Assembly (NCBI GenBank): GCA_964355175.1
Contig: CAYHBZ010000002.1
Location: forward strand, 396,537 to 460,536
Source of the DNA: an uncultured Gammaproteobacteria bacterium
GTDB lineage: Bacteria > Patescibacteriota > Patescibacteriia > Magasanikbacterales > GWA2-37-8
Reading direction: 5' to 3'
DNA length: 64,000 nucleotides
Shown here: one piece after another, positions 1-64,000 of the stretch
Layout: the number at the start of each line of letters is the position of its first letter
Numbering within the stretch: the stretch's first letter is position 1
Program-made: the position numbers and the translations under genes
The notes under the pieces: model-generated
Told to the model about the DNA's origin: nothing
What the model saw: only the letters and a program-made list of their open reading frames with translations
Database searches by the model: none

Positions 1-1
1 T

Positions 2-574
2 TTGGGTACTACATTATTACTCCTGTTTGTGGAATGGAGTTTTTCCTGGGGTCTGGTAGCTTTGATCTATCTGATTTTTCCGTTTATCAGTTTTTGGCTG
101 TTACCGTCCAAGAGCCAGAACTTTTTGTCTTTTGTGCAAAAACCATATCGTCGTTGGCGATTTTGGATTACCTCTTTTGGGCTATATGGTATTTGGACCG
201 GCATATTTGCTTCGGTTTCTTTGCAGATTTTAAATATAAATTTTTGGTGGTTGTTAATTTCTGGCGCTGCCTTTACCGCCATAGTAAGTATGTGGTGGTG
301 GAAAGAGTATGGCATTGAGATGAAAGATAAATTGTGGTGGTGGGTCCTGGCAATCGGGGTATTCCTGTTGGAAATTTCCTGGGTTTTGTATTTATGGCCA
401 TTGGGATATTTTGTCAGCGCGCTGATGCTGGTGTGGCTGTGGTATGATATTTGGTTGATGGGCCGTTTTTATTTATTGCCAGCGGGCATTAATTGGAAGA
501 AACAAATTTCATTTTTCATTAGTAACGGGTTGTTGCTCTTGATTTTTTTGGCATTAATTGTTAAATGGAAGTAG
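2..574 (+). CDS. Trp-rich polytopic membrane protein, 5' partial at the window edge
   Basis: Long ORF running off the window edge. Several hydrophobic segments rich in W, L and F. No recognisable family. Confidence 0.45.
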   Translation: MGTTLLLLFVEWSFSWGLVALIYLIFPFISFWLLPSKSQNFLSFVQKPYRRWRFWITSFGLYGIWTGIFASVSLQILNINFWWLLISGAAFTAIVSMWWWKEYGIEMKDKLWWWVLAIGVFLLEISWVLYLWPLGYFVSALMLVWLWYDIWLMGRFYLLPAGINWKKQISFFISNGLLLLIFLALIVKWK

Positions 575-607
575 TATCTTGAATCAACATTAGAAATTAT
601 AAATTTT

Positions 608-1669
608 ATGACCATCCCTCCACACATTCCCGCACCTAGTTGCAATATCTCTACTCACAAACAATGGCAGAATATCAGGGTCCTATTGTTGGCCGTAATT
701 TTCGGTTTGTTTGCTGGACTCACCGGAGCCGCTATTATGCTTGGTTGGATCTGGCCTAGTATTGGGGTGGGAGAAAGTTGGATTGGGACTTCTGATAATT
801 TGGTATCTTCTCGTGACACTCTGTCCGATAATGTGCGCGCCGAGAGTGAAGATCGTTTGGGCACGGTCTATCGTGAGGTGGCCAGTAGCGGCGGACTGAA
901 TTATCTCAGTAATGACAAAAAAATCGGTGAAGCGGTTTTTATTTCCAGTGATGGTTGGATGGCGATGTATTATCCAAATTTTGACGGTAATTATAAAAAT
1001 TGGAAAGTGCTTTTGAAAAACGGCGCTTATATGGGTGTGCAAAAAGCGCTCCATGATAGCTATACCAATTTGGTATATTTAAAAGTTGCGGCCACTCAGG
1101 CCGGCGCTCAATTCAAGGTGGCCAATTTTAATGATCAGCTAAAATCCGGACAGGATATGTTTATCCACACTTCGGTCAATTGGCGTCATAGTTTTTTTAA
1201 TGATTACTCTGCCCAGGCTTTTGTTTATCCGCATTTGGATACCGCTCCGAGTATAGTGCTCAAGCTCAATGACAGCTTTGAAACCGGTAGCTGGGTAGTA
1301 GACAGCAGCGGTAAATTTGTTGGAGTAATGGCCGGCGGCAATAATGTGTTGCCAAATAATTATCTGACTACGGTATTGTCGACAGTATTGAGCAATCAAA
1401 AAATATTTTATCGCACTTTGGGAGTAAGCGGTTGGTTTTCTATTGAACAGCCGATAGTGGTGGGCTCCGAACGCCTCAACGGTTTTGCCGTATCTAAAAT
1501 TATCAGTGCCAAGGAACTAAAAGTAGGGGATGTTATTATGTCTATAAACGGACAGCTAGTGTCGCCAGATAATTTGTGGTATAATATTAACAATTATCAA
1601 AGTGTTAAATTACAAGTTTGGCGCAAAGGTAAGCTAATCGAGTTAGTGGAAACTACTAAACAAATTTAG
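608..1669 (+). CDS. Membrane-anchored PDZ-domain protein, HtrA/S1C-like, with no clear catalytic triad
   Basis: N-terminal TM helix. The C-terminus reads 'VGDVIMSINGQLV...' like a PDZ domain. The central region is trypsin-fold-like, but the GDSGGP motif is degenerate (GSWVVDSSG). Confidence 0.4.
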   Translation: MTIPPHIPAPSCNISTHKQWQNIRVLLLAVIFGLFAGLTGAAIMLGWIWPSIGVGESWIGTSDNLVSSRDTLSDNVRAESEDRLGTVYREVASSGGLNYLSNDKKIGEAVFISSDGWMAMYYPNFDGNYKNWKVLLKNGAYMGVQKALHDSYTNLVYLKVAATQAGAQFKVANFNDQLKSGQDMFIHTSVNWRHSFFNDYSAQAFVYPHLDTAPSIVLKLNDSFETGSWVVDSSGKFVGVMAGGNNVLPNNYLTTVLSTVLSNQKIFYRTLGVSGWFSIEQPIVVGSERLNGFAVSKIISAKELKVGDVIMSINGQLVSPDNLWYNINNYQSVKLQVWRKGKLIELVETTKQI

Positions 1670-1690
1670 TTTTTAATTTTTTGCTTTTTT

Positions 1691-2296
1691 ATGTTTGAAA
1701 TTTTGAGCCGTAGTTTTAAATTGATTTTAACTTGGGGAATTTTGGCGGCGGTATTATCGGCTGGTATTAGTTTGCTTTTTCCTTGGAAATATAGCGCGGA
1801 AAGTCAGGTGCTGATTATTTCACGCGATCGTACTGGTGTAGATCCATATACTCAATCCAAATCGGCTGAACGCATCGGTGATAACCTCACTCAGGTAATG
1901 CAGACAGCTGATTTTATGCAGAAAGTGATGGAAACACCCAACACCGCTTTTGACAAATCCCGTTGGCAGAATATGACTGATCGCAAAATGCGTAAACAGT
2001 GGAAACAAGATGTAGTTGGAGAGATGCAGTATGGTAGTAGTATTATGAAAGTGACTGTATATAGTACCAAAGATGATGTGTTGCCTTTGGCCAATTCGGT
2101 CACCGGTGCTGTGGTCACTCATGGTTGGGAATATGTCGGCGGTGATGTGGCTCTAAAAACTGTCAGCGCGCCACTCGTGTCCCGTTGGATTGCGAAACCA
2201 AATATTATTTTGAATGGACTTCTTGGATTTTTGGCCGGTGTAATTTTATCTTCGGCCTGGGTTATTAAATATCAGCGCCATTTGTTTGGCCGTTAA
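1691..2296 (+). CDS. Wzz/Cap8A-like polysaccharide chain-length determinant protein
   Basis: TM helices at the N- and C-termini flank a soluble domain, which is the typical Wzz topology. Lies next to the glycan genes. Confidence 0.45.
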   Translation: MFEILSRSFKLILTWGILAAVLSAGISLLFPWKYSAESQVLIISRDRTGVDPYTQSKSAERIGDNLTQVMQTADFMQKVMETPNTAFDKSRWQNMTDRKMRKQWKQDVVGEMQYGSSIMKVTVYSTKDDVLPLANSVTGAVVTHGWEYVGGDVALKTVSAPLVSRWIAKPNIILNGLLGFLAGVILSSAWVIKYQRHLFGR

Positions 2297-2636
2297 TTTA
2301 AATTATTTTATGACGGACCAGAATATCTCAAACGAACAATCCGACGCGCAATTATTGGGCGCCAAGCTTGGTTTATTTATTTCCTCAATGCCAATTGACG
2401 ACGCGGCCAAAGCTTCGATGGTAGAAGCGGCTCTTTTGATGAATGAACAAGAATTGACGGAATTCGTCAGCGCGCTCGAAACCCAATATGCTACTTTCAA
2501 AACCGAGGGTTTTAAAGAAGAATTAAAACAAAATTTGTCGGGAGTAAAGAATAAATTTGATGCCAAACGAGAAGCTCTGAAGAAAGAAGCTTTGGCCGAG
2601 ATGTCCGATTTGGAAAAAGAATTGGATAACTTATAA
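2286..2636 (+). CDS. Hypothetical protein
   Basis: ORF only. Acidic and helical. The start is probably the internal Met near 2310. Confidence 0.3.
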   Translation: MAVNLNYFMTDQNISNEQSDAQLLGAKLGLFISSMPIDDAAKASMVEAALLMNEQELTEFVSALETQYATFKTEGFKEELKQNLSGVKNKFDAKREALKKEALAEMSDLEKELDNL

Positions 2637-2642
2637 ATTTTT

Positions 2643-2834
2643 ATGGAGGAAAATGTTGATCAAACTAAAAAAGATTCCGACGAGCGTTACCAAAAGTTGG
2701 TACAAGCTTTTTTGGCGGTAGAGCAGGAATTAGATCAACTCAAATCCGAAGGTTTTAATATCAAACACGATATATTTAAAGCAATCGATCACAACAAAAA
2801 GAAAAAAATAATAGACTTCATAAGTAAATTATAA
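2643..2834 (+). CDS. Small coiled-coil hypothetical protein
   Basis: 63 aa ORF directly upstream of the giant gene. Charged, helical composition. Confidence 0.3.
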   Translation: MEENVDQTKKDSDERYQKLVQAFLAVEQELDQLKSEGFNIKHDIFKAIDHNKKKKIIDFISKL

Positions 2835-2838
2835 TTTT

Positions 2839-5800
2839 ATGGCTAGAAGTAATGCGGCCAAAAACCCCGCGCTCGAAACAGCAACGCCACCAGTGGTGCT
2901 GGTGGAAGACCTAAAAGAAAAGGAAATAAAACAAAAAAAAGAAATGAAGTTGGAAAAGATTGAGAGTGTCTTTGACGCGGCGAAGGAAAGGGTGAAAGGA
3001 AAAGAAGACCACCTGGCGGCGATGCACGCGGAATTGGTAGGTTTGCTTAATCAGATCCCGGATAAGGAAAATGGGGATTTTACGGTGCGATTACATAGAT
3101 TCGCGGATAGATTTGGAACTATTAAAAACCATTTAGATAATATGGTAGCCGAAAGCCAATTGCCGGAATTGGAATCGGGTGCTTTTGCGCCAGTGGATGC
3201 GACGGAGTCGTCGCCGGTGTCAAAGAGCAATAGTCATATTTCGGAATTAAAAAATTTCAAAGATACTAGTGGTGCTATTTTAAATGGGGCTGTAAATGAA
3301 AAAATAAAAGATAAACCGATTTTTCGCGGCAGCATGGTGTTTAAAAATGGTGACCATTATGTTGGTTTCTCTATTCTCTCAGCTGACGGATCTTATAAAT
3401 TTCACGGTGAAGGTTCTCTAGAAAAGGATGGGGGTAAGATGGCGCTTGAAGGTTTTTTTCAAAATGGCAAATTAAAAAATGGCCATCTGATTGAAAAATT
3501 AGCAGATGGTAGAACAAGAGTGGTATTTGCTGAAAATGAAAAAGCTGCGCGAGTTGAAACTGGATATTTTAATAGCAACAATCAGTTGGAAGGAGTGGGA
3601 GAAATTATTGATCAAAAACACGGTGTTAAAGAGCGTGGAGATTTTGTGAACGGCGAGCTTCGTGATGGTTATGTGGTAGATCTGATAAGCGGTAAACCGT
3701 TGGAAAAATGGGAAAATGGCAAACAAGTCGAAGCGGGAGAAAATTTACCAGCCGAAATCACTAATTCGGAAAAAAGTTTTGACAGAAGACTGGCTGCCAG
3801 AGAAAAAGAAAGAGAAATCAAAGTCGAAGAAGTTTTTGAAGCAGTCTCCGGTCTAGATGGTTTGGTAAACTTTGAGGATGTTTCCAATCAGGTTTTAAAT
3901 GGGAAAATCACTCACACGCCTAAAAGCGAACATATTTTTGACGGAGAAATAAAATCCGACAGTAGAGGCTATAAATACCAAGGCCAGGCTATTTTGGAAA
4001 GTGACGGTGTTTTCAGATTCCACGGCCAAGGAAAGCGTACCGCTGAGATGGCTTATGCAGGAAAGGTAGAACAGGAAGGTGAATTTTCCTATGGAACTTT
4101 TTTGAACGGTGTAGGAATATATACTGGCCAAGATATGGGCTACGGTGCAGATAAAGTTACAGAAAAAATGGAAAATGGCAAGACTGTAGAAAGAGTATTT
4201 TATCTTGAAAAATACAAAGATAAAAAGGATGTATTATTTGCCGGTCAGATGTTTGAAAAAGAATTTTCCAAAGACAATCTATATGTCGGTGAATTCACTA
4301 TGCCTAATGGCTCCGTATATAAAGGAGAGGCCTTTAAAAATAAAAAAGGTCAATTTGAATTGGTGAGCGGAAAGTCAGAGAGAATAAAATCCGCTACAGT
4401 GATAGATAAGTTTAAAGATTTATTTAGATTTGGTAGAAATAAAAAAGAAGAATCAAAATTAGCTACAGCCGAAGTTCAATCGGAAGTTGAGGCAGAAGCA
4501 GAACAGGCTCCGGAAGTTGTGGGCGAACAAGCGTTTCTTCTCGTCACTCCTGGAGGAGAAAATTACGCACTTAAAGGTATCGCCACTGATCAATCCGACG
4601 GCAGTAGGAAATTTAATGGAGAAATAAAAAATATTGATAACGGTGGTGAAGAGACTGGCTTCCAATATTCTGGTGAAGCAATTCTTTCTAGTAACAATGA
4701 AATAACTTTTCATGGCAAAGGAAAAAAGAGTGGCGCCTTTTTTGATGAAACCGGTGAATGGAATATGGGTGAGTTGGAAAATGGTGAAATCCATTCTAAA
4801 GATGGAGAACTTTTGAAAAAATATGTAAATGGACAAGAGGTGGCCGTGACCAAACCAGCTGAGAAGTCCAAAGAAAAAAGTTGGATCGGTAAAAAGTTGG
4901 AATCAGCCAAAGAGTCTGTAGCTTCCGCGTACAATTTTGTCACTACCAAAGAAGGAGCAAGGTTATCCAACCAAGCGGCCTATAAAATTGCCACTGGTTT
5001 TGTTGGTATTAAAATTGGAACGGATATAGCTTTGGCGGCCTATGCTGGCGCTTTGAATAAAGTTGGTGAAAAGGATTGGTTTTCGGAAGCTTTTAAAAAA
5101 CGATTGAAAGAGGAAGCGGCTGTAGCCGGAGAGTATAGTGATGTCTATAAACATCTGGGTGGTAGGGAGCAGATAGCTGCTATCAAAGCTGGATTTGCCG
5201 AATTTATGTCGGCCGTAAATCCAGAAGAAAATGAGAATGTGGAATTGAATCTGGTAGACGAGAAATATTCCGCTCTCAAAGCAAAAATCGAATCCTCCAA
5301 TAGAATCAACCAAGAAGCCAAAGGAAAATTTTTGGCTAAATTGGAAGAGATAAACCAAAAATTTGATCACAGAAATGAAAAGTTGGATGAACAGGAAGTG
5401 GCGGAAGCTAGCGCTTATATGAAAGCCTATATCGTAAATGATACGGCTGCTATGCAGATTGCCAGAGATAGTATCAGTGGCGTGGCCAAAGCGGTGATGG
5501 TTGGTGCCAGTGGCGGTAGCAGTCTTCTTTTGGCAGGAGCTATCGGCAGGGTGATGGGTATGGCCACTACCAAAGTAGTGGAGCGTGCGCAAAAAAGCCG
5601 CAGATTCAATGAACAAGCGGCATTGGAAAACAAAAAGACATTTAACGCCGCCGAGGATATCAAAGCCGCTTTGCTTGAGACAATGCACGGTTTGACTTTT
5701 AGTAAATTTAACGCGGGTAAAGATGTAAAGACCGGCAAAGATCTGGACAAGAAAGCTCTCTTTGCCAATTTTGCTAAATCGTTTGGTAATGTATTGATAA

Positions 5801-7815
5801 GCGCCGGTGTGGTGCTTGGTTTGGAAGGCAAGACTATCGGCAGTGCAATAAATGAGCTTGTCCATAAAATTTCCGGAGATGGATCAAATGCGGAATTTGG
5901 TCGTCAGATGGCGCAAAATGTTTCAGCCAAGGTTGCGGAAGCTAAAGGTGTAAATCTGGGTAAAATACCAGATAATGCTCCGGTCGCTGCCGCAATTGCC
6001 GCCGCCGAAGCCAAAGCAGCTGCTGTGGCAGCGGGCACAGCTTCAGATCATGTAGCGTCCAATGGTTTGGAAAACTCCGCCGATACCGGCGCTGGTGAAA
6101 ATTCAGCTTTGGAGACTTTCTACCAAGAGCATCCAAAATTATCGAGTGATGCCAAAGCTTTTTTTGATGATCTTGTAAAACAACATACTAAATTAAACAA
6201 TCCTGATTTTCTCAAAAAACTTTGGGAAGTTTCTGGTAATTCTAAATCTTCGCTTGATATCACCGGTGCCAAAGTACAGACCGCTATTTTCACCGAGATT
6301 ATTCACAGTGAGGGCAAGGAAGCGGCCGTAGCTTATTTGAAAGATGAAACTCATTTGCACGGTTTGGCTTTGCAAAAATTAGGAAAAGATGGCGTTGAAG
6401 CTTTTGTGGAAAGATATCTCAAAGGTGATGCTGGTGTGCAAGCCAAGTTGGAAAATAAATTATATGGGGCCATGAAAGCTGATATTGATACCGATCTTAC
6501 AAACAAAGGTTTTATCCAGAGACACGGTGATGGATCGGTTCGGGATGTCGGTGCGGCTAAAGGCCGACATTTCTTTGGGGTTGGTAAAGACGGCAAGCCT
6601 GTATTAGACGATGGTAAGGTTTCTAGGTTTACCCATCACAGCCCTGAACATTCGGTGGCCGGAAGTGGTAAAACAGCTTTGGACAAAATAGTATCCGGTG
6701 AAAAGTTACCTAAAGTTGGTTTACATGAACAAAAAATTGGCATTGGTCCAAATATTCAAAAAGGAATTCCAACTGGTTGGGCCGCCGCTAGTGAAGCAGG
6801 TCCAAAAGGGCAGGCTATGGTAAATGGTTTTATGGATGAACAGGGCCATGGAAGATTTTTAATTCATTCTACTGATCCTGGATCAGAATTTGATGTGGAT
6901 AGAGACATGCGCATGGTGGATTCTAATAGCGGCAAAATTTTTGATCTCGATGGAAATCATGTCGGTTATCTAAATGCTCCGATGGCAGAGAATACTCCAA
7001 CACCAGTGTCCGCAACTCCAGGCAGAGCTAGTTGGTCTAGTGGTGGAAATGGTTCTGAAAAAGGTAACGCCACCCAAAATGTAGTCAGAGCAGAAAGATC
7101 TGTTGATCACGGCGGCGGCGGTGCTCCGAAAGAACAAGCGGTAGTAGCTCCTGCAGAACAAGAACCTGCTCCAGAAGAGAAGAAGCCAGTTCGAGAAACA
7201 AGAGCACAAGTAAAAGCTCCCGGTATTGAAGACATGCTAAAAGCCGAACAAACTCTACAAGAAGATATGAAAGTTGGTAAATCCGTGGAGGCTGAACCTG
7301 TTCCGGTGGTAAAAGAAATTACTTCATTGGAGGATGGGCGTGAGGCGATTGCGGCTTTAGAATATTTGGACGGCGAAGAAAAAACTCGTTTGAGTAATTT
7401 TAGTTACTTACTCCAATGGCAACATGATCTCTATGGTCAAAACGGTTCAACTTTGCGCAACATGCTGGAAGGACAGGATGCGTTTGGTACTCTTGGTAAA
7501 GATCAGATCAATAGTATGATGGCCGAGTTGGCTCATAATAATGAACTGGCCAGTCGAGAGTTTATGAGAGCAGTATCAGATCATCAGCCGTATGATAAAA
7601 TTATAGAAAAATTGAATGATAAGATGCCTGGTTACGCGATGTTCCATGATGAGGATAATGCCGGCTTTGTCGATAAGATTATAAAAACGGATCTTTCGCA
7701 AAATGCAGGCGAAAATAAGGCCGCTTTTAGAGATTTGGAACTGGCAAGAGTGAAAGAAATGGTGGATCAGGCCGAGGTAAACAAGCTAATGCAGGCTCGA
7801 CAGGCAAAAAGATAA
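2839..7815 (+). CDS. Giant (1658 aa) protein with MORN-like repeats, coiled-coil and Ala/Gly-rich segments
   Basis: Uninterrupted 5 kb ORF. Repeated 'YxGxfxnGkxhGxGxx' units (e.g. YVGEFTMPNGSVYKGEAF) between about 3.3 and 4.7 kb. Hairpin/U-tract terminator at 7842-7870. Confidence 0.6.
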   Translation: MARSNAAKNPALETATPPVVLVEDLKEKEIKQKKEMKLEKIESVFDAAKERVKGKEDHLAAMHAELVGLLNQIPDKENGDFTVRLHRFADRFGTIKNHLDNMVAESQLPELESGAFAPVDATESSPVSKSNSHISELKNFKDTSGAILNGAVNEKIKDKPIFRGSMVFKNGDHYVGFSILSADGSYKFHGEGSLEKDGGKMALEGFFQNGKLKNGHLIEKLADGRTRVVFAENEKAARVETGYFNSNNQLEGVGEIIDQKHGVKERGDFVNGELRDGYVVDLISGKPLEKWENGKQVEAGENLPAEITNSEKSFDRRLAAREKEREIKVEEVFEAVSGLDGLVNFEDVSNQVLNGKITHTPKSEHIFDGEIKSDSRGYKYQGQAILESDGVFRFHGQGKRTAEMAYAGKVEQEGEFSYGTFLNGVGIYTGQDMGYGADKVTEKMENGKTVERVFYLEKYKDKKDVLFAGQMFEKEFSKDNLYVGEFTMPNGSVYKGEAFKNKKGQFELVSGKSERIKSATVIDKFKDLFRFGRNKKEESKLATAEVQSEVEAEAEQAPEVVGEQAFLLVTPGGENYALKGIATDQSDGSRKFNGEIKNIDNGGEETGFQYSGEAILSSNNEITFHGKGKKSGAFFDETGEWNMGELENGEIHSKDGELLKKYVNGQEVAVTKPAEKSKEKSWIGKKLESAKESVASAYNFVTTKEGARLSNQAAYKIATGFVGIKIGTDIALAAYAGALNKVGEKDWFSEAFKKRLKEEAAVAGEYSDVYKHLGGREQIAAIKAGFAEFMSAVNPEENENVELNLVDEKYSALKAKIESSNRINQEAKGKFLAKLEEINQKFDHRNEKLDEQEVAEASAYMKAYIVNDTAAMQIARDSISGVAKAVMVGASGGSSLLLAGAIGRVMGMATTKVVERAQKSRRFNEQAALENKKTFNAAEDIKAALLETMHGLTFSKFNAGKDVKTGKDLDKKALFANFAKSFGNVLISAGVVLGLEGKTIGSAINELVHKISGDGSNAEFGRQMAQNVSAKVAEAKGVNLGKIPDNAPVAAAIAAAEAKAAAVAAGTASDHVASNGLENSADTGAGENSALETFYQEHPKLSSDAKAFFDDLVKQHTKLNNPDFLKKLWEVSGNSKSSLDITGAKVQTAIFTEIIHSEGKEAAVAYLKDETHLHGLALQKLGKDGVEAFVERYLKGDAGVQAKLENKLYGAMKADIDTDLTNKGFIQRHGDGSVRDVGAAKGRHFFGVGKDGKPVLDDGKVSRFTHHSPEHSVAGSGKTALDKIVSGEKLPKVGLHEQKIGIGPNIQKGIPTGWAAASEAGPKGQAMVNGFMDEQGHGRFLIHSTDPGSEFDVDRDMRMVDSNSGKIFDLDGNHVGYLNAPMAENTPTPVSATPGRASWSSGGNGSEKGNATQNVVRAERSVDHGGGGAPKEQAVVAPAEQEPAPEEKKPVRETRAQVKAPGIEDMLKAEQTLQEDMKVGKSVEAEPVPVVKEITSLEDGREAIAALEYLDGEEKTRLSNFSYLLQWQHDLYGQNGSTLRNMLEGQDAFGTLGKDQINSMMAELAHNNELASREFMRAVSDHQPYDKIIEKLNDKMPGYAMFHDEDNAGFVDKIIKTDLSQNAGENKAAFRDLELARVKEMVDQAEVNKLMQARQAKR

Positions 7816-7841
7816 AAAATCTATATTGTAGTAATCATAGT

Positions 7842-7870
7842 AAAATCCCCTAATGTAGGGGATTTTTATT
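7842..7870 (+). terminator. Rho-independent terminator for the giant ORF
   Basis: aaaatcccctaatgtaggggattttt, a perfect 9 bp stem followed by a U-tract. Confidence 0.6.
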
Positions 7871-7925
7871 ATTATATATTTTTGGCTAATTTTAGCCAAA
7901 ATAATTGATTTATTGGCCATACCCC

Positions 7926-7954
7926 TTGACAAAATTCGTAGATGGTGCTATACT
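7926..7954 (+). promoter_or_regulatory. Near-consensus sigma70 promoter (TTGACA-17-TATACT) with no adjacent CDS
   Basis: TTGACA at 7926-7931, a 17 nt spacer, TATACT at 7949-7954. Followed by about 100 nt of nested hairpins, then the first 12-mer repeat and the high-GC array. Confidence 0.5.
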
Positions 7955-8072
7955 AATCAGTTAAAATCAAATTTAACACCACGAATTATTGCGCCAGGTT
8001 TTGAGAGAGGCCCTAGCAATACATATAGACAGCTAGGTTAATTCTCTCTCAAAGGAGAATTTTTTACTTGTC

Positions 8073-8084
8073 GTTCTTTACAAT
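8073..8084 (+). repeat. 12 bp direct repeat GTTCTTTACAAT, copy 1, at the 5' boundary of high-GC cassette 1
   Basis: Exact 12-mer, also present at 8940-8951 and 10397-10408. Each copy lies 75-170 nt upstream of a high-GC ORF. Confidence 0.55.
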
Positions 8085-8245
8085 AAATAGTGCTGAGCCC
8101 ACATGAGATCAAGAATTTCTTGATTTGATGCGGGTTCAGTGCACACAGCATTGACGTCCTCCGCGATTTTGCGGATTCGTTCAGTGCTGCGTACTGCAGC
8201 CAGGTCACGCGCCCACCTCAGTGGCGTTTCGTTCAGGAGTTTCCG

Positions 8246-8779
8246 ATGACCACCGCAAAGCACCCCGATCCGAACCATCCGGACCCCGGCACCACCGAAG
8301 AGCCCGTCGTCGACAAGGCGAAGGGCGACACGGTGGTGACCACGACGACCACCACGAGCGTTTCGTCGGCCGAGCCCATCAAGGCAAAGCCGGTGGCGAC
8401 CACCGACACCACGGCTGGCAAGACGGCGACCCAAGAGCCCAAGAAGGGTGGCTGGCCGCTCGGGACCATCGCCGGAGCTGTCGTGCTCGGTCTTCTGCTC
8501 CTCGGCGGCGTCTACTGGTTCGGCAGCCACAACAGCAGCACGCCGGTCGTCCCGCCCATCGCGGTCGCCGGTTGCTGTCTTCCCCAGGCCACCGTCGCGA
8601 GCCCCTGCTGCCCGCAACCGCCGGCTCCGCCCCCGCCGCCCGCCCCCGTCGTCAAGAAGAAGACGGTCGGCGAGTGCGTCGCCCAAGCCGTCGCCGGCAT
8701 GGAGGTCGCCCATGAGGACGACCGCCTCGCCGCGATGGACGGCGCCCGCGAAGAATGCGAGGAAGAATACGGCAAGTAG
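8246..8779 (+). CDS. High-GC hypothetical bitopic membrane protein with a Thr-rich N-terminus, one TM helix and a Pro/Cys-rich C-terminus
   Basis: About 68% GC ORF with RBS 'aggag' 8 nt upstream and a GC-rich hairpin downstream. The overlapping minus-strand ORF is judged a GC-shadow ORF. Confidence 0.5.
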   Translation: MTTAKHPDPNHPDPGTTEEPVVDKAKGDTVVTTTTTTSVSSAEPIKAKPVATTDTTAGKTATQEPKKGGWPLGTIAGAVVLGLLLLGGVYWFGSHNSSTPVVPPIAVAGCCLPQATVASPCCPQPPAPPPPPAPVVKKKTVGECVAQAVAGMEVAHEDDRLAAMDGAREECEEEYGK

Positions 8780-8939
8780 CCGTTCCTGTCTCGCGTCGCT
8801 ATGTCGGTTCGGCGGGCCCTCAGCAATGAGGGTCCGCCGGCCGACTGGCTCGAATAGGACCTTTGTAGATTCCACTAGGGAAACTCCAAAGGTCCCCTAG
8901 ATTACATTCTTTTGGAAACAAGAGGATGTTGATAGGAAA

Positions 8940-8951
8940 AGTTCTTTACAA
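8940..8951 (+). repeat. GTTCTTTACAAT, copy 2, at the boundary between cassettes 1 and 2
   Basis: Exact 12-mer. Followed by an 8 bp inverted repeat, ttcccacc...ggtgggaa. Confidence 0.55.
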
Positions 8952-9196
8952 TTAAAACCAACAAAATTTTTTCCCACCTAAAAAGAATTATTATTTATAG
9001 TAATTCACTCTCGGTGGGAAAAAGTGTGGCGGAAATTCCGTTGCATAGCCTCCGACAGAGTCCCAATTGGGGCAAGTGCCCCGCGTGCGGGCTACTCTGT
9101 TACAGCGACCATTTCTGGGAAGCTGACCGAACGGCCCGCACGGCCGGTGTTCCAGTGTCTTGGTTTCGTGGGGTGAAAGTCCCCTGGAGTACAGCG

Positions 9197-10192
9197 ATGA
9201 ACAAGAATTCGAAGTTCCACAACCTCAGCATCTTGCTGACCCTGGCCATGGGGATCATGGTCGCTTCCAATTCCTACGCCGACGTGGCCACGGCTCGCGC
9301 TCGTGCCGAAGCCGCTCGTAGCCAGGCCAATCGGGCTGAGGTGAAAGCGGTCGACGCACAGACTGCGGCCAACGCGGCCAAGACCGGCGCCACCAACGCC
9401 CAGACCGCGGCCGATCAGGCCAAGGTCGAAGCGACCGCGGTGGGCACCAAGGCGGCCACTGACCTCGCTACGGCGATCCGCGCCCTCAACGGTGCGGTCG
9501 GCGGTGCGCGTGCGGCAGCGGTCAACGGTGATCGTCAGCTCGAGCGCAAGTTCAAGGCGGAGGCCGAGCGCCTTCAGACCGAGATCGAAGCGCTCAAGAA
9601 GCGGGCGCAGCACGAGTGTGCGGCGTTCGATGACAAGGGCAGCCAGGCGGCCTGTCTGACCATGCTCGAGAAGATCAACGCCAAGAACGGCGAAGTCACC
9701 ATGCACGGGCAAGACAAGGACACGGAGGTCCAGATCGCCAAGGTGGGACAGCAGTCCAAGGTGGTCCAGGAGATCTTCGACAACGCAAACCAAAACATGG
9801 ACGCCATCAAGGCGATCCAAATGGGTTGCGTCAACCAGGCCTTCGTCGACAAGGACGGCGTCAGCAAGAGCAAGTGGGAATGCCCCAAGGACATGAAGCG
9901 CGGCCCGCAGTTGCGCTACGAGCTCACGAACGTCTCGAAGTACGGCGACCACAGCGTCGTCATCGAGCCGGCCGAGAGCGGTGGCAATTCCAAGTGGGGC
10001 AAAGTGCTCGGCTTCGGCGCCATCGGTGGTGCTGCTGGCGGTGCTCTTGGCTGGGCCTTCTTCCCGAACCATGAAACCATGGAAGATGGCAGCGTCATGC
10101 ACCGGAATTACACCGGTCTCGTCGCTGGCACGGCCATCGGTTTCGTGGTCACGGCGGTGGCCACCCTGGTCATCGAAGAACTGACCGAATAG
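9197..10192 (+). CDS. High-GC secreted/membrane protein with a signal peptide, an Ala-rich helical region and a C-terminal TM anchor
   Basis: Start chosen at MNKNSKFHNLSILLTLAMGIMVASNSYA, a signal-peptide-like sequence. The ORF track begins at 9014. Gly-rich TM helix at the C-terminus. Confidence 0.5.
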   Translation: MNKNSKFHNLSILLTLAMGIMVASNSYADVATARARAEAARSQANRAEVKAVDAQTAANAAKTGATNAQTAADQAKVEATAVGTKAATDLATAIRALNGAVGGARAAAVNGDRQLERKFKAEAERLQTEIEALKKRAQHECAAFDDKGSQAACLTMLEKINAKNGEVTMHGQDKDTEVQIAKVGQQSKVVQEIFDNANQNMDAIKAIQMGCVNQAFVDKDGVSKSKWECPKDMKRGPQLRYELTNVSKYGDHSVVIEPAESGGNSKWGKVLGFGAIGGAAGGALGWAFFPNHETMEDGSVMHRNYTGLVAGTAIGFVVTAVATLVIEELTE

Positions 10193-10396
10193 GTCAACGG
10201 GTGAGGAGATCACCCCAAAGGATTGCAAGTGTGTTGGTTCACTTGCGCCAAATCTCGGTGTAGCTTATCTTGTCCCGCATTCGCGGTACGAGAGAAAGTT
10301 CACTAAACCGGTGGCGTGAACGATGGCTCAAATAGAGCTGTCGGTCACGCCCCAACAACTATCTTCTGTTTTTCAAACAGGGGATTGAGTTGGTAA

Positions 10397-10408
10397 GTTC
10401 TTTACAAT
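10397..10408 (+). repeat. GTTCTTTACAAT, copy 3, at the boundary between cassettes 2 and 3
   Basis: Exact 12-mer. Followed by a 15 bp-stem hairpin, ttctcatacaggaca...tgtcctgtgtgagaa. Confidence 0.55.
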
Positions 10409-10641
10409 TTATTTCGTTAGATTTTCTCATACAGGACATAGGATATTTTTTGTATCTTGTGTCCTGTGTGAGAAGCCCCCAGTGGGGGTTGCCTGGGTGA
10501 AAACCCGACTAGGTCGGGGCGTTCGCTCCGGCAATTCCTCACTAGGGTGGTAAAAACGCCATCCGGACGGGTCAACTTCGACCTTTTCGGTAAAGTAGCA
10601 GTGTCTTTCTTTGTCCGCCCTTTAGTGGGCCGGAGGTTCTG

Positions 10642-12063
10642 ATGCGTAACCGGTTTCAATTGGTCGCGACTCTCGCGATGGCGGCTGCAGCCTGTGCAGC
10701 GTGTGGTGTCATCGAACATCCGGCCGATGCGGTCGTGATCGTGGTCGAAAAAGACGCCAGCAGCCAGGATGTCCAGCAGGACAACGGTCCGGCGCAGCAG
10801 CCCGAGATCGCGCAGACGGCCGACATCGCGCAGGACAACGGTCCGGCGACGAAGCCTGAGTGCGCGGTCGACAGCGACTGCGACGACAAGAACCCCTGCA
10901 CGACGGACGTCTGCGGCAGCAACGCCTGCGTCCACGTGGCCAACTCGGTCTCGTGCGACGACGGCAACGCCTGCACCAGCAACGACAAGTGCGGCTCCGA
11001 GAAGTGCTCGGGTGACCAGAAGGTCTGCGACGACAACAACCCCTGCACCGACGACGGCTGCGTCAGCGACGGCACCTGCCTGCACGGCGTCAACATCGTC
11101 AACTGCGACGACAGCGACGCCTGCACGGAAAAGGACCAGTGCGCCAACGGTAAGTGCGTCGGCCAGGTGAAGTCGTGCGACGACAAGGACAACTGCACGA
11201 CGGAATCGTGTGACAAGCTCAACGGGTGCTCGTCCACTCCGGTCGTCTGCCAGGACGCCGGGGATCCGTGCACGACGGAATCGTGCGACAAGGCAACGGG
11301 CAAGTGCTCGTCCACCACCGACTGCGACGACAAGGACGTCACCACGTTGGATGCCTGTGAACCGCTGCTCGAGACCGTGGGAATGGAGAAATGCCTCCAC
11401 ATCAAGATGCAGACCAAGTGCACCAAGAATGCGGATTGCGACGAGGACGGCGATCCGTGTTCGTTCGAGTTCTGTTCCCAGATCGGCTACTGCGCCAGCA
11501 AGTGGAAGTTGTGCGATGACGGAGACTACTGCACCCAGGACGAATGCGTCCCTCAGGCCGACTACGCCTGGTGCAAGAGCACTCAATACTCATGCGACGA
11601 CTACAACGCCTGCACGCTGGACTCCTGCACCAACGGCTACTGCCAACACAAGGGCAACGCCGCCATGTGCGACGACAAGGACTCCACCACCGCCGACTCG
11701 TGCAACCCTTCCCAGGGCTGCGTCAACACGCCGATTCCTCAACCCGGCGTGCCGAGCTCGACTCCTCCCTCGAATCCCTCGACCTGTGCGGCCTGGGGAG
11801 CGTGGATTTACTTGCCCACGGGCAACTGGCGCGGCGGCTATGACCTGACCGGTTCGTCTTCGCAAGAAACGGACCTGACAATCAGCGTCGACCAGTGGTA
11901 CGGCTTCAGCAACGCTCATTCTGTGTGGGCGTGGCTCAAGCCGTGGGGCAGTGCGGTACCGGCAAGCGTCAAGTGCACTGATCGGTGTGGTGTGGTCTTC
12001 CCCGCGAAGATCAGTGCCATGGCGGGTGGCTTCATCGCCATCTGCAGCACCGACCAGAAGTAG
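10642..12063 (+). CDS. High-GC putative lipoprotein with about 10 tandem Cys-rich repeats (C-D-D-x-N-x-C-T-x-D-x-C), resembling Myxococcales-type cysteine-rich repeats
   Basis: Signal peptide ending AAACAAC (lipobox-like). Repeated units 'CDDKNPCTTDVC' and 'CDDNNPCTDDGC'. RBS 'ggagg'. Internal DNA tandem repeats mirror the protein repeats. Confidence 0.6.
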   Translation: MRNRFQLVATLAMAAAACAACGVIEHPADAVVIVVEKDASSQDVQQDNGPAQQPEIAQTADIAQDNGPATKPECAVDSDCDDKNPCTTDVCGSNACVHVANSVSCDDGNACTSNDKCGSEKCSGDQKVCDDNNPCTDDGCVSDGTCLHGVNIVNCDDSDACTEKDQCANGKCVGQVKSCDDKDNCTTESCDKLNGCSSTPVVCQDAGDPCTTESCDKATGKCSSTTDCDDKDVTTLDACEPLLETVGMEKCLHIKMQTKCTKNADCDEDGDPCSFEFCSQIGYCASKWKLCDDGDYCTQDECVPQADYAWCKSTQYSCDDYNACTLDSCTNGYCQHKGNAAMCDDKDSTTADSCNPSQGCVNTPIPQPGVPSSTPPSNPSTCAAWGAWIYLPTGNWRGGYDLTGSSSQETDLTISVDQWYGFSNAHSVWAWLKPWGSAVPASVKCTDRCGVVFPAKISAMAGGFIAICSTDQK

Positions 12064-12330
12064 GCGGGGCTCAGGGGGTCTAACGGAAAAAGTTTTTGCT
12101 CTTTGGTAAAAGCAAACGGAAGGAGGTGTTCCTTTCGATAGGCCATTTCGGCCACCCATGCCAGAGGCGAGCGATCGCTAAAGGCTGGTCAACTAGGGGT
12201 GGTGTTGCTTCACCGCACACCACCCCGACCATCTCTAGCTCACAATATCTGTTGTGATCTGAAGATGGAAATAGCAATATGTCCATGACAAAAATACCAC
12301 CCTTCTCTCGGGCGGTTTTTTGTTTTTTAA

Positions 12331-12357
12331 GATTCCTCGCTACGCTCGGAATGACAA
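12331..12357. repeat. Half-copy of the short palindromic element family (gattcctc...ctcggaatgacaa)
   Basis: Matches the 3' arm of the full nested-hairpin element at 14847-14904. Confidence 0.4.
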
Positions 12358-12358
12358 C

Positions 12359-13741
12359 TTAGACCTTGGCACTCCAATAACCCCATACTGCCCACCACCA
12401 CCAGATCACCGGGGTGTGGTGAAGCATGTTATCAGAAGCACTCAAAGTGAGATAAACAAAGATGCTAGTGATGAATACAAAATTTGTCCAAGCATTTTTT
12501 TTGCCCCATTTTATTTCTCGATAAAGTAAACTGATAAAAATTCCAATATACAGAGCTAGGCCTATAAGTCCGGATTCAAACCCAATTTTGAGATAATCAT
12601 TATGGGCCTCGGAAGTGGAGTCCCAGATGTTTTCCACCCCTTTATTATCATCCCAAACTTTGGCAAAGCTACCATAGCCGTAGCCAGTGAGAGGGTGTTT
12701 GCTCCAAAGTGGAATTACTTTATTAAAAAGATCCGCGCGCCAAGAGATAGAGTCGGCTTCCATGTTGCGGCTGGTCATACGGGCCACGAGCGGGCTTTGC
12801 TGTAGGTTTACATTTAGGGTAGTTTTGAGCCAATAATTTATTGGGAAGAATAGTCCATACAATATTAAAATTCCGGCGGTAAAAATAATGGTTTTTTCGC
12901 GAGCATATTTGAGGCCAATAGCCAATAAAAATATGGCCAAACCAATCCAGGCAATGCGGGTATAGGTAAGAGCGATAGCTACGGCCAAGAATACCATGGT
13001 CAAAACATATAGTTCACCTTTGGATTCTTTAAATAAATTTGGTTTAAATTTGAGCAGTTTGCTGGCGTGCTCTAGGTAATTATGATATTTATGAAACAAA
13101 AATATAAATAAAATTAGGGAAAAAGTGGCTAGGATATTGGGGTGGGCGAAAGTGCCATAGATGCGATTGGGGGTGCCGTCGATATCCATGCCGGTTTTGG
13201 TAATAAACTGGTAAATAGCCAGTAAGAATGTGGCAATGCCGGAAGAAATAAACAACCAAAAGAAAATTTTATCAAAAAATTCACCGTGTTTGCGGCGTAA
13301 AATATAGCTCATTCCAAACAGGGCAAATAGGTTGGCGCCTTTGAGAGTTTCGGTGATAGTGGCCATTGTATCAAAGCTCCAGAAAAAAGTGGCGCCACTC
13401 CAGACTATAAAAGCTATCCATATTCCGGTCAAAGGAACATTTTTAAATTCGCTAAAATGTTTGTAAAAAAATATTACGGACCAGGCTAATAGTAACAATG
13501 ATACGGCCGCGTTGAGATTGAGGTGAATGGCGTTGTAGGAAAAAATGACATAGTCGCGCCAGTAGTCCATGGTCGGGCGGGCTAGCAATAGGGTGAGTAG
13601 GGCATAGTCGCCAAAGAACTTGTAGAGTACGATGACCACGATGGCCAAGAGGGCTAGGATATCGCCGCCGGTGGTGGGATTGAAAATGGTAAAAATTAGT
13701 AGTCCGCCGATGAGCCACTGGGTAAGGGAGAGCTTGTTCAT
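12359..13741 (-). CDS. O-antigen ligase/polymerase-like polytopic membrane protein (Wzy_C-like)
   Basis: 460 aa with 10 or more TM helices and a large periplasmic-type loop. Sits in the glycan cluster. Confidence 0.55.
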   Translation of the reverse strand: MNKLSLTQWLIGGLLIFTIFNPTTGGDILALLAIVVIVLYKFFGDYALLTLLLARPTMDYWRDYVIFSYNAIHLNLNAAVSLLLLAWSVIFFYKHFSEFKNVPLTGIWIAFIVWSGATFFWSFDTMATITETLKGANLFALFGMSYILRRKHGEFFDKIFFWLFISSGIATFLLAIYQFITKTGMDIDGTPNRIYGTFAHPNILATFSLILFIFLFHKYHNYLEHASKLLKFKPNLFKESKGELYVLTMVFLAVAIALTYTRIAWIGLAIFLLAIGLKYAREKTIIFTAGILILYGLFFPINYWLKTTLNVNLQQSPLVARMTSRNMEADSISWRADLFNKVIPLWSKHPLTGYGYGSFAKVWDDNKGVENIWDSTSEAHNDYLKIGFESGLIGLALYIGIFISLLYREIKWGKKNAWTNFVFITSIFVYLTLSASDNMLHHTPVIWWWWAVWGYWSAKV

Positions 13742-13802
13742 AATTGGGGTTAAGTGATTTGATTATAGCATAAATTTAAGGTAAAATATAGTAGTATATA
13801 AA

Positions 13803-13828
13803 TTGTCATTCCCGTGTAAACGGGAATC
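13803..13828. repeat. Partial copy of the short palindromic element (ttgtcattcccgtgtaaacgggaatc)
   Basis: Shares the TGTCATTCC arm with the copy at 14847. Confidence 0.4.
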
Positions 13829-13841
13829 TAAAATTAATGTT

Positions 13842-14840
13842 ATGTCCCATACCAAAATGCCGATTGACTGCGTGGTAGCGCTCACCTACAACTGTAACGC
13901 CCGCTGTACCATGTGTGATATTTGGAAAATAAAAAACTCTCCGGAATTGACTTTGGAAGATTTGGCCAAATTGCCCGACTCATTGCGTGATGTGAATATT
14001 TCGGGCGGTGAAACTTTTTTGCGTAAAGATTTGCCGGAAATTGTGGCCGTGATTAAAAAAGCTTGCCCGAAAGCGCGTCTGGTAATTTCATCCAATGGAT
14101 TTTTGCCGCCGGTGGTAGATAAGGCGATGGACAAAATTCTCAAAATCGCGCCGGATATTGGCGTGGCGATTTCTATTGATGGTATGGGTAAGATGCATGA
14201 TGAAATGCGCGGCACTCCGGGCGGATTTGATCGCTGTATGGAAACCATTCGTATTCTGAAATCCAAAGGCATGACCAACTTGCGCTTGGCTTTTACTATT
14301 ACCGAATACAATGCGGAACATTTTCCGCTAGTGTATGATCTGTCTCAGGAGCTCGGCATTCAATTCACACACAGTTTTGCTCAAAGCAGTGAATTTTATT
14401 TTGGCGGCAAACAAAATATTAATAATCCGCCGCGTGAATTGTTGGTGAAAGGCTATACGCATATTATTCGCAGTGAGCTCAAAAGCTGGAATGTGAAGCG
14501 CTGTTTGCGTGCCTTTTTTGCCAGCGGTATGTTTCGGTTTATTACGAGCAAAAATCCGGTGCTCGATAATGCGCCGGGTCGTGACTTTTTCTTTTTGGAT
14601 CCGGCCGGTGATATTTATCCGTCCGTAGTGCACAATTTTATTTTGGGTAATATTCGCAAGGTAGATAATTTTCGAGAATTTTGGCTGAACCCTGACACCG
14701 ATGAGCGCCGTAAAAAGGTAGATGCGCTCAAAGTACCGGTATGGATGATCTGCACCGCGCGTACGGCTCTATACAATCATCCGTTTGCCGTAGGTTGGTG
14801 GATTTTTAGACATAAATTTTTTGGATTTAATATTCAGTAA
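13842..14840 (+). CDS. Radical SAM domain protein
   Basis: CxxxCxxC motif 'CNARCTMC' near the N-terminus. The ATG at 13842 is preferred over the TTG at 13803, which lies inside the palindromic repeat. Confidence 0.65.
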   Translation: MSHTKMPIDCVVALTYNCNARCTMCDIWKIKNSPELTLEDLAKLPDSLRDVNISGGETFLRKDLPEIVAVIKKACPKARLVISSNGFLPPVVDKAMDKILKIAPDIGVAISIDGMGKMHDEMRGTPGGFDRCMETIRILKSKGMTNLRLAFTITEYNAEHFPLVYDLSQELGIQFTHSFAQSSEFYFGGKQNINNPPRELLVKGYTHIIRSELKSWNVKRCLRAFFASGMFRFITSKNPVLDNAPGRDFFFLDPAGDIYPSVVHNFILGNIRKVDNFREFWLNPDTDERRKKVDALKVPVWMICTARTALYNHPFAVGWWIFRHKFFGFNIQ

Positions 14841-14846
14841 CAACAA

Positions 14847-14904
14847 TGTCATTCCGAGTGTAAGGAGGAATCTTTAAGATTCCTCACTTTGTTCGGGATG
14901 ACAA
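14847..14904. repeat. Full nested-hairpin palindromic element (tgtcattccgag-tgtaaggaggaatc-tttaa-gattcctcac-tttgttcgggatgaca)
   Basis: Imperfect two-level palindrome immediately 5' of the GT4 gene start codon. Confidence 0.5.
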
Positions 14905-14911
14905 ATTATAT

Positions 14912-16108
14912 ATGAAAATAGTATTGGTCAATAAATTTTGGTTTTCTCGCGGGGGAGCGGAAAAGGTGGCTATCCTTACCAAGGAGCTACTGGAGCAAGC
15001 CGGTCATACGGTGGAAGTTTTTGGTATGCGTCACCAAGATAATTTATTTGAGAATAAATATTTTACCGATTTTATAGATTACAATCAGGCTTCTTTTTGG
15101 CAGAAAATAAAATTTGCCGGCCGAACGATATATAATTTTCAAGCCGCGCGCAATTTCGAAAAGTTGTTGAGTGACTTTCAGCCGGATGTTGTACACTTCC
15201 ATAATATTTACCATCAGCTATCTTGCTCAATTATTGGTGTGGCCAAAAAGATGAATATCAAAACGGTAATGACTTTGCATGATTATAAATTAATTAGTCC
15301 AAACTATAATCTTTATCATCACGGTGGCGTGTCGGCGGAGTGTGTGGGTGGAAAATATTATCGTTGTTTACTTCATAATTGTATGGAGGATAGGGCACAG
15401 AGTGTGTTGGCTACTATAGAAGCATATTTTGTGGACCTGATGGGGTATAAAAAAATGGTTGGAAAATATTTGAGCCCTAGTGATTTTCTGCGTACCAAAT
15501 TTATCAACGCGGGATTTGATAGTGATGAAATACAAGTCTTGCCAAACCCACTGAGGGCCAATGAATTTGTTTTGGCGGGAGCGACTTCAGATTATGTCGG
15601 CTATATTGGGCGCTTGGCACCGGAAAAAGGGGTAGAATATTTATTGCAGGCCGCTGAGCTTTTGCCTGATATTGATTTCAAAATTGCCGGGGCCGGGCCA
15701 AGCCGAAAATATTTAGAAAATCTAATTGAGAAAAATAAAATTAGTAATGTGGAATTGGTAGGACAAAAACACGGAGCGGATTTGCAGAATTTTATTTTGC
15801 AGTCCCGTCTGCTAGCTGTGCCATCGGTATGGCATGAAAACGCGCCGATGAGCGTGGTGGAAGCCAAGGCACACGGCAAAGTGGTAGTGGCCTTTGCGAT
15901 GGGCGGAATTTCTGAAATTTTACCGCCGGAATTATTGGTAAAACCAAAAAATGTTTCCGAGTTGGCGCAAAAAATAAAAACTTGGTATGAAGCCGGCCCA
16001 GAAAGATTATTGGATATGGGCAAGGAATTACAAGCTCAGGCGAAACAAAATAACAGTCCGGAAGTGTATTTGGAAAGATTGTTGAAAGTTTATAAAGATG
16101 AAAAATAA
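14912..16108 (+). CDS. Glycosyltransferase family 4 (GT-B fold)
   Basis: C-terminal 'EKG...' glycos_transf_1 signature with conserved E-x7-E-like region 'PSVWHENAPMSVVEA'. Confidence 0.7.
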   Translation: MKIVLVNKFWFSRGGAEKVAILTKELLEQAGHTVEVFGMRHQDNLFENKYFTDFIDYNQASFWQKIKFAGRTIYNFQAARNFEKLLSDFQPDVVHFHNIYHQLSCSIIGVAKKMNIKTVMTLHDYKLISPNYNLYHHGGVSAECVGGKYYRCLLHNCMEDRAQSVLATIEAYFVDLMGYKKMVGKYLSPSDFLRTKFINAGFDSDEIQVLPNPLRANEFVLAGATSDYVGYIGRLAPEKGVEYLLQAAELLPDIDFKIAGAGPSRKYLENLIEKNKISNVELVGQKHGADLQNFILQSRLLAVPSVWHENAPMSVVEAKAHGKVVVAFAMGGISEILPPELLVKPKNVSELAQKIKTWYEAGPERLLDMGKELQAQAKQNNSPEVYLERLLKVYKDEK

Positions 16109-18095
16109 ACTGATACTCTATAGGTCAGCCGTCGCGATATTTTTGGGGATTTTTATCTCAGTTTTTTGTTATTTCAATTCGTATGTTTATGGTGCTCCAA
16201 TTTTGGCCAACTATATTTTGGGTACATTGCCACAAGATAGCGACTCGATTGCCCAGCTGGCCAAATTTGATTTGCTCATAGTTTCCGCCGAGCAGGGAGT
16301 GGTGCGCAAAGCAGTTTTGCAAAAAGTGCGTGAACTAAATCCAAAAATAATTTTGTTGGCCTATGTGCCGTCGCAAAGCACCAATGATTCCTGGAAAGAA
16401 TATCCGGCCAATACTTTGTATGGAAATTTTCAGATGAATGATAACTGGTGGCTACGTGATACGGCCGGCCGTCAGATTTCTGATTGGCCGCGTCTGCACA
16501 ATGTTGATCTTAGTCAGGGTTGGTCCGATTACCTGATTGGTTATGTAAAAAATAATATTTTATCTCAAGGACTTTGGGATGGAATATTTTATGATATGTT
16601 TTATGACAGTATTGCGGATAGAAATCATGGCGATATTGATCTCAATCGTGATGGCATGAGAGATGATGCGAGTTGGGCCAACGCGCAGTGGGTGAGTAGG
16701 ATGAGTTATTTGCTCAGCGCCAGCCAACAGCGCCTCGGAGTGAAATATATTATGATCAATGGAAATTCGATTCCTTCTTTGCAAAGTATGGCCAATGGCC
16801 GTATGTATGAAAATTATCCGACTCCGTGGGAAGTTGGTGGTAGTTGGACCGGTATTATGACCGGTCTCAAACGCAATCAGTCGCTCAACGCCAAACCTCA
16901 GCTCTATGTCTTCAATGCTAATACGGCCAATACCGGCAATCAAAAAGATTATCGTCGGATGCGCTTTGGTTTTGCCAGCAGTTTGATGCTAGACAATGTT
17001 TATTTTAGTTTTGATTACGGGGATAGAGATCACAATCAGATCTGGTGGTATGATGAGTATGGTGTAGGGCTGGGAAATTCCGTTGCCAATCCAATTTCCC
17101 AAAACGGTCAGGTGCAATTTAATGCCAGCGATATTTGGCGTCGTGATTATGAGCATGGTATTGCTTTGGTCAATCCTAGTGGCAACACTCAGACGATTGA
17201 TCTAGGAAATGAGTACGAAAAAATTATCGGCAAACAAGATGCTTTTACCAACAACGGTGAAATCACTTCCAATGTTACTATTCCGGCTCGTGATGGATTA
17301 ATAATGCTCAAAACTTCCCAAACTTTACAAAATGTTTCTTTTAAAAATGGTAGTTTTGTCAGATTCTTTGATATGTTTGGCAAAAGAGCGCGTAACGGTT
17401 TTTTTGCCTTTGAAGATAGTAGTCCCGGTGGCGCAATAGTTTTTCGTGGGGATTTAAATAATGACAATACGGTAGAAAAGGTAATGTCTTCCCAGGGTAG
17501 ATTTCAAATTTTTAATACAGCGGGTCAGATTTGGTATGATAATTATCCATACAATGGTAATTATAATTCTGATCTTCGGTTTGCGGTAGGCCAGAGTTTT
17601 GGTCAAGAAAATCAGATATTAATTTCTCCGGCATCGGGTGGCAAGGCGGTTTTGTATAATTATCACGGGGGTGTGCTAAAGGATGATTTCTACCCTTTTG
17701 GTGCCAAATATAAAATGGGTTTTTATGGCGGTTTGGGACATTTTGATAGCTTGGACAGCTGGCAAATGGTTTTTGGATCAGGGGGAAAACAGGCTGGAGT
17801 AGTGCTTATTTATGATACCCAGGCAAACAAAGTGAAACAAAAGTTCTATCCTTTCAGTATAAAGTACTTGGGAGCGGTGAAAATTGCTGTCGGTAATTTG
17901 ACCGGTGACACCCATTCGGAAATAGTAGCTATGGCTAAGATTGGCCATAAAAATATTGTTCGAGTCTTTGATATGAAAGGTAAACAACTCTCTGAGTTTT
18001 CCGTCGGCGGTCCATTTGATGGGGGTGACCTAAATATCTATACTTCGGATATAAATTTCGATGGTTTCTCAGAACTGGTAATAGTAGGGGAATAG
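16098..18095 (+). CDS. Large membrane-anchored protein with a putative glycoside-hydrolase-like (TIM-barrel, GHL-type) domain and C-terminal FG-GAP-like repeats
   Basis: N-terminal TM helix. The 'FDLLIV...ELNPKIILLAY' region resembles the GHL families. C-terminal 'DINFDGFSELVI' units are FG-GAP-like. Confidence 0.35.
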   Translation: MKNKLILYRSAVAIFLGIFISVFCYFNSYVYGAPILANYILGTLPQDSDSIAQLAKFDLLIVSAEQGVVRKAVLQKVRELNPKIILLAYVPSQSTNDSWKEYPANTLYGNFQMNDNWWLRDTAGRQISDWPRLHNVDLSQGWSDYLIGYVKNNILSQGLWDGIFYDMFYDSIADRNHGDIDLNRDGMRDDASWANAQWVSRMSYLLSASQQRLGVKYIMINGNSIPSLQSMANGRMYENYPTPWEVGGSWTGIMTGLKRNQSLNAKPQLYVFNANTANTGNQKDYRRMRFGFASSLMLDNVYFSFDYGDRDHNQIWWYDEYGVGLGNSVANPISQNGQVQFNASDIWRRDYEHGIALVNPSGNTQTIDLGNEYEKIIGKQDAFTNNGEITSNVTIPARDGLIMLKTSQTLQNVSFKNGSFVRFFDMFGKRARNGFFAFEDSSPGGAIVFRGDLNNDNTVEKVMSSQGRFQIFNTAGQIWYDNYPYNGNYNSDLRFAVGQSFGQENQILISPASGGKAVLYNYHGGVLKDDFYPFGAKYKMGFYGGLGHFDSLDSWQMVFGSGGKQAGVVLIYDTQANKVKQKFYPFSIKYLGAVKIAVGNLTGDTHSEIVAMAKIGHKNIVRVFDMKGKQLSEFSVGGPFDGGDLNIYTSDINFDGFSELVIVGE

Positions 18096-18125
18096 CAGTT
18101 ATTTTAGCGGGTATTTGCTTGCATA

Positions 18126-18154
18126 TTGACAGGCGCTGGTTTTTTTGATTTAAT
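18126..18154 (+). promoter_or_regulatory. sigma70-like promoter (TTGACA-17-TTTAAT) for high-GC gene 4
   Basis: TTGACA at 18126-18131. Homologous in sequence to the promoter/5'UTR at 19331. Confidence 0.4.
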
Positions 18155-18306
18155 AATAAGTCGTTTGTTCTTTATTTGGCAGGATAATTTTGGATTAAAA
18201 TTTTTAATTCAGAGTTATCGTGCCAACTTTCTCAATGCGTGTCGGCGAAATGCGTCGATATGTAAAGAGAGGTGCGAGAGCCTACATGGTAGGCAGGAGA
18301 GCAGGA

Positions 18307-19122
18307 ATGGCAGACAGCAGCCACAACGTTACTCAGGTCGGCATCACCGTCGGGCCGCCCAACGCCGATCTCGGCAGTGTGGTGGTTCGTCAGGAGGCGG
18401 CCAGGGCGGATCTCAATGAGCGGCGTACGCATCTCAGCTTGGTTGTCAAGCCCTCGGTCGATGATCTGGTCGCGCGGCTGAATGTCGAGCGGCAGGAAGT
18501 CGACCGCATCGGCGCGCTGGTCGATGCGGTAGAGCGCGAACAGGCGAAGAGCGTCAAGCACTTCGAATCGACGCTCGGCGGGCAGGCGCGGCTCTGGAAG
18601 AAGGGTTTCGACGCCCATGAGCGCTCGATCTTCTGGGTCAAGCTCCTCGGCGTCGTCGGCCTGGTCCTGGTCGGTATCGTCCTGGTCCTGAACCTGTCGT
18701 CCTCCTCGGACATCTCCACGGCCAAGTCGGAAGCCATCTCGGCCAAGACCACCGTGGCGGAGTTCAAGAAGGCCACCCAAGGCGAGGTCGTCAAGATCAA
18801 GAAGAGGCTCGATGCCAACAAGCTCGACATGGATCAGCTCAAGGATCAGATCAAGGTCGTCGGGCTCAAGGCTGACAAGAGCGTCGTCACTCGCATGGGC
18901 GAAGAGCTCAAAGAAGCCAACATCGAGCAGGACGGTCGGATCCAGGACATCGCCACCGCGATCATGGGCAAGGCCGACATAGCCGATCTCAAGAGCGTGA
19001 GGAGCGCAGTCGCGCAGGTTCGCCGGGCCAACGGCAAGGTGAACACGAAGATGACCAGGCTCGAAGCTCAGGTCCTGGAGCTCAAGGCCCAACTCCAGGC
19101 CCAACAGCCCAAGACCATGTAG
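18307..19122 (+). CDS. High-GC bitopic membrane protein with one TM helix and a coiled-coil C-terminal domain
   Basis: ATGGCAGAC start with RBS 'aggagag'. The ORF track starts at 18220. TM helix 'VKLLGVVGLVLVGIVLVLNL'. Confidence 0.5.
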   Translation: MADSSHNVTQVGITVGPPNADLGSVVVRQEAARADLNERRTHLSLVVKPSVDDLVARLNVERQEVDRIGALVDAVEREQAKSVKHFESTLGGQARLWKKGFDAHERSIFWVKLLGVVGLVLVGIVLVLNLSSSSDISTAKSEAISAKTTVAEFKKATQGEVVKIKKRLDANKLDMDQLKDQIKVVGLKADKSVVTRMGEELKEANIEQDGRIQDIATAIMGKADIADLKSVRSAVAQVRRANGKVNTKMTRLEAQVLELKAQLQAQQPKTM

Positions 19123-19193
19123 TCCGTTCCCGATCTGTTCGGGCACTTGTAGTTTAGCCTTGATTTCTGAAGGCAAAAGCTCGGTGAGGACGC

Positions 19194-19300
19194 AAAATCC
19201 CCCCAAGGGTGTGTCGTTTACTCGACACTACCTGCTTAGTTCGCAAAAAATTGTTTGCTGAGCAGAATAAAAAATCCGCTATTATGGTGGATTTTTTAAT
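19194..19300 (+). repeat. Conserved ~110 nt structured 3' element, family M1, copy a
   Basis: Aligns along its length with 20125-20238. The internal hairpin changes from gtgtcg/cgacac to gtgccgac/gtcggcac with pairing preserved. Ends in a hairpin plus U-tract. Confidence 0.55.
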
Positions 19301-19330
19301 CTAAAATATGCTGTTTTTAGGTCAGTAGTA

Positions 19331-19359
19331 TTGACAAAGTAGGATTTTTATGTTTTAAT
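19331..19359 (+). promoter_or_regulatory. sigma70-like promoter (TTGACA-17-TTTAAT) for high-GC gene 5
   Basis: TTGACA at 19331-19336. The 5'UTR is homologous to that of gene 4 (shared ttgttcttt...attaaaattttt). Confidence 0.4.
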
Positions 19360-19504
19360 AGTTCATTAGATTGTTCTTTTTAATCAATTCGCGCGACAAT
19401 TATAAATTAAAATTTTTCAATTTATAATCGTCGTGCGAATTTCAGTTTATCAATGACGGCCAGTCGGAGGTTCCGATTGGTTCAGCTCTTTCTGCGAGGT
19501 GAGC

Positions 19505-20074
19505 ATGGTTGATTTCAATCCCCCGGATCCAGTGGATCCAGAGAAGAAAAAGAAGCCTTCGTCGGCTGTGGAGACAGACCACAATTGGGAAGCCTGGGCC
19601 AACGATAATTCGGTCGATGACGGCAGTCATCCTCTGCCTGGTGAAGCCGAATACGTCGGACGGTCCGACCTTCCCATGACACGGGCACAGAAAGAGCGCA
19701 TCGCCGCGATCGTAGTCGGTACGGCCTTCCTGGTGTTGGTTTTCTTTGTCATCAATTTCGCTATCGGCAACAAGCTCAAGCATTCTGAAGCGGCCTCGTC
19801 CAACGAGGCTGGCAAGCAGAGCGCTCAGGCAAGTGCCGAAGTAGAATTGAAGGCAGAAGAAGCCGCCTCAGAGCAGGATCATACGGTCTCGCTGCCGGAT
19901 CACGCTTCGCAGGAAGATGATCTGGACGATGCTCGCGCGACCATCAAGGTCGTCGGTTTGGAGAAACGGCGCGTTCGAGATCCAGAGATGGAGCGGATCG
20001 CCGCAACCATCAAGATCGTGCCACTGCGTGTCAGTCCTGTCGCGGTACCGCTTCCAGCGGCCGCTACTCAGTAG
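19505..20074 (+). CDS. High-GC bitopic membrane protein with one TM helix
   Basis: ATG at 19505, alternatively the GTG at 19499. TM helix 'IAAIVVGTAFLVLVFFVINFAI'. No family recognised. Confidence 0.5.
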   Translation: MVDFNPPDPVDPEKKKKPSSAVETDHNWEAWANDNSVDDGSHPLPGEAEYVGRSDLPMTRAQKERIAAIVVGTAFLVLVFFVINFAIGNKLKHSEAASSNEAGKQSAQASAEVELKAEEAASEQDHTVSLPDHASQEDDLDDARATIKVVGLEKRRVRDPEMERIAATIKIVPLRVSPVAVPLPAAATQ

Positions 20075-20124
20075 TAGTCAAACATACTTTGAACCTAAAA
20101 GTGTGTGAGACTCCTGAACAGGAC

Positions 20125-20238
20125 AAAAAATCCCCAAAAGGGTGTGCCGACTGAAAAGTCGGCACTACCTGCTTAATCAATAAAACATTGTTTATTGAGC
20201 AGAATAAAAAATTCACTTTGAAAGGTGGATTTTTTAAT
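20125..20238 (+). repeat. Family M1, copy b. Doubles as a convergent terminator for the minus-strand PLP-enzyme gene
   Basis: See copy a. Confidence 0.55.
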
Positions 20239-20245
20239 TAGTTTT

Positions 20246-21136
20246 TTATTGTCCGGTAATTAGGCACGCTACCGGTCCGTTAAATTTCCAATTATTTTTT
20301 ATGGCTTGATGTAATCCTGCCACGGCCAAAGCGCTGTTGGGTGAAAGTTTTATTTTTTCTGTTCTAGATGTCAGTTGTATTGCTGAGGTTATTTCTGTAT
20401 TGCCGGCTACCCAACCAAACCCACGATTTTGTTTTAACGCTTTTAGTACGGCTGGTTTTCTGAGTGCGATTTTATCCACTATCGCTGTTGCCAGAGATTC
20501 ATTTTCTATTTCACAGCGTAATTGTGAAAAATTTTGCGCCATTGGATGTACTGATGCGGTCTGTACTATATGTATCTGAATTTTTAATTTTAATTTTTTA
20601 AATCCTTCGTCGAGACCCAGAGCGGTAGTACCAGAAGAAGTCGGCACAAACACCGCGGACAGGTTTTTTATTTTGGATAATTCTTTGGCCAGTTCAAAAT
20701 ATCCAAGTAGAGCGATGTCATCGGTCGATTGACGCAGCCATAGCGCTCGATTATTTTTTTCTAACTGAAAAGCGGATTGTTTGGGTTTTTTTATTTGGGT
20801 CAGAGTGATATTTCTATCCACTAGTTTTTGTAATTTTTTTAGTTTGGCTAAATCTATTTTTTCACCCACAAAGATTTGCAGAGTAATTTTATTTTTACTT
20901 TTCTGGTTCAGTTTTTTGATATAGAACGCGCTGGCGAGAGCCGCGTTGCCGGAAGACGAAACTACAAAATCCTTTGTCCCTGTTTTGAGGTGAGCATCAA
21001 TCATGATTGGCAAAGAGCGGCCCTTGTGTGACAGTAGCGGGTGTAGATCTTCACGCTTAAAATACAGCGGCTGTGAGAGGCCGATGGTCTGGGCTAATTT
21101 GGGATGTTTGGTTTGGGGAGTGAGCATACTTGCCAA
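20246..21136 (-). CDS. PLP-dependent fold-type II enzyme (threonine synthase/TrpB-like family)
   Basis: 'SHKGRS' Lys-containing PLP motif region and glycine-rich 'VVSSSGNAALASA'. Confidence 0.5.
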   Translation of the reverse strand: MASMLTPQTKHPKLAQTIGLSQPLYFKREDLHPLLSHKGRSLPIMIDAHLKTGTKDFVVSSSGNAALASAFYIKKLNQKSKNKITLQIFVGEKIDLAKLKKLQKLVDRNITLTQIKKPKQSAFQLEKNNRALWLRQSTDDIALLGYFELAKELSKIKNLSAVFVPTSSGTTALGLDEGFKKLKLKIQIHIVQTASVHPMAQNFSQLRCEIENESLATAIVDKIALRKPAVLKALKQNRGFGWVAGNTEITSAIQLTSRTEKIKLSPNSALAVAGLHQAIKNNWKFNGPVACLITGQ

Positions 21137-21193
21137 AAGGCTAATTTTATGGTATGATTATGTTCGTTTCTCTTATATATTAATCTAATCTTT

Positions 21194-21358
21194 ATGTTAC
21201 TAGTTTGTCCAGAATGCAAGAACCAAATTGATTTGGTTTCCTACCCGGATCTAGAAGTGGGTCATGTGGTAGAATGTGAAATGTGTGGAATCACTTTAGA
21301 AGTGAACAATATGGACGGTGATCAGGTACAGGCTGGAATCGTAGACGAAGGTAAATAA
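21194..21358 (+). CDS. Small zinc-ribbon protein, LysW/ArgW-like (54 aa, absent from the ORF track)
   Basis: MLLVCPECKNQIDL...VVECEMCGITLEV, with two CxxC pairs and an acidic tail. A terminator follows at 21365-21400. Confidence 0.4.
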   Translation: MLLVCPECKNQIDLVSYPDLEVGHVVECEMCGITLEVNNMDGDQVQAGIVDEGK

Positions 21359-21364
21359 ACTTTT

Positions 21365-21400
21365 GGAAATCCCTCGACTTAGTCGGGGGATTTTTTTATT
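21365..21400 (+). terminator. Rho-independent terminator
   Basis: ggaaatccctcgacttagtcgggggattttttt. Confidence 0.55.
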
Positions 21401-21415
21401 TACAAACACTCTGTT

Positions 21416-21964
21416 TTATTCCGGGAATAATATTTTTTTGAATTCACCGAGTTTTTTATCCGCCTTTAGTTTGTTCAGATAAAATGATAGCCAATTGCGG
21501 CGCCAATCGCTGGTATAAAATTCCACGAATTCTTCAAAGGACATTTCTACCAATTTTATTTTTTCACCGTTGTCCAATTTTGGTTCGGATACTTTTTCAC
21601 AATCGTGGGCAATATATAGGTGCATATCCCAATCCATTTTTACCAAAGGCTGACAGCTATGGAAAAGTTTCCATTTTTTGCTGGCCAGTCCGGACTCTTC
21701 TTTTAATTCTCTTTTAGCGGCTTTGAGTGCCGGTTCATTTTTTTCACAGCGACCGCCTAGCAGTGATAATCCGCGTTTGATACCGGGCTGGGCTTCGTCG
21801 GCCATGATTATTTTATTACCTTTGATAGGAATTACTTGTACCGTATCCACTCGGCTAATCATTTCAAAAGTGGCGGTAGAGCCGTCAAACATTTTTTGCG
21901 GCCATTGGTAAATATCAAATATTTCTCCGGAAAATACCTTTTTGGCTTTTTTAGGTAACTTCAT
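21416..21964 (-). CDS. NUDIX hydrolase
   Basis: Nudix box 'GGRCEKNEPALKAAKRELKEESGL'. Confidence 0.6.
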   Translation of the reverse strand: MKLPKKAKKVFSGEIFDIYQWPQKMFDGSTATFEMISRVDTVQVIPIKGNKIIMADEAQPGIKRGLSLLGGRCEKNEPALKAAKRELKEESGLASKKWKLFHSCQPLVKMDWDMHLYIAHDCEKVSEPKLDNGEKIKLVEMSFEEFVEFYTSDWRRNWLSFYLNKLKADKKLGEFKKILFPE

Positions 21965-21969
21965 AAAAT

Positions 21970-23331
21970 TTATTTTATAACTTCTTCAATCATTCCGCGG
22001 AAACTATGACTGCCCATAAAGACGACAGCGTCATCTGGGCCAGGATTAGTTCTCAGGTAGTTTACCAGATCGGCATCATTTTCTATATAGCGCGTGTTGG
22101 TGTGGGTTTTGGCAATTATTTCGGCTAGTCCTGGTCCGTCTATGCTGCCTGGAGTTTTTACGGTGGTGAGGCGGGGGATTATTACTTCGTCGGCGCCATT
22201 AAAATGATTATCATATTCCGGAAAAGATTCGCTTTGGCGATTGCCGGTGTTGGGCTCAAATACGGCAAAAACTTTCCCTGGATAAATATTTTTGAGATTA
22301 TTTAAAATGGCTTGGGCCTTGGCGGGTGAGTGGGCAATATCATCATAGACATCCGCACTGTTTACAGTGGCGCCGCGTTTTTCTAGGCGTCGCTTTATTC
22401 CTTTAAAATTTTTAATTGCTTCAATGATGCGTTTTGGCTCTACTCCTAGTTCTTTGGCCATGATAAAAACCCCACAAATATTTTTAGCTGTAAAATCTCC
22501 CAGCATTGGCGAAGATAAATTAAAGTATTCGCCAAAATTTTCAATAGTAAAATCAACACTATTTTTAGTTTGGCTAATGTCTTCGTACATGTAGTTACTG
22601 TCGGTCGCGCCGTATTTTACTACCGGAGCCTTGGCGCCGGAAATTATTTTGCGAATATTTTCTTCGTCAATATTAGCGACTATCAAACCGGTTTCTGGTA
22701 CGGAAGCAATTAATTTTTCAAAGGCCTCTAAATATGATTCTTCGGTGGGGTAGACATCGGCGTGGTCCCATTTGATGCCGGTAAGCAAGAGGTGGGTAGG
22801 TTTGTAGGAAAAAAATTTGGCGCGCAGATCATCGCGACTGGTTTTGTATTCGTCACCTTCAATCACACTATATTCGCCACCCAAATCATCGGCGCTCAGA
22901 TCTAGAGAACTGGAAATCCCACCAAACATATAGGCTGGATCCAAGTTGGCTTCTTTGAGCACATAGGCGAGCATGGCGGTGGTGGTGGTCTTGCCATAAG
23001 TACCGGCACAGACGATAGAATTTTCTCTGATCAGATTTTGAGCGATTAATTCCGGATAAGAAACATGAGGAATGTTGTTCGCCAAAACATATTGCAATTC
23101 TGGATTATTGCTTCCAGCAACATTGCCCACTACTACCAAATCAGGTGTACCCATTTTTTCTGTGTGCCAGCCCGGATAGTATTCAATCTTATGTTCATTG
23201 AGGTGGGTTGAAACCGGCGGATAAAAACCAACATCACTGCCAGTGACTTTCCAACCTTTTTTCTGCCACAAAATCGCCAAGGCACTCATCCCAACTCCGC
23301 AGATACCGATAAAGTGTATGTGTTTGTTCAT
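21970..23331 (-). CDS. murC: UDP-N-acetylmuramate--L-alanine ligase (MurC) or Mpl-like Mur ligase
   Basis: 'IHFIGICGVGMSALA' N-terminus and 'GTYGKTTTTAM' P-loop. Confidence 0.6.
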   Translation of the reverse strand: MNKHIHFIGICGVGMSALAILWQKKGWKVTGSDVGFYPPVSTHLNEHKIEYYPGWHTEKMGTPDLVVVGNVAGSNNPELQYVLANNIPHVSYPELIAQNLIRENSIVCAGTYGKTTTTAMLAYVLKEANLDPAYMFGGISSSLDLSADDLGGEYSVIEGDEYKTSRDDLRAKFFSYKPTHLLLTGIKWDHADVYPTEESYLEAFEKLIASVPETGLIVANIDEENIRKIISGAKAPVVKYGATDSNYMYEDISQTKNSVDFTIENFGEYFNLSSPMLGDFTAKNICGVFIMAKELGVEPKRIIEAIKNFKGIKRRLEKRGATVNSADVYDDIAHSPAKAQAILNNLKNIYPGKVFAVFEPNTGNRQSESFPEYDNHFNGADEVIIPRLTTVKTPGSIDGPGLAEIIAKTHTNTRYIENDADLVNYLRTNPGPDDAVVFMGSHSFRGMIEEVIK

Positions 23332-23717
23332 AATTCATTTGTTGAGGCCAGTAGTTTTATTTGTTTTTTATAGATTAGTACTGGAACTAATATCACTAGC
23401 ACTGGTGTTGTCAATAAAAATATTATGTATATTATTGCTGGAAAACCTTTTAGATGTACAATGGGTAGTACAGGTAATAAAATTAAATTATACTCAAAAT
23501 TGTTAAATAACGCCTGGCCAAAAGTACATTCGTTTGATTCTTCCTTTCCCCAATCATAACAAGAGTACGTATTATTTTTATTTAAATTAGATAATTTTTG
23601 AGAGTTTTTATTTGGCCAAGAAATTATTAACGCTACTGTAAAAAATATTATTAAAAATGAGGCAAATATTTTATAAATTATAATTTCAGTTGCCGCTAAA
23701 GCCTGTTTGTTTAACAT
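23328..23717 (-). CDS. Small membrane protein, hypothetical
   Basis: Two hydrophobic helices. Overlaps its neighbours by 4 nt on each side. Confidence 0.3.
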   Translation of the reverse strand: MLNKQALAATEIIIYKIFASFLIIFFTVALIISWPNKNSQKLSNLNKNNTYSCYDWGKEESNECTFGQALFNNFEYNLILLPVLPIVHLKGFPAIIYIIFLLTTPVLVILVPVLIYKKQIKLLASTNEL

Positions 23718-24127
23718 AAAATTTTGTTTAAATCCCCATTTAAAACAGTCGGTTTCATCGCAATAATCTCTGTTTCGTAATAAGGCATTTTTGGAATTGG
23801 GTTCAAAAGATAAATTGGTTTTTTCAAAATATACGCAAAACCCATTTCTAAAAAACTATTACCGCCAATGTATCCAGGGATGTCGTGTTTTTCAATATTT
23901 AACACCAAAACTTTGTCGCATTTTTCAATTACACTCCAATGTTCGCGCATCGCGTCTTTTTCGTATTTGTGAAACAATTTTAATTTTTCTTGTTCGTCTT
24001 CACTTAGTCCCAAATATTGATTATTGAAACTAGAAGCAAACGCCTCATGTCCGGCGGCACGAAAAAAATCTTCTGCCTCTCGAGCTTTCTGTGCGTGTTG
24101 CATGCTGTGACAAATCGCTATCCTCAT
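23711..24127 (-). CDS. Nucleoside 2-deoxyribosyltransferase-like protein
   Basis: 'KCDKVLVLN...GYIGGNSFLEMGFA' pattern of this Rossmann-like family. Confidence 0.35.
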   Translation of the reverse strand: MRIAICHSMQHAQKAREAEDFFRAAGHEAFASSFNNQYLGLSEDEQEKLKLFHKYEKDAMREHWSVIEKCDKVLVLNIEKHDIPGYIGGNSFLEMGFAYILKKPIYLLNPIPKMPYYETEIIAMKPTVLNGDLNKILC

Positions 24128-24128
24128 A

Positions 24129-24830
24129 TTATTTCAACTCTTTCTTCAGGCTGGCCAAATCCGCATGCCAGCTATTACCATCAAACCACTCCAATCCAGC
24201 AAATTGCAATTTGTAAGTGTCAGTGGGGCGAGAAGCAGAGCCGAGATAAATATATTTTTTATCAGCTTCTTGCGCCAGGACTATAGCTTTGAGCATCATG
24301 CCTAGGCCTAAATTTTGGATTTTGGAATCCAAATGATAAAAAGGATAACAATAATGCAAAGTATTTTTGGTTTCCAGAGCAATACAATATCCAATAGGAT
24401 ATCCGTTGGCATGTTTATCGTCTGAATCTTTGAAAGCAATGTGTTTCAGTATCTTTATAGGAGCAAAATAATTCAGCACCCTGTTAAAATTACTTTTTTC
24501 TTTATCCGTAATCAATTCTTTTATTTTTTGAGCGGAAAAAGTTTTCTCACCAAATTTTCTGGAATAAAAATCTTTGCCAAGTTTGTGGATAGTCCAGTCG
24601 TAGTCAGGATAGGGAATAATACTAGCGCTTATTTCCACGCTCTCCACATGTTTGAGTACCCGGCGATTTTCACTATTCAGTTTAAATTTATCCAAATTAA
24701 TTCTCAAACTACGCGTCTGATACATATCACCCCTGCCAGTACGAGTAAACAAAAATCCCTCATCATAAAGAGTCTCAATATTTTTATCAGAAAAATCGTC
24801 AATGGTTTTTGTCTTCCAAGTCAGGTACAT
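24129..24830 (-). CDS. Arginyl/leucyl-tRNA--protein transferase-like (ATE/Bpt C-terminal domain-like) protein
   Basis: Weak similarity only. Start chosen at the internal Met MYLTWK. The ORF track extends to 24872, into the palindromic element. Confidence 0.3.
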   Translation of the reverse strand: MYLTWKTKTIDDFSDKNIETLYDEGFLFTRTGRGDMYQTRSLRINLDKFKLNSENRRVLKHVESVEISASIIPYPDYDWTIHKLGKDFYSRKFGEKTFSAQKIKELITDKEKSNFNRVLNYFAPIKILKHIAFKDSDDKHANGYPIGYCIALETKNTLHYCYPFYHLDSKIQNLGLGMMLKAIVLAQEADKKYIYLGSASRPTDTYKLQFAGLEWFDGNSWHADLASLKKELK

Positions 24831-24841
24831 ATTTATCAGAA

Positions 24842-25007
24842 TTATTAGACGGTATTTTTTTACATTGAACAAGCGAGGAAATAATTTGTGAGCCGTGAGG
24901 CGTGGCTAGCCCTGCTGTTTGAGGAGCCGAGCGACGAGTTCAGGGCTAGAGCCGAGTGGGTTGCAAATTATCCGAGCGGTTCACTGTAAAAAAATACCGT
25001 CTAATAA
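24842..25007. repeat. Long palindromic intergenic element, family M3, copy a
   Basis: 19 bp perfect terminal inverted repeats (ttattagacggtatttttt / aaaaaataccgtctaataa) flank a GC-richer core that is homologous to 35929-36104. Confidence 0.55.
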
Positions 25008-25028
25008 TTCGCAACTATGTAACTGTAA

Positions 25029-26141
25029 CTAGTAAAACACCGCCCAAATCCCCACAACCACCATAAAAGCATGAATAATCCAAAACCGCATCACAATCTT
25101 TTCTTCACTCCACCCCTTAAATTCAAAATGATGGTGCAACGGCGCCATTTTAAACAAGCGTTTTCCCAGCAAGCGGCGTGACATTATTTGTAAAATGACA
25201 ACCGCGGTTTCCAAATAAAAAATAAAACCAAAAAATGGAATGAATAAAGTTTTATCAATCGCGATCATATTTATCGCCAGCAATGCGCCTAATCCGAGCG
25301 ACCCCACATCGCCCATCTGAAAGCGTGCCGGTTTGACATTGAAATAAGTGTAAGCTAAAAGTGCTCCTGCCACCGTGGCATTGAGCGGTGCAAAAGCGGT
25401 GCGGCCTTCAATCCAGCTCACTACGGTAAGACCAACAAAAGTAATAATCAAAGATCCGCCAGCCAAACCATCCAGACCGTCCGCGATATTCACGGCGTTG
25501 GCCGTAAACATTACAAAGAAAATAATCAAAGGAATAATCAGCCAACTGACATCGAGGCGACCATCAAATGGTACGGCCATGGTATGCCAATGATTGTCTA
25601 ATTTAGTGTATACCCACCACGCCGCCACCGCGCCGGCGGCAAATTGTAATAATAATTTTTCATGCACCTGGACACCGCGTCCCGGATGTGAACCGAGGAT
25701 ATGAGCGAATCTTTTAAATACCGCCCATGGCAAAGTGATGATATGCCATAATCTGGTATACCAATGACGATGGACCTTGATCAGGGTAAAAGTTTGAGAA
25801 AGGGTGCGAAGACGACGCTTGGCCCCAAAAGTATTGAGCAGATCATCGGCCGCGCCGAGCAATGCGGCGATACCCATCACGCCTATTGGTACATAGGTAT
25901 ATTTACGACTCCAATTGAAAAGCATGGTGATGGCGGTGACTACTATTATTACCAGCAGCCCGCCCATTATTGGTGTGCCTACTTTTACTTGTCGGTCGCC
26001 ATAGAGAGTGAAATCATATTCAGAGCGACGGGTAATTTTGAATTTATAAAGTAATTTGGTCAGCAAGGGTGCCAACAAAAAAGAGAGGGCGCAAGCCCCG
26101 ATAAAAAACAGTAAAGATGTTTCTAAAAGACTAATAGACAT
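25029..26141 (-). CDS. mraY: Phospho-N-acetylmuramoyl-pentapeptide transferase
   Basis: 'NAVNIADGLDGLAGG' and 'MAPLHHHFE' motifs. Confidence 0.85.
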   Translation of the reverse strand: MSISLLETSLLFFIGACALSFLLAPLLTKLLYKFKITRRSEYDFTLYGDRQVKVGTPIMGGLLVIIVVTAITMLFNWSRKYTYVPIGVMGIAALLGAADDLLNTFGAKRRLRTLSQTFTLIKVHRHWYTRLWHIITLPWAVFKRFAHILGSHPGRGVQVHEKLLLQFAAGAVAAWWVYTKLDNHWHTMAVPFDGRLDVSWLIIPLIIFFVMFTANAVNIADGLDGLAGGSLIITFVGLTVVSWIEGRTAFAPLNATVAGALLAYTYFNVKPARFQMGDVGSLGLGALLAINMIAIDKTLFIPFFGFIFYLETAVVILQIMSRRLLGKRLFKMAPLHHHFEFKGWSEEKIVMRFWIIHAFMVVVGIWAVFY

Positions 26142-26190
26142 GGCTAAATATTAGCTTAAATTCAAGGAAAAATCAAGTTTTTGCGAAAAA

Positions 26191-27483
26191 CTAATCACTC
26201 CACTCCTTGGTTTGGCGCACCAATAATTTGGGAGCGTCGAGTGGTTCGGCCATCACTTCTTTGACAATTTTTTCCATGCGCATGCTCTGGGATCCTTTGA
26301 TGAGTACCACATCGCCTTGATTTAATTTTTCTTGAAGAAATTTTCCGGCCGTTTTGCTATCGGCAAAAGAGGCAATTTGATTATCATCCATTCCGGCTTC
26401 GCGCGCGGCGATAGCCGTATGTTTACTGGATTCGCCCACGGTAATCAGGAAATCTATTCCTAGTTCGGCAGTCTTTAAACCCACTTCACGATGAGTATTT
26501 TCCGTTTCTGATCCGAGTTCCAACATATCCGCCAACACCGTAATGCGTTTACCACCATCGTGGGGGGTGATTTTTGATAAAGTATAGAGCGCCGATTTTA
26601 CCGGCTCCGGACTGGAATTGTAGGTATCGTCGATGAGTAAAGTGTTTTTAATTCCATTGATAATGCACATGTGTCCAGGCAGTGGCTCTATTTTTCGAAG
26701 TGCGATAGCGGCTTCTACTACATTAATACCTAAGATATGTCCGACTGCTACCGCGGACAAAGCCGAAGGAATAAGGTGGACAGCGATTGCTCCCGGTAAA
26801 AACATCGGAACAATATTGCCGTCGTAATTTAGTTTGAAATTTAAGCCCGATGGCCAGCCGGTTTTTTCGTCGATAATAATATTGATATCAGTAGCCTGGA
26901 AAGTAGCACCATCTTTAAAACCAAAAGTGACCACTTCGGCTTTGGTGGTATTGCCATTTTGCATTACCATGTCATTGTCATAATTTAAAACCGCAAAACC
27001 ATCGCGTTGTAAATGTGAAATGATAATACGTTTTTCTTGAGCGATTTTTTTAATGGTTTTGAAAGTCTCGGTATGAGCGTGAGAAATATAAGTAAGCACA
27101 CCAATTTTACAAGGAGCAAGTTCGGTAAGGTAAGCAATATCTCCCGGTTTGTCAGCGCCCATTTCCAATACCAAAATTTCGGGATAATTTTTGTCGGTAA
27201 CGAGAAGCAGCTCAATGGCTTTTATTATCACCATTATCCAGCCGAACACTGAGCTATTTGGAGATTTTTCTACGCCAATAATTGCCAGCGGTATGCCAAT
27301 TTCGTTGTTGTAATTTTTAAAACTTTTGCGAACATTAAATTTGCTTTTCAAAACTAAATAGATTGCTTCCTTGGATGAAGATTTTCCAATCGAGCCGGTA
27401 ATGCCAATCACATCTGGATGATATTTCTGGATAATTTTTTTGGAGAGTGATCGTAGTATCAAATTTAAGAAATTTCTAAACAT
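26191..27483 (-). CDS. murF: UDP-MurNAc-tripeptide--D-Ala-D-Ala ligase
   Basis: Mur ligase P-loop 'GITGSIGKSS' and 'DDTYNSSPEP' (MurF DDSYNANP-like). Lies between ftsI and mraY. Confidence 0.75.
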   Translation of the reverse strand: MFRNFLNLILRSLSKKIIQKYHPDVIGITGSIGKSSSKEAIYLVLKSKFNVRKSFKNYNNEIGIPLAIIGVEKSPNSSVFGWIMVIIKAIELLLVTDKNYPEILVLEMGADKPGDIAYLTELAPCKIGVLTYISHAHTETFKTIKKIAQEKRIIISHLQRDGFAVLNYDNDMVMQNGNTTKAEVVTFGFKDGATFQATDINIIIDEKTGWPSGLNFKLNYDGNIVPMFLPGAIAVHLIPSALSAVAVGHILGINVVEAAIALRKIEPLPGHMCIINGIKNTLLIDDTYNSSPEPVKSALYTLSKITPHDGGKRITVLADMLELGSETENTHREVGLKTAELGIDFLITVGESSKHTAIAAREAGMDDNQIASFADSKTAGKFLQEKLNQGDVVLIKGSQSMRMEKIVKEVMAEPLDAPKLLVRQTKEWSD

Positions 27484-27499
27484 ATTCTATAGGGTTATT

Positions 27500-29227
27500 T
27501 TATTTATCATTTGGTACCGCGTAGTATTGCAGAGCAAAAGTAAGTAGATCACGAAATATTGGTAGGGTAGTCTGCTCCGCCCACTGACGCTGGGGCTCTT
27601 CATATTTTACCACCAAAACAAATTGTGGGTTAGAGGCGGGTGCAAAACCAGCAAAGGTGTGGTTGGTGCGATCCACACTATATTTGCCCGCTTCGGCAAT
27701 TTGAGCGGTACCGGTTTTGCCGGCCACATAATAGCCAGGGATCTTGGCAGCGCGGTAATGGTTTTCCACCACTGATACTAGCATACCACTAACTAACTTG
27801 GCAGTGCGAGCCGAGATTACGGATTCGGAAGTCAAAGGGGAAGTGATTTCTTTTTTCCCATCGGGATAGTGCACTTCCGAAATGATATATGGTTTTGGCA
27901 TGAGGCCTTGGTTCGCTATAGCAGAATAAGCGGAAGCGAGTTGCAATGGAGTAGCGGTGAGACCCTGGCCAAATGATCCTACGGCGGCATAGATCTGACC
28001 TTTTTTGTCCAGCGAAGAAATATCCGCACCAGATTCAGGAGATAGTTCAATGCCGGTTTTTTGGCCAAAGCCAAATTTTTTAGCGTAATCAGACAAGCGT
28101 TCGTGACCAAGTTTATCGGCCACAAACATCATCCCGGTATTTACCGAGTTTTCCAAGACCTGAGTCATATTTATAGTGCCGTAACATTTATTTTGAGCGT
28201 TGCGAATTGGGAAGCCGCCATACACGCGCACGCACGGATCGGTAAAAGTGGTGTTGGGTGAAATCAGGCCGAGGTCTATGCCGGCCGACATAGTGATAGG
28301 TTTAAAAACCGATCCTGGTTCATAAGGAGTAAAAATAGCGGTGTTGTTGTACTGTCGAATATCTTTTACTTGTGAATAATCGTTCGGATTAAAATCCGGC
28401 AGACTGCACATCGCTAGGATAGCGCCGGTCTTTGGATTCATCATTACCAGTGACGCGCTTTTGGCTTGGTATTCTTCCAAACCTTTTTGTAATAGCAAAC
28501 AAGCTTTGTATTCTAGGCTACGGTCTATGGTTAGCACTATGTCCGCGCCGTCTTGAGCGTTCACTTGAGAATGGTCTGACATGGCTACCAAACTACCAAA
28601 AGCGCCGCGTTCACCAATGGCAAAACCTTTGCGTCCGGATAAAATTTTATTCCAATAACCTTCGGTGCCGTAGCTGCCGATTTGTTCGGTGCCGCTGTCG
28701 TCTAGTCGGCAAAAGCCCAAAATTGGACCGGCTAAATTTTGTTCGGGATAATAACGGTATTCCTGTTCGTTGGCATAAATTCCCGGTAATTTTTCCGTTT
28801 TTAATTTTTCGTAAGTATCACTATCAATTTTTTTGGCAACCGGTTCGTAGAGGTCGTTACTTTTGGATAATTTTTTATTTAAAATTTCTCGATCGGTTTC
28901 TGGCAAGTTTAATATTTTTATTAATTTGTCCACGGTCATGGCTATCTCTTCCGGTTTTATATTTTTGGGTATAGCATAAATTAGATAATATTGGCGATTG
29001 ATAGCCGCCGGGAAAAGAGTTTTGGTGCGAGTATCTTGGAAAAATATTTCTCCGCGTTTGGGGTGAAGTTGTTTGTAAATTTCATGGCTGTTTAGTGCCA
29101 GAGTGTGATAATAATTATATTGTACTATTTGCAACAAAAATAATTTGATAATTATTATCAAAGCTACCGCTAAAAAGAAAACAGCGATAAAACGTAAACG
29201 GTTATCAGTTTTTTCTTTGTGCGTCAT
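27500..29227 (-). CDS. ftsI: Penicillin-binding protein 2/FtsI transpeptidase
   Basis: N-terminal TM helix. SxxK 'SVFKP', SxN and 'KTGTAQ' motifs. Confidence 0.85.
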   Translation of the reverse strand: MTHKEKTDNRLRFIAVFFLAVALIIIIKLFLLQIVQYNYYHTLALNSHEIYKQLHPKRGEIFFQDTRTKTLFPAAINRQYYLIYAIPKNIKPEEIAMTVDKLIKILNLPETDREILNKKLSKSNDLYEPVAKKIDSDTYEKLKTEKLPGIYANEQEYRYYPEQNLAGPILGFCRLDDSGTEQIGSYGTEGYWNKILSGRKGFAIGERGAFGSLVAMSDHSQVNAQDGADIVLTIDRSLEYKACLLLQKGLEEYQAKSASLVMMNPKTGAILAMCSLPDFNPNDYSQVKDIRQYNNTAIFTPYEPGSVFKPITMSAGIDLGLISPNTTFTDPCVRVYGGFPIRNAQNKCYGTINMTQVLENSVNTGMMFVADKLGHERLSDYAKKFGFGQKTGIELSPESGADISSLDKKGQIYAAVGSFGQGLTATPLQLASAYSAIANQGLMPKPYIISEVHYPDGKKEITSPLTSESVISARTAKLVSGMLVSVVENHYRAAKIPGYYVAGKTGTAQIAEAGKYSVDRTNHTFAGFAPASNPQFVLVVKYEEPQRQWAEQTTLPIFRDLLTFALQYYAVPNDK

Positions 29228-29228
29228 G

Positions 29229-30233
29229 TTAACTGATATTTTTTAGGAAATCTTTTAAGACCAGTTCTGGCTTTGCTCCGTTCCAAACAATTTCATGGAC
29301 AACTTTGGCTAGCGGCATGGTGACGCGGTATTTTTTGGCCAAAGCCAAAACGGTTTTGCAAGTTTCGACACCCTCTACGGTTTGGCCGATAGCTTTGGCA
29401 GCTTGTTCTTTGTTTAAATATTTTGGCAAACAGGCGCCAAAGCGACGGTTGCGGGAATGCTCGGACATCGCGGTGCCGATGAGATCGCCGAGTCCGGCCA
29501 AATCATAGACGGTTTTTTCGTGTCCGCCCATTTTTTTCACCAAGGTGGAAATTTCTTTGAGGGCGGAAACAAAAATTGCGGCCTTGGTATTCATCGGATA
29601 GTCATAACAGTCGCACAATCCGATAGCGATAGCATAAACATTTTTGAGAGAGCCGGCTACTTCGGTGCCAACCAAATCATCACTTTTTATCAGACGCAAA
29701 TTATCATTTTCCAAAACTTTTTTGGTGAGCGCGACGGCGGATTTGGCGCCGGCAATATTCATGGCGGTAAAATAATTTTTTACCATGTCGGTCGCTACGG
29801 CCGGACCGGAAATTACCACAATATTATTTCGCAGGTTGGATGGTAAATTGCGAGATATTATTTTGGAGACAGTGGATAGACTCATGCTGTCGAGCCCTTT
29901 GGAAGCATTAACGCAGACAGTTTTTTTGGAAAGATAAGGGGAAATTTTTTTTGTCACCTCGCCAATAAATCCACTCGGCACGGCTAAAAATATTATGTCA
30001 GTTTTGGAAACAGCAGTGAATAATTCTTTTTCTACTTTGATGTTTTTGGATAATTTTATTCCCGGTAAATATTTTTTATTTTCACCAGTTTGGCTGATCT
30101 GATTTAGTGGTTCTACATCACCTTCGTAGTTCCATAGTCTTGCTACGAAGCCATTGTTGGCAATTATATTTGCCAAAGCGGTGCCCATGTTGCCGGCACC
30201 GAGCACAGTGACTGAAATATTTTTTGTTGCCAT
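29229..30233 (-). CDS. gpsA: NAD(P)H-dependent glycerol-3-phosphate dehydrogenase
   Basis: 'VLGAGNMGTALA' Rossmann motif and GpsA-length protein. Confidence 0.85.
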   Translation of the reverse strand: MATKNISVTVLGAGNMGTALANIIANNGFVARLWNYEGDVEPLNQISQTGENKKYLPGIKLSKNIKVEKELFTAVSKTDIIFLAVPSGFIGEVTKKISPYLSKKTVCVNASKGLDSMSLSTVSKIISRNLPSNLRNNIVVISGPAVATDMVKNYFTAMNIAGAKSAVALTKKVLENDNLRLIKSDDLVGTEVAGSLKNVYAIAIGLCDCYDYPMNTKAAIFVSALKEISTLVKKMGGHEKTVYDLAGLGDLIGTAMSEHSRNRRFGACLPKYLNKEQAAKAIGQTVEGVETCKTVLALAKKYRVTMPLAKVVHEIVWNGAKPELVLKDFLKNIS

Positions 30234-30242
30234 ATTAGATTT

Positions 30243-31292
30243 TTAAACTTTATCTTTATTGGCCAACTGTCCGCAGGCGGCGGCGATATCCAGACCTTGT
30301 GAACGACGCACGGTGCAGACAATATCTTTGTCGTTCATTTTTTGTTGCCAATGTTTGATGGTTTCCATCGGAGTGGTACCAAAAAAATCATTACTGCTAG
30401 CCGGATTGTAAGGGATCAGGTTCACGCGTACGGAGCCCATTTTGTGAACTAGTTTTATGAGAGCGTCGAGATTTTTTGGAAAATCGTTGACGCCACCAAG
30501 CATGATATATTCAATGCCGATAAAATGCGTGCGACTAGGAAAGGCTTTGTGATAACGGCGCGCCCAGTCTACCAAAAATTCCAAAAAGTCACTGCGGTTG
30601 GAAGGCATGATGGAAGTACGGTTTTCGTTGATGGCGCTGTGGAGTGACAAAGCAAAACGGACCGGTGGCCAATTTTTATCATCTACCATTTTGTCCATCG
30701 TAGTGGCCAAGCCGACGGTGGATACTGTAATTTTGCGTGGACCCATTTTGGCGGCCTTGATCAAAATATTAATAGCCTGTTTTACATTGTTATAATTTAA
30801 GAGTGGCTCACCTTGGCCCATAAAAACAATGTTATCTACTTCACCTTCGTTATTTTTCCATAGTATTTGTTGCCAGTAGCGCATCTGATCCACAATTTCG
30901 CGATAAGTAAGATTGCGCGCAAAACCCATTTTACCGGTAGCACAAAAAGTACAGGCCATCGGACAGCCAACTTGAGACGATACACAAATAGTATAGCGCG
31001 GACGATCCCCAGGAATCATTTTTTTGCTCACACGCGGCATCAGCACACTCTCGATTACTTTGCCGTCACTAAATTCTAGCAAGGCTTTGCGAGTGCCGTC
31101 GATTTTGCTCTGCAATAATACTTTTTCTTTTACTGTCACCCAAGGAATGTCCTTGAGCTTGGCGCGTAGATCTTTGGATAGGGTAGTGATCTCTTCAAAC
31201 GAATTTATTTTTTTATCAAACCAGGATAAATAAATTTGTTGGCGGCGAAAGGCCGGTTCGTCTTTGAGGATTTCTTCTAAATTATCGTTCAT
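30243..31292 (-). CDS. rlmN: 23S rRNA/tRNA m2A methyltransferase RlmN (radical SAM)
   Basis: 'CPMACTFCATG' cluster. Confidence 0.85.
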   Translation of the reverse strand: MNDNLEEILKDEPAFRRQQIYLSWFDKKINSFEEITTLSKDLRAKLKDIPWVTVKEKVLLQSKIDGTRKALLEFSDGKVIESVLMPRVSKKMIPGDRPRYTICVSSQVGCPMACTFCATGKMGFARNLTYREIVDQMRYWQQILWKNNEGEVDNIVFMGQGEPLLNYNNVKQAINILIKAAKMGPRKITVSTVGLATTMDKMVDDKNWPPVRFALSLHSAINENRTSIMPSNRSDFLEFLVDWARRYHKAFPSRTHFIGIEYIMLGGVNDFPKNLDALIKLVHKMGSVRVNLIPYNPASSNDFFGTTPMETIKHWQQKMNDKDIVCTVRRSQGLDIAAACGQLANKDKV

Positions 31293-33793
31293 ATTTTTTT
31301 AGGTCTTAAGGCCAATCCGGTCAAGATCATAGCGGATATGGAAATGGTGATTAAAGCTAAGAATTGATTTTGATTTATTTTTACAAGGTGAAATATTTCT
31401 CTGAGCTGTGGTATCGACATTATGAGCGTGAGAGCTATGATTGTTAGTACCCAAATGCTCATCAACAGGAAATTATGTTTTATTTGTTCCCATTCGCGGG
31501 TGACCATTATTAGTGTGACCTGGGTGATGGTGAGCGAGGCAAAAGTAAAGGTGCGGGCCATATCAGTATCATGTCTATAAAGGGCGTGGTAGCAGTAAAA
31601 ACTAGCCGCCACGGCCGTGATAGCCAATCCTTGAATAATAACTTTTTTAAATAGTTTGGGATTTATTAGCGGTTCTTTAATTGGTCGGGGTTTTTCGGTC
31701 ATGAGGCCTTTGCGGGCTCGATCGCGTTCAAATCCTATTACGGAAGCGGGGTCGCAGAATAATTCCAGGAATACTACATTGATAGGGAAGAAGACCAATG
31801 GTTCGCCCAGGATCAGAGGAAATATAGCCATAGCCACTATCGGAATATGAAAAGAAAATAAAAAGACAAAAGCTTGGCGCAGATTATCATAGATGCGACG
31901 TCCTTCTTGTATGGCACTGACGATAGTATTGAAATTATCATCAAGTAAAACTATGCCGGCAGCGGCCCGAGCCACTTCGGTGCCTTTTTCGCCCATAGCG
32001 ATACCGATGTTGGCTTTTTTTAGAGCAGGGGCATCGTTCACTCCATCGCCGGTCATGGCTACAATTTCACCTTGTTTTTGCAGAGCTTCCACAATTTGAT
32101 ATTTTTGTTCCGGTTTGACACGAGAAAAAATATCGTGGTTTCGGACAATTTCGTCGAATTGATCGGCGGAAATATTTTCCAATTCATGGCCGATAATTAT
32201 TTTTTCGTTGTGTTTTAGTCCAATAGACACGGCGATATTTTTGGCGGTCAGATGATTATCACCGGTAATCATGATTACACGGATGCCGGCTTTTTGACAG
32301 ATGTCGATAGCTTCCTTCACATTAGCGCGCGGCGGATCGCTCATCGCTAGCAAGGCCACAAATTCCAGATCATATTTTTCAATTTGTTTTTTGTCTCCCA
32401 GATTTTTTTGGGCAATCGCGATTACGCGGTAGCCTTGTTCAGCCAAAGCTTCGTATTTTTTTTGGATTTCATCTTTTTCGATGACGGATAAATTTGATTT
32501 GGCAATAATAGATTCGGGAGCGCCGGCACTATATTGAACTGAAATTTTTTCAGGATTTTGAAATAGGTGATGAAGAGTCTTGGTGGTGGATTCAAAGGGG
32601 TGGGTCTCGAGATGAGCGTGTTCGTTGAAATGGTTGGTGGTATCAATGCCGAGACTGGTGGCAAATCTCTGCACTTCTACTTCCATCGGATCGGCGGCGA
32701 TGCGTTCGAGCGACAATAGAGTTATTTTCATTAATTCCTTTAGATCTTCTCTGTTGGTCGCAAAATCTTTTTTACTATAGTTTTTATTTTGATAAAAAAT
32801 TTCTTCCAAAGACATTTTGCCTTCAGTGAGCGTGCCGGTCTTGTCGGTGCAAATTACGGTAGCCGATCCCAAAGTTTCTACCATCGCCATTTCGCGCACC
32901 AAAGCTTTTTGTTTGGTCATGCGCCATACGCCCATGATGAGAAATACACTGAACACAATCGGAAATTCTTCCGGTATCAGAGCCATAGCCAAAGTGACCG
33001 AGCCGAGTAGTCCATTTACCAAAGAAGTTTTTAAAGCAATTAAAATACCGACCAAAAAAGAGGTGCTGATGGCGATGATAGCCACGCTCTTTATTAGTCG
33101 GCGAATATTTTTTTGTAGAGGAGTGTCCAAGCGTTCGATATTTTCCAATAAATTTCCCAGTTTGCCATAGGCAGTATGGGCGGCCGTGTCGGTGACCAAC
33201 AGGTAACCTTCGCCTTGAGCGATTAAAGTTCCTTGAAAAAGTTTATTTTCTTCGGTTATTTTTTGCAGGTCTTGGGTGGAATTTTTGGAAACTACTATCG
33301 ATTCACCGGTTAGCATTGATTCGTCTACCAATAAACCGACCGAATCTAGCAAAACACCGTCCGCCGGAGCTTTGTCGCCGGCATTTAGATACACCAGATC
33401 ACCCGGTACTAAATTTTTTATTTCAGTTTTTTGGATTTTTTCATCGCGAAATACGCGGCAAAAATCTACTACAATTTTATCCAATGCTTCGATGGCTTTG
33501 TCCGTGCGTCTTTCTTGAATAAATTCAATAATTAAAATTGGAACAATTGAAACCAGCAATATGATGGTATCCACATGGTCGCCCAAAAAAAGATAGGCCA
33601 AAGCGGCTATAAACAATAACAAGATCATCGGCTCGGAAATTATCTTGGCCAGACGCTTGAAACTACTTTGTTTTTTCTTGGCGGGACGCAAATTCAGACC
33701 GTATTTTGCCAAGGCAATTTTATATTGCTCAGAAGACAGGCCTTTGTATTTTGTTTTTAACGCTAAAACTGCTTCCAAAATTTCGGTATTCAT
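31289..33793 (-). CDS. P-type cation-transporting ATPase (type II, Ca2+/Mg2+-like)
   Basis: 'DKTGTLT' and 'GDGVNDAPAL' motifs. 834 aa with 10 TM helices. Confidence 0.85.
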   Translation of the reverse strand: MNTEILEAVLALKTKYKGLSSEQYKIALAKYGLNLRPAKKKQSSFKRLAKIISEPMILLLFIAALAYLFLGDHVDTIILLVSIVPILIIEFIQERRTDKAIEALDKIVVDFCRVFRDEKIQKTEIKNLVPGDLVYLNAGDKAPADGVLLDSVGLLVDESMLTGESIVVSKNSTQDLQKITEENKLFQGTLIAQGEGYLLVTDTAAHTAYGKLGNLLENIERLDTPLQKNIRRLIKSVAIIAISTSFLVGILIALKTSLVNGLLGSVTLAMALIPEEFPIVFSVFLIMGVWRMTKQKALVREMAMVETLGSATVICTDKTGTLTEGKMSLEEIFYQNKNYSKKDFATNREDLKELMKITLLSLERIAADPMEVEVQRFATSLGIDTTNHFNEHAHLETHPFESTTKTLHHLFQNPEKISVQYSAGAPESIIAKSNLSVIEKDEIQKKYEALAEQGYRVIAIAQKNLGDKKQIEKYDLEFVALLAMSDPPRANVKEAIDICQKAGIRVIMITGDNHLTAKNIAVSIGLKHNEKIIIGHELENISADQFDEIVRNHDIFSRVKPEQKYQIVEALQKQGEIVAMTGDGVNDAPALKKANIGIAMGEKGTEVARAAAGIVLLDDNFNTIVSAIQEGRRIYDNLRQAFVFLFSFHIPIVAMAIFPLILGEPLVFFPINVVFLELFCDPASVIGFERDRARKGLMTEKPRPIKEPLINPKLFKKVIIQGLAITAVAASFYCYHALYRHDTDMARTFTFASLTITQVTLIMVTREWEQIKHNFLLMSIWVLTIIALTLIMSIPQLREIFHLVKINQNQFLALITISISAMILTGLALRPKKI

Positions 33794-34000
33794 ATCGGAT
33801 ATTCTATCAGAAATAAGGGTATTTTACAAGGAATAAAAAATACCCTACCAAAGGTAAAGTATTTTTATAATAATGCCTATTTTACCGAGATCTCCTGTTA
33901 AATTTTTACCAATATATTTGATAAAGATTTAGCATTGGGAGATCTTGGTGGACCGCGACCTCCCAACGCCAGACTTGCGTCGGTCTGTCGGTAGGCGAGT

Positions 34001-34354
34001 CTACCAGGCGCCCATGGGCTGAGACGTAGGCTTGGCGACTTCCAGTTCCTGGGCCGTGGCCAGACGCGCTCCGGCACAGGTGCCCAGCACCCACTGGATC
34101 ACGAGCAGGTCACCGACCTTGGTCTCCTTGGGGACGAACAACGGGAAGCCGCTGCGGTCCTCGTCGGCTCCGCGCTTGTGTTCGTTCTCTGCGAAGTAGC
34201 GATGGCCGCTCTTGTCGCTACGTCCGAGCACGTAGAAGATCGGAGTCTCCGGATGCTGGTCGGCGTTGTTGCTGTCGCGACGGATGAGTTTGCCTTGGGG
34301 TACAAAGATACCGACACCGGTTTCGAGCCGGAAGACACCGTGAAAGATAAGCAT
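34001..34354 (-). CDS. High-GC hypothetical protein (117 aa)
   Basis: High-GC ORF with RBS 'aaggac'. Has its own TTGACT-17-TATATA promoter at 34401-34429 (minus strand). Confidence 0.45.
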   Translation of the reverse strand: MLIFHGVFRLETGVGIFVPQGKLIRRDSNNADQHPETPIFYVLGRSDKSGHRYFAENEHKRGADEDRSGFPLFVPKETKVGDLLVIQWVLGTCAGARLATAQELEVAKPTSQPMGAW

Positions 34355-34400
34355 TGATTGTCCTTGAGTTGCATCAACCGAAACGCTCGGCTGATATGAT

Positions 34401-34429
34401 GTATATACACTGATTTTAGCAAAAAGTCA
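34401..34429 (-). promoter_or_regulatory. sigma70 promoter TTGACT-17-TATATA (minus strand)
   Basis: On the minus strand, TTGACT corresponds to plus-strand 34424-34429 and TATATA to 34401-34406, with a 17 nt spacer. Confidence 0.45.
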
Positions 34430-34502
34430 ATGGTAAATTGGTTTTTTGAGATAATAAAATAAAAAATCCCCTATTTTATTAGGAGATTTTAGTTTTAATT
34501 TT

Positions 34503-35912
34503 TTAAGAAAAATATTTTTTTTCCAGCGATTTTATTTTTTCACTCAGTTGGTCTATGGAAAGTGGTGGATTAATCTGAGATTTTTCTAGTAACTCGATTA
34601 TTGTTTTTAGCAGTTGTTTGGCGCCGGGTATAATATGATTATTACGATCTTCCGCGTATGATAAGCGCAGATAGCCACTTCCGCCACTGCCAAAATCGCT
34701 GCCTGGTATGGCCGCAAAGCCTTTTTCTTGTAGTAGCCAGCGGCTGAAATCTTTATCATTTTTTATTTTTAGATCTTCAGCCACATATTTTAATTTCAAA
34801 ATGTTTTCAATATTTGGAAACAAATAAAAAGCGCCCTCGGCTTGATTTGGTAAGATAAAAGGGGAGAGCAGTGAGAGAGATTCGAATAAAAATTTACCTT
34901 TTTTCTCGTACTCGGCAAAATCGGTTTGTAAAATTGGTTCAATTTTTTCGCGTACCGATGGATAGTGGCATCCGTCCAAATCGACATCGCCAAAAATCGT
35001 GCCCGCCACAATCTGGTTGGCGCGACTGACACAACTCCATTTATTTACTGCGAGTTGTCCGAAAATTTCTATGAGCCACTCGGGTGCTATCACAAATCCC
35101 ACACGCCAGCCGGTCATCGCATAATTTTTGGAACAACCATTGAGATTGATAGTAAAATCAAGCATGCCCGGCACCGATAAAATGCTAAAATGCTTGCGAC
35201 CGTCAAAAGTAATTTGATCGTAAATGTCATCAAACACCACCATGAAGCGATATTTTTTGGCCAGTTCGGCCACAGCGCGCAATTTTTCTTCGCCCATCAT
35301 CATGCCGGTCGGATTTTGCGGCGTGTTGAGAAAAAGTAATTTTATATTTTTATTTTCCAATAAGATTTTTTCCAAATCCGATACATTAAAATCCAAAGTT
35401 TTATCATCCGGATTTTGTCGGGCTGTCCATTCCAAAGGTTTTTTGCGCGTATAAAAATTAGAGAGCGAAGCGTAGATAGGATACGAAGGATTTTGGACAA
35501 TAATTTGATCATCTTTATTCACCAAAGCTTGCAAAGATAATTCAATTGCCGGTTTGCCGCCCGGTTCAAGCAAAATATTTTCTTTTTTAATTTCCACCCC
35601 ACGCGTAGTCGTCCAAAATCGCGCAATGTTTTCGCGCACCTGCGGATACCCCAAGAAATGCCCATATTTGGTCTGCTTATCTCGAAGAGCCTGAATCGCC
35701 ACCTCAATAATCGGTTCCGGAGTCTTTGGACCAGTATCCCCAATATGAAATTTATAAACAGTCAAAAACTTTTTCGAAGCCTCCACTTTCGCCACCTCCA
35801 CCCCAAAAGCAAACGAAGATTCATCCCCCAAAAAATTCAAATCACGATTATAATCCACCTTCGGAGACATTTCATCATTATTCAAAAATTTCGCAGACAA
35901 TTTCATATCCAA
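34503..35912 (-). CDS. Class I/II PLP-dependent aminotransferase
   Basis: AAT-like fold features. 469 aa. Confidence 0.7.
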   Translation of the reverse strand: MDMKLSAKFLNNDEMSPKVDYNRDLNFLGDESSFAFGVEVAKVEASKKFLTVYKFHIGDTGPKTPEPIIEVAIQALRDKQTKYGHFLGYPQVRENIARFWTTTRGVEIKKENILLEPGGKPAIELSLQALVNKDDQIIVQNPSYPIYASLSNFYTRKKPLEWTARQNPDDKTLDFNVSDLEKILLENKNIKLLFLNTPQNPTGMMMGEEKLRAVAELAKKYRFMVVFDDIYDQITFDGRKHFSILSVPGMLDFTINLNGCSKNYAMTGWRVGFVIAPEWLIEIFGQLAVNKWSCVSRANQIVAGTIFGDVDLDGCHYPSVREKIEPILQTDFAEYEKKGKFLFESLSLLSPFILPNQAEGAFYLFPNIENILKLKYVAEDLKIKNDKDFSRWLLQEKGFAAIPGSDFGSGGSGYLRLSYAEDRNNHIIPGAKQLLKTIIELLEKSQINPPLSIDQLSEKIKSLEKKYFS

Positions 35913-35928
35913 TTTAAAGTATAAAGAA

Positions 35929-36104
35929 AATAAATATTTCCCCTGAACGAGCCGCTGAAAATCCGAGCAAATAATTTGTGAGCCGACGAGGCGTCTCTGG
36001 CCGTGCTGTTTGAGGAGCCGCGCGACGAGTTCACGGCCAGAGTCTCGACGGGTTGCAAATTATGCGAAGATTTTCACAGGCGAGAGAAGGGGAAATATTT
36101 ATTT
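35929..36104. repeat. Long palindromic intergenic element, family M3, copy b
   Basis: 16 bp perfect terminal inverted repeats (aaataaatatttcccc / ggggaaatatttattt). Core 'aaataatttgtgagccg...ctgtttgaggagccg.gcgacgagttca...ggttgcaaattat' shared with copy a. The inner stem changes (ctagccctg/cagggctag versus ctctggccgtg/cacggccagag) with pairing kept. Confidence 0.55.
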
Positions 36105-38324
36105 GATAATAGCACGAAGAATTTTAGATTCAATTTCCGGCGGAGTCAAATGCGCCAATTCATAAACCTCATCCACATTCCCAGACTTCAAATAAGTATC
36201 AATACAAATAGAGCGCTTCTCATAATTCTTCGGCAACATGAAAGGATACAAAAATCCTTTCCAGCCATTGTGCAAAGCCACCACCAATTCACGCTCATGA
36301 TCCGGCAAAATTTGTTGAGCCACGCGCTCGTTGGTATGGCGTAGTTCTTCAAATAACTCCGGAGAAGTGACGCAAATAATTTTTACATCATAATCTTTTT
36401 CCAAATTTGGCAGAATCTCCAGAGTGTTAAACAGCATATGCGCGCCACAAATCGCCAATACAGTTTTTTGTTGGCCGTTTTCTTTGAAAGGTTTGTAAAC
36501 ATAGGCGCCCCAAGTGGCCGCGATAGCTGGCGGCACATCACCGCCGCGTTTGATTACCGGAGTATCCGGACGCATGGCCGAGAGCGCGATTGGTTCACCT
36601 TTTTCTAGAGCATAAAATAACATTTCTACCATTTCATTGGCATCCATTGGTTTGTATACTTTTATTCCTGGAATAGCATTATACAAACTCATCCAGTACA
36701 AACCCTGATGAGTAGGGCCGTCTTCACCAGTTTCCGGGCCGTCATGGGCCGCGTACATTATGAAGAAGCCTTTGTGAGCGGGGAAGAGATGGTTGTTAAT
36801 TACCGCCAAGCGCACACAGTTGGCTATCATGGTAGTGAACACAGCATAAGTACCAAATACGGAAATAGGATGAAATCCGCCCGGCAAAATATCCTGGGTC
36901 AAAGTCGCGCTCATCATCGCCATGTTTTGCTCGGCAATACCAAAGCGAATACCGCGACCCAAAGGATTTTTTGGCGTAATTAAGCCATAGACATTTTCCG
37001 CTGCCGCCGTGAGTACGGATCCGGAAAGATCGCCCGCACCGGCATAAAAAAAGGCGGTTTGAGTCATGAGCCATTTATACCACGCGCCCGCGGCTTTGCG
37101 AGTCGCTACTTTTGACCCCTCTTCAAAAATTAATTCCGGTGGCAAAGTTTCCGGGCGGCGCACGGAGGTGGGATTTACCAAGGCGCGTCCGTTTAGAGCC
37201 AGAGCCATTTGGCGTACCAATTCAGATTCCGGTTTTATTTTTTTAGCGGCAATATCCAATTTTTCCAAAACATATTTTTCATCTTCCGGTGAAATATTTT
37301 TTAGGATCACTTCAATATCTTTTATCGCTTCACCTTTTATTCCCGGAATATCAAAGCCGAGATTTTTCATGACTTCGATGTATTCTTCATGTTTTATCGG
37401 AGCACCGTGACTGGCCGCGGTATTTTCTTTACTGCCATATAATTTACCTTTTAGCGTGTGGCAAATTATTACCGTTGGTCTGTTATTATTAAAAATTTTT
37501 GGTGCGAGGCGATAGGCGTACATTACTTCAAGTACATTATGTCCATCTACTTCGATCATATTCCAGCCCATGCCACGCCAATGATCAATATAAGTAGAAT
37601 TCATCGCTTCTTCTATCGGGCCATCAATACCAAAATGGTTGTAATCCAAACTGACGATCATATTATCCGTACCGGTAGCGGCCAAGACATTGCGGGCTTC
37701 ATAAGTCATACCTTCTTCGCTTTCGGCGTCACCCATCATTACATATACTTTAGTTGGCAAGCCACAAGATTTGTGGACTATTGCCATACCGCCGGCCCCA
37801 GAAAAGCCGTGACCAGATGGGCCGGTAGAGGTGTCGGCTAAGGGATAATGGCCCTCAGCGTGGCCTTGTGGGCCATCAGTGTGGCGAAAGCGTAAAAGAT
37901 GTTCTGGGAAAACCGGCTGAACCACCGCTTCCGAAAATTGTCGGCCACTGCGGCGTAGAATTTCATAGATTAGAGAATTCATCGCGAAAAGACCGGGCGT
38001 ACAATGTCCCGCGCTCCAAATAATACGATCGCGTCCGGAATTTTTAGGATTGATTGGGTCAAAAGCTAAATTTTCTCCCAGCACCAAAGCCAATAGTTGC
38101 TCTACTTTGCCGCTACTGCCACCGGGATGTCCGCTTTGACCAGCTTCGACCGCCACAAAAATAAAAGCACGCAAAATCTGAGCCAAATGTTGCAGTCGCT
38201 TCACATCTACTCCGGGAAGATCCGTTAAATCTGTGCCGGATAAATTTATGTAGTTTCCGTTTACCCTGTTTTTATCTTTGGAAAATTTTTTCCAATCTTT
38301 TTCTTCAAACAAATTCAAACTCAT
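36099..38324 (-). CDS. tkt: Transketolase
   Basis: 'GHxG' ThDP region and 'EDGPTHQG' motif. 741 aa including an N-terminal extension. Confidence 0.85.
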   Translation of the reverse strand: MSLNLFEEKDWKKFSKDKNRVNGNYINLSGTDLTDLPGVDVKRLQHLAQILRAFIFVAVEAGQSGHPGGSSGKVEQLLALVLGENLAFDPINPKNSGRDRIIWSAGHCTPGLFAMNSLIYEILRRSGRQFSEAVVQPVFPEHLLRFRHTDGPQGHAEGHYPLADTSTGPSGHGFSGAGGMAIVHKSCGLPTKVYVMMGDAESEEGMTYEARNVLAATGTDNMIVSLDYNHFGIDGPIEEAMNSTYIDHWRGMGWNMIEVDGHNVLEVMYAYRLAPKIFNNNRPTVIICHTLKGKLYGSKENTAASHGAPIKHEEYIEVMKNLGFDIPGIKGEAIKDIEVILKNISPEDEKYVLEKLDIAAKKIKPESELVRQMALALNGRALVNPTSVRRPETLPPELIFEEGSKVATRKAAGAWYKWLMTQTAFFYAGAGDLSGSVLTAAAENVYGLITPKNPLGRGIRFGIAEQNMAMMSATLTQDILPGGFHPISVFGTYAVFTTMIANCVRLAVINNHLFPAHKGFFIMYAAHDGPETGEDGPTHQGLYWMSLYNAIPGIKVYKPMDANEMVEMLFYALEKGEPIALSAMRPDTPVIKRGGDVPPAIAATWGAYVYKPFKENGQQKTVLAICGAHMLFNTLEILPNLEKDYDVKIICVTSPELFEELRHTNERVAQQILPDHERELVVALHNGWKGFLYPFMLPKNYEKRSICIDTYLKSGNVDEVYELAHLTPPEIESKILRAIIK

Positions 38325-38680
38325 ACGGTAATTGTATACTCTTTGCCTTCACGCACTTTGCGTTTATCTTTTTTATCTTTTTCGCGTTGCATTACTTTGT
38401 GTTTTTTTAGCTCACTTTCCAGATAATCGCGTACTTTGTCTATCGCTTTGTAAACATCTTTTTCATTTTTGGAAGCAAACAGGTCGTTGCCCGGCACTTC
38501 CAGTTTACATTCGCATATAAAAATTTTTCCTTTCAAGTGGTGGTTGGTTTCTAAACCCACTCGTACTTGAGCGCGCATTATTTTATCGTAAAATTTATCC
38601 AAACCATTAATTTTCTTTTCTACGTATTCTTGAATAGAGGAGGTGAGCTCGATTCCTTTGCCGGTAATTTGGATTTGCAT
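38321..38680 (-). CDS. hpf: Ribosome hibernation promoting factor
   Basis: 'MQIQITGKGIELT..' RaiA/HPF fold signature. Confidence 0.8.
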   Translation of the reverse strand: MQIQITGKGIELTSSIQEYVEKKINGLDKFYDKIMRAQVRVGLETNHHLKGKIFICECKLEVPGNDLFASKNEKDVYKAIDKVRDYLESELKKHKVMQREKDKKDKRKVREGKEYTITV

Positions 38681-38708
38681 AGCATTAGGGCTAGTGAATT
38701 AAAACTTT

Positions 38709-39650
38709 TTATTGGACTATTTCTACTTCCGGTTCGATATTTAATTTAAACTTATTATACGCTTTTTCTTTCATTATTTCAACAATTTTTAGCACATCTT
38801 CCTGTTTGGCGTTGTTGAAGTTGATCACGAAGTTTCCATGTTCGTCGGATACTTTGGCGCCGCCGATGGTGAGGCCTTTGAGATCCAGTTGTTCCATTAC
38901 CCAGCCCACCGGTATCATACCGCGTTCACGGAATAGCTCTGGTAATTCTTCTTTATTTCCCGGCCATTTGGATATTTGGATATTTTTGAAGAAACTTCCG
39001 GCTGATGGGGTATGTGGGTAGCGTCCGGATCTTTGCTTCATATAGGTAGTGGCGCGTTGCATTATTTCTTTTTTGTCGCCAGGCTTCAGCTTGAACCAAG
39101 CGCGTAGTACAATGTCACCATTAAATTTGAAATGACTTTCGCGGTAATCAAATCCACACTCGGAATTTTGTAATTCAATCACTTCGCCGTCACGCCAGAT
39201 CTGTACTTTTTCCATACAGGTGGCAATATTTTTGCCCATGGCTCCGGCATTGCCGCGCACCGCTCCGCCTACCGTACCTGGCACGCCCACGCCCCATTCC
39301 AGTCCTTCTAGGCTATGAGCCAGAGATAAATTTATTAGAGTACCAAAGCCTACCCCAGCATCGGACATGATGGTGGTGTCGTCTGCCATCTCTACTTTTT
39401 TGGTTTGAATTTTTACGGTGACGCCCTCGATATCTCGGTCCGGCATGAGTAAATTACTACCGCCTCCCAAGATAAAAAAGTCTACGCCATTATTTTTGAG
39501 ATAATTCAGCAAGCCAACCAATTTTTCGGTATCGGTCACGGTGACCAACCGCTGGGCCATTTCTCCCACCGCAAAAGTAGTCATTTTTTTGAAAGATACG
39601 TTGGTCTTTACGTCACCAAAATTTTGTAATTCTTTGTACAGGTCATCCAT
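38709..39650 (-). CDS. murB: UDP-N-acetylenolpyruvoylglucosamine reductase
   Basis: FAD-binding 'GGGSNLL' motif and MurB C-terminal domain. Confidence 0.85.
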   Translation of the reverse strand: MDDLYKELQNFGDVKTNVSFKKMTTFAVGEMAQRLVTVTDTEKLVGLLNYLKNNGVDFFILGGGSNLLMPDRDIEGVTVKIQTKKVEMADDTTIMSDAGVGFGTLINLSLAHSLEGLEWGVGVPGTVGGAVRGNAGAMGKNIATCMEKVQIWRDGEVIELQNSECGFDYRESHFKFNGDIVLRAWFKLKPGDKKEIMQRATTYMKQRSGRYPHTPSAGSFFKNIQISKWPGNKEELPELFRERGMIPVGWVMEQLDLKGLTIGGAKVSDEHGNFVINFNNAKQEDVLKIVEIMKEKAYNKFKLNIEPEVEIVQ

Positions 39651-39659
39651 AGTATATAA

Positions 39660-39688
39660 TTGCCAAAAGGTGGTTATTTTAGTATAAT
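39660..39688 (+). promoter_or_regulatory. sigma70 promoter TTGCCA-17-TATAAT. The implied TSS is about 7 nt before the ATG, making the mRNA leaderless
   Basis: TATAAT at 39683-39688 and ATG at 39696, with no SD sequence between them. Confidence 0.45.
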
Positions 39689-39695
39689 CTCCTAT

Positions 39696-40901
39696 ATGCC
39701 ATTTTCTCTAAAACAGCCAATAATTTATGTAGCGCGGGATCTAGAGCGAACTCTGGGATTACCTCTGAGTACCCCTGGCAACTATATTATCTCAAATTTT
39801 ACTTCCTTTGCCAATAGTTTGGCCAGAGGGCATAAAAATGTTTTATTAATCAAAAATAAGGCGCTTTTGGATACCAGGGATCTGCTCACACATCCAAAGG
39901 CCGAGAAGTTTATCGCGGGTTTAAAAAATCCCGGGATTTTGGTTTTTAAAAATACGCCACTATTGGAAAAAATCTGTGTTCAAAAAGGATACCGACTGCT
40001 AAATCCTAGTGCTGAGCTGGCCAATACCGTGGAAGAAAAAGTCACTCAGGTAAAGTGGCTGGGAAATTTGAGAAAATTTTTGCCACCGCATGAAATAAAA
40101 CCATCCAAAGAAATAAAATGGAAAGGTAAGAAATTTATTTTACAATTTAACCATGCCCATACCGGCAACGGCACTTTGCTCATTACCAATGAAAATCAGC
40201 TCAAAGAAGTGCAAAAAAATTTTCCCGACCGACCGGTGCGCGTGACCAAATATATCGATGGTATTATGCTTACCAATAATAATGTGGTGGCCGATAAAAA
40301 AATATTGTGTGGAAACATCAATGTGCAACTCACCGGCATTCTTCCTTTTACTATTCGGCCGTTTGCCACTGTCGGCAATGATTGGGCCTATCCTCACAAA
40401 ATTTTAAATAACGCGCAAAAAAAGAGCTATGAAAAAATAGCCAAAGCCGTGGGGGAGAGATTGTATCAAAATAATTGGCGCGGGCTATTTGGGATTGATG
40501 TTATTTTTGAAAAAAGCACCGGCAAATTATTTTTAATTGAAATCAATGCGCGTCAACCGGCCAGCACCAGCTTTGAATCTATTTTGCAGATGAGAAAAAA
40601 TAAAATAGGGCTGACCACTTTTCAAGCGCATCTTTTGGCTGTGACCGGTATGAAAATCGGCGGCAAACTTACGACCATAAAAAATGGCGCCCAGATCACT
40701 CAAAAAGTTTTGGATAAAAAAATTGATAATAAAAAATTGAATAAGGAAGTGGCACGATTGCAGAAAGCAGGTTTTGGTGTATTTAAGTATGACAATACGG
40801 AAGTTGAATCGGATTTTGTGCGTATGCAATCGAACCAGGGGATTTTGGAAAGTGAAAATGTTTTAAATAGCGTCGGTAAGAAGCTAATATTGAATATATA
40901 A
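39696..40901 (+). CDS. ATP-grasp fold enzyme (peptide/amide ligase-like)
   Basis: 'VRVTKYIDG', 'LFGIDVIFEKSTGKLFLIEINARQ' and other ATP-grasp signature regions. Start at ATG 39696 rather than the TTG at 39660. Confidence 0.6.
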   Translation: MPFSLKQPIIYVARDLERTLGLPLSTPGNYIISNFTSFANSLARGHKNVLLIKNKALLDTRDLLTHPKAEKFIAGLKNPGILVFKNTPLLEKICVQKGYRLLNPSAELANTVEEKVTQVKWLGNLRKFLPPHEIKPSKEIKWKGKKFILQFNHAHTGNGTLLITNENQLKEVQKNFPDRPVRVTKYIDGIMLTNNNVVADKKILCGNINVQLTGILPFTIRPFATVGNDWAYPHKILNNAQKKSYEKIAKAVGERLYQNNWRGLFGIDVIFEKSTGKLFLIEINARQPASTSFESILQMRKNKIGLTTFQAHLLAVTGMKIGGKLTTIKNGAQITQKVLDKKIDNKKLNKEVARLQKAGFGVFKYDNTEVESDFVRMQSNQGILESENVLNSVGKKLILNI

Positions 40902-40920
40902 GAATGATACAGAATTTATT

Positions 40921-41718
40921 ATGTTATCTACAAAAGCTCAAAAAGTTTTAAATGATTATTTCAATCTTCCCTTTGAAGGTTTGTCTGGCGTGCGTTGTCC
41001 TTATTTTAATAATGCCCGCCTCAAACAGCGCGCGCAATTGCGGGTGTTGGTAGGCAAAGGATCCCCGGCCGAGATTGTGGAGGAGGCCAAAATTATTTCC
41101 GTGCAATACCATGCGGGATTATTTGATAAAGCCGGACATTGCTGTCTGCATAATGAGCACACCGGTGAAGAAATTACTGCGGAGCAATTGCGTAAATTTT
41201 TAATCGATAATAATCTGGGGATTGAATGTTCCGGTTTTATCACTCAGATTCTGCGCGCGCACTTTTTGGAAACCCGGGATGTGGATATAGCGCGTAAGTT
41301 TTTTATAGTTTCGCCGCGACATGTTTTCCGCTATTTTATTTCTCTTTTGCGCCCGGTAGAAAATATCGGTGTAAAACATTACAGCGATGATCGCAATACC
41401 AAGAAAATTTCTTGGAACGAGGCTCAAACCGGCGATGTGGTGGTAATGCTCGAAGCCGGTGCCAAAAATAACTTCAATCATATTTTGCTGATTACCGAAA
41501 AAACTGCTGATGTTATCAAATACGTCCATGCCCGCACCTGGGATAGTGAAGGCAGATATGGTCATGGCGTATCTCTAGGAGAAATAAAAATTTCCCAACC
41601 CGTCGGTTCGCTACTGGATCAGCGCTGGGTAGAGCAAGGATTGGAAGGAGAAAAAAATGAAACTTTTGTGGAAGCCAAGCAGGCAAAAATTTTGGAAGTA
41701 AGGAGAATAAGATACTAA
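40921..41718 (+). CDS. Hypothetical protein whose C-terminal half is NlpC/P60-like (papain-fold Cys...His) and whose N-terminus is Cys/His-rich
   Basis: 'ECSGF' followed by 'GDVVVMLEAG' and 'NHILLITE', the order seen in NlpC/P60 amidases. N-terminal 'RCPYF...HCCLHNEH' may bind metal. Confidence 0.35.
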   Translation: MLSTKAQKVLNDYFNLPFEGLSGVRCPYFNNARLKQRAQLRVLVGKGSPAEIVEEAKIISVQYHAGLFDKAGHCCLHNEHTGEEITAEQLRKFLIDNNLGIECSGFITQILRAHFLETRDVDIARKFFIVSPRHVFRYFISLLRPVENIGVKHYSDDRNTKKISWNEAQTGDVVVMLEAGAKNNFNHILLITEKTADVIKYVHARTWDSEGRYGHGVSLGEIKISQPVGSLLDQRWVEQGLEGEKNETFVEAKQAKILEVRRIRY

Positions 41719-41719
41719 T

Positions 41720-42946
41720 ATGGATAAGAGAAGATTTGTAGATATTAATGCCATCGGCATTGATCCCAACAAAGATGTAAGTAAAAAATTTGTAAATGTC
41801 GGTCCTTTAGAAATATTTTTTGGTAAAAAAGAACAAAAAATTACTCAAGCCGATGTTGCGGCCTATGCTCGAGAAATTTTGTCTGTTTGTAAAAGATTTG
41901 TCGATAGTAATCAGTCCGATTTAGGTATTTCTTTTTTGATTCATTCTCTATCTACCGATAAATTATTTGCCGATCTTGGATTTACCGCCACCTCACTGTT
42001 TTATTATCCCCGAAAGGAAGATTTTGAAGAGAATGCCGATGTCGCTTTAAACAGATTGCGCGCCGGGCTAATGGAAGAAATTAAAAAACAGCTTAATTCT
42101 AGTGAAGAATTTGCCAATTTGAATCAAGATGATATTTTCATGAAAAATTTTAGTGCCAGTGATTTTGGTGTAGAAAATGAGGTTGGAGAAATTACCAATA
42201 TTCCAGGGAAGCAATTTTATTTTAAAAGATTGAAGTTAAAAAATTTGGATAGAGAAGATTTGGAAAAACTTAATAGAAGCCGTTTAGAATTTTTGACCAA
42301 GGCTCAGGAAGATAAGAAAAAAGGTACATTGCCTCCATCTATTTTGCTTCCTCAGTCTGCCAGTCCCGAGTCCACTGAATTACTTAGTGTGAAGCGTGAA
42401 ATGTTTGTCTTGAATGATTTAATTCAAGTAATAAAAAGTAATAAAGGAATTGACCACAAAAAAGTGTTAGAGGATTTATCAGTGGCTGTCCAAATGATTT
42501 TGGATGCCGCGCGCGGCTGTCTTTATATTCAGGAGCAGGGTTTTGTTTTGATGGATATCGATCGATATAATATTGGTTATGATATGCAAGACAAACACGG
42601 GATTATGTTTGATTGGGATTGTATGGCCAAAATTGGCGATGAAATCGGGGATGATAGATTGCATAAAGCGCCTTTGTATAGGGATGATAAATTTAAGTAT
42701 GGTAAATATGCCCATGCTCAGGAAATGGTTTTTCAATTAGGTGTGGCCCTCAAAGAAGTCGCCAACCTGGGTAAAAATTATTTATCGGATAAAGTTTTTG
42801 GAGAGCTTTACGCTCTATCTTTAATGATGGTAAAATTTGATGGGAGAGAGGGGCAAACAGATGTCACACCTTTATCCTCCAAGATCGGTCAGCCCGATTT
42901 GAAGCGGGTAATAGAGGTGCTAGAGGAAAATCATAAGGAAATATAA
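41720..42946 (+). CDS. Hypothetical protein with a divergent protein-kinase-like C-terminal domain
   Basis: 'VLMDIDRYNIGYD...IMFDWDCM' resembles the HxDxxxxN catalytic loop plus a DFG-like motif. Confidence 0.3.
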   Translation: MDKRRFVDINAIGIDPNKDVSKKFVNVGPLEIFFGKKEQKITQADVAAYAREILSVCKRFVDSNQSDLGISFLIHSLSTDKLFADLGFTATSLFYYPRKEDFEENADVALNRLRAGLMEEIKKQLNSSEEFANLNQDDIFMKNFSASDFGVENEVGEITNIPGKQFYFKRLKLKNLDREDLEKLNRSRLEFLTKAQEDKKKGTLPPSILLPQSASPESTELLSVKREMFVLNDLIQVIKSNKGIDHKKVLEDLSVAVQMILDAARGCLYIQEQGFVLMDIDRYNIGYDMQDKHGIMFDWDCMAKIGDEIGDDRLHKAPLYRDDKFKYGKYAHAQEMVFQLGVALKEVANLGKNYLSDKVFGELYALSLMMVKFDGREGQTDVTPLSSKIGQPDLKRVIEVLEENHKEI

Positions 42947-42950
42947 TTTT

Positions 42951-43454
42951 ATGTCATTTTATTTTACTCTATTGGCCTGTGTAGTGTTGTTAGGGTTTAT
43001 TTTTTCACCATTGTTTTTGGGTGTGCCATTTTTGCCGACCCATCGTCGTCAAGCTCGCAAGATGATGGAGTTGGCAGAAATAAAGCCCGGTATGAAAGTG
43101 ATCGATTTGGGATCAGGGGCTGGCCGGCTGTTGTTTATGGCAGCGAATCAAGGGGCGACGGCTATTGGCTATGAACTCAATCCATTTTTGGTTATTTGGA
43201 CAAAACTAATGATTTTATTAAAAGGCAAAAGGGGACAAATAAAAGTTTTTTATAAATCAATTTATGACGCGGATATCGCTGATGCCGATGCTATCATGAT
43301 GTTTTTGTATCCACCTCACATGAAAAAATTGGAAAGTAAGATATTTAACGAGGCCAAGCCGGAAGTGAAGATACTATCATATGTTTTTCAATTCCACAAT
43401 TATACACCGATAGCCAATGAGCAGGGGATTTTTATTTATAAAAAAACACTATAA
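42951..43454 (+). CDS. Class I SAM-dependent methyltransferase with an N-terminal membrane anchor
   Basis: 'VIDLGSGAGRL' motif I. Confidence 0.6.
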   Translation: MSFYFTLLACVVLLGFIFSPLFLGVPFLPTHRRQARKMMELAEIKPGMKVIDLGSGAGRLLFMAANQGATAIGYELNPFLVIWTKLMILLKGKRGQIKVFYKSIYDADIADADAIMMFLYPPHMKKLESKIFNEAKPEVKILSYVFQFHNYTPIANEQGIFIYKKTL

Positions 43455-43541
43455 ATATTGACCAAACCGTTTTTTTGTTGTAGTATTTGGAAATATTTGG
43501 CCCGTGAGACACTTCGTGTCCGGTCGGGCCGGCATTCACTT

Positions 43542-43616
43542 GGCCCGTTCGTCTATCGGCTAGGACATGGCCTTCTCAAGGCTAGAAGAGGGGTTCGACT
43601 CCCCTACGGGCTACCA
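43542..43616 (+). tRNA. tRNA-Glu(CTC)
   Basis: Hand-folded cloverleaf with acceptor GGCCCGT/ACGGGCT, anticodon loop TTCTCAA, T-arm AGGGG-TTCGACT-CCCCT and an encoded CCA. A promoter-like TTGACC-17-TAGTAT lies upstream. Confidence 0.65.
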
Positions 43617-43665
43617 CAAAAACACTCTCCTTAAATAGGAGAGTGTTTTTGTTTTGAATTTTTTA
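43617..43665 (+). terminator. Rho-independent terminator after the tRNA
   Basis: aaaaacactctcc-ttaaata-ggagagtgttttt, a perfect 13 bp stem. Confidence 0.65.
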
Positions 43666-43737
43666 ACCAATGTGGTGTGGCACTGAAGACGGCCCGTGGA
43701 TTTTTTTTGGCTGGTTGTAAAAAAGTACAATGTATAT

Positions 43738-43977
43738 TTAGTTTCCGTTTGTCTGTTGTGTCGCCGGTGCTGGAGATGGTTGCGGAGTCGGCAATTGAAC
43801 GTTAATATTGGTAGTAGGTTTTTGCGTTGGTTTTTGGTAATTTCGTATCATAGGCAAACCGTAGGCGAAAAACACAAAAAAGAGAGAGGCTAAAATCAGA
43901 ATAGTAACCACAACGGCAGCCACTCCGGAAGAAGAATTATCGTTGCCTCCAGCTGGGGTATTTACTATAGTTGTCAT
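43738..43977 (-). CDS. Small membrane protein with a Pro/Thr-rich tail
   Basis: One TM helix. Co-oriented with the ArsR gene. Confidence 0.3.
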   Translation of the reverse strand: MTTIVNTPAGGNDNSSSGVAAVVVTILILASLFFVFFAYGLPMIRNYQKPTQKPTTNINVQLPTPQPSPAPATQQTNGN

Positions 43978-43997
43978 ATATTTTTAGTTAGAATAAA

Positions 43998-44336
43998 TTA
44001 AATTTGTTTTGCTATTTTTTCAGATTGCTGAATCGTTTTAATAACCAGCTTAACGATCGGGCTGCTGTGTTCAAGTTTGGCAAAAACTTTTTCCCCTTTC
44101 CTTTCCTTTTGGATAAGGTTGGTATTAGTTAAGATTCTCAAATGTTGCGACGCTAAAGATAAGGAAATGTCCAAAATTTGCGCGATATTAGTAATGGAAA
44201 GCTGTGGCTGTTTGAGGAGAATCCGAAACATTCGATATCGATTAACGTCGCTTAGAACTTTAAAGACCAGTGTCATTCTTTTGTCAGTTTCGCTAAATAT
44301 TTTACGATTTTTTAGAATTTCTTTTTTTTCAAGCAT
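43998..44336 (-). CDS. ArsR/SmtB-family transcriptional regulator
   Basis: wHTH 'ITNIAQILDISLSLASQHLRIL'. Confidence 0.7.
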   Translation of the reverse strand: MLEKKEILKNRKIFSETDKRMTLVFKVLSDVNRYRMFRILLKQPQLSITNIAQILDISLSLASQHLRILTNTNLIQKERKGEKVFAKLEHSSPIVKLVIKTIQQSEKIAKQI

Positions 44337-44493
44337 AGATGTTTAAATTTAATACTTGTTTAATATTTAAAGTGGACGCCTGATTGGATAACCTGTCAAG
44401 GATTCACATCGGTATGGTTGCTTTATTAGTGGAGTTTTTTTAATCTCAGAAAGCTTCACGTCTTTCCGTTGACTTTTCAAAATACTGTTATCA

Positions 44494-44522
44494 TTGACAG
44501 GTTTCCGTTTTAGATATATAAT
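44494..44522 (+). promoter_or_regulatory. Consensus sigma70 promoter TTGACA-17-TATAAT
   Basis: About 160 nt upstream of the DUF3494 gene. Lies in the divergent region, which also holds the 13 bp inverted repeat aatacttgtttaa / ttaaacaagtatt (candidate ArsR operator). Confidence 0.5.
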
Positions 44523-44682
44523 TGAATAGTTAAACAAGTATTTAATTATAATTATCTATGCTCGATGATAAAGAATTGCGAAAAGCACGCCGGATACTGA
44601 GCAAAACTAATAAAAACATGGCGGTGGCATTAAAGATAGCATAAGAGAGTGGATTTAGTAGCTAATTAATTGAAATTATTAT

Positions 44683-45738
44683 ATGAAAAAAAGTAAAAAA
44701 ACAGCAGTGTTCTTTCTAGTAGCCCTTTCGTTCGCGCTTGGGCTTGTCGGTCCACTGGCCGCATTGGCTGGTCCAACCAAGATTGAACTTTTGTCGGCCG
44801 ATAATTTTGCCATCCTTGCCGGTTCCACCATTACCAACATTGGATCGAGCATCGTTGGCGGAGATCTTGGCTTGAGCCCGGGTACCGCGGTCACCGGGTT
44901 TCCACCGGGAATTGTGAACGGAACCCAGCATGTGGCTAATGCCGTTGCCGCTCAGGCGCAGTTAGATGTCACTACCGCTTATACGACAGCGCTTGGATTT
45001 GCGTCTATTTCCACTATACCAACCGAACTTGGCGGAACGACTAAAACCCCTGGTGTTTATGATTCCGCGGCTGGGACTTTTGGAATCACTGGTACACTAA
45101 CGCTCGACGGTGAGGGTGATGCGAACGCGGTGTTTATTTTTAAAACCGCTACCACTTTTATCATGGCCGCAGGGAGTAAGGTGGTTCTTGTGAACGGCGC
45201 GCAAGCGTGTAACATCGTTTGGCAAGTAGGTAGTTCAGCGACGCTTGGAACAAATTCTACGTTACAAGGCAGTATTCTAGCGTTTACTTCCGCCACGCTT
45301 AATACTGGCGCACATGTCCAAGGGCGAGTATTAGCTCGCAATGGCGCCGTTACTTTAGATTCTAGTACTGTTACCAAAGCTACTTGTGCTGTGCCTGTTG
45401 TGGAACCAATTGTGGTATCAGCGCCTCAGCCCACATCGACTCCTAATTTTTCGACATCCACTCCTACATCCGTGATAATACCATCGTTTTCAACTTCAAC
45501 ATCAATGCCAGCGCCCAGCACAACACCATTGGTATTCTCAGCCACTGTGACAGCTTCGCCTACACTGAATGTTGCTCCGCTTGTGTCTACATTTATTCCT
45601 GATTTTCCCAATACCGGTCTTTCTCCACAAGAGACAAGTATGTGGTGGGGTAGTCGATTGTTTGTCGCTAGCGCGCTTTTGATTTTGACTTTATTGTTGG
45701 TAATCTTAAAAAAACGTTCATCATCTTTGGGTGTTTAA
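44683..45738 (+). CDS. Secreted DUF3494 (ice-binding-like) domain protein with a C-terminal sortase sorting signal (FPNTG, hydrophobic helix, KKRSS)
   Basis: Signal peptide followed by 'FAILAGSTITNIGSSIVGGDLGLSPG', typical of DUF3494. C-terminal 'FPNTG' plus TM helix and basic tail. Confidence 0.65.
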   Translation: MKKSKKTAVFFLVALSFALGLVGPLAALAGPTKIELLSADNFAILAGSTITNIGSSIVGGDLGLSPGTAVTGFPPGIVNGTQHVANAVAAQAQLDVTTAYTTALGFASISTIPTELGGTTKTPGVYDSAAGTFGITGTLTLDGEGDANAVFIFKTATTFIMAAGSKVVLVNGAQACNIVWQVGSSATLGTNSTLQGSILAFTSATLNTGAHVQGRVLARNGAVTLDSSTVTKATCAVPVVEPIVVSAPQPTSTPNFSTSTPTSVIIPSFSTSTSMPAPSTTPLVFSATVTASPTLNVAPLVSTFIPDFPNTGLSPQETSMWWGSRLFVASALLILTLLLVILKKRSSSLGV

Positions 45739-46342
45739 TATGTCTAGTCGTGTAAAGATGAGTCTCGTTGCCTTAGTTGTTTTTTTCTTCATTCTCGGCC
45801 TGTCTGTCTCTGAACTCTATACGAAGGTACCTTTGTCCGCAAATACGCTTGCAACCTCGACGCAGTTGATAGTCCCATCAGAGCAAACGCTTCTAGGCTT
45901 GCCGATACATCTCACGATCCCACGGATCCATGTCGATGCCTCCCTTGAATATGTTGGCCTCACAGCGACCGGGGCAGTGGATGTGCCAACAGTGCCAGCG
46001 AATCCAGCCTGGTACTCGCTGGGGCCGCGTCCGGGGCAAACTGGCAGTGCGGTGATTGTCGGGCATTTCGGCTGGAAAAAAGGGATGCCAGCGGTTTTTG
46101 ATGATTTGTCTACTCTGCGTAAGGGCGATAAGTTGTATGTCAAAAATGAACACGGAGCGACTACTACTTTTATAGTACGCGAGTTGCGAAGCTATAGCGC
46201 GCATGACAGTGCTGTGGAGGTATTTAGCTCTAGTGATGGGAAAGCGCATCTGAATTTGATCACCTGTGAAGGAACTTGGAATAAAATTGAGGAGAGTTAT
46301 TCAAAGCGACTGGTGGTATTTGCTGATTTAGAAGATAGATAA
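45731..46342 (+). CDS. Sortase (transpeptidase)
   Basis: N-terminal TM helix, catalytic His region and 'LNLITCEG' (TLxTC motif). Confidence 0.75.
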   Translation: MFNMSSRVKMSLVALVVFFFILGLSVSELYTKVPLSANTLATSTQLIVPSEQTLLGLPIHLTIPRIHVDASLEYVGLTATGAVDVPTVPANPAWYSLGPRPGQTGSAVIVGHFGWKKGMPAVFDDLSTLRKGDKLYVKNEHGATTTFIVRELRSYSAHDSAVEVFSSSDGKAHLNLITCEGTWNKIEESYSKRLVVFADLEDR

Positions 46343-46696
46343 AATTTGATGGTTATTTTTAATAAAAGGTGTATAATAAAATATAGAGCTAGTGTTAATG
46401 GTTAAAGGTCGGAAATTTAATTTATTAACTTATAATTGTATGATACAATTTTTTGATCCACCAGCAGAGGAATTGGAAAAAGAAGCTCGTGAACATACCA
46501 AAGAAACAGTAAAAGAAGCAGTAGAAGAAGGGGCTAAAGAAGGTAAAGAAGAAGGAGAAAGAGAAGCAAAAGATGATATCCATAATGAAGAATAATGGAG
46601 AAAAATCTAAATAAAAAATCAGTCATATTGTGGCTGATTTTTTATTTTCTTAATTATAAGTATTGACAAAAATCCTAGCATTTTTTGACTAGGCAC

Positions 46697-46725
46697 TTGA
46701 CCAATTTTCAAAAACCCCTTATAAT
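46697..46725 (+). promoter_or_regulatory. sigma70 promoter TTGACC-17-TATAAT for hup
   Basis: Hexamers and spacer counted directly. Confidence 0.5.
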
Positions 46726-46765
46726 TGTTATAGTAAATTTAATTATTAATTAATTTTATCCATAT

Positions 46766-47047
46766 ATGGCTAAAATGACAAAGTCAGCGATCATCGCTTC
46801 TCTTGCCGAATCCACTGGTTTGAGCAAGAAACAGGTAGACGGTTTACTCGGTGAAATGGCCACTTTGGCTTACAAGGAAGTCAAAAAGAGTGGTGAATTC
46901 GTAGTTCCAGGTTTGGGCAAATTGGTGAAAATCAAGAGAGCTGCTCGTCAGGGACGCAACCCAGCTACTGGTGAAACTATCCAGATTGCCGCCAAGACTG
47001 TGGTGAAATTCCGCGTTGCTAAGGCTGCCAAAGAAGCTGTATTGTAA
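46766..47047 (+). CDS. hup: DNA-binding protein HU
   Basis: 'GFGKF..R.ARNPKTGE'-type sequence 'RAARQGRNPATGETIQI'. Terminator at 47063-47094. Confidence 0.85.
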   Translation: MAKMTKSAIIASLAESTGLSKKQVDGLLGEMATLAYKEVKKSGEFVVPGLGKLVKIKRAARQGRNPATGETIQIAAKTVVKFRVAKAAKEAVL

Positions 47048-47062
47048 TTTTTACAACAATCA

Positions 47063-47094
47063 AAGAATCCCGACTAGTCGGGATTCTTTTTTTA
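47063..47094 (+). terminator. Rho-independent terminator
   Basis: aagaatcccgactagtcgggattcttttttt. Confidence 0.6.
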
Positions 47095-47104
47095 TGGTAA
47101 AATC

Positions 47105-47485
47105 TTGTCACCGTTAATTTATAAAAATCATTTTATGCAAGACCTACAGCAGATCTTCAATCACATTCAGGAAATCAAAAAAAAACAGAAAGATATTAAA
47201 GCCGCTTATCGTGATGCTTTGGCCGCCAGCAGTGAATATAAAAATTTAACCGACAAATCCAAAGAATTACGCGGGCGCAAAAAAGAAATTGAAATGTCGG
47301 TAAAGTCGGATTTTTCTAGTGAGTTTCAAAAATTGGATGATTACAAAGTAGATTTGGAATCAGATATGACCATGCTCTCGGATGCCGCTATGACCAAACT
47401 AATGAAAGGTGAGACGGTGCAGGTCACCGATGAGTATAATACTAATTACGAACCGGTATTCAGCGTGAAATTTAAAAAAGCATAA
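47105..47485 (+). CDS. Hypothetical protein
   Basis: ORF only, charged and helical. Confidence 0.3.
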   Translation: MSPLIYKNHFMQDLQQIFNHIQEIKKKQKDIKAAYRDALAASSEYKNLTDKSKELRGRKKEIEMSVKSDFSSEFQKLDDYKVDLESDMTMLSDAAMTKLMKGETVQVTDEYNTNYEPVFSVKFKKA

Positions 47486-47514
47486 TTGTCTTGGCAAAAT
47501 CGTAGTTAATATTT

Positions 47515-48708
47515 ATGAATAAACAAAAGTGGACCATTGCCTTTACGGTACTGATGGATGTGATTGGGCTTGGTATCGTATTGCCGTCGTTGCCTTTTTA
47601 TATTGCCAGATTTGGCGGCTCGGCCGTGGAAATTACTTATCTATTTGCCGCTTACGCGGTTTGTTCGTTTTTAAGTACGCCGATGTTGGGCGCACTTTCT
47701 GATCGTATTGGTCGTCGTCCGGTGTTGATGGCTAGCATTGGTAGTACGGCCATAGGTTGGCTGGTATTTGCTTCGGCCAAAGCTTTGCCGATTTTATTTT
47801 TGGGTCGCATTATTGATGGTTTGGCCGCCGGTAATTTTTCTACTGCCCAAAGTTATTTGGTGGATATATCCAAGGATGAAGTGGATAGAACCCATAATTT
47901 GGGAATGATTGGTGCTTTGTTTGGAATTGGATTTATTATTGGCCCAATACTTGGCGGTGTGCTGGGCGCTATTTCGCCATCGCTGCCTTTTTGGGTAGCG
48001 GGTGCTTTGGCTGGTTTGAATTTTATTGCCGCTTATTTCTTTTTGCCTGAAACCAATCACAATCGCAATACGGACAAGATGTCTATTAATCCTTTTCGTC
48101 CGATAGTGCGCGCTTGGGCTAATAAGCAGTTACTTCCTTATTTTATAGTTTGGTTTTTATTTGGCGTGGCCGTGTCGGGTGTTTTTTCAATAAACTCTAT
48201 TTATTTCGCGGATAGATTTGGTTTTAACGCCTTTACTATCGGTGTCATCATGGCGATACAGGGAGTAATTATGGCCGTAAACCAAGTGGTCTGGCTCAAG
48301 CGTTTCTGGCTGTATCGTTTCAAAGAGCCGCAGTTGGTATTGATGATGTTCTTGGCGTTTGCGGTTGGTTATGTTTTGATGGGAATGTATTATGCTATTT
48401 TCTTTTTTACCGGAATTTTATTTTCTGTTTTCGCGCAGTCCATTTTGCGGGCGGTGTTTACTAGCGAAGTAATTGGTTTGGCGGAGCCAAAAGTAAAAGG
48501 CGAAGTGATGGGTATTCTGGGTTCGGTGACATCTTTGGGAATGGTGGTGGGGCCACTGATTGCTGGTGTGGTTTATAGCTACCGAGATAATCTTTCTTTT
48601 ATAGCCAGCGCGGTCTATATGTTTATTGCTTTTGTAATAATTTATCGCCATCGTCAGAAATTGACCAATGTGGTGCCTGACGAAAATGCCGAAGTGAATG
48701 TAGTTTAA
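47515..48708 (+). CDS. MFS transporter
   Basis: 12 TM helices and 'GRIIDGLAAG' motif A-like loop. Confidence 0.75.
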   Translation: MNKQKWTIAFTVLMDVIGLGIVLPSLPFYIARFGGSAVEITYLFAAYAVCSFLSTPMLGALSDRIGRRPVLMASIGSTAIGWLVFASAKALPILFLGRIIDGLAAGNFSTAQSYLVDISKDEVDRTHNLGMIGALFGIGFIIGPILGGVLGAISPSLPFWVAGALAGLNFIAAYFFLPETNHNRNTDKMSINPFRPIVRAWANKQLLPYFIVWFLFGVAVSGVFSINSIYFADRFGFNAFTIGVIMAIQGVIMAVNQVVWLKRFWLYRFKEPQLVLMMFLAFAVGYVLMGMYYAIFFFTGILFSVFAQSILRAVFTSEVIGLAEPKVKGEVMGILGSVTSLGMVVGPLIAGVVYSYRDNLSFIASAVYMFIAFVIIYRHRQKLTNVVPDENAEVNVV

Positions 48709-48778
48709 ATTTAAACCTGCCATTTTGGCAGGTTTTTTAATAGTTGATCTTTGATTTTTTTAGGTATATTATAGAGCC

Positions 48779-49879
48779 ATGTCCAATTTTAGATTTAAAT
48801 TTTATCGGAATACTTCCGACGCTCTGGCCGCCATGCGTGAGGCGATTTTGGGCGCGCAAAAATCTATTTACTGGGAAATTTATACTTTGATAGATGACCA
48901 GGTCGGCGGTCAATTTTTGGATATACTATGCGACAAGGCCCGAGCTGGAATGGAAGTAAAGGTAATAGTGGATGGAATTGGGAGCTTTGAGCTGTCGCGT
49001 AGTGGCTTTGATCGTCTGTTGGCGGCAGGTGTGGATGTGGTTACTTATAATCCGTTATTTCGCGGCTGGTCTTTGCGTGGCTGGATGCGTTCTTTTTGGT
49101 ATAGGAACCATCGCAAAATTTTGGTGGTGGATGAAGATATAGTATTTATCGGCGGAGTAAATGTGGCTCATATGTATGCCGCTTGGGATGATCTGCATGT
49201 GCGTCTCACCGGCCGAGTGGTGTCGCCGCTATTGCGATCTTTTGCCCAATCCTATGTGCGCGGCGGGGGAGATAAAAATAAAGTCAAACATCTTTTGCGA
49301 CTGCCTTTTAAAAAAGAATGGGAAGAGTTTAAAAATCGCTATAGTTTTATTTTGAACTCACCTTTGCAAAATAAAAAGCCGCGCGCGCAAAAAGTTTTTT
49401 TTAATAGTTTGGCCAAAGCCAAAACACGTTTTAGTATCTTGACGCCGTATTTCGTGCCGGATAAAAGTTTTTTTAAATTGGTAAAAGAAGCCAAAGCGCG
49501 CGGGGTAGTGGTAGAATTATTTTTGCCTATTCGCCAGGATAAAAAATATTTGGAGTGGGTATTGGGTTTGTATTCTACTATCGCTCACAAAAAAGGCATT
49601 GATGTGTATCTTTCCGAGAAAATGCATCATGGCAAAGCAATGATTGCCGATGATGTGGTGGGTTTTATTGGGAGCACCAATTTTACCTATCGTAGTTTTT
49701 TTATCAACGATGAAGCTGGGATTGTTTTTCATGATACTGCCATGATTAGAGAGCTCAGTACTGTCTTTGAAGATTTGCGTCATACTAGTATCAAATTAAC
49801 TGAAAAAAATTATTTGCATCACGGTTGGCTAGGAAAAATTAAAGATTGGCTGGGTAAAAAATTTGGAGATTTAATATGA
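48779..49879 (+). CDS. Phospholipase D-family enzyme (cardiolipin synthase-like)
   Basis: Two HKD motifs, 'HRKILVVDEDIVFIGGVN' and 'HGKAMIADDVVGFIGSTN'. Confidence 0.7.
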   Translation: MSNFRFKFYRNTSDALAAMREAILGAQKSIYWEIYTLIDDQVGGQFLDILCDKARAGMEVKVIVDGIGSFELSRSGFDRLLAAGVDVVTYNPLFRGWSLRGWMRSFWYRNHRKILVVDEDIVFIGGVNVAHMYAAWDDLHVRLTGRVVSPLLRSFAQSYVRGGGDKNKVKHLLRLPFKKEWEEFKNRYSFILNSPLQNKKPRAQKVFFNSLAKAKTRFSILTPYFVPDKSFFKLVKEAKARGVVVELFLPIRQDKKYLEWVLGLYSTIAHKKGIDVYLSEKMHHGKAMIADDVVGFIGSTNFTYRSFFINDEAGIVFHDTAMIRELSTVFEDLRHTSIKLTEKNYLHHGWLGKIKDWLGKKFGDLI

Positions 49880-51129
49880 CAAACTTCGCGCCTTTACCGG
49901 ATAGAATGCGTCCGCAAAATTTTGAAGAATTCTTTGGGCAGGAAGAAATTGTGGGCAAAGGGAAAATGCTCAGGAATCTAATTGAATCGGATCAATTGTC
50001 TTCGATAATTCTTTGGGGACCGCCGGGAGTGGGCAAGACTACTTTGGCGCAAATTATTGCCAAACAAACCAAAGCCCATTTTGTTTCCATTTCGGCCGTA
50101 ATGGGCGGCAAAGACGAATTACGCAAAGCCGTGGAAGATGCCGAATATCATCGTCGTTTGGAAAATAAACGCACGGTCTTATTTATTGATGAAATCCATC
50201 GCTGGAACAAAGCTCAGCAGGACGCACTTTTGCCGTATGTAGAAAAAGGTTTAATAATTTTGATTGGCGCTACTACTGAAAATCCTTCTTTTGAAATTAT
50301 CGGCGCTTTGCTTTCGCGCTCGCGGGTTTTTATTTTGAAATATTTGGAGAAAAAAGATTTGGTAAAAATTATCAATCAAGCTTTGGCTGATAAAGAGCGG
50401 GGGCTTGGAAATCTGAATATTAAAATTGAGAAAAAAGAAATAGAGATGCTGGCGGATTTGGCTTCAGGTGACGCGCGCGCCGCGCTCAATAGTCTAGATT
50501 TGGCCGTGAAATCCAAAAGTAATGTCGCCAACAAAGCTGTCATCCCGAACAAAGTGAGGGATCTTATAAAAATTACCGCCGAAGACATCAAAGAGGCTCT
50601 ACAAAAAACTCATTTGGTTTTTGATAAAAAAGGCGAAGAGTTTTATAATCTAATTTCAGCCTTGCATAAAAGTATGCGTGGCAGTGACGCGAATGCGGCA
50701 ATTTATTGGCTCGCTCGCATGCTCGAGGGCGGAGCAGATCCACTATATATCGCGCGTCGGGTATTGCGTTTTGCCAGCGAAGATATTGGTATGGCTAATA
50801 GCGAAGCGATGATCCAGGCCAACGCCGCCTATGATGCCTGTCATAAAATTGGTTTTCCGGAATGCAGTGTGCATTTGGCACAGGCGGTAGTGTATTGCGC
50901 AAAATCCAAAAAATCTAATTTGCTATACAGTGCCTACAACGAAGCCAAAGTGGATGCGCTGGCCACTTCACATTTGGGTGTGCCTATCCATCTGCGCAAC
51001 GCGCCGACGAAATTTATGAAAGAGATTGGGTATGGCAAAGATTATAAATATAATCCGGATTTTGATGAGCCGGTGGAGCAGGATTATTTGCCGAAGGAAT
51101 TGAAAGGGAGGAAGTATTTCGGAAAATAG
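49876..51129 (+). CDS. rarA: Replication-associated recombination protein A (AAA+)
   Basis: '[11 protein letters not shown]' and MgsA-type C-terminal domains. Confidence 0.85.
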
Positions 51130-51142
51130 CGATAAAAAAATA

Positions 51143-51318
51143 AAACAAAAAAATACCGTGCAATTTTTACCTGATAAAAGTTCGCATAATTGGCTATAAA
51201 TTTTCGTTACGGCTCTAAGGGTAGAGCCGTTGCCCTACGGGGCACCACTCAAATTTATTTAACGCCAATTAGGGGCTCACTTTTATGTGGTAAAAATTGC
51301 ACGGTATTTTTTTGTTTT
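51143..51318. repeat. 176 bp palindromic element with 30 bp perfect terminal inverted repeats between the convergent rarA and tsaE genes
   Basis: aaaacaaaaaaataccgtgcaatttttacc at 51143-51172 pairs with its reverse complement at 51289-51318. The inner core (ggctctaagggtagagcc, gttgccctacggggcacc) is hairpin-rich. Confidence 0.5.
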
Positions 51319-51745
51319 ATTTTTTTATCGTTATTTTCCTCTGATTATCTTCGGAATGCTCGATGGTGATGGTTGTGGTTTTTTTGTCTTTTAATAGGTT
51401 GGCAATTTTTTCTGGCCATTCTATGATGCAGAGTGTGTCAGGCTTGCCGAGATAATCTTCTGCGCCAATTTCGATTAATTCTTGCTCGTCTTTCAGGCGG
51501 TAGGTATCAATGTGTACTAGAGTTTTTATTTTTTCTAAATCTACCGGATAGGTATTTAGTAGGGTGAAAGTGGGGCTGGTGATTTCATATTTTATTTTTA
51601 ATCCGATAGCCAAGCCTTTTACTAGGGTGGTTTTACCGGCGCCAAGCTCGCCTTCCAATAATAAAATATCGCCACCTTGTAGCTGGGTGGCTAATTTTTT
51701 ACCGAATTCAGTGGTTTCCTCGGTTGTTTTGGTGATTATTTCCAT
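51317..51745 (-). CDS. tsaE: tRNA t6A37 biosynthesis ATPase TsaE
   Basis: 'GELGAGKTT' P-loop and YjeE-size protein. Confidence 0.75.
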   Translation of the reverse strand: MEIITKTTEETTEFGKKLATQLQGGDILLLEGELGAGKTTLVKGLAIGLKIKYEITSPTFTLLNTYPVDLEKIKTLVHIDTYRLKDEQELIEIGAEDYLGKPDTLCIIEWPEKIANLLKDKKTTTITIEHSEDNQRKITIKK

Positions 51746-51785
51746 ATGGGGTCTGGCGGGTTGTAAGTTTTAGTTTAGAAAAAAA

Positions 51786-52001
51786 TTAATTTCTTTTTTT
51801 CAAAAACATTGTTTTTAATACAAGGGTGGTTTTTCCATCGCGGCATTCAATTGTTTCGGTGTCATCTGTAATTCGGATATTTTTAAAAACGGTTCCAATT
51901 TTATAAGTAGTGGAAGAACCTTTTAGTTTTAAATCTTTATTGAGTTGCACAGAATCGCCCTCATTTAGTACATTGCCGTTGCAATCTTTTGTTTCTGACA
52001 T
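51786..52001 (-). CDS. PhnA/YjdC-like small protein
   Basis: C-terminal PhnA-like beta-rich domain 'GDSVQLNKDLKLKGSS...'. Internal Met start preferred. Confidence 0.4.
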   Translation of the reverse strand: MSETKDCNGNVLNEGDSVQLNKDLKLKGSSTTYKIGTVFKNIRITDDTETIECRDGKTTLVLKTMFLKKRN

Positions 52002-52155
52002 AGGTTTATAATTAATTTTTATAAAAAATATCACTAATTTATGTCGTTATTGTGATACAAATACACTCTAGTGTCAAGTTTAACTTTTAGAATCATTAGG
52101 TTTGCTTTTTTGCCAAGTATTTTGTATAATAGCCACATCGTTTTTATAGAAATTT

Positions 52156-52455
52156 ATGTCTTTATCCATTGAAGAAGTACGAAAGATTGCTCTGTTGGCT
52201 CGTCTGAAATTGACTCCGGCCGAAGAAAAGCGTCACGCCGAAACCATTTCCACGGTTTTGGATTTTGTTGCCCAATTAAATGAAGTAGATACAGAGGGGG
52301 TAGAGCCGACCGCGCAGGTGACCGGGCTGGAGGATGTGTCGCGCGAAGATTTGTCGCGTGATTGTGCGCACAAAAAAGAACTTTTGGCGCAGATGCCGAT
52401 GGTAGAAAATAATCTATTAAAGGTGCCGGCTGTTTTTAAAGATAGTGAAGAGTAG
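52156..52455 (+). CDS. gatC: Glu/Asp-tRNA amidotransferase subunit C
   Basis: GatC-typical N-terminal sequence. Overlaps the gatA start. Confidence 0.8.
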   Translation: MSLSIEEVRKIALLARLKLTPAEEKRHAETISTVLDFVAQLNEVDTEGVEPTAQVTGLEDVSREDLSRDCAHKKELLAQMPMVENNLLKVPAVFKDSEE

Positions 52456-53884
52456 ATTTATGAAATTAAATGAACTTACAATTAAAGAAGCTCGCTCTGG
52501 TTTGGATAGCAAAAAATTTACAGCGGTAGAATTGACCGAGGCTTGTCTAAAAAGAATAAACGAAAGAAATAAAGAAATCAACGCGTTTATTACGGTGTCG
52601 GATGATTTGGCCCTAGGGCAAGCTCGCGCGGCAGATAAATTAATTAGCGCCGGGAAACAAATGCCGCTTACAGGTATTCCTTTTGCCGTGAAAGATGCTA
52701 TTTGTACCGCTGGTGTACGCTCTACCGCTTCGGCCAAAATTCTTGATACTTATACGCCGCCATATAATGCCACTGTAATTCAGAAAATTTTGGATCAGGG
52801 TGCGGTGATGATTGGTAAAACAAATTGTGATGCTTTTGGTCATGGAGCCAGTAATGAAAATAGTATGTATGGCTCGGTAGCCAATCCGCATGATCTGACC
52901 AAAGTATCCGGTGGTTCATCTGGCGGTTCAGCCGCGGCGGTGGCCGATAATATGTGTTTGTTTGCGATTGCCGAAGATACTGGTGGATCTATTCGTCAGC
53001 CGGCTAGTTTTTGTGGCATTGTGGGTTTGCGTCCTAGTTATGGTCGTAATTCTCGTTTTGGTATTATGCCGATGGCTTCTTCTTTTGATACTGTCGGTCC
53101 AATGACCAAAACCGTGGAGGATATGACCGTAGTAATGCAGGTGATGGCTGGACAAGATGAACTGGATGCTACGACCGTGCCAGAAATTGTGCCGGATTAT
53201 TCCGCAGAATTTGAAAAAGATATTACCGGTTTGCGCGTCGGTGTGCCACGAGAATATTTTGAAAATGAAAGTATCGACGCGGAAGTAAAACAAGCAATGG
53301 AGAAACAGATAAAAAATTTAGAATCGCAAGGTGCAAAAATTATTGATGTATCTTTGCCAATGACCAAATACGCCATTTCTGTTTATTATATTCTGGTGCC
53401 GAGCGAAGATAGCTCTAATTTGGGACGCATGGATGGTGTGCGCTATGGTGTGCGCGCGGATGGAAAAGATTTATTGGATCTCTATGCCAATAGTCGCGAG
53501 CAGGGTTTTCCTGAAGAAGTAAAGCGTCGTATCTTAATCGGTACTTACGCTTTATCGGCCGGATATTATGATGCTTATTACAAAAAAGCTCAGCAGGTGC
53601 GTACTTTAATTCGTCGTGATTTTGATCGTGTGTTTAGTGAAGTGGATGTGTTGATCACGCCAACCTCACCATTTGCCGCTTTTAATATCGGTGAAAAATC
53701 CAGCGATCCTATGCAAATGTATTTGGCAGATGTGTTTGTGTCTCCGGCTTGTAGTGCCGGCATCCCGGGTATTTCCGTGCCCGCCGGTATGACCAAATCC
53801 GGTTTGCCTATAGGCGCTCAGATTATGGGGCCGCGTTTGAGCGAAGGTTTGGTAATGCGTGTTGCTAATAAAATTAAAATTTAA
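52445..53884 (+). CDS. gatA: Glu/Asp-tRNA amidotransferase subunit A (amidase)
   Basis: Amidase signature 'GGSSGGSAAAVA'. Confidence 0.85.
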   Translation: MKSRFMKLNELTIKEARSGLDSKKFTAVELTEACLKRINERNKEINAFITVSDDLALGQARAADKLISAGKQMPLTGIPFAVKDAICTAGVRSTASAKILDTYTPPYNATVIQKILDQGAVMIGKTNCDAFGHGASNENSMYGSVANPHDLTKVSGGSSGGSAAAVADNMCLFAIAEDTGGSIRQPASFCGIVGLRPSYGRNSRFGIMPMASSFDTVGPMTKTVEDMTVVMQVMAGQDELDATTVPEIVPDYSAEFEKDITGLRVGVPREYFENESIDAEVKQAMEKQIKNLESQGAKIIDVSLPMTKYAISVYYILVPSEDSSNLGRMDGVRYGVRADGKDLLDLYANSREQGFPEEVKRRILIGTYALSAGYYDAYYKKAQQVRTLIRRDFDRVFSEVDVLITPTSPFAAFNIGEKSSDPMQMYLADVFVSPACSAGIPGISVPAGMTKSGLPIGAQIMGPRLSEGLVMRVANKIKI

Positions 53885-53889
53885 TTTCT

Positions 53890-55311
53890 ATGCCAAAAGC
53901 CAAAGTAAAAACTTTTCCGCTGAAATCGCTAGGCACTATGCCGATGCCAGAGCCGCTTGAGGTGACCATGCCTATCATGACCATCACCTCGCCGACTGAG
54001 CGTATTTTGCCGCCGGAAAATTTTACTACGGCTGGTGAAGTGGTGAATTTTCGTGATAGTTGGAGAATTTTCAAAATTATCAGCGAGTTTATTGACGGCT
54101 ATGATTTTCTCAAACAATTCAAACGCGAAGTTACTATTTTAGGTTCGGCGCGTTTGCCAAAAAATGACCACTATTACAAAGAAGCACAGGAGCTCGGCTA
54201 TATGTTGGCCAAGCATGGCTTCACTACTATTACTGGTGGTGGTCCGGGCATCATGGAAGCCGCCAACCGTGGCGCGTTTGAAGGCGGCGGTGAAACTGTG
54301 GGTATTAATATCCAATTGCCATTTGAACAGCGCATCAATCCTTATGTGAAACATTCGGTCGGTTTTTATTATTTCTTTACTCGCAAGGTGATGCTCACTT
54401 CGCCGGCCAATGCCTTTGTGTTTTTCCCGGGCGGTTTTGGTACGCTTGATGAATTTTTTGAAGTAGTGGATTATATGGAGCTTGGCTATATGCCGAAGTC
54501 GCCGATAGTTTTGGTCGGTCGTACTTTTTGGGATCCGGTAATTAAATTTTTAAGAGAAAATTCTAGCGGTTTAGTGCACTGTGTATCGGAAGAAATTATC
54601 GATAGCTGGAAAGTAGCCCATACGGCGCAGGAAGCTTTTGAATTTATCAAGGATTCAGAAGACAGACCAAATGATTTTGATACTACCCCTGATCAAATCC
54701 AATCTAAAGGCGGGCCAGATTGGCGCGTATTTCGTATCATGGCCGAATTGGTAGATGGTTTTGAATTTTTGGCCACGATGAAAAATGAAGTCACTGTTTT
54801 TGGCACCAAAAGTATTTTACCAGGATCTTCGTACTATCAAGCCGCTCAGGCGACCGGAGAATTATTGGCAAAAAACGGATTCTCGGTTATTACCGGCGGG
54901 GGAGCCGGCACGATGGAAGCGGCCAACCGTGGCGCGTTTGAAGCGGGTGGTGAAAGTGTCGGTATGACTATTGTGCGTGAGAATGCTATTCAGAATAATA
55001 ATTATCTCACGAAATCAATTGGCTTTTCTTTTCCATTTGTGCGCAAATTAATTATTACCGCCCCTTCCAAAGCCTTTATATTTTTCCCGGGCGGTTTTGG
55101 TACGCTTCATCAATTATTTGAACTCCTTACTTTGCAAGAAACCGGGAAGATGCCTTTGACTCCGGTAATTTTGTTTGGCCGAGATTTTTGGCATCCAATG
55201 ATTGAATACTTCCATATGCTCTATGGTAACTTTAAGACCATCAGCATGGTAGATCAGAAATTGGTAAATGTTGTAGACAGGCCGGAAGAAATTTTGAGAT
55301 TTATCAAATAA
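53890..55311 (+). CDS. Tandem LOG-family (TIGR00730, cytokinin riboside 5'-monophosphate phosphoribohydrolase-like) fusion protein
   Basis: Two full copies of 'ITGGGPGIMEAANRGA...PGGFGTL.E'. Confidence 0.7.
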   Translation: MPKAKVKTFPLKSLGTMPMPEPLEVTMPIMTITSPTERILPPENFTTAGEVVNFRDSWRIFKIISEFIDGYDFLKQFKREVTILGSARLPKNDHYYKEAQELGYMLAKHGFTTITGGGPGIMEAANRGAFEGGGETVGINIQLPFEQRINPYVKHSVGFYYFFTRKVMLTSPANAFVFFPGGFGTLDEFFEVVDYMELGYMPKSPIVLVGRTFWDPVIKFLRENSSGLVHCVSEEIIDSWKVAHTAQEAFEFIKDSEDRPNDFDTTPDQIQSKGGPDWRVFRIMAELVDGFEFLATMKNEVTVFGTKSILPGSSYYQAAQATGELLAKNGFSVITGGGAGTMEAANRGAFEAGGESVGMTIVRENAIQNNNYLTKSIGFSFPFVRKLIITAPSKAFIFFPGGFGTLHQLFELLTLQETGKMPLTPVILFGRDFWHPMIEYFHMLYGNFKTISMVDQKLVNVVDRPEEILRFIK

Positions 55312-55312
55312 T

Positions 55313-56116
55313 ATGATTCCATATTTCCAAGCCAATGCTTTTGCGATTGGGCCAATCACTATCCAAGTGTGGGGGTTGATGGTGTCACTTGGAATGTTGG
55401 TAGGATTGGTGATTTCTTATAAATATGCCCGTCGATATTTTTTGTCCGAACAGGTCATTTTGGATTTAGCGCTCTGGAGTATTATTGGCGGATTTATCAT
55501 GGCTCGAATTTTCCATATAATTTTTTACGCGCCGGATTATTATCTTTTACACCCGTCGGAAGTAATTTATTTTTGGCAGGGTGGAGCTTCGTCTATTGGT
55601 GGATTTGTCGGAGCCGCTTTGGCGATTTATATTTTTGCCAAAATAAAAAACTTTTCTTTTGTTGAGTTGCTGCCATATTTTGATGTGATGGCGGTGGGAT
55701 TGTGGATTGGATGGGCGATAGGGCGTATCGGCTGTTTCCTTATTCATGATCATCCAGGCACATTATCGCATTCGTTGTTGGCAGTGAGGTTTCCGGATGG
55801 CGCTCGATTTGATTTGGGTTTGTTTGATTCCATTTTAGCTTTTTTCATATTTTTTATTTCTGTTTTGTCTTTTAAAAAATTGGTTAAAATCCGTTATGGC
55901 CTGATATCCAAACTATCTTTTATGATATATGCTTTCGCGCGTTTTTGGTTAGATTTTCTGCGCGCATCGGATTTGAGTCAGTCTGATATGCGTTATGCCC
56001 ATCTCACGCCGGCGCAATGGGGGATGGCTGTGATTTTTATAGGATTGACTTTTTCTCTCTTTTTTGATAAAATCAAGTCCGATGTCATCCCGAATGAAAT
56101 GAGGGATCTTAAATAA
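55313..56116 (+). CDS. lgt: Prolipoprotein diacylglyceryl transferase
   Basis: Polytopic protein with 'GRIGCF' signature. Confidence 0.8.
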   Translation: MIPYFQANAFAIGPITIQVWGLMVSLGMLVGLVISYKYARRYFLSEQVILDLALWSIIGGFIMARIFHIIFYAPDYYLLHPSEVIYFWQGGASSIGGFVGAALAIYIFAKIKNFSFVELLPYFDVMAVGLWIGWAIGRIGCFLIHDHPGTLSHSLLAVRFPDGARFDLGLFDSILAFFIFFISVLSFKKLVKIRYGLISKLSFMIYAFARFWLDFLRASDLSQSDMRYAHLTPAQWGMAVIFIGLTFSLFFDKIKSDVIPNEMRDLK

Positions 56117-56121
56117 TCACT

Positions 56122-56206
56122 GGAGAGGTCGCATAGTGGCCGAGTGCGCCGCCTTGGAAAGGCGGTATACCGCAAGGTATCGAGGGTTCAAATCCCTCTC
56201 TCTCCG
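56122..56206 (+). tRNA. tRNA-Ser(GGA)
   Basis: Hand fold with anticodon loop TTGGAAA, long variable arm and T-arm GAGGG-TTCAAAT-CCCTC. No encoded CCA. Hairpin terminators at 56236-56270 and 56300-56330. Confidence 0.7.
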
Positions 56207-56405
56207 CTGGGTCACGCTTATATGAGCAAAGGGTTCATATTCCAAAAACATCTCGACTAAGTCGGGATGTTTTTTTACCAGATAAAAAAATAATTCTTCA
56301 TAAAAACACACCGTCGGGTGTGTTTTTATATTGACAAAAATGTATTTTTAGTATAGGCTCTAGCCTGATCGTTCTCGCGGATTTCTCGCGCTACAGGAGG
56401 ACATC

Positions 56406-56774
56406 ATGGCAGATTCTCTGCCGTTCCAAGAAGATCTGCGTAAGCCATTCCACATCTCAGTCTGCGACCGGATCGCTCTCTGCCTCACGGCAATGAGCAT
56501 CTCCGGTGGAAGGGAGATCCCGCTCGGCATCCAGGAGGTGACCAGAGACCTGGATCTCTTGGACAAGACCAAGGTCCCGGCCAAGGAACTGCCCAGTGTG
56601 ACAAAGGCCCTCTACGGCCTGCGGGTGATGTACGGCCCTCTCATGCCGACGGTTTCTCAGCGCCTGACCCAATCGATCGACCTCTTGGTCGTGTATCAAG
56701 AGGAGCTGGCCGAGGATGGCAAGCTGGATCGCGACCTCGTGTGGTTGCCGCCTGTCGTCGACCCGGTAGCCTAG
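56406..56774 (+). CDS. High-GC hypothetical protein (122 aa)
   Basis: RBS 'aggagga' 6 nt upstream. Long imperfect hairpin plus U-tract downstream (56890-56960). Confidence 0.45.
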   Translation: MADSLPFQEDLRKPFHISVCDRIALCLTAMSISGGREIPLGIQEVTRDLDLLDKTKVPAKELPSVTKALYGLRVMYGPLMPTVSQRLTQSIDLLVVYQEELAEDGKLDRDLVWLPPVVDPVA

Positions 56775-57041
56775 CTGGTCTGTAGATTTTCACCCGGTCT
56801 TCGTCTATGTCCGGGTTGAGAGGTGTTCATACACCACTCCGTCCCGACTTAGTCGAGACGTGAATCACCGCAAGGTAGTGACGAGAACATCAGACATTCA
56901 GACTGTTCGCGCTCACTTAAGATTATAACTTGATTATAGTTTTAAGTGACGAACAGTCTTTTTGTTTTTTCTAAAGGATATTTTATAGATACGGATGGCA
57001 ATACTTTTGGTTTGCATCAGCCGGATGAAAAGGCGGCATAA

Positions 57042-57070
57042 TTGACTTTTTTGAATTTAATCGCTAAAAT
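57042..57070 (+). promoter_or_regulatory. sigma70 promoter TTGACT-17-TAAAAT
   Basis: Counted directly. About 35 nt upstream of the ATG at 57106. Confidence 0.5.
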
Positions 57071-57105
57071 GGTGTTCAGCCATTTTGGCTTTTTGGAGTT
57101 TCGCC

Positions 57106-57327
57106 ATGAGTGTAAAATATCGTCCGGGAACCGGCAGGGAGCCGCGCATCTTCCATGAGAGTATGGGCTTGCCCAGCCGGACGGTCGTTCAGATCGACTG
57201 GTGGACCTGTCCGAACCTGATCGTGAAGGATGAGCAGTTCGGAAATCGCGAACTCTGTGACTTTCAGAACCCGTCTTGGGAACACAAGTGCCAGGGTTGC
57301 GGTGCCGATCGTCCCGATAAGTCCTAG
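57106..57327 (+). CDS. High-GC small protein with a C-terminal RanBP2-like zinc-finger motif (W-x-C...C-x3-N-x6-C-x2-C)
   Basis: Start at MSVKYRP; the ORF track begins at 57085. 'DWWTCPN...CDFQNPSWEHKCQGCGADRP'. Confidence 0.5.
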   Translation: MSVKYRPGTGREPRIFHESMGLPSRTVVQIDWWTCPNLIVKDEQFGNRELCDFQNPSWEHKCQGCGADRPDKS

Positions 57328-57335
57328 GAGGACTC

Positions 57336-57456
57336 ATGCGTATCCGCGCACCCCCGCCTTAAAAAAGGCACAGGGAAGTAGCGGAATAAAAACCGCCGCC
57401 AACCTGTTTTGTTTCCAAATACAATTGGAGATGGGATAGGCTGGCGGTTTTTTGTT
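57336..57456 (+). other. Module M2, copy a: mini-ORF MRIRAPPP-stop followed by a terminator hairpin with a conserved loop
   Basis: RBS 'aggagga' overlaps the upstream TAG. The 9-codon ORF spans 57336-57362. Hairpin aaccgccgcc...ggctggcgg plus U-tract at 57388-57456. Confidence 0.5.
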
Positions 57457-57511
57457 TGACTTCCAGAGAGGGATTTGATAGTTTTGATGGGCGCAAATTT
57501 CGCGCCAACCA

Positions 57512-57925
57512 GTGAGGAACACAATGACTTGTGGTCAACGTCGCAAACTGCGTCTTGATATGATCGTGGTCAAGGGCTGGAACGGTCGTCGCCTCTCCAA
57601 GGGGTGTCGGAAGTACATACGCCGTCACCTGCCTCTGGAATGGCAGGCGATCGAGGATCGTGCTCAACAGGAGCGTGAGCTGGTGCGGCAGATCGAGCTG
57701 CACAAGGCGGCTGCTCGCAACAAGCAGACGGCTACGCGGCCGAGCTTCTCCGCGCCGTCGTTCGCTACGGCGAAGCCTGCACCGGTGCCGGTCAAGCCTC
57801 CGCGGGATCCATGGTGGACCTGCAAGGCCGAAACCAAGGGAGGTTATTTCTCCGGCGCCTGCAACGAGCTGAACTACAGTAATACCTCCTGCACCTACTG
57901 TGGTGCGGCTCGCCCGGCAGCGTGA
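57512..57925 (+). CDS. High-GC protein with a basic N-terminus and a C-terminal RanBP2-like zinc-finger motif (paralogous C-terminus to 57106)
   Basis: 'PWWTCKAETKGGYFSGACNELNYSNTSCTYCGAARP'. Confidence 0.5.
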   Translation: MRNTMTCGQRRKLRLDMIVVKGWNGRRLSKGCRKYIRRHLPLEWQAIEDRAQQERELVRQIELHKAAARNKQTATRPSFSAPSFATAKPAPVPVKPPRDPWWTCKAETKGGYFSGACNELNYSNTSCTYCGAARPAA

Positions 57926-57931
57926 GGAATC

Positions 57932-58054
57932 ATGCACTACTCCACCGGACCGCCTTGAAATATAGGTGGGCAGGGCGGAGGAAGATTACATCGACCACCA
58001 AACTGCTTTGTATGAAAATTTTTTATATAGAGCAGAGTGGTCGATGTTTTTTTA
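57932..58054 (+). other. Module M2, copy b: mini-ORF MHYSTGPP-stop followed by a terminator hairpin with a conserved loop
   Basis: RBS 'gaggaa'. ORF spans 57932-57958. 11 bp perfect stem acatcgaccac/gtggtcgatgt plus U7. Confidence 0.5.
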
Positions 58055-58064
58055 TTTGAAATAC

Positions 58065-58093
58065 TTGACAAAAGCTCTATTTTTGTCTATAAT
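58065..58093 (+). promoter_or_regulatory. Consensus sigma70 promoter TTGACA-17-TATAAT
   Basis: Perfect hexamers with a 17 nt spacer. Confidence 0.55.
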
Positions 58094-58197
58094 CATTAGT
58101 TAATTAATGGTCATCATATGATGCACGCCCAAAGAGGTTGGTCGTGTTTCATACCGTGATCCGTTAAGGAACATGGGCAACTCGCGTAGGGGGAAAT

Positions 58198-58746
58198 ATG
58201 TTGGAAATCATTTTGGAACCGAAGCTCAAGAACAAGTTCCTGACCGCTCGGGTCAAGGCGCATTGCGGGGTCATGACATGGTCGTTTTGCACCGCTGAAG
58301 GCGGTGTGGCGATCATCGAAGCGTTCGTCCGCGAACGCGTCTGGGGCTGGCAGGAAACTCGTCCGCTCTGCCGCCAGATGGAAGCGACTTTCCCCAAGGA
58401 TGCCAGCAAGTTGGCCGCCTGGCTCAACATGTTCGAGTCCTCCTCGTGCGATGTGGCCGTTCAGCCCATCCATCTCGTGGATCAAGCCGGCGCTTCCCTC
58501 GCTATCAGTGGCAACCAGCTGCATGATGGTGTGGTCGCTACGATCGGTACGGCCGTCTGCATGCTGGATCACTACCTCGTTCGCGGGGTGTTGCGCAACG
58601 GCGACTGCATCTCCGCGACGCAGCAGATGCTCCAGGCTGGCATGACCGACGTCATTTCGGAAAAGGCGTTTCGTGCTTTGACCGGTGGCATTCCGCTGTC
58701 CGGTTTCAACGAGTACGACTACCGTCGGATGGTCGGTCAACTCTAG
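58198..58746 (+). CDS. High-GC hypothetical protein (182 aa, Cys-containing, soluble)
   Basis: RBS 'aggggg'. The overlapping minus-strand ORF is judged a shadow. Confidence 0.5.
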   Translation: MLEIILEPKLKNKFLTARVKAHCGVMTWSFCTAEGGVAIIEAFVRERVWGWQETRPLCRQMEATFPKDASKLAAWLNMFESSSCDVAVQPIHLVDQAGASLAISGNQLHDGVVATIGTAVCMLDHYLVRGVLRNGDCISATQQMLQAGMTDVISEKAFRALTGGIPLSGFNEYDYRRMVGQL

Positions 58747-58763
58747 TCAAAGAGGAGGAGAAC

Positions 58764-58892
58764 ATGGTTTCTATCCGTGCTCCGCCCCGATAAAGGGCGA
58801 TAGGAAGGAGTACGGAGACAAAGAAAGCCGCGCACCAACCTATTTTGTTTCTAAATTTTTGGAAATAGAATAGGGTGCGTGGCTTTTGTTTT
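58764..58892 (+). other. Module M2, copy c: mini-ORF MVSIRAPPR-stop followed by a terminator hairpin with a conserved loop
   Basis: RBS 'gaggaggag'. ORF spans 58764-58793. Stem gccgcgcacc/ggtgcgtggc plus U-tract. Confidence 0.5.
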
Positions 58893-58947
58893 CCCCTATA
58901 CAAAACCTCATTTTTTGTGTAGGATAAGGGTTGATAACTTAATCAAT

Positions 58948-59919
58948 ATGTACGAAATAGTCTTATTTTATAAATACATTCACATAGCCGATCCGGAAGC
59001 CTTGATGAAGGCTCAGCGACAGGTGTGTACCGACCTTGGTCTCAAAGGCCGTCTTATTATTGCTACCGAGGGAGTCAATGGTACTTTTGAAGGTACTAAA
59101 GAAAATATTGCCAAATATATTGCCATCCTCAAAAAAGATGAGCGTTTTAATAATATTCATTTTAAATTAAGTTCCGGTACGGGGGGTGCTTTTCCTAGAT
59201 TATCTATAAAAGTGCGCAATGAAATTGTGAGCTCTCATCTTGGTGAAAAAGATATTGATCCTCGCACTACGACTGGTAAATATCTACAAGCCGAAGAATT
59301 ACACGAATGGATCCATGGTGGCAAAGAATTTTATATCGTGGATATGCGTAATGATTATGAATTTGAAGTTGGCCGCTTTGCCGGTTCGATTTTGCCACCG
59401 CTGAAAAATTTTCGTGATTTATCTGGAATTTTGCCGTCTCTAAAAAGTCTCAAAGATAAAACTGTGCTTACGGTTTGTACTGGTGGTGTGCGCTGTGAAA
59501 AGGCGTCAGGGTTTTTGGTAGACAATGGTTTTGCCGATGTGTATCAGCTGTACGGTGGTATTGTGACTTATATGGAAAAATATCCAAATGAAGATTTTAA
59601 AGGCGCACTGTATGTTTTTGATGGTCGTGTCACCATGGGTTTTAATTTGACTGATCCAAAACACGAAGTGGTAGGGAAGTGTTGGTTGTGCAAAAATCCC
59701 GCTGAAAAATATTTGGATTGTGCCTTTTTACACTGTCGCGGCAAGCGTCACTTTCTCTGCTGTCAGAGTTGTGAAAAAACCAAACAAGGATATTGTGGCA
59801 CAATTTGTAAATTGAAAGAAAAATTAGGACCAGTATCGTTGACCATTGAACGTTTTTACTATAAAATAAGTAGTGTAATCAAAAAATACCATGTCCAAAA
59901 AAACCACTCTACAAATTAA
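58948..59919 (+). CDS. trhO: Rhodanese-domain tRNA U34 hydroxylase TrhO (YceA/UPF0176 family) with a Cys-rich C-terminal extension
   Basis: 'MYEIVLFYKYIHIADPE...GRLIIATEGVNGT' start and rhodanese active-site Cys 'CTGGVRCEKA'. Confidence 0.7.
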   Translation: MYEIVLFYKYIHIADPEALMKAQRQVCTDLGLKGRLIIATEGVNGTFEGTKENIAKYIAILKKDERFNNIHFKLSSGTGGAFPRLSIKVRNEIVSSHLGEKDIDPRTTTGKYLQAEELHEWIHGGKEFYIVDMRNDYEFEVGRFAGSILPPLKNFRDLSGILPSLKSLKDKTVLTVCTGGVRCEKASGFLVDNGFADVYQLYGGIVTYMEKYPNEDFKGALYVFDGRVTMGFNLTDPKHEVVGKCWLCKNPAEKYLDCAFLHCRGKRHFLCCQSCEKTKQGYCGTICKLKEKLGPVSLTIERFYYKISSVIKKYHVQKNHSTN

Positions 59920-60658
59920 AAATCTTCAAGCTTCAATCGATGGTATTAAAATTCTCAACGGTGTTTCTTTAAATGTCACTTCTGGTGAAGTGCATGTGAT
60001 AATGGGGCAAAATGGCTCTGGAAAATCCACTCTGCTTTCGGTACTCATGGGCCATCCTAGATATGATGTCGATGGCGGCAGTGTGATGCTCGACAAAAAA
60101 AATATTTTGAAAATGTCTCCGGATGAGCGTGCTCACGCTGGATTGTTTTTGGGTTTTCAGCATCCGCAAGTTGTGGCCGGTGTATCGTATGGAAATTTTT
60201 TGCGTACTGCTCGCAATACTGTAGCGACTGCCCGTGACAAAAAAGCCGCTGCAATTTCTCCAATGGATTTTTCCAAAGCCATGAAAGAAGAAATGGGCCG
60301 ATTAAAAATTGATCCAATTTTTATTTCTCGTTCTGTAAACGAAGGATTCTCGGGCGGTGAAAAGAAAAAATCCGAAGTGTTGCAGATGGCGATGCTCGAG
60401 CCCACAATCGCATTTTTAGATGAAATAGATTCTGGATTGGATATTGATGCTCTAAAAATTGTCGCCAAAGAATTAGTCGCACTTCATAAAAAACAAAAAA
60501 TGGCTTTGATTGTAGTAAGTCACAATCCAAAATTGATTGCGCTATTGTCTCCAAAAAAAGTACATGTAATGTCCAAAGGTAAAATAGTGAAAAGCGGTGG
60601 CAAAGATCTGGTAAAAAAAATTGAAAAAGGCGGCTACGACGCGTTTCTAAAAAAATAA
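59891..60658 (+). CDS. sufC: Fe-S cluster assembly ATPase SufC
   Basis: ABC ATPase Walker A 'GQNGSGKSTL'. Sits in the suf cluster. Confidence 0.85.
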   Translation: MSKKTTLQIKNLQASIDGIKILNGVSLNVTSGEVHVIMGQNGSGKSTLLSVLMGHPRYDVDGGSVMLDKKNILKMSPDERAHAGLFLGFQHPQVVAGVSYGNFLRTARNTVATARDKKAAAISPMDFSKAMKEEMGRLKIDPIFISRSVNEGFSGGEKKKSEVLQMAMLEPTIAFLDEIDSGLDIDALKIVAKELVALHKKQKMALIVVSHNPKLIALLSPKKVHVMSKGKIVKSGGKDLVKKIEKGGYDAFLKK

Positions 60659-60667
60659 TTTTGGCCT

Positions 60668-62086
60668 ATGGCCGTACCTCAAAAAACCAAAAAGCTTCTT
60701 GCCAATACCGGTGACTCTTCCGCTTTTAGTTTCAAAACAGAAACTAAAAGTGTTTTTCAATCTCAGCGTGGTCTTACCGAGCGAGTGATTCGTGAAATTT
60801 CCGCTTTCAAAGATGAACCGCAGTGGATGCTCGACTATCGTCTCAAAGCCTATAAAATTTTTCTAGAAAAATCTATGCCGACTTGGGGCGCGGATTTATC
60901 CGGCATTGATTTTGAAAATATTCGCTACTATGTGCGTCCGCAAGATAAAGCCAAAACCAAATGGGAAGATGTCCCGTCTGAAATTAAAGATACTTTTGAA
61001 AAATTAGGCATCCCCGAAGCCGAAAGAAAATTTTTGGCTGGTGCGGGCGCGCAATTTGAATCGGAAATGGTATATCACTCGGTACAAGAAAGCCTTTCTA
61101 AACAAGGTGTGATTTTTGAGTCCACTGATGATGGGTTGAAAAATCATCCTGAACTTTTTAAAAAATATTTTGGTACAATTATTCCAGCGCATGATAATAA
61201 ATTTTCCGCACTCAATTCAGCGGTATGGTCCGGTGGATCTTTTATCTATATTCCCAAAGGTGTGCATGTAGAATTACCACTACAAGCATATTTCCGTATC
61301 AACACTGAAAACATGGGTCAGTTTGAGCGTACCTTAATTATTGCCGACGAAGGCAGTAGTGTGCACTATGTAGAAGGCTGTACCGCTCCGACTTATTCCT
61401 CTGATTCTCTACATAGCGCGGTGGTAGAAATTATTGTAAAAAAAGGCGCGCGTGTGCAATATACTACTATTCAAAATTGGTCTAGTAATGTTTATAATCT
61501 GGTGACTAAGCGTGCCTTTGCGCATGAAGACGCTGAGATGTTTTGGCTAGATTGTAATTTGGGATCCAAAGTGACGATGAAATATCCAAGCATTATTTTG
61601 GGAGGCCGTCGCGCCAAAGGTGAAATTCAGTCCTTGGCTTTTGCGGCGCACGGTCAACATCAGGATGCGGGTGGTAAAGTAATTCACTTGGCTCCGGATA
61701 CTAGCTCCACAATTATTTCCAAATCTATTTCCAAAGATAACGGTCGCTCTACTTATCGCGGACTCGTAAAAGTAGTGAAGGGTGCCACCAATGTAAAAAC
61801 TCGTGTGGTTTGTGACGCGCTCATGCTTGACGCGTCTTCTCGCTCCGATACCTATCCTACTATGGATATTAAAGAGCAAGATGTAGCCGTAGCGCACGAA
61901 GCCACTGTGGCCAAAATTGGCGAAGAAGAATTATTTTATCTCATGAGTCGTGGACTCACCGAAGAACAGGCGGCGACAATGATAGTAAATGGTTTTGCCG
62001 CTCCGATTGTAAAACAGTTGCCGATGGAATATGCGGTTGAGCTTAATCGTTTGTTGGCGCTGGAAATGACCGGATCAGTTGGATAA
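60668..62086 (+). CDS. sufB: Fe-S cluster assembly protein SufB
   Basis: Length and conserved SufB C-terminal region. Confidence 0.85.
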
Positions 62087-62702
62087 TTTTATGAAACAAG
62101 AAATTCGTTTTATTGAAACTATACCGGACGAAACTATTACCTTGGCTCCCAAGGCTGATTTAGTTTTGGTAGCACTGGTGACTAAAGGTTGGGAAGGTAC
62201 GCGTGAATTTAAAGTAGATGCTTCCGGGGAGGGAAGTATCTTTAGAGGAATATTTTTTGTGCTGGGAGAAAAGAGTGATTCCTTTTTGTTAAACATTACC
62301 ACTATTCATAGTGCCAACGATACTCTGATTCATACCCGCATGCGCGCGGCTCTCACCGATAGCGCGGTTTGTAATGTGTCGGGTGTAGCTAAAGTACAAG
62401 AAAAAATAATTGGCGCTGATTCGTATTTCTCTCACCATACATTATTGCTCTCGGGAAATTGCTCCGCTAAAGCGGCACCAAATTTGGAAATAAAAAGTGA
62501 TAGTGTAAAAGCCGGACATGCCGCCAGTGTGGGTAAAGTAGATGAAGAAGCTTTGTTCTATTTATTATCTCGTGGTATTAGCCGGAAAGACGCGAAAGCA
62601 TTATTGGTGCAAGGATTTTTTGAAACTGAAATGAGTGAGATTGAAGATGAATATATTAAAAGCGCTATTCGCGAAGCTCTCACTAAATTTCTTTTTAAAT
62701 AA
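62079..62702 (+). CDS. sufD: SufD-like protein (short, 207 aa)
   Basis: SufBD C-terminal beta-helix domain similarity. Confidence 0.6.
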
Positions 62703-62704
62703 TT

Positions 62705-63925
62705 ATGCCTCTCAATATCCAAAAAGATTTTCCAATTCTCAAACGCCGCATCAATGGCAAACGATTGGTGTATTTGGATAACGCCGCTACTTCTCAAAAA
62801 CCAAAAGTAGTTTTGGATGCTTTACAAAATTTTTATACTACGATGAATGCCAATATTCATCGCGGTGTGCATACATTGTCCGAAGAATCCACGGCCGCCT
62901 ACGAAGCGGTGCGTGAAAAAACTGCCAAATTTATCGGCGCTAAATCTGCCGGTGAAGTTGTATTTACCAAAAACGCGACCGAATCTATCAATTGTGTGGC
63001 CGTCAGCTGGGCCAAGAAAAATATTAGAAAAAGGGACGAGGTAATCGTGAGTGCGCTGGAGCACCATGCGAATCTAGTGCCGTGGCAAGAACTTTGCCGT
63101 GAAACTGGAGCGGTGCTAAAAATCATTCCATTGACCGAAGATTTTTTATTGGATATCGAAGGATTTCAAAAATTATTAAACCTCAATACTAAATTGGTTT
63201 GTGTCGCCGGTATGTCCAATGTTACCGGCAGTATTGTGCCAATAAAAGAAATTATTGAACTATCCCATGTTGTAGGAGCAAAAGTTCTAGTAGATGCTTC
63301 TCAAAGTATCGTGCATAGCGCGGTAAATGTGCAAAATATTGGTTGTGATTTCTTAGTTTTTTCTTCTCATAAAATGCTCGGCCCGATGGGAGTGGGTGTT
63401 TTATATATTAAAGAAAGTTTGATTGCCGCAATGGATCCGTATATGTACGGTGGTGATATGATTGAAACCGTAGATCAATATACTTCCAAATATAAAACTG
63501 ATTATTCCAAATTTGAAGCTGGTACACAAAATGTGGCGGATGTGATTGCTTTTGGTGCGGCTTTAGATTATCTTAAAAAAATTGGTATGAGCGCGATTGA
63601 AAAGCATGATCGTGAATTGCTTGTTTACGCCAAAACTCAATTTAGTAAATTTAAACAAGTAAAATTATTTAGTCCAAAAAATATTAAAAATTGCGGACCA
63701 GTATTATCGTTTGTAGTAGCTGGTGTGCATCCGCATGATATTGCTAGTGTATTTGATAGCGAAGGCGTGGCGATTCGTGCCGGTTTTCACTGTGCGGAGC
63801 CGCTAGTGCGTCGCTTGGGCGTGGCTTCTACTGCCAGAATGAGTTTTTATCTGTATAATACCAAAGCGGATGTCGATGTGGCCATGAAAGCTCTGCAAAA
63901 AACTCTTAAGATTTTTAAGGTTTAA
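62705..63925 (+). CDS. sufS: Cysteine desulfurase SufS
   Basis: 'SSHKMLGP' PLP-Lys and 'RAGFHCAEP' active-site Cys. Confidence 0.85.
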   Translation: MPLNIQKDFPILKRRINGKRLVYLDNAATSQKPKVVLDALQNFYTTMNANIHRGVHTLSEESTAAYEAVREKTAKFIGAKSAGEVVFTKNATESINCVAVSWAKKNIRKRDEVIVSALEHHANLVPWQELCRETGAVLKIIPLTEDFLLDIEGFQKLLNLNTKLVCVAGMSNVTGSIVPIKEIIELSHVVGAKVLVDASQSIVHSAVNVQNIGCDFLVFSSHKMLGPMGVGVLYIKESLIAAMDPYMYGGDMIETVDQYTSKYKTDYSKFEAGTQNVADVIAFGAALDYLKKIGMSAIEKHDRELLVYAKTQFSKFKQVKLFSPKNIKNCGPVLSFVVAGVHPHDIASVFDSEGVAIRAGFHCAEPLVRRLGVASTARMSFYLYNTKADVDVAMKALQKTLKIFKV

Positions 63926-63930
63926 TTGAT

Positions 63931-64000
63931 ATGGATCTTTATTCCGAAAATATTTTGGATCATTATCAAAATCCGCACAACAGCGGTGAAATTAGCGATC
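63931..64000 (+). CDS. SufU/IscU-like scaffold, 3' truncated by the window edge
   Basis: 'MDLYSENILDHYQNPHNSG' is typical of the NifU/SufU N-terminus. Confidence 0.5.
   Translation, partial: MDLYSENILDHYQNPHNSGEISD

Follow-up and report, generated by a model that had tools for sequence, protein, structure and literature searches.

An ATP-grasp ligase/NlpC/P60-like amidase module beside murB in Candidatus Magasanikbacteria, within a composite operon carrying kinase-fold and methyltransferase genes

Organisation of the locus

The window, that is, the whole stretch of 64,000 nucleotides that was analysed, contains four genes, here called P1 to P4, that lie behind a sigma-70-type promoter and are followed by a tRNA-Glu(CUC) gene and a terminator-like hairpin (Table 1). 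All four open reading frames are present on the plus strand, with either 39660 or 39696 as the first position of P1, and the gaps between them are 19 nt (P1-P2), 1 nt (P2-P3) and 4 nt (P3-P4). The tightly packed, co-oriented arrangement described in a previous sequence-only reading of this DNA is thus present at 39696-43454. Its domain calls (an ATP-grasp protein, an NlpC/P60-like Cys...His protein, a kinase-like protein with a D/N/D motif and a TM-anchored SAM methyltransferase) were likewise all right. As homologues of P1-P4 all occur in public data, the four are real genes and not chance open reading frames. A search with the PADLOC anti-phage defence models gave no match for P1-P3 and only generic methyltransferase matches for P4. 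Two small open reading frames without assigned function also lie inside the minus-strand block with mraY and the murC-like gene (21970..26141).

Table 1. Features of the locus and of the related cell-wall genes in the window.
Feature	Coordinates	Strand	Description or basis
Sigma-70-type promoter	39660..39688	+	TTGCCA (39660-39665)-17-TATAAT (39683-39688)
P1, ATP-grasp carboxylate-amine ligase, 401 aa	39696..40901	+	PurK / biotin-carboxylase / L-amino-acid-ligase structural class
P2, predicted NlpC/P60-like cysteine amidase, 265 aa	40921..41718	+	Profile and motif evidence
P3, highly divergent protein-kinase-fold protein, 408 aa	41720..42946	+	HMM and Foldseek
P4, predicted TM helix and aKMT/FAM173-like methyltransferase, 167 aa	42951..43454	+	PDB and NCBIfam matches
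tRNA-Glu(CUC)	43542..43616	+	Directly 3' of P4, conserved in related genomes
Terminator-like hairpin	43616..43652	+	16-bp stem followed by a T run
murB	38709..39650	-	Pfam FAD_binding_4 and MurB_C
mraY	25029-26141	-	tblastn, Pfam, NCBIfam
Fem/ATE-like transferase gene	24129-24872	-	tblastn, Pfam, NCBIfam
murC-like ligase gene	21970-23331	-	tblastn, Pfam, NCBIfam

Promoter and transcription unit

The promoter is the best match in the 5.8 kb scanned (11/12), and only 7 nt separate the end of its -10 hexamer from the ATG of P1. This ATG is the start of P1 according to both the public gene calls and the homologue alignment, while the TTG at 39660 belongs to the -35 hexamer and is not the start codon. 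The position of the -10 hexamer implies that the P1 mRNA would be leaderless, and at the sequence level the earlier claim of a leaderless promoter holds, the geometry being kept in dozens of diverged relatives. It is conserved specifically at P1: of 77 distinct regions upstream of P1 in related genomes, 46 have a -10 hexamer with at least 5 of 6 matches whose end lies 5-10 nt from the ATG, and a TTGnnn -35 element accompanies it in 34 of those 46. In the control, consisting of the upstream regions of P2 starts (n = 83), such a -10 hexamer was found in 7 cases, and never together with a TTGnnn -35 (0/83). The genes of the locus would be co-transcribed, and the hairpin after the tRNA gene, a strong one, is the likely end of the transcription unit.

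The ligase P1 and the amidase P2

P1 has the three-domain ATP-grasp fold and belongs to the structural class of PurK, biotin carboxylase and the L-amino-acid ligases. The Mg-ATP E-x-N motif, the conserved lysines and the flexible Gly-rich loop of ATP-grasp enzymes are found as E282-x-N284-x-R286, K85, K115 and HTGxGT (155-160), all of which are invariant in 12-35 homologues. Its likeness to PurK (N5-CAIR synthetase) and biotin carboxylase is at the level of fold only, and the profile search gave no match to any solved member of the PurK/biotin-carboxylase-like ligase class. Identity to the L-amino-acid/peptide ligases BL00235, PGM1, PylC, BesA and LdmS is only 9-14%, and the genomic context of P1 is unlike theirs. 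The structural neighbours comprise carboxylases and formyltransferases (PurK, BC, PurT) besides amino-acid ligases, which counts against fixing the acyl substrate. In 11 of 75 loci the C-terminus of P1 is fused to a NUDIX domain or has one next to it, which fits a nucleoside-diphosphate-linked substrate.

Several family assignments of P1 were rejected. The NCBIfam purK model scored 20.3 bits against a cut-off of 318, and the neighbourhood annotation contained no purE or BCCP/biotin-carrier gene; PRK06524 scored 59 bits against a cut-off of 684. Graspetide, RimK and TTL-type ATP-grasp enzymes were discarded because the closest structural class is a different one, and the Ddl family because P1 neither matches a Ddl profile nor has Ddl as its closest fold. 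A weak NCBIfam match was obtained to an archaeal pseudomurein Ddl-like ATP-grasp protein (E 8e-4).

P2 is a predicted NlpC/P60-like Cys-His-His amidase. Its catalytic residues C103 (ECSGF), H187 (NHILLIT) and H203 (YVHAR) have the order and spacing canonical for NlpC/P60. In 40 P2-family sequences C103 and H187, the Cys and downstream His already singled out from the sequence, are invariant, and H203 is kept in at least 90%. The scores for the nearest Pfam families are below threshold (NLPC_P60, 16.6 bits vs 23; Amidase_6, 17.6 vs 23.2), and such sub-threshold matches recur in the family, in 14/40 and 9/40 members, respectively. Both are families of peptidoglycan peptide amidases (PMC10318531). 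Moreover, hhalign matched P2 to E. coli MepS with a probability of 84% and with Cys, His and His aligned. P2 has the same triad spacing and motif context (DCSGF..., HVGIY..., xxHA) as the peptidoglycan endopeptidase MepS/Spr and the Amidase_6/Tae3 effectors, but differs from them in its sub-threshold Pfam scores, in a conserved domain without assigned function that makes up about 95 aa at the N-terminus, in about 45 aa inserted behind the Cys helix and in its predicted cytoplasmic location, as inspection of the sequence by eye found no signal peptide. PDB sequence searches, profiles included, returned no characterised homologue for the P1-P2 pair.

The kinase-fold protein P3 and the methyltransferase P4

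P3 is a very divergent protein-kinase-fold protein. It has the catalytic-loop Asp and Asn (D279 and N284 in LMDIDRYN) and the DFG-like Asp (D298 in FDWD) of protein kinases, together with a candidate beta3-like lysine, K169. Across 23 diverse family members the sole invariant columns are D279, N284, D298 and G341, which upholds the D/N/D motif proposed from the sequence; at the K169 position most members have Lys, and about 4 of the 23 have Arg. P3 shares with Pkinase (PF00069) the catalytic-loop D/N, the DFG-like D and the alphaF G, and perhaps the beta3-like K, but it has no Pfam, NCBIfam or PDB sequence match of its own, and its N-lobe is not recognisable in the low-confidence AF2 model, with no Gly-rich loop or alphaC Glu identified and a pLDDT below 50 in the N-terminal half. 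The C-lobe of the model resembles eukaryotic-like protein kinases, and protein kinases account for all the top Foldseek matches, which span about 200 columns with E about 5e-4. An exhaustive HMM search of 1.84 billion proteins yielded 89 P3 cluster representatives at E<=1e-3, some of which pass the Pfam Pkinase threshold, e.g., P0255 (40.3 bits vs a cut-off of 31.7; match to the P3 profile 4e-13). The APE motif is lost in P3 and kept by its relatives. Close relatives amount to five protein clusters overall, and the nearest one outside the clade lies in an unrelated gene context.

P4 is predicted to be a membrane-anchored, seven-beta-strand lysine methyltransferase of the aKMT/FAM173 type. Its N-terminal TM helix was read from the sequence at about residues 3-25, and since positive residues follow it, the methyltransferase domain is predicted to be cytoplasmic. 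P4 matches PDB entries 5bxy, 5fa8 and 5jwj with E values of 1e-14 to 3e-13. The likeness to Sulfolobus aKMT (E about 1e-14) starts at residue 25 with VPFLPT and runs through DLGSGAG, so that both the VP(F/Y)(L/V)PT segment preceding the methyltransferase domain and SAM motif I are present. The NCBIfam model for archaeal protein-lysine methyltransferases gave E 4e-12 and 46.4 bits, below its equivalog cut-off of 200. In the order of its parts, a TM helix and then a methyltransferase domain, P4 resembles FAM173B (PMC9006661). P4 is bacterial (CPR), unlike the Sulfolobus enzyme and the mitochondrial FAM173A/B (ANT-KMT, ATPSc-KMT).

Conservation of the gene neighbourhood

The synteny analysis was performed on 161 GTDB species encoding a P2 relative, with 75 informative loci for P1-P2 and 68-69 for the other neighbours. 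P1 stands immediately upstream of P2 in all 75 loci, at most 150 nt away in 69, and the identity of P1 among the linked loci falls to about 42%. Divergent murB lies less than 400 nt from P1 in 61/69 loci, and 45 nt from the P1 start in this window. Downstream of P2, mraY was found in 56/68 loci (within 150 nt in 40 of them), and after it come genes of the arginyltransferase/Fem-like and murC/mpl-like kinds. Most Magasanikbacteria have this block immediately after P2; in this window it is displaced to 20-26 kb, and P1-P2 are still paired and still beside murB.

P4 comes after P2 in just 12 of the 68 informative loci, and the combination of P4 and tRNA-Glu after P2 is limited to one sub-clade, the tRNA-Glu(CUC) gene being 3' of P4 in 11 of 13 P4-bearing loci checked. 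P3 is absent from 80/80 GTDB loci examined; it stands between P2 and P4 in a few genomes only and was repeatedly lost. Conservation of the linkage, on which the sequence-only reading depended, is therefore complete for P1-P2 and fails for P4 and P3. The conserved core is a P1-P2 module specific to Candidatus Magasanikbacteria (Patescibacteria, CPR), and as a set the four genes do not make up a single conserved system; they form a composite operon in which P3 and P4 are later, dispensable additions. It should be added that the genes for HPF and transketolase, with no functional relation to the pair, are conserved neighbours as well; since gene order is generally well kept in this lineage, synteny by itself says little about a common function.

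Proposed function and alternatives

Few bacterial pathways are as conserved or as well studied as the synthesis of peptidoglycan precursors, which is a major antibiotic target. From the ancestral array P1-P2-mraY-(Fem/ATE-like)-murC-like we infer that the pair acts on a precursor peptide, e.g., UDP-MurNAc-peptide, and likewise the direction of the P2 reaction. The reading that we prefer, with about even confidence, is that an amino acid is attached to the cytoplasmic peptidoglycan precursor peptide by P1 and taken off by P2, or is edited there by the pair. The promoter back to back with murB would drive a leaderless P1-P2 mRNA; in its ancestral form, apparently still present in most species, it would head the whole array. 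P1 would convert a carboxylate to an acyl phosphate and then ligate an amino acid or peptide, and P2 would hydrolyse this amide bond or one next to it, serving in editing, recycling or control. In the sub-clade of this window the mraY-murC block has left, and P4 with tRNA-Glu(CUC) has taken the place after P2. P3 and P4 probably act on proteins as co-transcribed passengers and take no part in the P1-P2 chemistry. It counts against the preferred reading that, to our knowledge, no cytoplasmic NlpC/P60 enzyme has an established role in precursor synthesis.

A more far-reaching proposal, which we make tentatively and consider somewhat improbable, is that Magasanikbacteria make a non-canonical peptidoglycan precursor. 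P1, which is unrelated to Ddl and to the Mur ligases, would catalyse a ligation step in the stem peptide or its side chain, possibly in place of Ddl, and P2 would edit or reverse it, both being co-transcribed with mraY and murC from the leaderless promoter.

The single pathway suggested by the sequence-only reading, in which all four proteins would ligate, trim, phosphorylate and methylate a small molecule or peptide, e.g., a RiPP-like one, has a small chance of being correct; conservation speaks against it, as most species have mraY, Fem/ATE-like and murC-like genes after P2. Reversible tagging of proteins or peptides outside the cell wall is also unlikely. It would follow the model of tubulin tyrosine ligase with vasohibin, or of RimK: the ligase would add an amino acid to a protein carboxylate, the papain-fold enzyme would remove it, and P3 and P4 would be further protein modifiers. 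The superfamilies of all four proteins do include protein-modifying enzymes, the ribosome-associated HPF is among the conserved neighbours, and the synteny within the lineage may reflect common descent only.

Two other alternatives were considered. P1 may be a non-orthologous replacement of, or alternative to, Ddl that makes the C-terminal dipeptide or a variant, with P2 destroying the competing dipeptide or terminus like VanX/VanY. The slot beside murB, murC and mraY often holds ddl, as in the E. coli dcw cluster; tblastn of the window and of about 90 related loci, each 10-20 kb long, detected no DdlB homologue, and no Ddl is among the Pfam-annotated calls at 2-64 kb of the window. The weak archaeal Ddl-like match of P1 also speaks for this reading, which we regard as quite improbable. 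Very improbable, in our estimate, is an amidotransferase in which P2 as glutaminase would feed ammonia to the acyl phosphate of P1, e.g., amidating D-Glu or the stem-peptide diamino acid, by analogy with CarA/CarB and GatD/MurT. Carbamoyl-phosphate synthetase and carboxylases, with small nucleophiles as substrates, are among the close structural relatives of P1, P1 is strictly paired with a Cys-His hydrolase, and NlpC/P60 enzymes cleave gamma-glutamyl amide bonds, a reaction chemically near glutaminase activity; however, we know of no NlpC/P60 glutaminase partner.

A whole class of CPR bacteria has an uncharacterised ligase/amidase pair leading its mraY-murC operon, which points to a tailoring, editing or replacement step in the wall synthesis of ultra-small, probably host-dependent organisms. 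The non-canonical precursor, if real, would mean that a pathway regarded as almost universal has a new enzymatic route; unless the biochemistry turns out to be unusual, there is nothing dramatic here. The locus also provides comparative evidence for leaderless transcription in Patescibacteria, and it exposes two poorly described families, the divergent kinase-fold proteins related to P3 and bacterial membrane-anchored aKMT/FAM173-like methyltransferases.

Comparison with known ligase/amidase systems

The view that no described system matches the locus was confirmed. The cyanophycin-like and glutathionylspermidine-like systems named as examples in the sequence-only reading stand as analogies and not as homologues, as there was no Pfam or NCBIfam match at E<=1 to GSP_synth, CHAP or cyanophycin synthetase; with the same databases, no homology of P1-P2 to Gsp or VanA/VanX was detected. 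The logic of the pair is like that of glutathionylspermidine synthetase/amidase and of VanA/VanX, in which an ATP-dependent amide ligase is combined with a hydrolase for the same bond class. The Gsp hydrolase is a CHAP domain of the papain superfamily (PMC10318531). Unlike P1-P2, Gsp is a fusion protein that is not linked to the cell wall, and VanX is a zinc dipeptidase, unlike the Cys-His-His enzyme P2.

A precedent for an ATP-grasp ligase that adds D-Asp to a nucleotide precursor is the D-aspartate ligase (Aslfm/AslA) of enterococci and lactococci, which adds the side-chain amino acid to UDP-MurNAc-pentapeptide (PMC4155827). By its description, Asl resembles P1 in being an ATP-grasp carboxylate-amine ligase whose gene is found with those for cell-wall precursor functions. 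Its substrate is a cytoplasmic nucleotide precursor and its reaction goes through an acyl phosphate, as proposed for P1; Asl is paired with a racemase, whereas P1 is paired with an NlpC/P60-like amidase. P1-P2 is an uncharacterised, lineage-specific form of the known ligase/amidase pairings.

Conservation of the ligase and amidase genes

The window belongs to a Candidatus Magasanikbacteria genome (Patescibacteria/CPR); P1 to P4 are found on contigs as long as 953 kb, and their named homologues nearly all have the same label. Searching GTDB species genomes for the P2 family yielded 161 relatives, almost all titled Magasanikbacteria or Patescibacteria, bar records with evidently wrong titles; 80 loci were kept and their neighbours mapped by tblastn. 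The gene of the ATP-grasp ligase P1 lies upstream of that of the NlpC/P60-like amidase P2 at all informative loci (75/75), at most 150 nt apart in 69, and murB is divergent and within 400 nt of P1 at 61 of 69 informative loci. Downstream of P2, mraY was found in 56 of 68 loci (≤150 nt in 40 of these), and it is followed by an arginyltransferase/Fem-like gene, a Mur ligase gene, a LysW-like zinc ribbon gene and a PALP enzyme gene. The mraY of the lineage scores above the TIGR00445 cut-off.

In the window, the mraY/Fem-like/murC-like/LysW-like/PALP block lies inverted at 20.2-26.1 kb, next to Mur ligase and PBP genes. Because mraY follows P2 in most loci and the same block is present in the window, the ancestral and prevalent operon would be P1-P2-mraY-Fem-like-murC under the putative leaderless promoter. 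In the sub-clade of the window, a rearrangement evidently took the wall genes away and brought the methyltransferase gene P4 and tRNA-Glu(CUC) next to P2.

Throughout the lineage a Fem/ATE-like gene is kept between mraY and murC, which suggests that the wall precursor receives a side chain in a tRNA-dependent step. Two small ORFs of 129 and 138 aa, with no function assigned, lie between the Fem-like and murC-like genes. The 'murC' of the lineage (L003:8712-10109 in a related locus, and its counterpart in the window) gave 223 bits with the MurC model and 214 bits with the Mpl tripeptide-ligase model, below both cut-offs, and its substrate may be other than plain L-alanine.

Contigs with the Magasanikbacteria-type murB-P1-P2 arrangement are often titled 'uncultured Gammaproteobacteria bacterium' (loci L015, L017, L023-L025 and many more), and one is titled 'Candidatus Udaeobacter sp.'; apparently the titles are in error or the contigs were mis-binned. 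In nearly all loci, murB is followed directly on the minus strand by the hibernation factor gene HPF (Ribosomal_S30AE); in the window the two genes together span 38321-39650. HPF is functionally unrelated and is a reminder of the sticky synteny in this lineage.

Features of the window and their coordinates
Feature	Position	Strand	Description
P1 promoter	39660-39688		TTGCCA-17-TATAAT
P1	39696-40901	+	ORF, 401 aa in public gene calls
P2	40921-41718	+	ORF
P3	41720-42946	+	ORF
P4	42951-43454	+	ORF
tRNA-Glu(CUC)	43542-43616	+	at end of P1-P4 unit
Terminator-like hairpin	43616-43652	+	16-bp stem, closes unit after tRNA-Glu(CUC)
dcw-like block	20246-29227	-	PBP transpeptidase, Mur ligase, mraY, arginyltransferase/Fem-like, two ORFs, murC-like, NUDIX, PALP
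LysW-like zinc-ribbon gene	21194-21355	opposite to dcw-like block	
NUDIX gene	21416-21964		stand-alone, after murC
murC-like gene	21970-23331		
GC island	8000-12100		~60% GC, genome ~41%
Membrane protein gene	9014-10192	+	392 aa, Ala-rich coiled coil, in GC island
Secreted protein gene	10642-12063	+	473 aa, Cys-rich CxDxNxCTxDxC-type repeats, in GC island
Secreted protein gene	44683-45738		Ice_binding-like domain, Thr/Ser/Pro-rich tail
Sortase gene	45731-46342		directly after the secreted protein gene

Gene layout and the putative leaderless promoter

P1 to P4 are separated by gaps of 19, 1 and 4 nt, and murB starts 45 nt from P1 on the opposite strand. The sequence-only reading had described four packed, co-oriented genes behind a TTGCCA-17-TATAAT promoter, which is borne out by the ORFs and by the promoter being the top sigma-70-like match (11/12) within the surrounding 5.8 kb. 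It had also begun the unit at 39660, where the promoter indeed starts, but the TTG at this position, which opens the longest P1 ORF, is the -35 hexamer, and public gene calls and the family alignment place the P1 start at ATG 39696, 7 nt past the end of the -10 hexamer.

The P1 start was located in about 90 related loci and 77 distinct upstream sequences were compared, with P2 starts as the control. A -10 hexamer matching at least 5/6 and ending 5-10 nt before the P1 ATG was present in 46 of the 77, and 34 of these 46 also had TTGnnn at 16-18 nt spacing, the usual form being TTGCCAAAA...TTTTAGTATAAT/TATACT-N8-ATG. At the P2 starts, a -10 hexamer was found in 7/83 and TTGnnn in addition in 0/83. 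The geometry is still seen at P1 identities of ~45-50%. Since it recurs at P1 starts and is far rarer at the control, the comparison indicates selection on the promoter and on its placement at the start codon, and a leaderless mRNA is predicted.

The P1 and P2 proteins

The best NCBIfam match of P1 was PRK06524 'biotin carboxylase' (2e-16, far below threshold), many of its homologues carry PF02655, and searches against PDB chains with the single sequence and the family profile gave chance-level matches only. The AlphaFold2 model built from 35 homologues was confident (pLDDT 93, pTM 0.90), and its top Foldseek matches were PurK, biotin carboxylases and PurT (E 1e-18 over ~400 columns). The structural comparison gave only ~16 for Ddl/VanA, ~15 for RimK/LysX and 11-14 for TTL and graspetide ligases. 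Invariant in the family are E282-x-N284-x-R286, K85, K115 and the HTGxGT loop. P1 thus belongs to the ATP-grasp superfamily, and the fold ranking together with the invariant catalytic residues predicts an enzyme of the PurK/BC/Lal class that acts as a carboxylate-amine (or related) ligase; none of its characterised relatives is close. Membership in the Ddl, PurK/BC, RimK/TTL or graspetide ligase families was rejected.

A NUDIX domain is fused to or adjoins the P1 C-terminus in 11 of 75 loci (e.g., L001:211-1863 and L006:5513-7186), its closest NCBIfam matches being generic NAD diphosphatase-type Nudix boxes. The stand-alone NUDIX gene of the window was rejected as its orthologue, as only the Nudix box is alike (33-39% over 54-76 residues).

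P2 matched the Pfam models NLPC_P60 and Amidase_6 just below threshold, and these matches recur in 14/40 and 9/40 family members, respectively. All of 40 sequences have C103 (ECSGF) and H187 (NHILLIT), and at least 90% keep H203 (YVHAR); hhalign pairs the three residues with the Cys/His/His triad of MepS from E. coli (probability 84%). PDB chains gave only chance-level matches with single sequence and family profile, and no signal peptide was seen in the sequence. P2 fits NlpC/P60 by its catalytic architecture, under the curated thresholds. Its N-terminal domain of ~95 aa is conserved and has no function assigned; a zinc site there (C26, C74, C75, H77) was rejected because the residues are substituted in several members.

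The P3 and P4 proteins

For P3, Pfam, NCBIfam and PDB chains (single and profile) gave no match beyond chance, and only five close protein clusters exist. When 1.84 billion representatives were searched exhaustively with the P3 profile, 89 cluster representatives reached E≤1e-3, and some of them pass Pfam Pkinase. The only invariant columns among 23 diverse members are D279 and N284 (LMDIDRYN, HRDxxxxN-like), D298 (FDWD, DFG-like) and G341 (alphaF), while K169 is Lys in most and Arg in ~4. The low-confidence model (pLDDT 60, C-half good) matched protein kinases exclusively in Foldseek, so in its catalytic residues and modelled C-lobe fold P3 agrees with the protein-kinase-like superfamily, its N-lobe being poorly modelled. 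The family (P0246-P0331) is very divergent, mostly 350-440 aa, and not covered by a dedicated Pfam model; a PPE (APE-like) motif is present in most members but lost in P3.

P3 lies between P2 and P4 here and in four other protein clusters, and the next-closest relative (E 1.6e-56) has an unrelated gene context. Because P3-bearing genomes are intermingled with P3-less ones in the P1 and P2 trees, the distribution fits presence in the sub-clade ancestor followed by repeated loss.

P4 consists of an N-terminal TM helix and an aKMT-like seven-beta-strand methyltransferase domain, with PDB matches 5bxy, 5fa8 and 5jwj at ~1e-14. The same architecture has been described for mitochondrial FAM173B (PMC9006661), and the P4 sequence fits the aKMT/FAM173 family. 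tRNA-Glu(CUC) lies 3' of P4 in 11 of 13 P4 loci checked, and the two appear to have moved as one (window 42951-43616; L008, L011, L013, L017, L019, L021, L022, L024, L025, L032, L092).

These results agree with the sequence-only calls of an ATP-grasp ligase (P1 fold and E282/N284/R286), a Cys-His protein with ECSGF and a downstream His (P2), a kinase-like protein with a D/N/D motif (P3) and a membrane-anchored SAM methyltransferase (P4).

Other features of the window

The GC island could be of foreign origin, or its genes may be mis-called; the public gene call there is a 389-aa ORF on the other strand. Lesser GC rises occur at 18-20 kb and 56-58 kb. The Ice_binding-like protein and sortase genes look like a substrate/sortase pair.

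Proposed role of the P1-P2 pair

P1 and P2, a strict pair that stays beside murB even after rearrangement, form the conserved unit. P1 would form an acyl phosphate and ligate an amino acid or peptide onto the cytoplasmic peptidoglycan precursor peptide, and P2 would hydrolyse the amide made by P1 or a neighbouring one, for editing, recycling or control. Action on this peptide is the most economical reading, to which we give about an even chance, because of the strict pairing, the murB adjacency, the tight mraY/murC spacing in most species, the affinities of P2 with stem-peptide amidases, the P1-NUDIX linkage and the ATP-grasp precedent. NLPC_P60 and Amidase_6 both include peptidoglycan peptide amidases (PMC10318531), and ATP-grasp ligases decorating UDP-MurNAc-pentapeptide are on record (PMC4155827). 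This reading has its limits: the lineage largely preserves gene order, the unrelated HPF and transketolase genes included, and the closest folds of the P1 model include carboxylases. Less likely than not, the synthesis of the peptidoglycan precursor would include a non-canonical step of ligation and editing that may take the place of Ddl.

For the single four-gene pathway proposed from the sequence, the gene linkage expected with it holds for P1-P2 (75/75) but not for all four genes, as P4 follows P2 in only 12/68 loci and P3 was found in 0/80 GTDB loci, and we consider this pathway quite unlikely. A protein-tagging cycle with no wall link is rather improbable. With E. coli DdlB, tblastn confined to the window and about 90 related loci of 10-20 kb found nothing, as would suit P1 replacing Ddl with P2 as a VanX-like partner; the chance of this is small. 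An amidotransferase with P2 as glutaminase is very unlikely. A RiPP/graspetide reading was rejected, as graspetide ligases are structurally distant from P1, a precursor gene is absent and the conserved partners are wall genes. PADLOC gave no match to a defence system among P1-P4.

Comparison with known systems

The literature searched offered nothing relevant on the cell wall of Magasanikbacteria. Pairs of a ligase and an amidase are a known kind, as are ATP-grasp enzymes that tailor the wall; as far as the literature could be searched, it describes neither the P1-P2 pair itself nor how strictly one CPR class conserves it, nor its place heading the mraY-murC operon.

Follow-up and report, generated by a model that had tools for sequence, protein, structure and literature searches.

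The window analysed here is a stretch of 64,000 nucleotides from a genome whose relatives are Magasanikbacteria MAGs. Between its tRNA-Ser(GGA) gene and trhO lie four ORFs, all on the + strand: O1 (56406-56774), O2 (57106-57327), O3 (57512 or 57524 to 57925), and O4 (58198-58746). An earlier note on this DNA had described four high-GC ORFs that begin about 200 nt past the tRNA, and this holds, with O1 starting at 199 nt and GC contents of 0.56-0.61. The note began O3 at 57512 (a GTG, 137 aa); the ORF exists, but its start is likely the SD-preceded ATG at 57524 (133 aa). Each ORF is part of a cassette with its own predicted AT-rich promoter of the sigma-70 type, 5'-terminal hairpin, SD, GC-rich and lineage-specific ORF, and long-hairpin terminator. 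That every gene has its own promoter or ribosome binding site had been noted before, and we found promoter-like sites for O2 (57042-57070, 10 of 12 consensus positions) and O4 (58065-58093, 12 of 12) and conserved -35 boxes for O1 and O3 at 56331 and 57456. The features are as follows.

56122-56207, +: tRNA-Ser(GGA), conserved host gene, left edge of the variable interval (ARAGORN; Rfam tRNA, 54 bits)
56244-56274 and 56300-56329, +: two short terminator hairpins (inverted repeats)
56331-56405, +: O1 promoter (TTGACA at 56331, 17-nt spacer, TAGGCT) and 5' UTR with a small GC hairpin and SD (from sequence)
56406-56774, +: O1, ORFan of 122 aa, GC3 0.77
56775-56967, +: O1 3' UTR and long-hairpin terminator (hairpin 56894-56967), 80% identical to L092
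56974-57042, +: remnant of a VOC/glyoxalase gene, last 22 codons (alignment, 82% identity)
57042-57105, +: O2 promoter (TTGACT, 17-nt spacer, TAAAAT), 5' hairpin, and SD, 92% identical to L092
57106-57327, +: O2, 73 aa, C-terminal RanBP2-like zinc ribbon (weak Pfam match)
57328-57458, +: 3' module M2, with SD, mini-ORF MRIRAPPP-stop (57336-57362), hairpin P1 (57343-57385), and hairpin P2 with U-tract (57384-57458)
57456-57523, +: O3 promoter (TTGACT 57456-57461, TAGTTT 57479-57484) and 5' UTR hairpin
57524-57925, +: O3, 133 aa, basic coiled-coil N-terminal part and C-terminal zinc ribbon
57926-58054, +: 3' module M3, with SD, mini-ORF MHYSTGPP-stop (57932-57958), P1 (57940-57980), and P2 with U-tract (57983-58054)
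58065-58197, +: O4 promoter (TTGACA, 17-nt spacer, TATAAT) and 5' UTR of about 100 nt with a conserved 25-pair hairpin
58198-58746, +: O4, 182 aa
58747-58892, +: 3' module M4, with SD, mini-ORF MVSIRAPPR-stop (58764-58793), P1 (58774-58816), and P2 with U-tract (58820-58892)
58893-59919, +: trhO, host gene, right edge, with a weak promoter-like upstream region and ATG at 58948 (Pfam; gene calls)

None of the four proteins matched PHROG or PADLOC, and there was no Pfam match above the cutoff; the match of O2 to PF00641 is weak (E = 0.0023, below the cutoff). O2 and O3 share the motif WWTC...C..CGA.RP. A search of 5.8 billion sequences found just one relative of O1, and the family of O4 is tiny (6 clusters among 1.84 billion proteins). 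The AlphaFold model of O1 (pLDDT 82) is a predicted four-helix bundle, with no fold match in a structure search.

In base composition, the cassettes differ sharply from the genome around them. GC3 is 0.69-0.77 in O1-O4, as compared to 0.33-0.43 in the flanking host genes (total GC 0.38-0.44), and the codon preferences of the four ORFs are inverted relative to the host's. All four show the pattern GC1 > GC2 < GC3, with the GC3 pattern confined to the + frames, and their dN/dS values against relatives are 0.12-0.64, so we consider O1-O4 to be real coding genes. The GC-rich stretches run from the predicted transcription start up to the terminator, and GC content flips over distances of about 30 nt where promoters and terminators lie: it is 0.21-0.38 in promoters, 0.46-0.55 in 5' UTRs, 0.56-0.62 in the ORFs, 0.53-0.59 in the mini-ORFs with P1, and 0.32-0.43 in P2, as compared to 0.35 in host intergenic DNA. 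(For O1, the 5' UTR is at 0.55 and the promoter at 0.24.) Other parts of the window contain six more GC-rich genes that use this codon dialect, and none of the six has a tRNA gene within a few kb.

We then compared the interval between lgt/tRNA-Ser and trhO in relatives whose TrhO is 77-87% identical (L008, L009, L092, and L010). All four have homologous or analogous GC-rich cassettes there, and the differences in content concern single cassettes instead of the whole block. The tRNA-Ser(GGA) gene also lies 3' of lgt in L009 and L092. Between the window and L092, identity is 79-92% in promoters, UTRs, and terminators, whereas the ORFs of O1 and O2 reach just 57% and 62% (33% and 50% at the amino acid level), with dS of 1.2-1.7 against a background of 0.65-0.86. 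The whole 5' flank from the tRNA to O1 is 66% identical to L092. Elements of the O1 promoter and 5' UTR are recognisable 5' of O1 in both L092 and L091, and the second short hairpin (56300-56329) also precedes the O1 promoter in L091, despite a different upstream gene there. The O1 of the window is nearer to that of L091 (67% amino acid identity, dS 0.42) than to that of the closely related L092 (dS 1.21). The VOC gene is intact in L009 and L092; in the window, its 5' part has been replaced by the O1 cassette. O3 has orthologues in L008 (66-69% identity) and L009 (30%, E = 3e-9), and L092 has no O3, and its O2 carries a module of the M3 type. The O3 promoter and 5' UTR are kept in L009 and are also kept in L090, where an unrelated ORF of 80 aa is framed by this promoter and a P2 terminator. 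In L009, the O4 slot holds an unrelated 162-aa ORF with the same type of 3' module. Cassette junctions fall at promoter or terminator homology, not at a fixed core site. These comparisons suggest that the regulatory chassis is kept between relatives while the ORFs inside it diverge fast or are replaced, and recombination between promoter and terminator repeats may add or remove whole cassettes. As a whole, the explanation that we find rather probable is that the interval is a resident, hypervariable accessory locus of Candidatus Magasanikbacteria (CPR/Patescibacteria) that contains four monocistronic cassettes.

O4 is linked to trhO in the window, L008, L092, and L010, and in L010 it still adjoins trhO even though other genes replace lgt and the tRNA. 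Its dN/dS is 0.12-0.16, and its dS (0.50-0.62) tracks that of neighbouring host genes (0.65-0.86), which fits vertical descent. Homologues of O4 with as little as 36% identity, from five lineages, keep a GC3 of 0.66-0.75. When we polarised the synonymous changes in O4, 23 of 40 AT sites had changed to GC and 22 of 103 GC sites to AT; in adjacent host genes, the counts were 208 of 711 and 148 of 335. At host-like rates, we would expect about 45 changes from GC to AT and 12 from AT to GC in O4. In this test of one gene, with 45 polarised changes in three taxa, the equilibrium GC3 is 0.73 for O4 (confidence interval 0.63-0.82) and 0.40 for the host genes (p = 3e-4 and 3e-5). The current GC3 of O4 is 0.72. 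Because GC3 is high in all five lineages and the two equilibria differ, the substitution pattern indicates that the GC-rich composition of O4 is maintained, and is neither decaying nor the residue of a recent import. A directional force, whose existence the test shows, would hold the GC content of the cassettes at equilibrium in place; its nature may be selection, either on transcripts or on their codons, or else a GC bias of repair at a recombination hotspot. If O4 recombined with further GC-rich alleles of the population, the outcome could look like such maintenance.

An alternative is that the GC-rich ORFs come from a mobile reservoir that is itself GC-rich and has not been sampled, for instance a phage or plasmid of these bacteria or their host, and that it repeatedly overwrites the chromosomal cassettes by recombination in their conserved flanks; the cassettes would then stay GC-rich with no force acting locally. 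Replacement of alleles is evident, given how much more O1 and O2 have diverged than their flanks, and the affinity of O1 to L091 and the unrelated ORFs in the same slot in L009 and L090 would be explained as well. Nevertheless, we consider a reservoir unlikely. Relatives of O1, O3, and O4 are absent from 50,697 phage genomes, O1 and O4 have none in IMG/VR, and the P2 motif was not found in IMG/VR either. All members of the O4 family with readable genomic context are in AT-rich CPR contigs, and the dS of O4 fits vertical descent.

The conserved terminator module that the earlier note had placed after each gene is found after three of the four: in the clade to which this genome belongs, the cassettes of O2, O3, and O4 end in a duplicated 3' module that consists of an SD, a mini-ORF of 8-9 codons, P1, and P2. 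O1 ends in a different long hairpin, which scores 38 bits with our covariance model of P2; the three P2 copies (57384-57458, 57983-58054, and 58820-58892) score 73-92 bits. The folding z-scores of the 3' modules are -4.8 to -9.2. P2 has 29 pairs, 14 of which show compensatory changes among 12 copies, and it is followed by T5-7; as a stable hairpin with a U-tract, P2 has the sequence features of an intrinsic (Rho-independent) terminator. On the sense strand, the score is 30-40 bits higher than on the antisense strand, and many of the pairs are G-U, which points to a structure at the RNA level that ends in a U-tract.

The mini-ORFs appear to be conserved as peptides. Among 1,830 SD-led mini-ORFs in 1.45 Mb of Patescibacteria DNA, all 11 that are RAPP-like are in this locus. 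The IRAPP codons of M2 (AUC CGC GCA CCC CCG) and M4 (AUC CGU GCU CCG CCC) have four synonymous and zero non-synonymous differences, and the T and P codons vary synonymously among copies of M3. This synonymous variation across copies is what conservation of the peptide would produce. L009 has MFIRGPPW-stop, with an IRGPP core. The core is near the C terminus of the peptide in M2, M4, and L009, and the M3 type has TGPP instead of RAPP or RGPP. By comparison, no known arrest core is stronger than RAPP and RGPP, both of which resist EF-P (PMC12992588), and the core of ApdP reads ...KCI-RAPP (PMC10951233). By analogy with this known mechanism, the ribosome probably stalls at IRAPP, IRGPP, or TGPP in the mini-ORF. 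A modelled footprint of the stalled ribosome opens P1, and the stall, on a nascent chain of 7 residues, would sit atop P1, about 35-40 nt upstream of the constitutive terminator P2. Most likely, it would affect what becomes of the completed mRNA or of the ribosomes that are terminating on the main ORF, and not read-through. In L010, L088, and L090, the orthologous modules have P1 and P2 but no mini-ORF, so the module works as a terminator without it.

The closest known peptides are the arrest peptides with RAPP or RGPP (ApdA, ApdP, and ApcA). The likeness is to I-R-A-P-P in M2 and M4 and to I-R-G-P-P in L009, and ApdP shares the core ...C-I-R-A-P-P with M2 and M4 and has its motif where the mini-ORF peptides have theirs, near their C termini. 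The arrest core of SecM is RAGP, and our modules resemble switches of the SecM/secA type in that the putative stall site overlies an mRNA hairpin (P1). In contrast to those systems, the mini-ORF peptides have only 8-9 residues, without a signal or membrane segment that senses force, one module type (M3) has TGPP and not RxPP, and the mini-ORFs are at the 3' end of a gene before a terminator and not before a gene whose SD is hidden in a hairpin. The 3' arm of P1 does contain an SD-like purine tract, but no start codon follows it and there is no hidden downstream gene start. The known RAPP arrest peptides studied in PMC12992588 and PMC10951233 are parts of far longer proteins.

The 3' modules might instead be transcription attenuators with leader peptides, each acting on the next gene (O3, O4, or trhO), so that a stall at the proline codons would switch the terminator to an antiterminator; for M4, this could couple the expression of trhO, which encodes a tRNA U34 hydroxylase, to the decoding of proline codons. 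As in the trp, his, and pheA attenuators and ermC/cat, a short SD-led ORF is followed by a hairpin that overlaps its 3' codons and by a strong terminator upstream of a gene, and M4, which is directly 5' of trhO, is 91% identical to L092. We nonetheless regard attenuation as decidedly unlikely. With the footprint masked in constrained folding, only P1 melts and P2 is unchanged in all seven modules; the complementarity between the 3' arm of P1 and the 5' base of P2 is no better than in shuffled sequences for four of five modules, and we detected no alternative antiterminator pairing, unlike in the known attenuators. Each downstream gene also has its own conserved promoter past the terminator, and P1 and P2 outlast the mini-ORF in the three relatives mentioned above.

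If the P2 hairpins were sites of recombination at the DNA level, as in integrons or hairpin transposons, then the cassette-like array, with a conserved imperfect hairpin after each ORF, and the ORFs that relatives have gained, lost, or swapped would be accounted for. Integron arrays are likewise serial units of an ORF and a hairpin with variable cargo. However, they consist of IntI, attI, and promoterless cassettes that end in attC, whereas here each unit has its own promoter and its hairpin is a terminator at the RNA level, specific to one strand and ending in a U-tract. We found no domain of an integron integrase or HUH transposase among the window ORFs that we scanned, and the G-U pairs, the strand asymmetry, and the junctions without a fixed core site also argue against this possibility, which we find very unlikely.

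We give scarcely any weight to a classical genomic island, that is, foreign GC-rich DNA that a site-specific recombinase had recently inserted at the tRNA-Ser 3' end, which is how the earlier note had read the locus. Part of that reading stands: the composition and codon usage are atypical and foreign-looking, and the content is accessory, is variable among relatives, and begins beside a tRNA, as in tRNA-associated islands and integrative elements; integration at the tRNA does not. As the note had reported, the tRNA 3' end is not directly repeated (its 22 nt, with up to 3 mismatches, match only the tRNA itself in the window) and no integrase is seen: the ORFs of the window that we scanned, among them the genes called up to 10 kb to either side of O4, gave no Pfam match to an integrase or transposase domain. 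(The spacer of the O3 promoter does hold, at 57465-57478, an inverted 14-nt copy of the tRNA's T-arm and acceptor.) The ORFs are separated by AT-rich, host-like promoters and terminators that are common to relatives. The cassettes are present at this locus in L008, L009, L092, and L010, with no absence of the whole block, and the genes, including orthologues of O3 and O4 at the same place, have been inherited there across species-level divergence. The note had held that the same genes with host-like composition in relatives would speak against an island; the genes are present, but their composition stays non-host and, for O4, is at equilibrium and not ameliorating. Also, the O4 of L010 is linked to trhO without the tRNA, the other six genes with this dialect are away from tRNA genes, and searches of 1.84 to 5.8 billion proteins gave no homologue from beyond the lineage.

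Finally, there is virtually no chance that the locus is an artefact, be it of chimeric assembly or of non-coding, GC-rich RNA taken for ORFs: GC-rich DNA in an AT-rich genome does yield long chance ORFs (antisense ORFs of 192-208 aa here) and Logan contigs break within the tRNA, but several assemblies, with contigs of 954 kb and 464 kb among them, share these junctions along with the protein and the order of the genes, which also speaks against the mis-assembly raised in the earlier note, the GC content switches at promoters and terminators, the GC3 pattern is limited to + frames, the dN/dS of O4 is 0.12-0.16, and the folding z-scores of the ORFs are only -1.1 and -1.7.

A resident accessory locus with its own composition brings to mind the bimodal GC3 of genes in grass genomes, which has been ascribed to GC-biased gene conversion, and the corresponding hypothesis for bacteria: in both, two classes of GC3 are adjacent and the GC-rich class has an equilibrium of its own. 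The differences are that this is a bacterial genome of about 1 Mb, that its GC-rich genes are small, specific to the lineage, and fast-evolving, and that the shift in GC3 from 0.35 to 0.75 is very large for a bacterium; here the link to recombination is conjectural. A bolder reading, to which we give a modest probability, is that these bacteria may have a second, GC-rich dialect for accessory genes, kept over the full length of the transcript and set in conserved AT-rich expression chassis with swappable cargo, and that in one clade the transcripts end in a minimal RAPP or RGPP ORF of 8-9 codons that parks a ribosome in the 3' UTR before the terminator. If so, an ultra-small CPR bacterium would keep a class of fast-evolving accessory genes at a compositional equilibrium of their own, and arrest peptides would have a new use, which is to act on the fate of the mRNA or the ribosome at the end of a gene instead of controlling a downstream gene.

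Four GC-rich open reading frames (O1 to O4) lie between the tRNA-Ser(GGA) gene and trhO. Their position downstream of the tRNA, as described in an earlier note, is borne out by ARAGORN, Rfam, the ORF calls, and GC and GC3 relative to the flanking genes.

56122-56207, tRNA-Ser(GGA), found by ARAGORN and Rfam
56406-56774, + strand, O1
57106-57327, + strand, O2
57512/57524-57925, + strand, O3
58198-58746, + strand, O4

The GC content of O1-O4 is 0.56-0.61 and their GC3 is 0.69-0.77, as compared to GC 0.38-0.44 and GC3 0.33-0.43 for the flanking lgt, trhO, sufC, sufB, and gatA. GC content changes in abrupt steps, from promoters (0.21-0.38) to 5' UTRs (0.46-0.55) to ORFs (0.56-0.62); it is 0.52-0.59 just 3' of the stop codons, 0.32-0.43 in the terminator hairpins, and 0.35 in host intergenic DNA. 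For O3, the better start is the ATG at 57524, which is preceded by a Shine-Dalgarno sequence (SD).

That O1-O4 are genes is seen in the GC1>GC2<GC3 pattern of the called frames and in dN/dS against relatives, which is 0.12-0.16 for O4, 0.26-0.40 for O3, 0.29 for O2, and 0.54-0.64 for O1. Long antisense ORFs among them are chance products of GC-rich DNA, and folding z-scores of -1.1 and -1.7 for the O1 and O4 coding regions lend no support to the idea that the ORFs are structured RNAs. They are nearly orphans. We found five close relatives of O4 among 5.8 billion sequences, and an exhaustive profile search found 6 clusters at 50% identity among 1.84 billion; O1 and O3 have one relative each. 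The similarity searches that had been suggested for the island proteins (run with O1, O3, and O4) returned relatives from the same lineage only. Pfam, PHROGs, and PADLOC assigned no family to O1-O4, except for a sub-threshold RanBP2-type zinc ribbon in O2; a C-terminal zinc ribbon is common to O2 and O3. The AlphaFold model of O1 is a predicted four-helix bundle (pLDDT 82) with no significant neighbour in the PDB, and the model of O4 is unusable (pLDDT 34).

Mis-assembly, which the earlier note had raised as something that could undo its reading, is not credible, because the exact O4 and Lgt proteins are present in several assemblies and the junctions recur: two ENA assemblies (contigs of 954 kb and 464 kb) have the order lgt, tRNA, O1-O4, trhO, suf operon. 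Among Logan short-read contigs, L002, L003, L005, and L007 begin or stop within tRNA-Ser (about 56169-56194) and L004 begins within the O1 terminator hairpin; such breaks might stem from a repeat related to the tRNA or from differences between strains at the cassette borders.

The earlier note read the GC-rich genes as a genomic island integrated at the tRNA 3' end. The compositional anomaly is real, but the tRNA-integrated island is not. We found no integrase or transposase domain among the scanned window ORFs, a set that takes in the genes called up to 10 kb to either side of O4, and no direct repeat of the tRNA 3' end across the whole window (both consistent with what the note itself had remarked), and the interval is occupied in relatives. 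Searches for a mobile-element origin (tblastn against phage GenBank, and scans of IMG/VR with O1, O4, and the motif of the terminator hairpin P2) gave 0 matches. A 14-nt perfect inverted copy of the tRNA-Ser T-arm/acceptor (56188-56201) lies at 57465-57478, in the O3 promoter spacer, where 0.02 such copies are expected by chance. Because the counterpart in the related locus L009 does not track L009's own tRNA sequence, we set this fragment aside as chance or a relic.

The nearest relatives by TrhO protein are MAGs of Candidatus Magasanikbacteria (CPR/Patescibacteria). Locus L092 (TrhO 87% identical) has tRNA-Ser, O1' (33% amino acid identity), an intact VOC/glyoxalase gene, O2' (50%), O4 (86%), and trhO, and lacks O3. 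Locus L008 has O3 (66-69%), O4 (86%), and trhO, while L009 (TrhO 81%) has lgt, tRNA-Ser, VOC, O3' (30%, E 3e-9), an unrelated 162-aa ORF rich in GC, and trhO. In L010 (TrhO 77%), the upstream genes are different, yet O4' (36%) and trhO are kept. The last 22 codons of the VOC/glyoxalase gene, which is intact in L009 and L092, remain in frame in the window (56974-57042), so the O1 cassette displaced most of this gene; as the remnant is still 82-87% identical, the displacement was fairly recent. The locus varies cassette by cassette, with trhO rather than the tRNA as its stable anchor.

Related genes are therefore present in the relatives' trhO-lgt interval, but not with the host-like composition that the earlier note would have taken as speaking against an island: O4 homologues from five lineages have GC3 of 0.66-0.75, despite protein identity down to 36% and saturated dS. 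We polarised synonymous third-position changes on a three-taxon tree (window, L008, L092).

Table. Synonymous third-position changes and equilibrium GC3.
O4: AT>GC at 23 of 40 AT sites; GC>AT at 22 of 103 GC sites; equilibrium GC3 0.73 (95% CI 0.63-0.82); current GC3 0.72
trhO, sufC, sufB, sufD: AT>GC at 208 of 711; GC>AT at 148 of 335; equilibrium GC3 0.40 (95% CI 0.36-0.44); current GC3 0.26-0.35 per gene, 0.32 pooled

Per-site rates differ between O4 and the host genes in both directions (p = 3e-4 and 3e-5). If O4 were an import that was ameliorating at host rates, about 45 GC>AT and 12 AT>GC changes would be expected, and we saw 22 and 23. Parsimony over-counts common-to-rare changes; this bias works against the O4 result, which is thus conservative. 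The GC-rich composition is stationary and maintained, with the equilibrium test covering one gene (O4). Recurrent replacement from other GC-rich alleles may be a source of the apparent stationarity.

As to what maintains the composition, codon bias of highly expressed genes does not explain it: HU, which is typically an abundant protein, has GC3 of 0.46 and falls outside the GC-rich class. The elevation begins at the predicted transcript start and takes in untranslated parts, which a cause at the level of the transcript or of repair would explain better than codon choice by itself. A modest scaled coefficient (~1.4) would be enough to account for so large a shift.

O1-O4 belong to a larger class. 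Across the 64-kb window, GC3 is bimodal, with host genes at 0.20-0.49 and ten of the roughly sixty genes at 0.62-0.87. Besides O1-O4, these are:

8246-8779, + strand, GC-rich gene
9014-10192, + strand, GC-rich gene
10642-12063, + strand, GC-rich gene
18220-19122, GC-rich gene
19499-20074, GC-rich gene
34001-34354, - strand, GC-rich gene

The ten genes share a dialect in which the host's codon preferences are inverted (AAG 90-93% versus AAA 84% in the host, ATC 83-92% versus ATT 63%, and TTC 80-89% versus TTT 85%). Each of the ten is specific to the lineage, and where features can be recognised, the products are surface or repeat proteins.

The first three ORFs listed form a second GC-rich patch (8078-12160, GC 0.57-0.62), with GC3 of 0.79-0.87, AT-rich promoters, and long leaders. 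A 473-aa protein from this patch has the Dictyostelium CTDC cysteine-rich repeat (PF00526, E 5e-25, five stretches), and the translations of the other two appear to hold hydrophobic membrane-type segments. Two of these genes are preceded by the identical 14-nt sequence AGTTCTTTACAATT (8940-8953 and 10396-10409; about 0.02 matches expected by chance), which may be a shared regulatory site. The other three (18126-20074 and 34001-34354) are orphan ORFs with GC3 of 0.62-0.81 and consensus-like promoters, and they sit amid AT-rich housekeeping genes with no tRNA gene within a few kb; at 34001-34354 there are, in addition, a 5' hairpin and a terminator. Elsewhere in the window (44683-46342), a gene for a protein with an ice-binding-like domain (PF11999, E 6e-60) lies directly upstream of a sortase gene, which suggests a sortase-anchored surface protein.

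More distant Patescibacteria loci have ORFs or stretches of moderately raised GC (0.50-0.61) in AT-rich surroundings: L089 (4499-5101 and neighbours, a remote O4 homologue amid a run of small unannotated genes), L013 (~3700-4222), L043 (~3400-4072), and L029 (~18400-18865). In the last three, long-hairpin terminators follow. This may be a phenomenon that is common across Patescibacteria.

Each unit of the O1-O4 array has a strong sigma-70-type promoter (for O4, a predicted perfect TTGACA-17-TATAAT), a hairpin at the transcript start, an SD, a GC-rich ORF, a structured 3' UTR, and a long-hairpin terminator. The earlier note had a conserved terminator module after every gene; this holds for O2, O3, and O4, but O1 has a different long hairpin. 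The ~100-nt O4 5' UTR (58100-58197) has a conserved 25-pair hairpin that is found in L008, L010, L088, and L092 and is kept even at ~36% O4 protein identity, with limited covariation (2 pairs).

This chassis is much more strongly conserved than part of its cargo. In comparison with L092, identity is 79-92% for the window's O1 3' flank, its O2 and O4 promoter-5' UTRs, and the modules M3 and M4 (named for the O3 and O4 that precede them in the window), and 66% for the tRNA-to-O1 5' flank, as compared to 85% for O4, 81% for trhO, 62% for the O2 ORF, and 57% for the O1 ORF. The dS of O1 and O2 (1.2 and 1.7) exceeds the local background of 0.65-0.86, and the L091 copy of O1, which sits in a different context, is nearer to the window's O1 (dS 0.42) than is the copy in closely related L092. 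An M3-type module follows O2 in L092. In L090, the one locus found by a single metagenome scan for P2, an O3-type promoter and leader and a P2-family terminator surround an unrelated acidic 80-aa ORF. The simplest reading is that the repeated promoters and terminators would recombine, so that cargo ORFs are gained, lost, or swapped.

In the 3' modules, the stop codon of O2, O3, or O4 overlaps or adjoins an SD, which is followed by an ATG and 8-9 codons:

57336-57362, mini-ORF of M2, MRIRAPPP*
57932-57958, mini-ORF of M3, MHYSTGPP*
58764-58793, mini-ORF of M4, MVSIRAPPR*

Relatives have MRYSTGPP* and MVSIRAPPQ* (L008), MKISTGPPNSGG* and MFIRGPPW* (L009), and MKHPTGPP* and (GTG)VSIRAPPQ* (L092). 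Across 1.45 Mb of Patescibacteria DNA, 11 of 1,830 SD-preceded mini-ORFs of 5-20 codons have a RAPP-like motif, and all 11 fall in this locus. The IRAPP codons of M2 and M4 have four synonymous and zero non-synonymous differences, a pattern that points to the peptide being under selection. Of the arrest cores described, RAPP and RGPP are the most robust and resist EF-P (PMC12992588), and in the stalled complex of ApdP, which ends in ...C-I-R-A-P-P, the ordered part reaches only about three residues beyond RAP on its N-terminal side (PMC10951233), so ribosome stalling at the 3' mini-ORFs is plausible.

The Arg-Ala-Pro-Pro codons form the 5' arm of a hairpin, P1, with the stop codon in its loop. 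P2 follows, with a 27-30 bp stem and a U-tract. Folding z-scores of the modules are -4.8 to -9.2. P2 is a genuine conserved RNA structure: 14 of its 29 pairs have compensatory changes across 12 copies, its apex is conserved in sequence, and the sense strand scores 30-40 bits above the antisense strand. Rfam (gathering thresholds for the whole window, permissive E-values for 56000-59100) gave only tRNAs and sub-threshold long-hairpin look-alikes. The P1 3' arms are purine- and G-rich, with SD-like tracts (GGAAGGAG, GGAGGAAG) that no start codon follows in M2, M3, or M4. They show G-quadruplex potential, and when P1 is opened by a ribosome, their G runs could fold in other ways.

What might a stalled ribosome do? 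Read-through fusion of the mini-ORF with the main ORF can be dismissed, as the frames are inconsistent between copies. With a ribosome footprint masked at the modelled stall site, constrained folding melts P1 and leaves P2 intact in 7 of 7 modules, and duplex energies give no sign that the freed P1 arm is specially complementary to the P2 base; on these grounds we reject an antiterminator model. Since, in addition, the downstream genes have their own promoters, placed after P2, classical attenuation is not supported. In L010, L088, and L090, the orthologous modules retain P1 and P2 without the mini-ORF, which is therefore a clade-specific addition to a working terminator. The modelled stall P-site is about 29-31 nt past the last sense codon of the main ORF in M2 and M3 (about 41 nt in M4), and 29-31 nt is close to the P-site-to-P-site spacing of two collided ribosomes. 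Our best guess, held with low confidence, is that a ribosome parked at the mini-ORF would influence termination or recycling on the main ORF. Just as tentatively, it might protect or mark the finished mRNA; a parked ribosome, a 5' hairpin, a GC-rich body, and a very long 3' hairpin would fit RNase-resistant transcripts.

Overall, we lean towards a resident, recombining array of self-contained cassettes of lineage-specific genes, with GC content at equilibrium and an unusual arrest-motif mini-ORF in the shared 3' module. When atypical GC lies beside a tRNA, it is routinely put down to horizontal transfer. That rule fails here, where composition is stationary and inheritance is in place, and island predictors would therefore put a wrong label on an entire class of genes in such genomes. 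If the 3' RAPP mini-ORFs do stall ribosomes, they would rank as the shortest RAPP arrest units in nature and the first at the end, not the beginning, of a regulated unit, and they offer a simple construct for studying the minimal requirements for arrest. The cause that keeps the dialect in place, be it selection at the transcript level, biased repair in recombination hotspots, or something different, is relevant to how CPR bacteria produce and express their fast-evolving genes, for which a role in host interaction is possible.

Follow-up and report, generated by a model that had tools for sequence, protein, structure and literature searches.

Two neighbouring small paralogues in a Magasanikbacteria genome, each ending in a putative RanBP2-related zinc ribbon

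Two neighbouring genes in the tiny, reduced genome of a member of the Magasanikbacteria (CPR/Patescibacteria), here called A and B, encode small proteins that share a C-terminal cysteine motif, and we put the probability at roughly one half that they are real paralogous small proteins with one RanBP2-related Cys4 zinc ribbon each and a probable role in binding a partner. The genes lie close together on one strand of the window, by which we mean the whole 64,000-nucleotide stretch of DNA that was analysed, and their parts are as follows.

57042..57070, plus strand: promoter-like site for gene A (TTGACT-17-TAAAAT)
57106..57327, plus strand: gene A, 73 aa, with its ATG 7 nt after GGAG
57199..57315, plus strand: putative zinc module of A, W32-W-T-C35-x15-C51-x3-N55-x6-C62-x2-C65-G-A-D-R-P70
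57524..57925, plus strand: gene B, 133 aa, with GAGGA 5 nt upstream of its ATG
57599..57733, plus strand: long alpha-helix predicted in B at residues 26-70 (133-aa numbering) or 14-58 (121-aa numbering), AlphaFold2 pLDDT ~77-92
57812..57916, plus strand: putative zinc module of B, W97-W-T-C100-x12-C113-x3-N117-x5-C123-x2-C126-G-A-A-R-P131

The gene pair and its families

The initial annotation had proposed that the two proteins share a C-terminal motif, and W-W-T-C-x15/12-C-x3-N-x6/5-C-x2-C-G-A-x-R-P is indeed present in both; a regular-expression scan of the six frames of the 64 kb window recovered the full motif in A and B only. The proteins match each other by BLASTP (E 9e-4), and the profiles of the two families align by hhalign with a probability of 93% (E 2.8e-7), the four Cys of one coinciding with those of the other. 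Because a joint MAFFT alignment of the A and B modules put the second Cys in the wrong place, family-wise alignments and hhalign were used instead. The pattern W-x-C-x14/15-C-x3-N-x2-W-x3-C-x2-C is found in all six sequences of the A family, with a first loop of 15 residues in A and 14 in the relative L010, and W33, C35, V40, E43, E49, C51, N55, W58, C62 and C65 are invariant among these orthologues. The B family consists of two sequences, B and its 69% identical orthologue P0002, with spacings of x12, x3 and then x5 (B) or x4 (P0002). The Cys pattern, whose conservation in homologues had been named as one point on which the original reading could fall, is kept in all of those found (6 A-type and 2 B-type), and Cys, W and N are invariant over this set, down to 31% identity. 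With a dN/dS of 0.27-0.55 for A and 0.36 for B, four invariant Cys and SD sites, both genes are coding. Judged by these comparisons, A and B are real, fast-evolving paralogues restricted to one lineage.

Such proteins are rare. An exhaustive search of 1.84 billion representatives returned four clusters, all of them on Magasanikbacteria-like contigs, and word-index searches for relatives gave two matches each. Scans of IMG/VR, a DNA-pattern scan of metagenomes and a tblastn search of phages added nothing new and gave no phage match, and the single candidate from a scan of GTDB species representatives, in Terracidiphilus, was spurious, there being no zinc-finger ORF. Searches of PHROGs, NCBIfam and PADLOC gave no match of meaning for A, B, ORF122 or ORF182, and no partner, annotated neighbour or defence-system model constrains the function of A and B.

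The N-terminal parts are unrelated and one of them is strongly basic, as had been noted from the outset: the pI is 10.1 for B and 4.6-6.7, in the neutral to acidic range, for A. A begins with a disordered-looking segment that carries a conserved P-x-I-x-H-E-S-T-G-L-P patch. B starts with a basic segment, continues into a long helix and a Pro/Ala-rich linker, and ends in the C4 zinc module; three starts are candidates for its reading frame ending at 57925, namely 57512 (GTG), 57524 (ATG) and 57560, of which 57524 was adopted here, public gene callers giving 121 or 133 aa.

From these sequences we infer that the C-terminus of both A and B carries a single zinc-ribbon-type Cys4 metal site, the metal being most likely zinc. 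The second half, C-x3-N-x2-W-x3-C-x2-C-G-A-x-R/K-P, would be a distant relative of the RanBP2-type finger in which a conserved beta-hairpin loop of 12-15 residues has taken the place of the tight first knuckle, C-x2-4-C, and the module as a whole may serve as a small, rigid surface by which a macromolecular partner is recognized. In B, the module would be tethered through the Pro/Ala linker to the long, strongly basic helix; because of this helix B is most likely a nucleic-acid binder, and its target would most plausibly be RNA or the ribosome. A, with its neutral to acidic charge and conserved HESTGLP patch, would be more likely to bind protein.

Comparison with RanBP2-type fingers and other zinc ribbons

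The module had originally been read as a RanBP2-type finger, and this reading survives in part: the second half is alike and there is a sub-threshold match to PF00641, but the first knuckle, the cut-off score and the signature residues do not agree with it. In the HMM search that had been suggested as a check, PF00641 matched all five A-family members scanned, but below threshold (A, 17.6 bits, E 0.0023, where the cut-off is 27 bits; best member, E 3.1e-4), the match of A extending over residues 51-71 and profile positions 10-30 of 30, which is the C2-C4 half only. B did not match PF00641, and alone it had no Pfam match at E<=10. The best matches of the A-family profile among solved structures were the RanBP2 fingers of FUS (E 0.029) and RBM10. 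When A was compared by hhalign with a set of canonical RanBP2 fingers, it scored 93% over the C2-C4 half only, and B scored 43% across a 10-residue insertion. AlphaFold2, run on two-sequence alignments, gave the zinc modules pLDDT values below 55 (A 43, B module <50), and a Foldseek search of the PDB with these low-pLDDT models of A and B returned no usable match.

Both proteins resemble RanBP2 fingers (PF00641; FUS, RBM10, ZRANB2 and the Npl4/TAB2 NZF) in their four Cys ligands, in the x3-[RK]-P that follows the last Cys and in the W-x-C at the start of the finger, which is present in 8/8 sequences as W-[TVN]-C, is W-T-C in A and B, and in B is aligned with the RanBP2 W-x-C by hhalign. A shares in addition the second half C-x3-N-x6-C-x2-C, found in 6/6 A-family sequences, and the aromatic residue after the Asn (NPSW, as compared with NFSW in FUS). 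In contrast, the first zinc knuckle of 2-4 residues, C-x(2,4)-C, is C-x15-C in A and C-x12-C in B, with a conserved V-V-[RK]-D-E hairpin inserted, and with 12-15 residues at this point the module falls outside a PROSITE-style definition of the finger. B departs further, with N-x5-C (N-x4-C in its orthologue) in the second half and no detection by PF00641, and RanBP2 fingers belong to eukaryotic multidomain proteins, whereas A and B are stand-alone bacterial proteins of 70-130 aa.

The residues through which RanBP2 fingers recognize their ligands are likewise not retained. In the ssRNA-binding fingers (ZRANB2/FUS/RBM5/RBM10), an aromatic residue and an Arg after the Asn (N-[FW]-x-x-R or NFSWR) contact GGU; the A family has the Trp (NPSW) followed by E, Q, D or L, and B has NYSN. 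Ubiquitin-binding NZF domains (Npl4/TAB2) carry a T-F dipeptide after the second Cys and a hydrophobic residue ~10 positions later; the corresponding dipeptides are DF, DF, GL, GG, EA and EG in the A family and NE and DE in the B family. Because neither the RNA-binding Arg nor the NZF T-F is conserved, neither an RNA-binding nor a ubiquitin-binding function can be transferred to these proteins.

A less probable reading, and the one that competes best, is that the module belongs to the generic zinc ribbons of bacteria or archaea (zinc_ribbon_2/DZR/eL40-like) and that its likeness to RanBP2 is convergent or holds at the level of the Zn beta-ribbon clan only, with no specific link. Common prokaryotic zinc ribbons typically show the spacing C-x3-N-x6-C-x2-C-G as well, the first knuckle departs from the canonical form and the PF00641 match is sub-threshold and spans half of the domain; moreover, archaeal eL40 zinc ribbons score near FUS (E 0.37-1), and the likeness may therefore be generic to zinc ribbons. 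Small prokaryotic zinc ribbons (archaeal eL40, bacterial zinc_ribbon_2/DZR and haloarchaeal zinc-finger micro-proteins) are, like A and B, very small, with one C4 ribbon and a C-x3-N-P...C-x2-C-[GR] pattern. However, they do not share the initial W-x-C, the extended first loop or the R-P tail of A and B, and no significant match to their families was obtained; zinc_ribbon_2 and DZR do not appear in the hmmscan output. Among Pfam zinc-ribbon families, essentially PF00641 alone was matched (5/5), the one other match in the A family being Zn_ribbon_LapB in a single member at E 0.76, and the W-x-C before the first Cys, the Trp three residues after the Asn as in the FUS NFSW and the x3-[RK]-P stretch beyond the fourth Cys are details of the RanBP2 kind. 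We prefer the RanBP2-related reading, under which a RanBP2-like finger could accommodate a hairpin of 12-15 residues where its first knuckle would normally be, a point useful for domain classification and in itself unsurprising. The pair adds a tiny, unannotated zinc-ribbon family to the orphan genes of the CPR.

Mini-ORFs and conserved 3' modules

A, B and ORF182 are each followed by a mini-ORF of 8-9 codons (IRAPP or TGPP), which belongs to a highly conserved 3' module composed of an SD site, the mini-ORF, a small hairpin and a long terminator.

57336..57362, plus strand: mini-ORF after A, MRIRAPPP-stop (type I), whose SD AGGAGGA overlaps the stop codon of A
57386..57455, plus strand: terminator hairpin and T-run after A, ten pairs with compensatory changes
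57932..57958, plus strand: mini-ORF after B, MHYSTGPP-stop (type S), in frame with B, whose SD overlaps the stop codon of B
57982..58054, plus strand: terminator hairpin and T-run after B
58764..58793: mini-ORF after ORF182, MVSIRAPPR-stop

These modules are 85-88% identical in DNA, as against 33-49% amino acid identity and saturated dS for the genes that precede them; blastn-short found no further copy within the window. IRAPP is present in 7/7 copies, with a strong SD and codon differences that are synonymous only. Orthologous copies of type S read MRYSTGPP, MKRSTGPP and MKHPTGPP, and two copies of this type are without a start codon. A search of Rfam over positions 56200-59000 gave no family at gathering score, the best match being the terminator-like SpF43 (33 bits vs 70).

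RAPP is a documented arrest motif, RxPP alone having been reported as sufficient for arrest (PMC10951233), and the C-termini of small upstream ORFs show an enrichment of RAPP-like motifs (PMC12992588). By analogy with the RAPP arrest peptides (ApdA, ApdP, ApcA and CruR, and SecM with IRAGP), the mini-ORFs look like a ribosome-stalling signal: R-A-P-P follows an Ile, as in the IRAGP of SecM; in type I the small ORF has a strong SD and its stop codon comes 1-2 residues after the core, as seen in both MRIRAPPP-stop and MVSIRAPPR-stop; and the peptide is conserved through synonymous codon changes. Unlike those peptides, they have only 8-9 codons, too few for the nascent chain to fill the exit tunnel, and lack a sensor (signal or TM) domain; they lie in a 3' region before a terminator rather than masking a downstream SD, and a masking structure that stalling would open is absent, the terminator forming regardless. 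The TGPP-stop type is not a described arrest core. Classical attenuation, in which a stalled ribosome favours an antiterminator, was rejected: the terminator is the minimum-free-energy structure with or without a ribosome footprint, so that there is no antiterminator, and no conserved alternative pairing was found.

One could tentatively envision a locus built of modular units, in each of which a fast-evolving, GC3-rich accessory gene is followed by an ultra-conserved 3' cap containing a translationally coupled, stalling mini-ORF; the zinc ribbons, as a CPR-specific RanBP2 derivative, would be wired into this array. We regard this picture as doubtful. If it were true, no natural RAPP arrest unit shorter than these mini-ORFs would be known; they would act without a sensor domain at the 3' ends of CPR genes and would imply a new use of peptide arrest, e.g., to protect the 3' ends of mRNAs, to make ribosomes queue at the upstream stop codon or to control read-through. 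Should they stall ribosomes, they would provide a minimal, directly testable arrest system in a phylum whose gene regulation is almost unexplored.

It is improbable that A and B are regulatory cassettes instead of free-standing binders, their translation mattering mainly as a means to deliver ribosomes to the coupled RAPP/GPP mini-ORF, where a stall would set the fate of the mRNA or the expression of the next gene (B, ORF182 or trhO-suf). Such an arrangement would accord with the overlap of the mini-ORF SDs with the stop codons of A and B, with the far better conservation of the 3' modules than of their genes, with the retention of IRAPP through synonymous changes only and with the tendency of the RAPP motif toward the C-termini of small upstream ORFs (PMC10951233, PMC12992588). 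However, the invariant Cys, W and N and a dN/dS below 1 indicate that the A and B proteins are themselves selected, the terminator stays intact under a ribosome footprint, two type S copies have no start codon, and the genes that come next carry their own promoter-like sites. The site of A, together with its 5' leader, is kept in all relatives; that before B is a weak consensus match judged by eye only. A and B appear to be expressed from separate promoter-like sites.

The variable spot upstream of trhO-suf

The A/B locus is a variable spot between a tRNA-Ser gene and the trhO-suf operon (trhO-sufCBDS-nifU), and A and B are constantly placed just upstream of the latter. Because unrelated genes, such as a 356-aa ORF or a GT2 gene, occupy the same spot in relatives, the trhO-suf adjacency looks like an insertion hotspot. 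A is missing from L012, and B is missing from L007 and L010 and absent in most relatives, with trhO-suf unchanged. A and B are accessory, fast-evolving genes in this variable spot.

GC3 is ~0.7 in the genes of this island, as compared with 0.35, and it is high for the A family in all lineages. A recent horizontal transfer of the GC-rich island as a single block is disfavoured, since B (dS 0.63) and ORF182 (dS 0.50) show a synonymous divergence similar to that of the flanking trhO and sufC (0.69-0.86); the lineage-wide high GC3 of the A family, and an AT-rich VOC gene that in L010 is sandwiched between GC3-rich genes, argue in the same direction. The similarity in dS between B and its flanks points to vertical inheritance. 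In our view this context outweighs the pair itself: a reduced-genome symbiont keeps GC3-rich, rapidly evolving accessory genes amid AT-rich ones over saturating divergence, and these genes are bracketed by regulatory modules, RAPP-type mini-ORFs included, that are far better conserved than the proteins.

The constant position just upstream of trhO-sufCBDS-nifU, a Cys4 site with a C-x2-C-G knuckle and a very weak match of one member to a rubredoxin-type family (E 0.76) might suggest that A and B are iron-binding (rubredoxin-like) or Fe-S-related proteins tied to the adjacent operon, which we consider very unlikely. The CxxCG knuckle occurs only once, where a rubredoxin has two, and neither Pfam nor NCBIfam gave a rubredoxin match of weight; the operon is unchanged where A (L012) or B (most relatives) is absent, and the unrelated 356-aa ORF and GT2 gene take the same spot in relatives.

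Finally, it is hardly credible that A and B are spurious ORFs, or that the minus strand holds the true gene (57359..57937, 192 aa): GC-rich DNA opens several frames, antisense frames are open in the window and in some relatives, and A was missed by some gene callers (in L010 and L011), but SD sites, start codons, promoter-like sites and terminators lie on the plus strand, and in the plus frame the Cys pattern is invariant over eight sequences, dN/dS is well under 1 and GC3 is far above GC2.

The cysteine modules of A and B

Genes A and B, neighbours that each end in a Cys4 module, form an island with ORF122 and ORF182:

56122-56207: tRNA-Ser(GGA), one border of the locus
56406-56774: ORF122
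57106-57327, plus strand: gene A, 73 aa; GGAG, then 7 nt, then ATG
end at 57925, plus strand: gene B; candidate starts GTG 57512, ATG 57524 and ATG 57560
58198-58746: ORF182
from near 58951: trhO-sufCBD-sufS-nifU operon, the other border

Public gene callers make B 121 or 133 aa; we take it as 133 aa because GAGGA stands 5 nt before ATG 57524. Consistent with the initial annotation, which described a C-terminal cysteine motif shared by the two proteins, A ends in W32-W-T-C35-x15-C51-x3-N55-x6-C62-x2-C65-G-A-D-R-P70 and B in W97-W-T-C100-x12-C113-x3-N117-x5-C123-x2-C126-G-A-A-R-P131, and a six-frame regular-expression scan of the 64-kb window recovered the motif in these two genes only. Pairwise BLASTP of A against B gives E 9e-4, and hhalign of the A-family against the B-family profile gives 93% probability (E 2.8e-7) with the four cysteines aligned in register; on these alignments, the putative zinc modules of A and B are homologous. 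The pattern is also kept in homologues: 6/6 A-type sequences share an unchanged W, C, V, E, E, C, N, W, C and C, and 2/2 B-type sequences retain W-T-C, C, N and C-x2-C-G-A-A-R-P.

The further assignment of the module to the RanBP2 type is supported in part. PF00641 (Zn_ribbon_RanBP) matched all five A-family members scanned (best E 3.1e-4), the only other zinc-ribbon family among A members being Zn_ribbon_LapB (one member, E 0.76); however, the match to A itself (E 0.0023, 17.6 bits) is confined to profile positions 10-30 of 30 and falls below the 27-bit cut-off, and B alone had no Pfam match. When the A-family profile was searched against all PDB sequences, the FUS RanBP2 finger (6g99) came top (E 0.029) and RBM10 next, with archaeal eL40 ribbons nearly level with FUS (E 0.4-1). 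Against an uncurated set of 11 canonical RanBP2 fingers, to be taken as a lead, hhalign gave 93% for A (E 2.9e-7; C2-C4 only) and 43% for B (E 2.5e-4), where the alignment spans the full finger but inserts 10 residues past W-x-C.

RanBP2 fingers and the A/B modules have in common W-x-C, C-x3-N, C-x2-C and an x3-[RK]-P tail, together with, in the A family, a Trp three residues past the Asn (NPSW, against NFSW in FUS). In contrast, the C-x(2,4)-C first knuckle that defines RanBP2 is replaced in A and B by a 12-15-residue loop, which is conserved within the A family (V-V-[RK]-D-E...E-P) and in A is weakly predicted as a beta-hairpin, and the N-x6-C spacing becomes x5 in B and x4 in its orthologue. 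AlphaFold2 models, made from the 2-sequence alignments available, gave A a pLDDT of 43 and the module of B one below 50, and Foldseek searches with them returned nothing usable. Because both the score and the first knuckle depart from the family, the module is by its sequence not a bona fide RanBP2 member; it is a predicted zinc ribbon whose first knuckle is expanded, and the RanBP2 type is its nearest described family.

The ssRNA-binding RanBP2 fingers are marked by an aromatic-plus-Arg pair and the ubiquitin-binding NZFs by a T-F pair. Neither pair is conserved in the A- or B-family alignments, and the RNA or ubiquitin-like partners that had been noted as usual for the RanBP2 domain are therefore not transferable to A or B. 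The highly basic N-terminal part that had been noted belongs to B (pI 10.1), in which residues 14-58 (numbered on the 121-aa form) are confidently predicted as one long helix, at a pLDDT of about 80-90, with a Pro/Ala linker and then the finger behind it. A, at a pI of 4.6-6.7, ranges from neutral to acidic and has exactly four cysteines, and its N-terminal 30 residues look disordered yet carry a conserved P-x-I-x-H-E-S-T-G-L-P patch. On these features we infer that B probably binds nucleic acid, either RNA or the ribosome, and that A may be a small adaptor.

Inheritance and gene order

Homologues of A and B are very few, each on a contig syntenic with the window, one of them labelled Candidatus Magasanikbacteria. 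B has a single orthologue (P0002, 69% identity); those of A are P0004-P0007 and an uncalled gene in two relatives' loci, L010 and L011 (31-70% identity). Substitution rates support A and B as coding, fast-evolving, vertically inherited genes: dN/dS is 0.27-0.55 for A, with dS saturated in many pairs, and 0.36 for B (dS 0.63), beside 0.08 for the flanking trhO (dS 0.86) and 0.02 for sufC (dS 0.69). The antisense frames are open, as expected with GC-rich DNA; SD sites, promoter-like sites, terminators and the cysteine pattern are all on the plus strand. Phage and IMG/VR searches found no relative of A or B, and PHROGs, NCBIfam and PADLOC had no match for any of the four island genes; A/B is an orphan small-protein family restricted to CPR.

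Gene orders upstream of trhO are as follows:

Window: ORF122, VOC/glyoxalase remnant, A, B, ORF182, trhO
L010, L011: ORF117, intact VOC, A, ORF183
L007: VOC, A, ORF182-like, at which point the contig stops
L012: VOC, ORF182, without A
L005: A, AT-rich 356-aa ORF
L006: truncated ORF122, A, reversed GT2, ORF185

These differing orders indicate that A and B are accessory genes at a variable spot. Seen only in the window's genome and L001/L002, B appears to be a paralogue particular to that lineage, in which a new N-terminus has been fused to a diverged copy of the A finger. For the adjacency to suf, an insertion hotspot is a better explanation than a link in function.

The VOC remnant (56946-57041) is the gene's C-terminus (…GNTFGLHQPDEKAA*), just upstream of A's promoter; since the gene is intact (132 aa) in L010, L011 and L012, the loss took place in the lineage of the window. 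A terminator-like hairpin with a T-run (57063-57089), kept in all relatives, lies over the -10 element in the promoter of A and may stop upstream read-through or be part of A's leader. The ORF122 promoter and body are flanked by a 20-nt inverted repeat (56248-56267 and 56842-56861, 95% complementary), one copy in the terminator hairpin after tRNA-Ser and one in the ORF122 3′ region, which may have been left by an insertion or inversion event at a tRNA-proximal hotspot. That 3′ region (56775-56975) is conserved with L003 and has two hairpins whose differences appear compensatory; within it lies an 18-codon ORF that lacks an SD (MSGLRGVHTPLRPDLVET*), and it ends in a long terminator hairpin with an AT-rich tip. 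At 58065-58197, a perfect sigma-70-like promoter (TTGACA-17-TATAAT, 12/12) precedes a leader of ~100 nt for ORF182, highly conserved in six loci and seemingly containing a hairpin with compensatory changes; no Rfam family matched this leader, which may be structured and regulate in cis.

Conserved 3′ modules and mini-ORFs

In the alignment of the window with L001, the DNA directly 3′ of each island gene is conserved above the gene itself. Modules of this kind lie at 57325-57456, 57923-58062 and 58747-58892 and also in L001, L003, L005, L006, L007, L010 and L012; across loci whose A proteins are 33-49% identical, the module after A is 85-88% identical in its DNA. Each comprises a strong SD overlapping or directly after the gene's stop codon, a mini-ORF of 8-9 codons whose 3′ part is held in a small hairpin, and a terminator hairpin of ~30 bp followed by a T-run; in type I, 10 pairs of the terminator show compensatory changes. 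The window's mini-ORFs are:

57336-57362: type I, MRIRAPPP*, after A
57932-57958: type S, MHYSTGPP*, after B
58764-58793: type I, MVSIRAPPR*, after ORF182

Type I (M-x(1-2)-I-R-A-P-P-[PRQ]-(Y)*) also occurs after A in L003 and after ORF182 in L001, L006, L010 (GTG start) and L012; it is intact in 7/7 copies, and all differences in the IRAPP codons (ATC CGY GCN CCN CCN) are synonymous. Type S (M-x-x-[SP]-T-G-P-P*) also follows B in L001 and A in L005 and L010, whereas the L006 and L007 copies keep the RNA but have lost the start codon or reading frame. B's mini-ORF is in frame with B (57923-57958), such that TGA read-through would append GIMHYSTGPP, and a start-less TGPP frame in L006 (1178-1216) also shares the reading frame of its A-like gene; the placement is probably coincidence, as the remaining copies are in other frames.

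RAPP is a documented ribosome-arrest core, RxPP alone being reported sufficient (PMC10951233); it is EF-P-refractory and depleted in bacterial proteomes. Small upstream ORFs are enriched for it at their C-termini (PMC12992588; also PMC7897499, PMC10987492). By analogy with this published arrest, the type I mini-ORFs probably stall ribosomes. A classical attenuator role was rejected: the terminator forms even with the stalled-ribosome footprint forced unpaired, and such footprint-constrained folding gave no conserved antiterminator pairing. The modules match no Rfam family, and the window holds no further copies.

A GC3-rich class of accessory genes

The four island genes have a GC3 of 0.69-0.77 versus 0.32-0.43 in neighbouring housekeeping genes, and intergenic DNA is AT-rich, including the spacers between GC3-rich genes. 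The same composition recurs elsewhere in the window, at 8.0-12.2 kb, 18.2-20.1 kb and 34.0-34.4 kb. A single recent transfer does not account for it, because A-family GC3 is high (0.53-0.69) in every lineage despite saturated dS between lineages, and AT-rich genes are interleaved, as with the VOC gene between GC3-rich genes in L010. This accessory gene class, with its RAPP/GPP mini-ORF-terminator modules, is more unusual than the zinc modules.

Scattered GC3-rich genes (GC3 0.62-0.87) lie at 8000-12200, 18200-20100, 34000-34360 and 56400-58750. One ORF there (10642-12063, plus strand; 473 aa, GC-rich) has a likely signal peptide and Cys-rich repeats of the Dictyostelium type (PF00526 Dicty_CTDC, E 5e-25); here too, a domain named after eukaryotes sits in one of the GC3-rich genes of this CPR genome.
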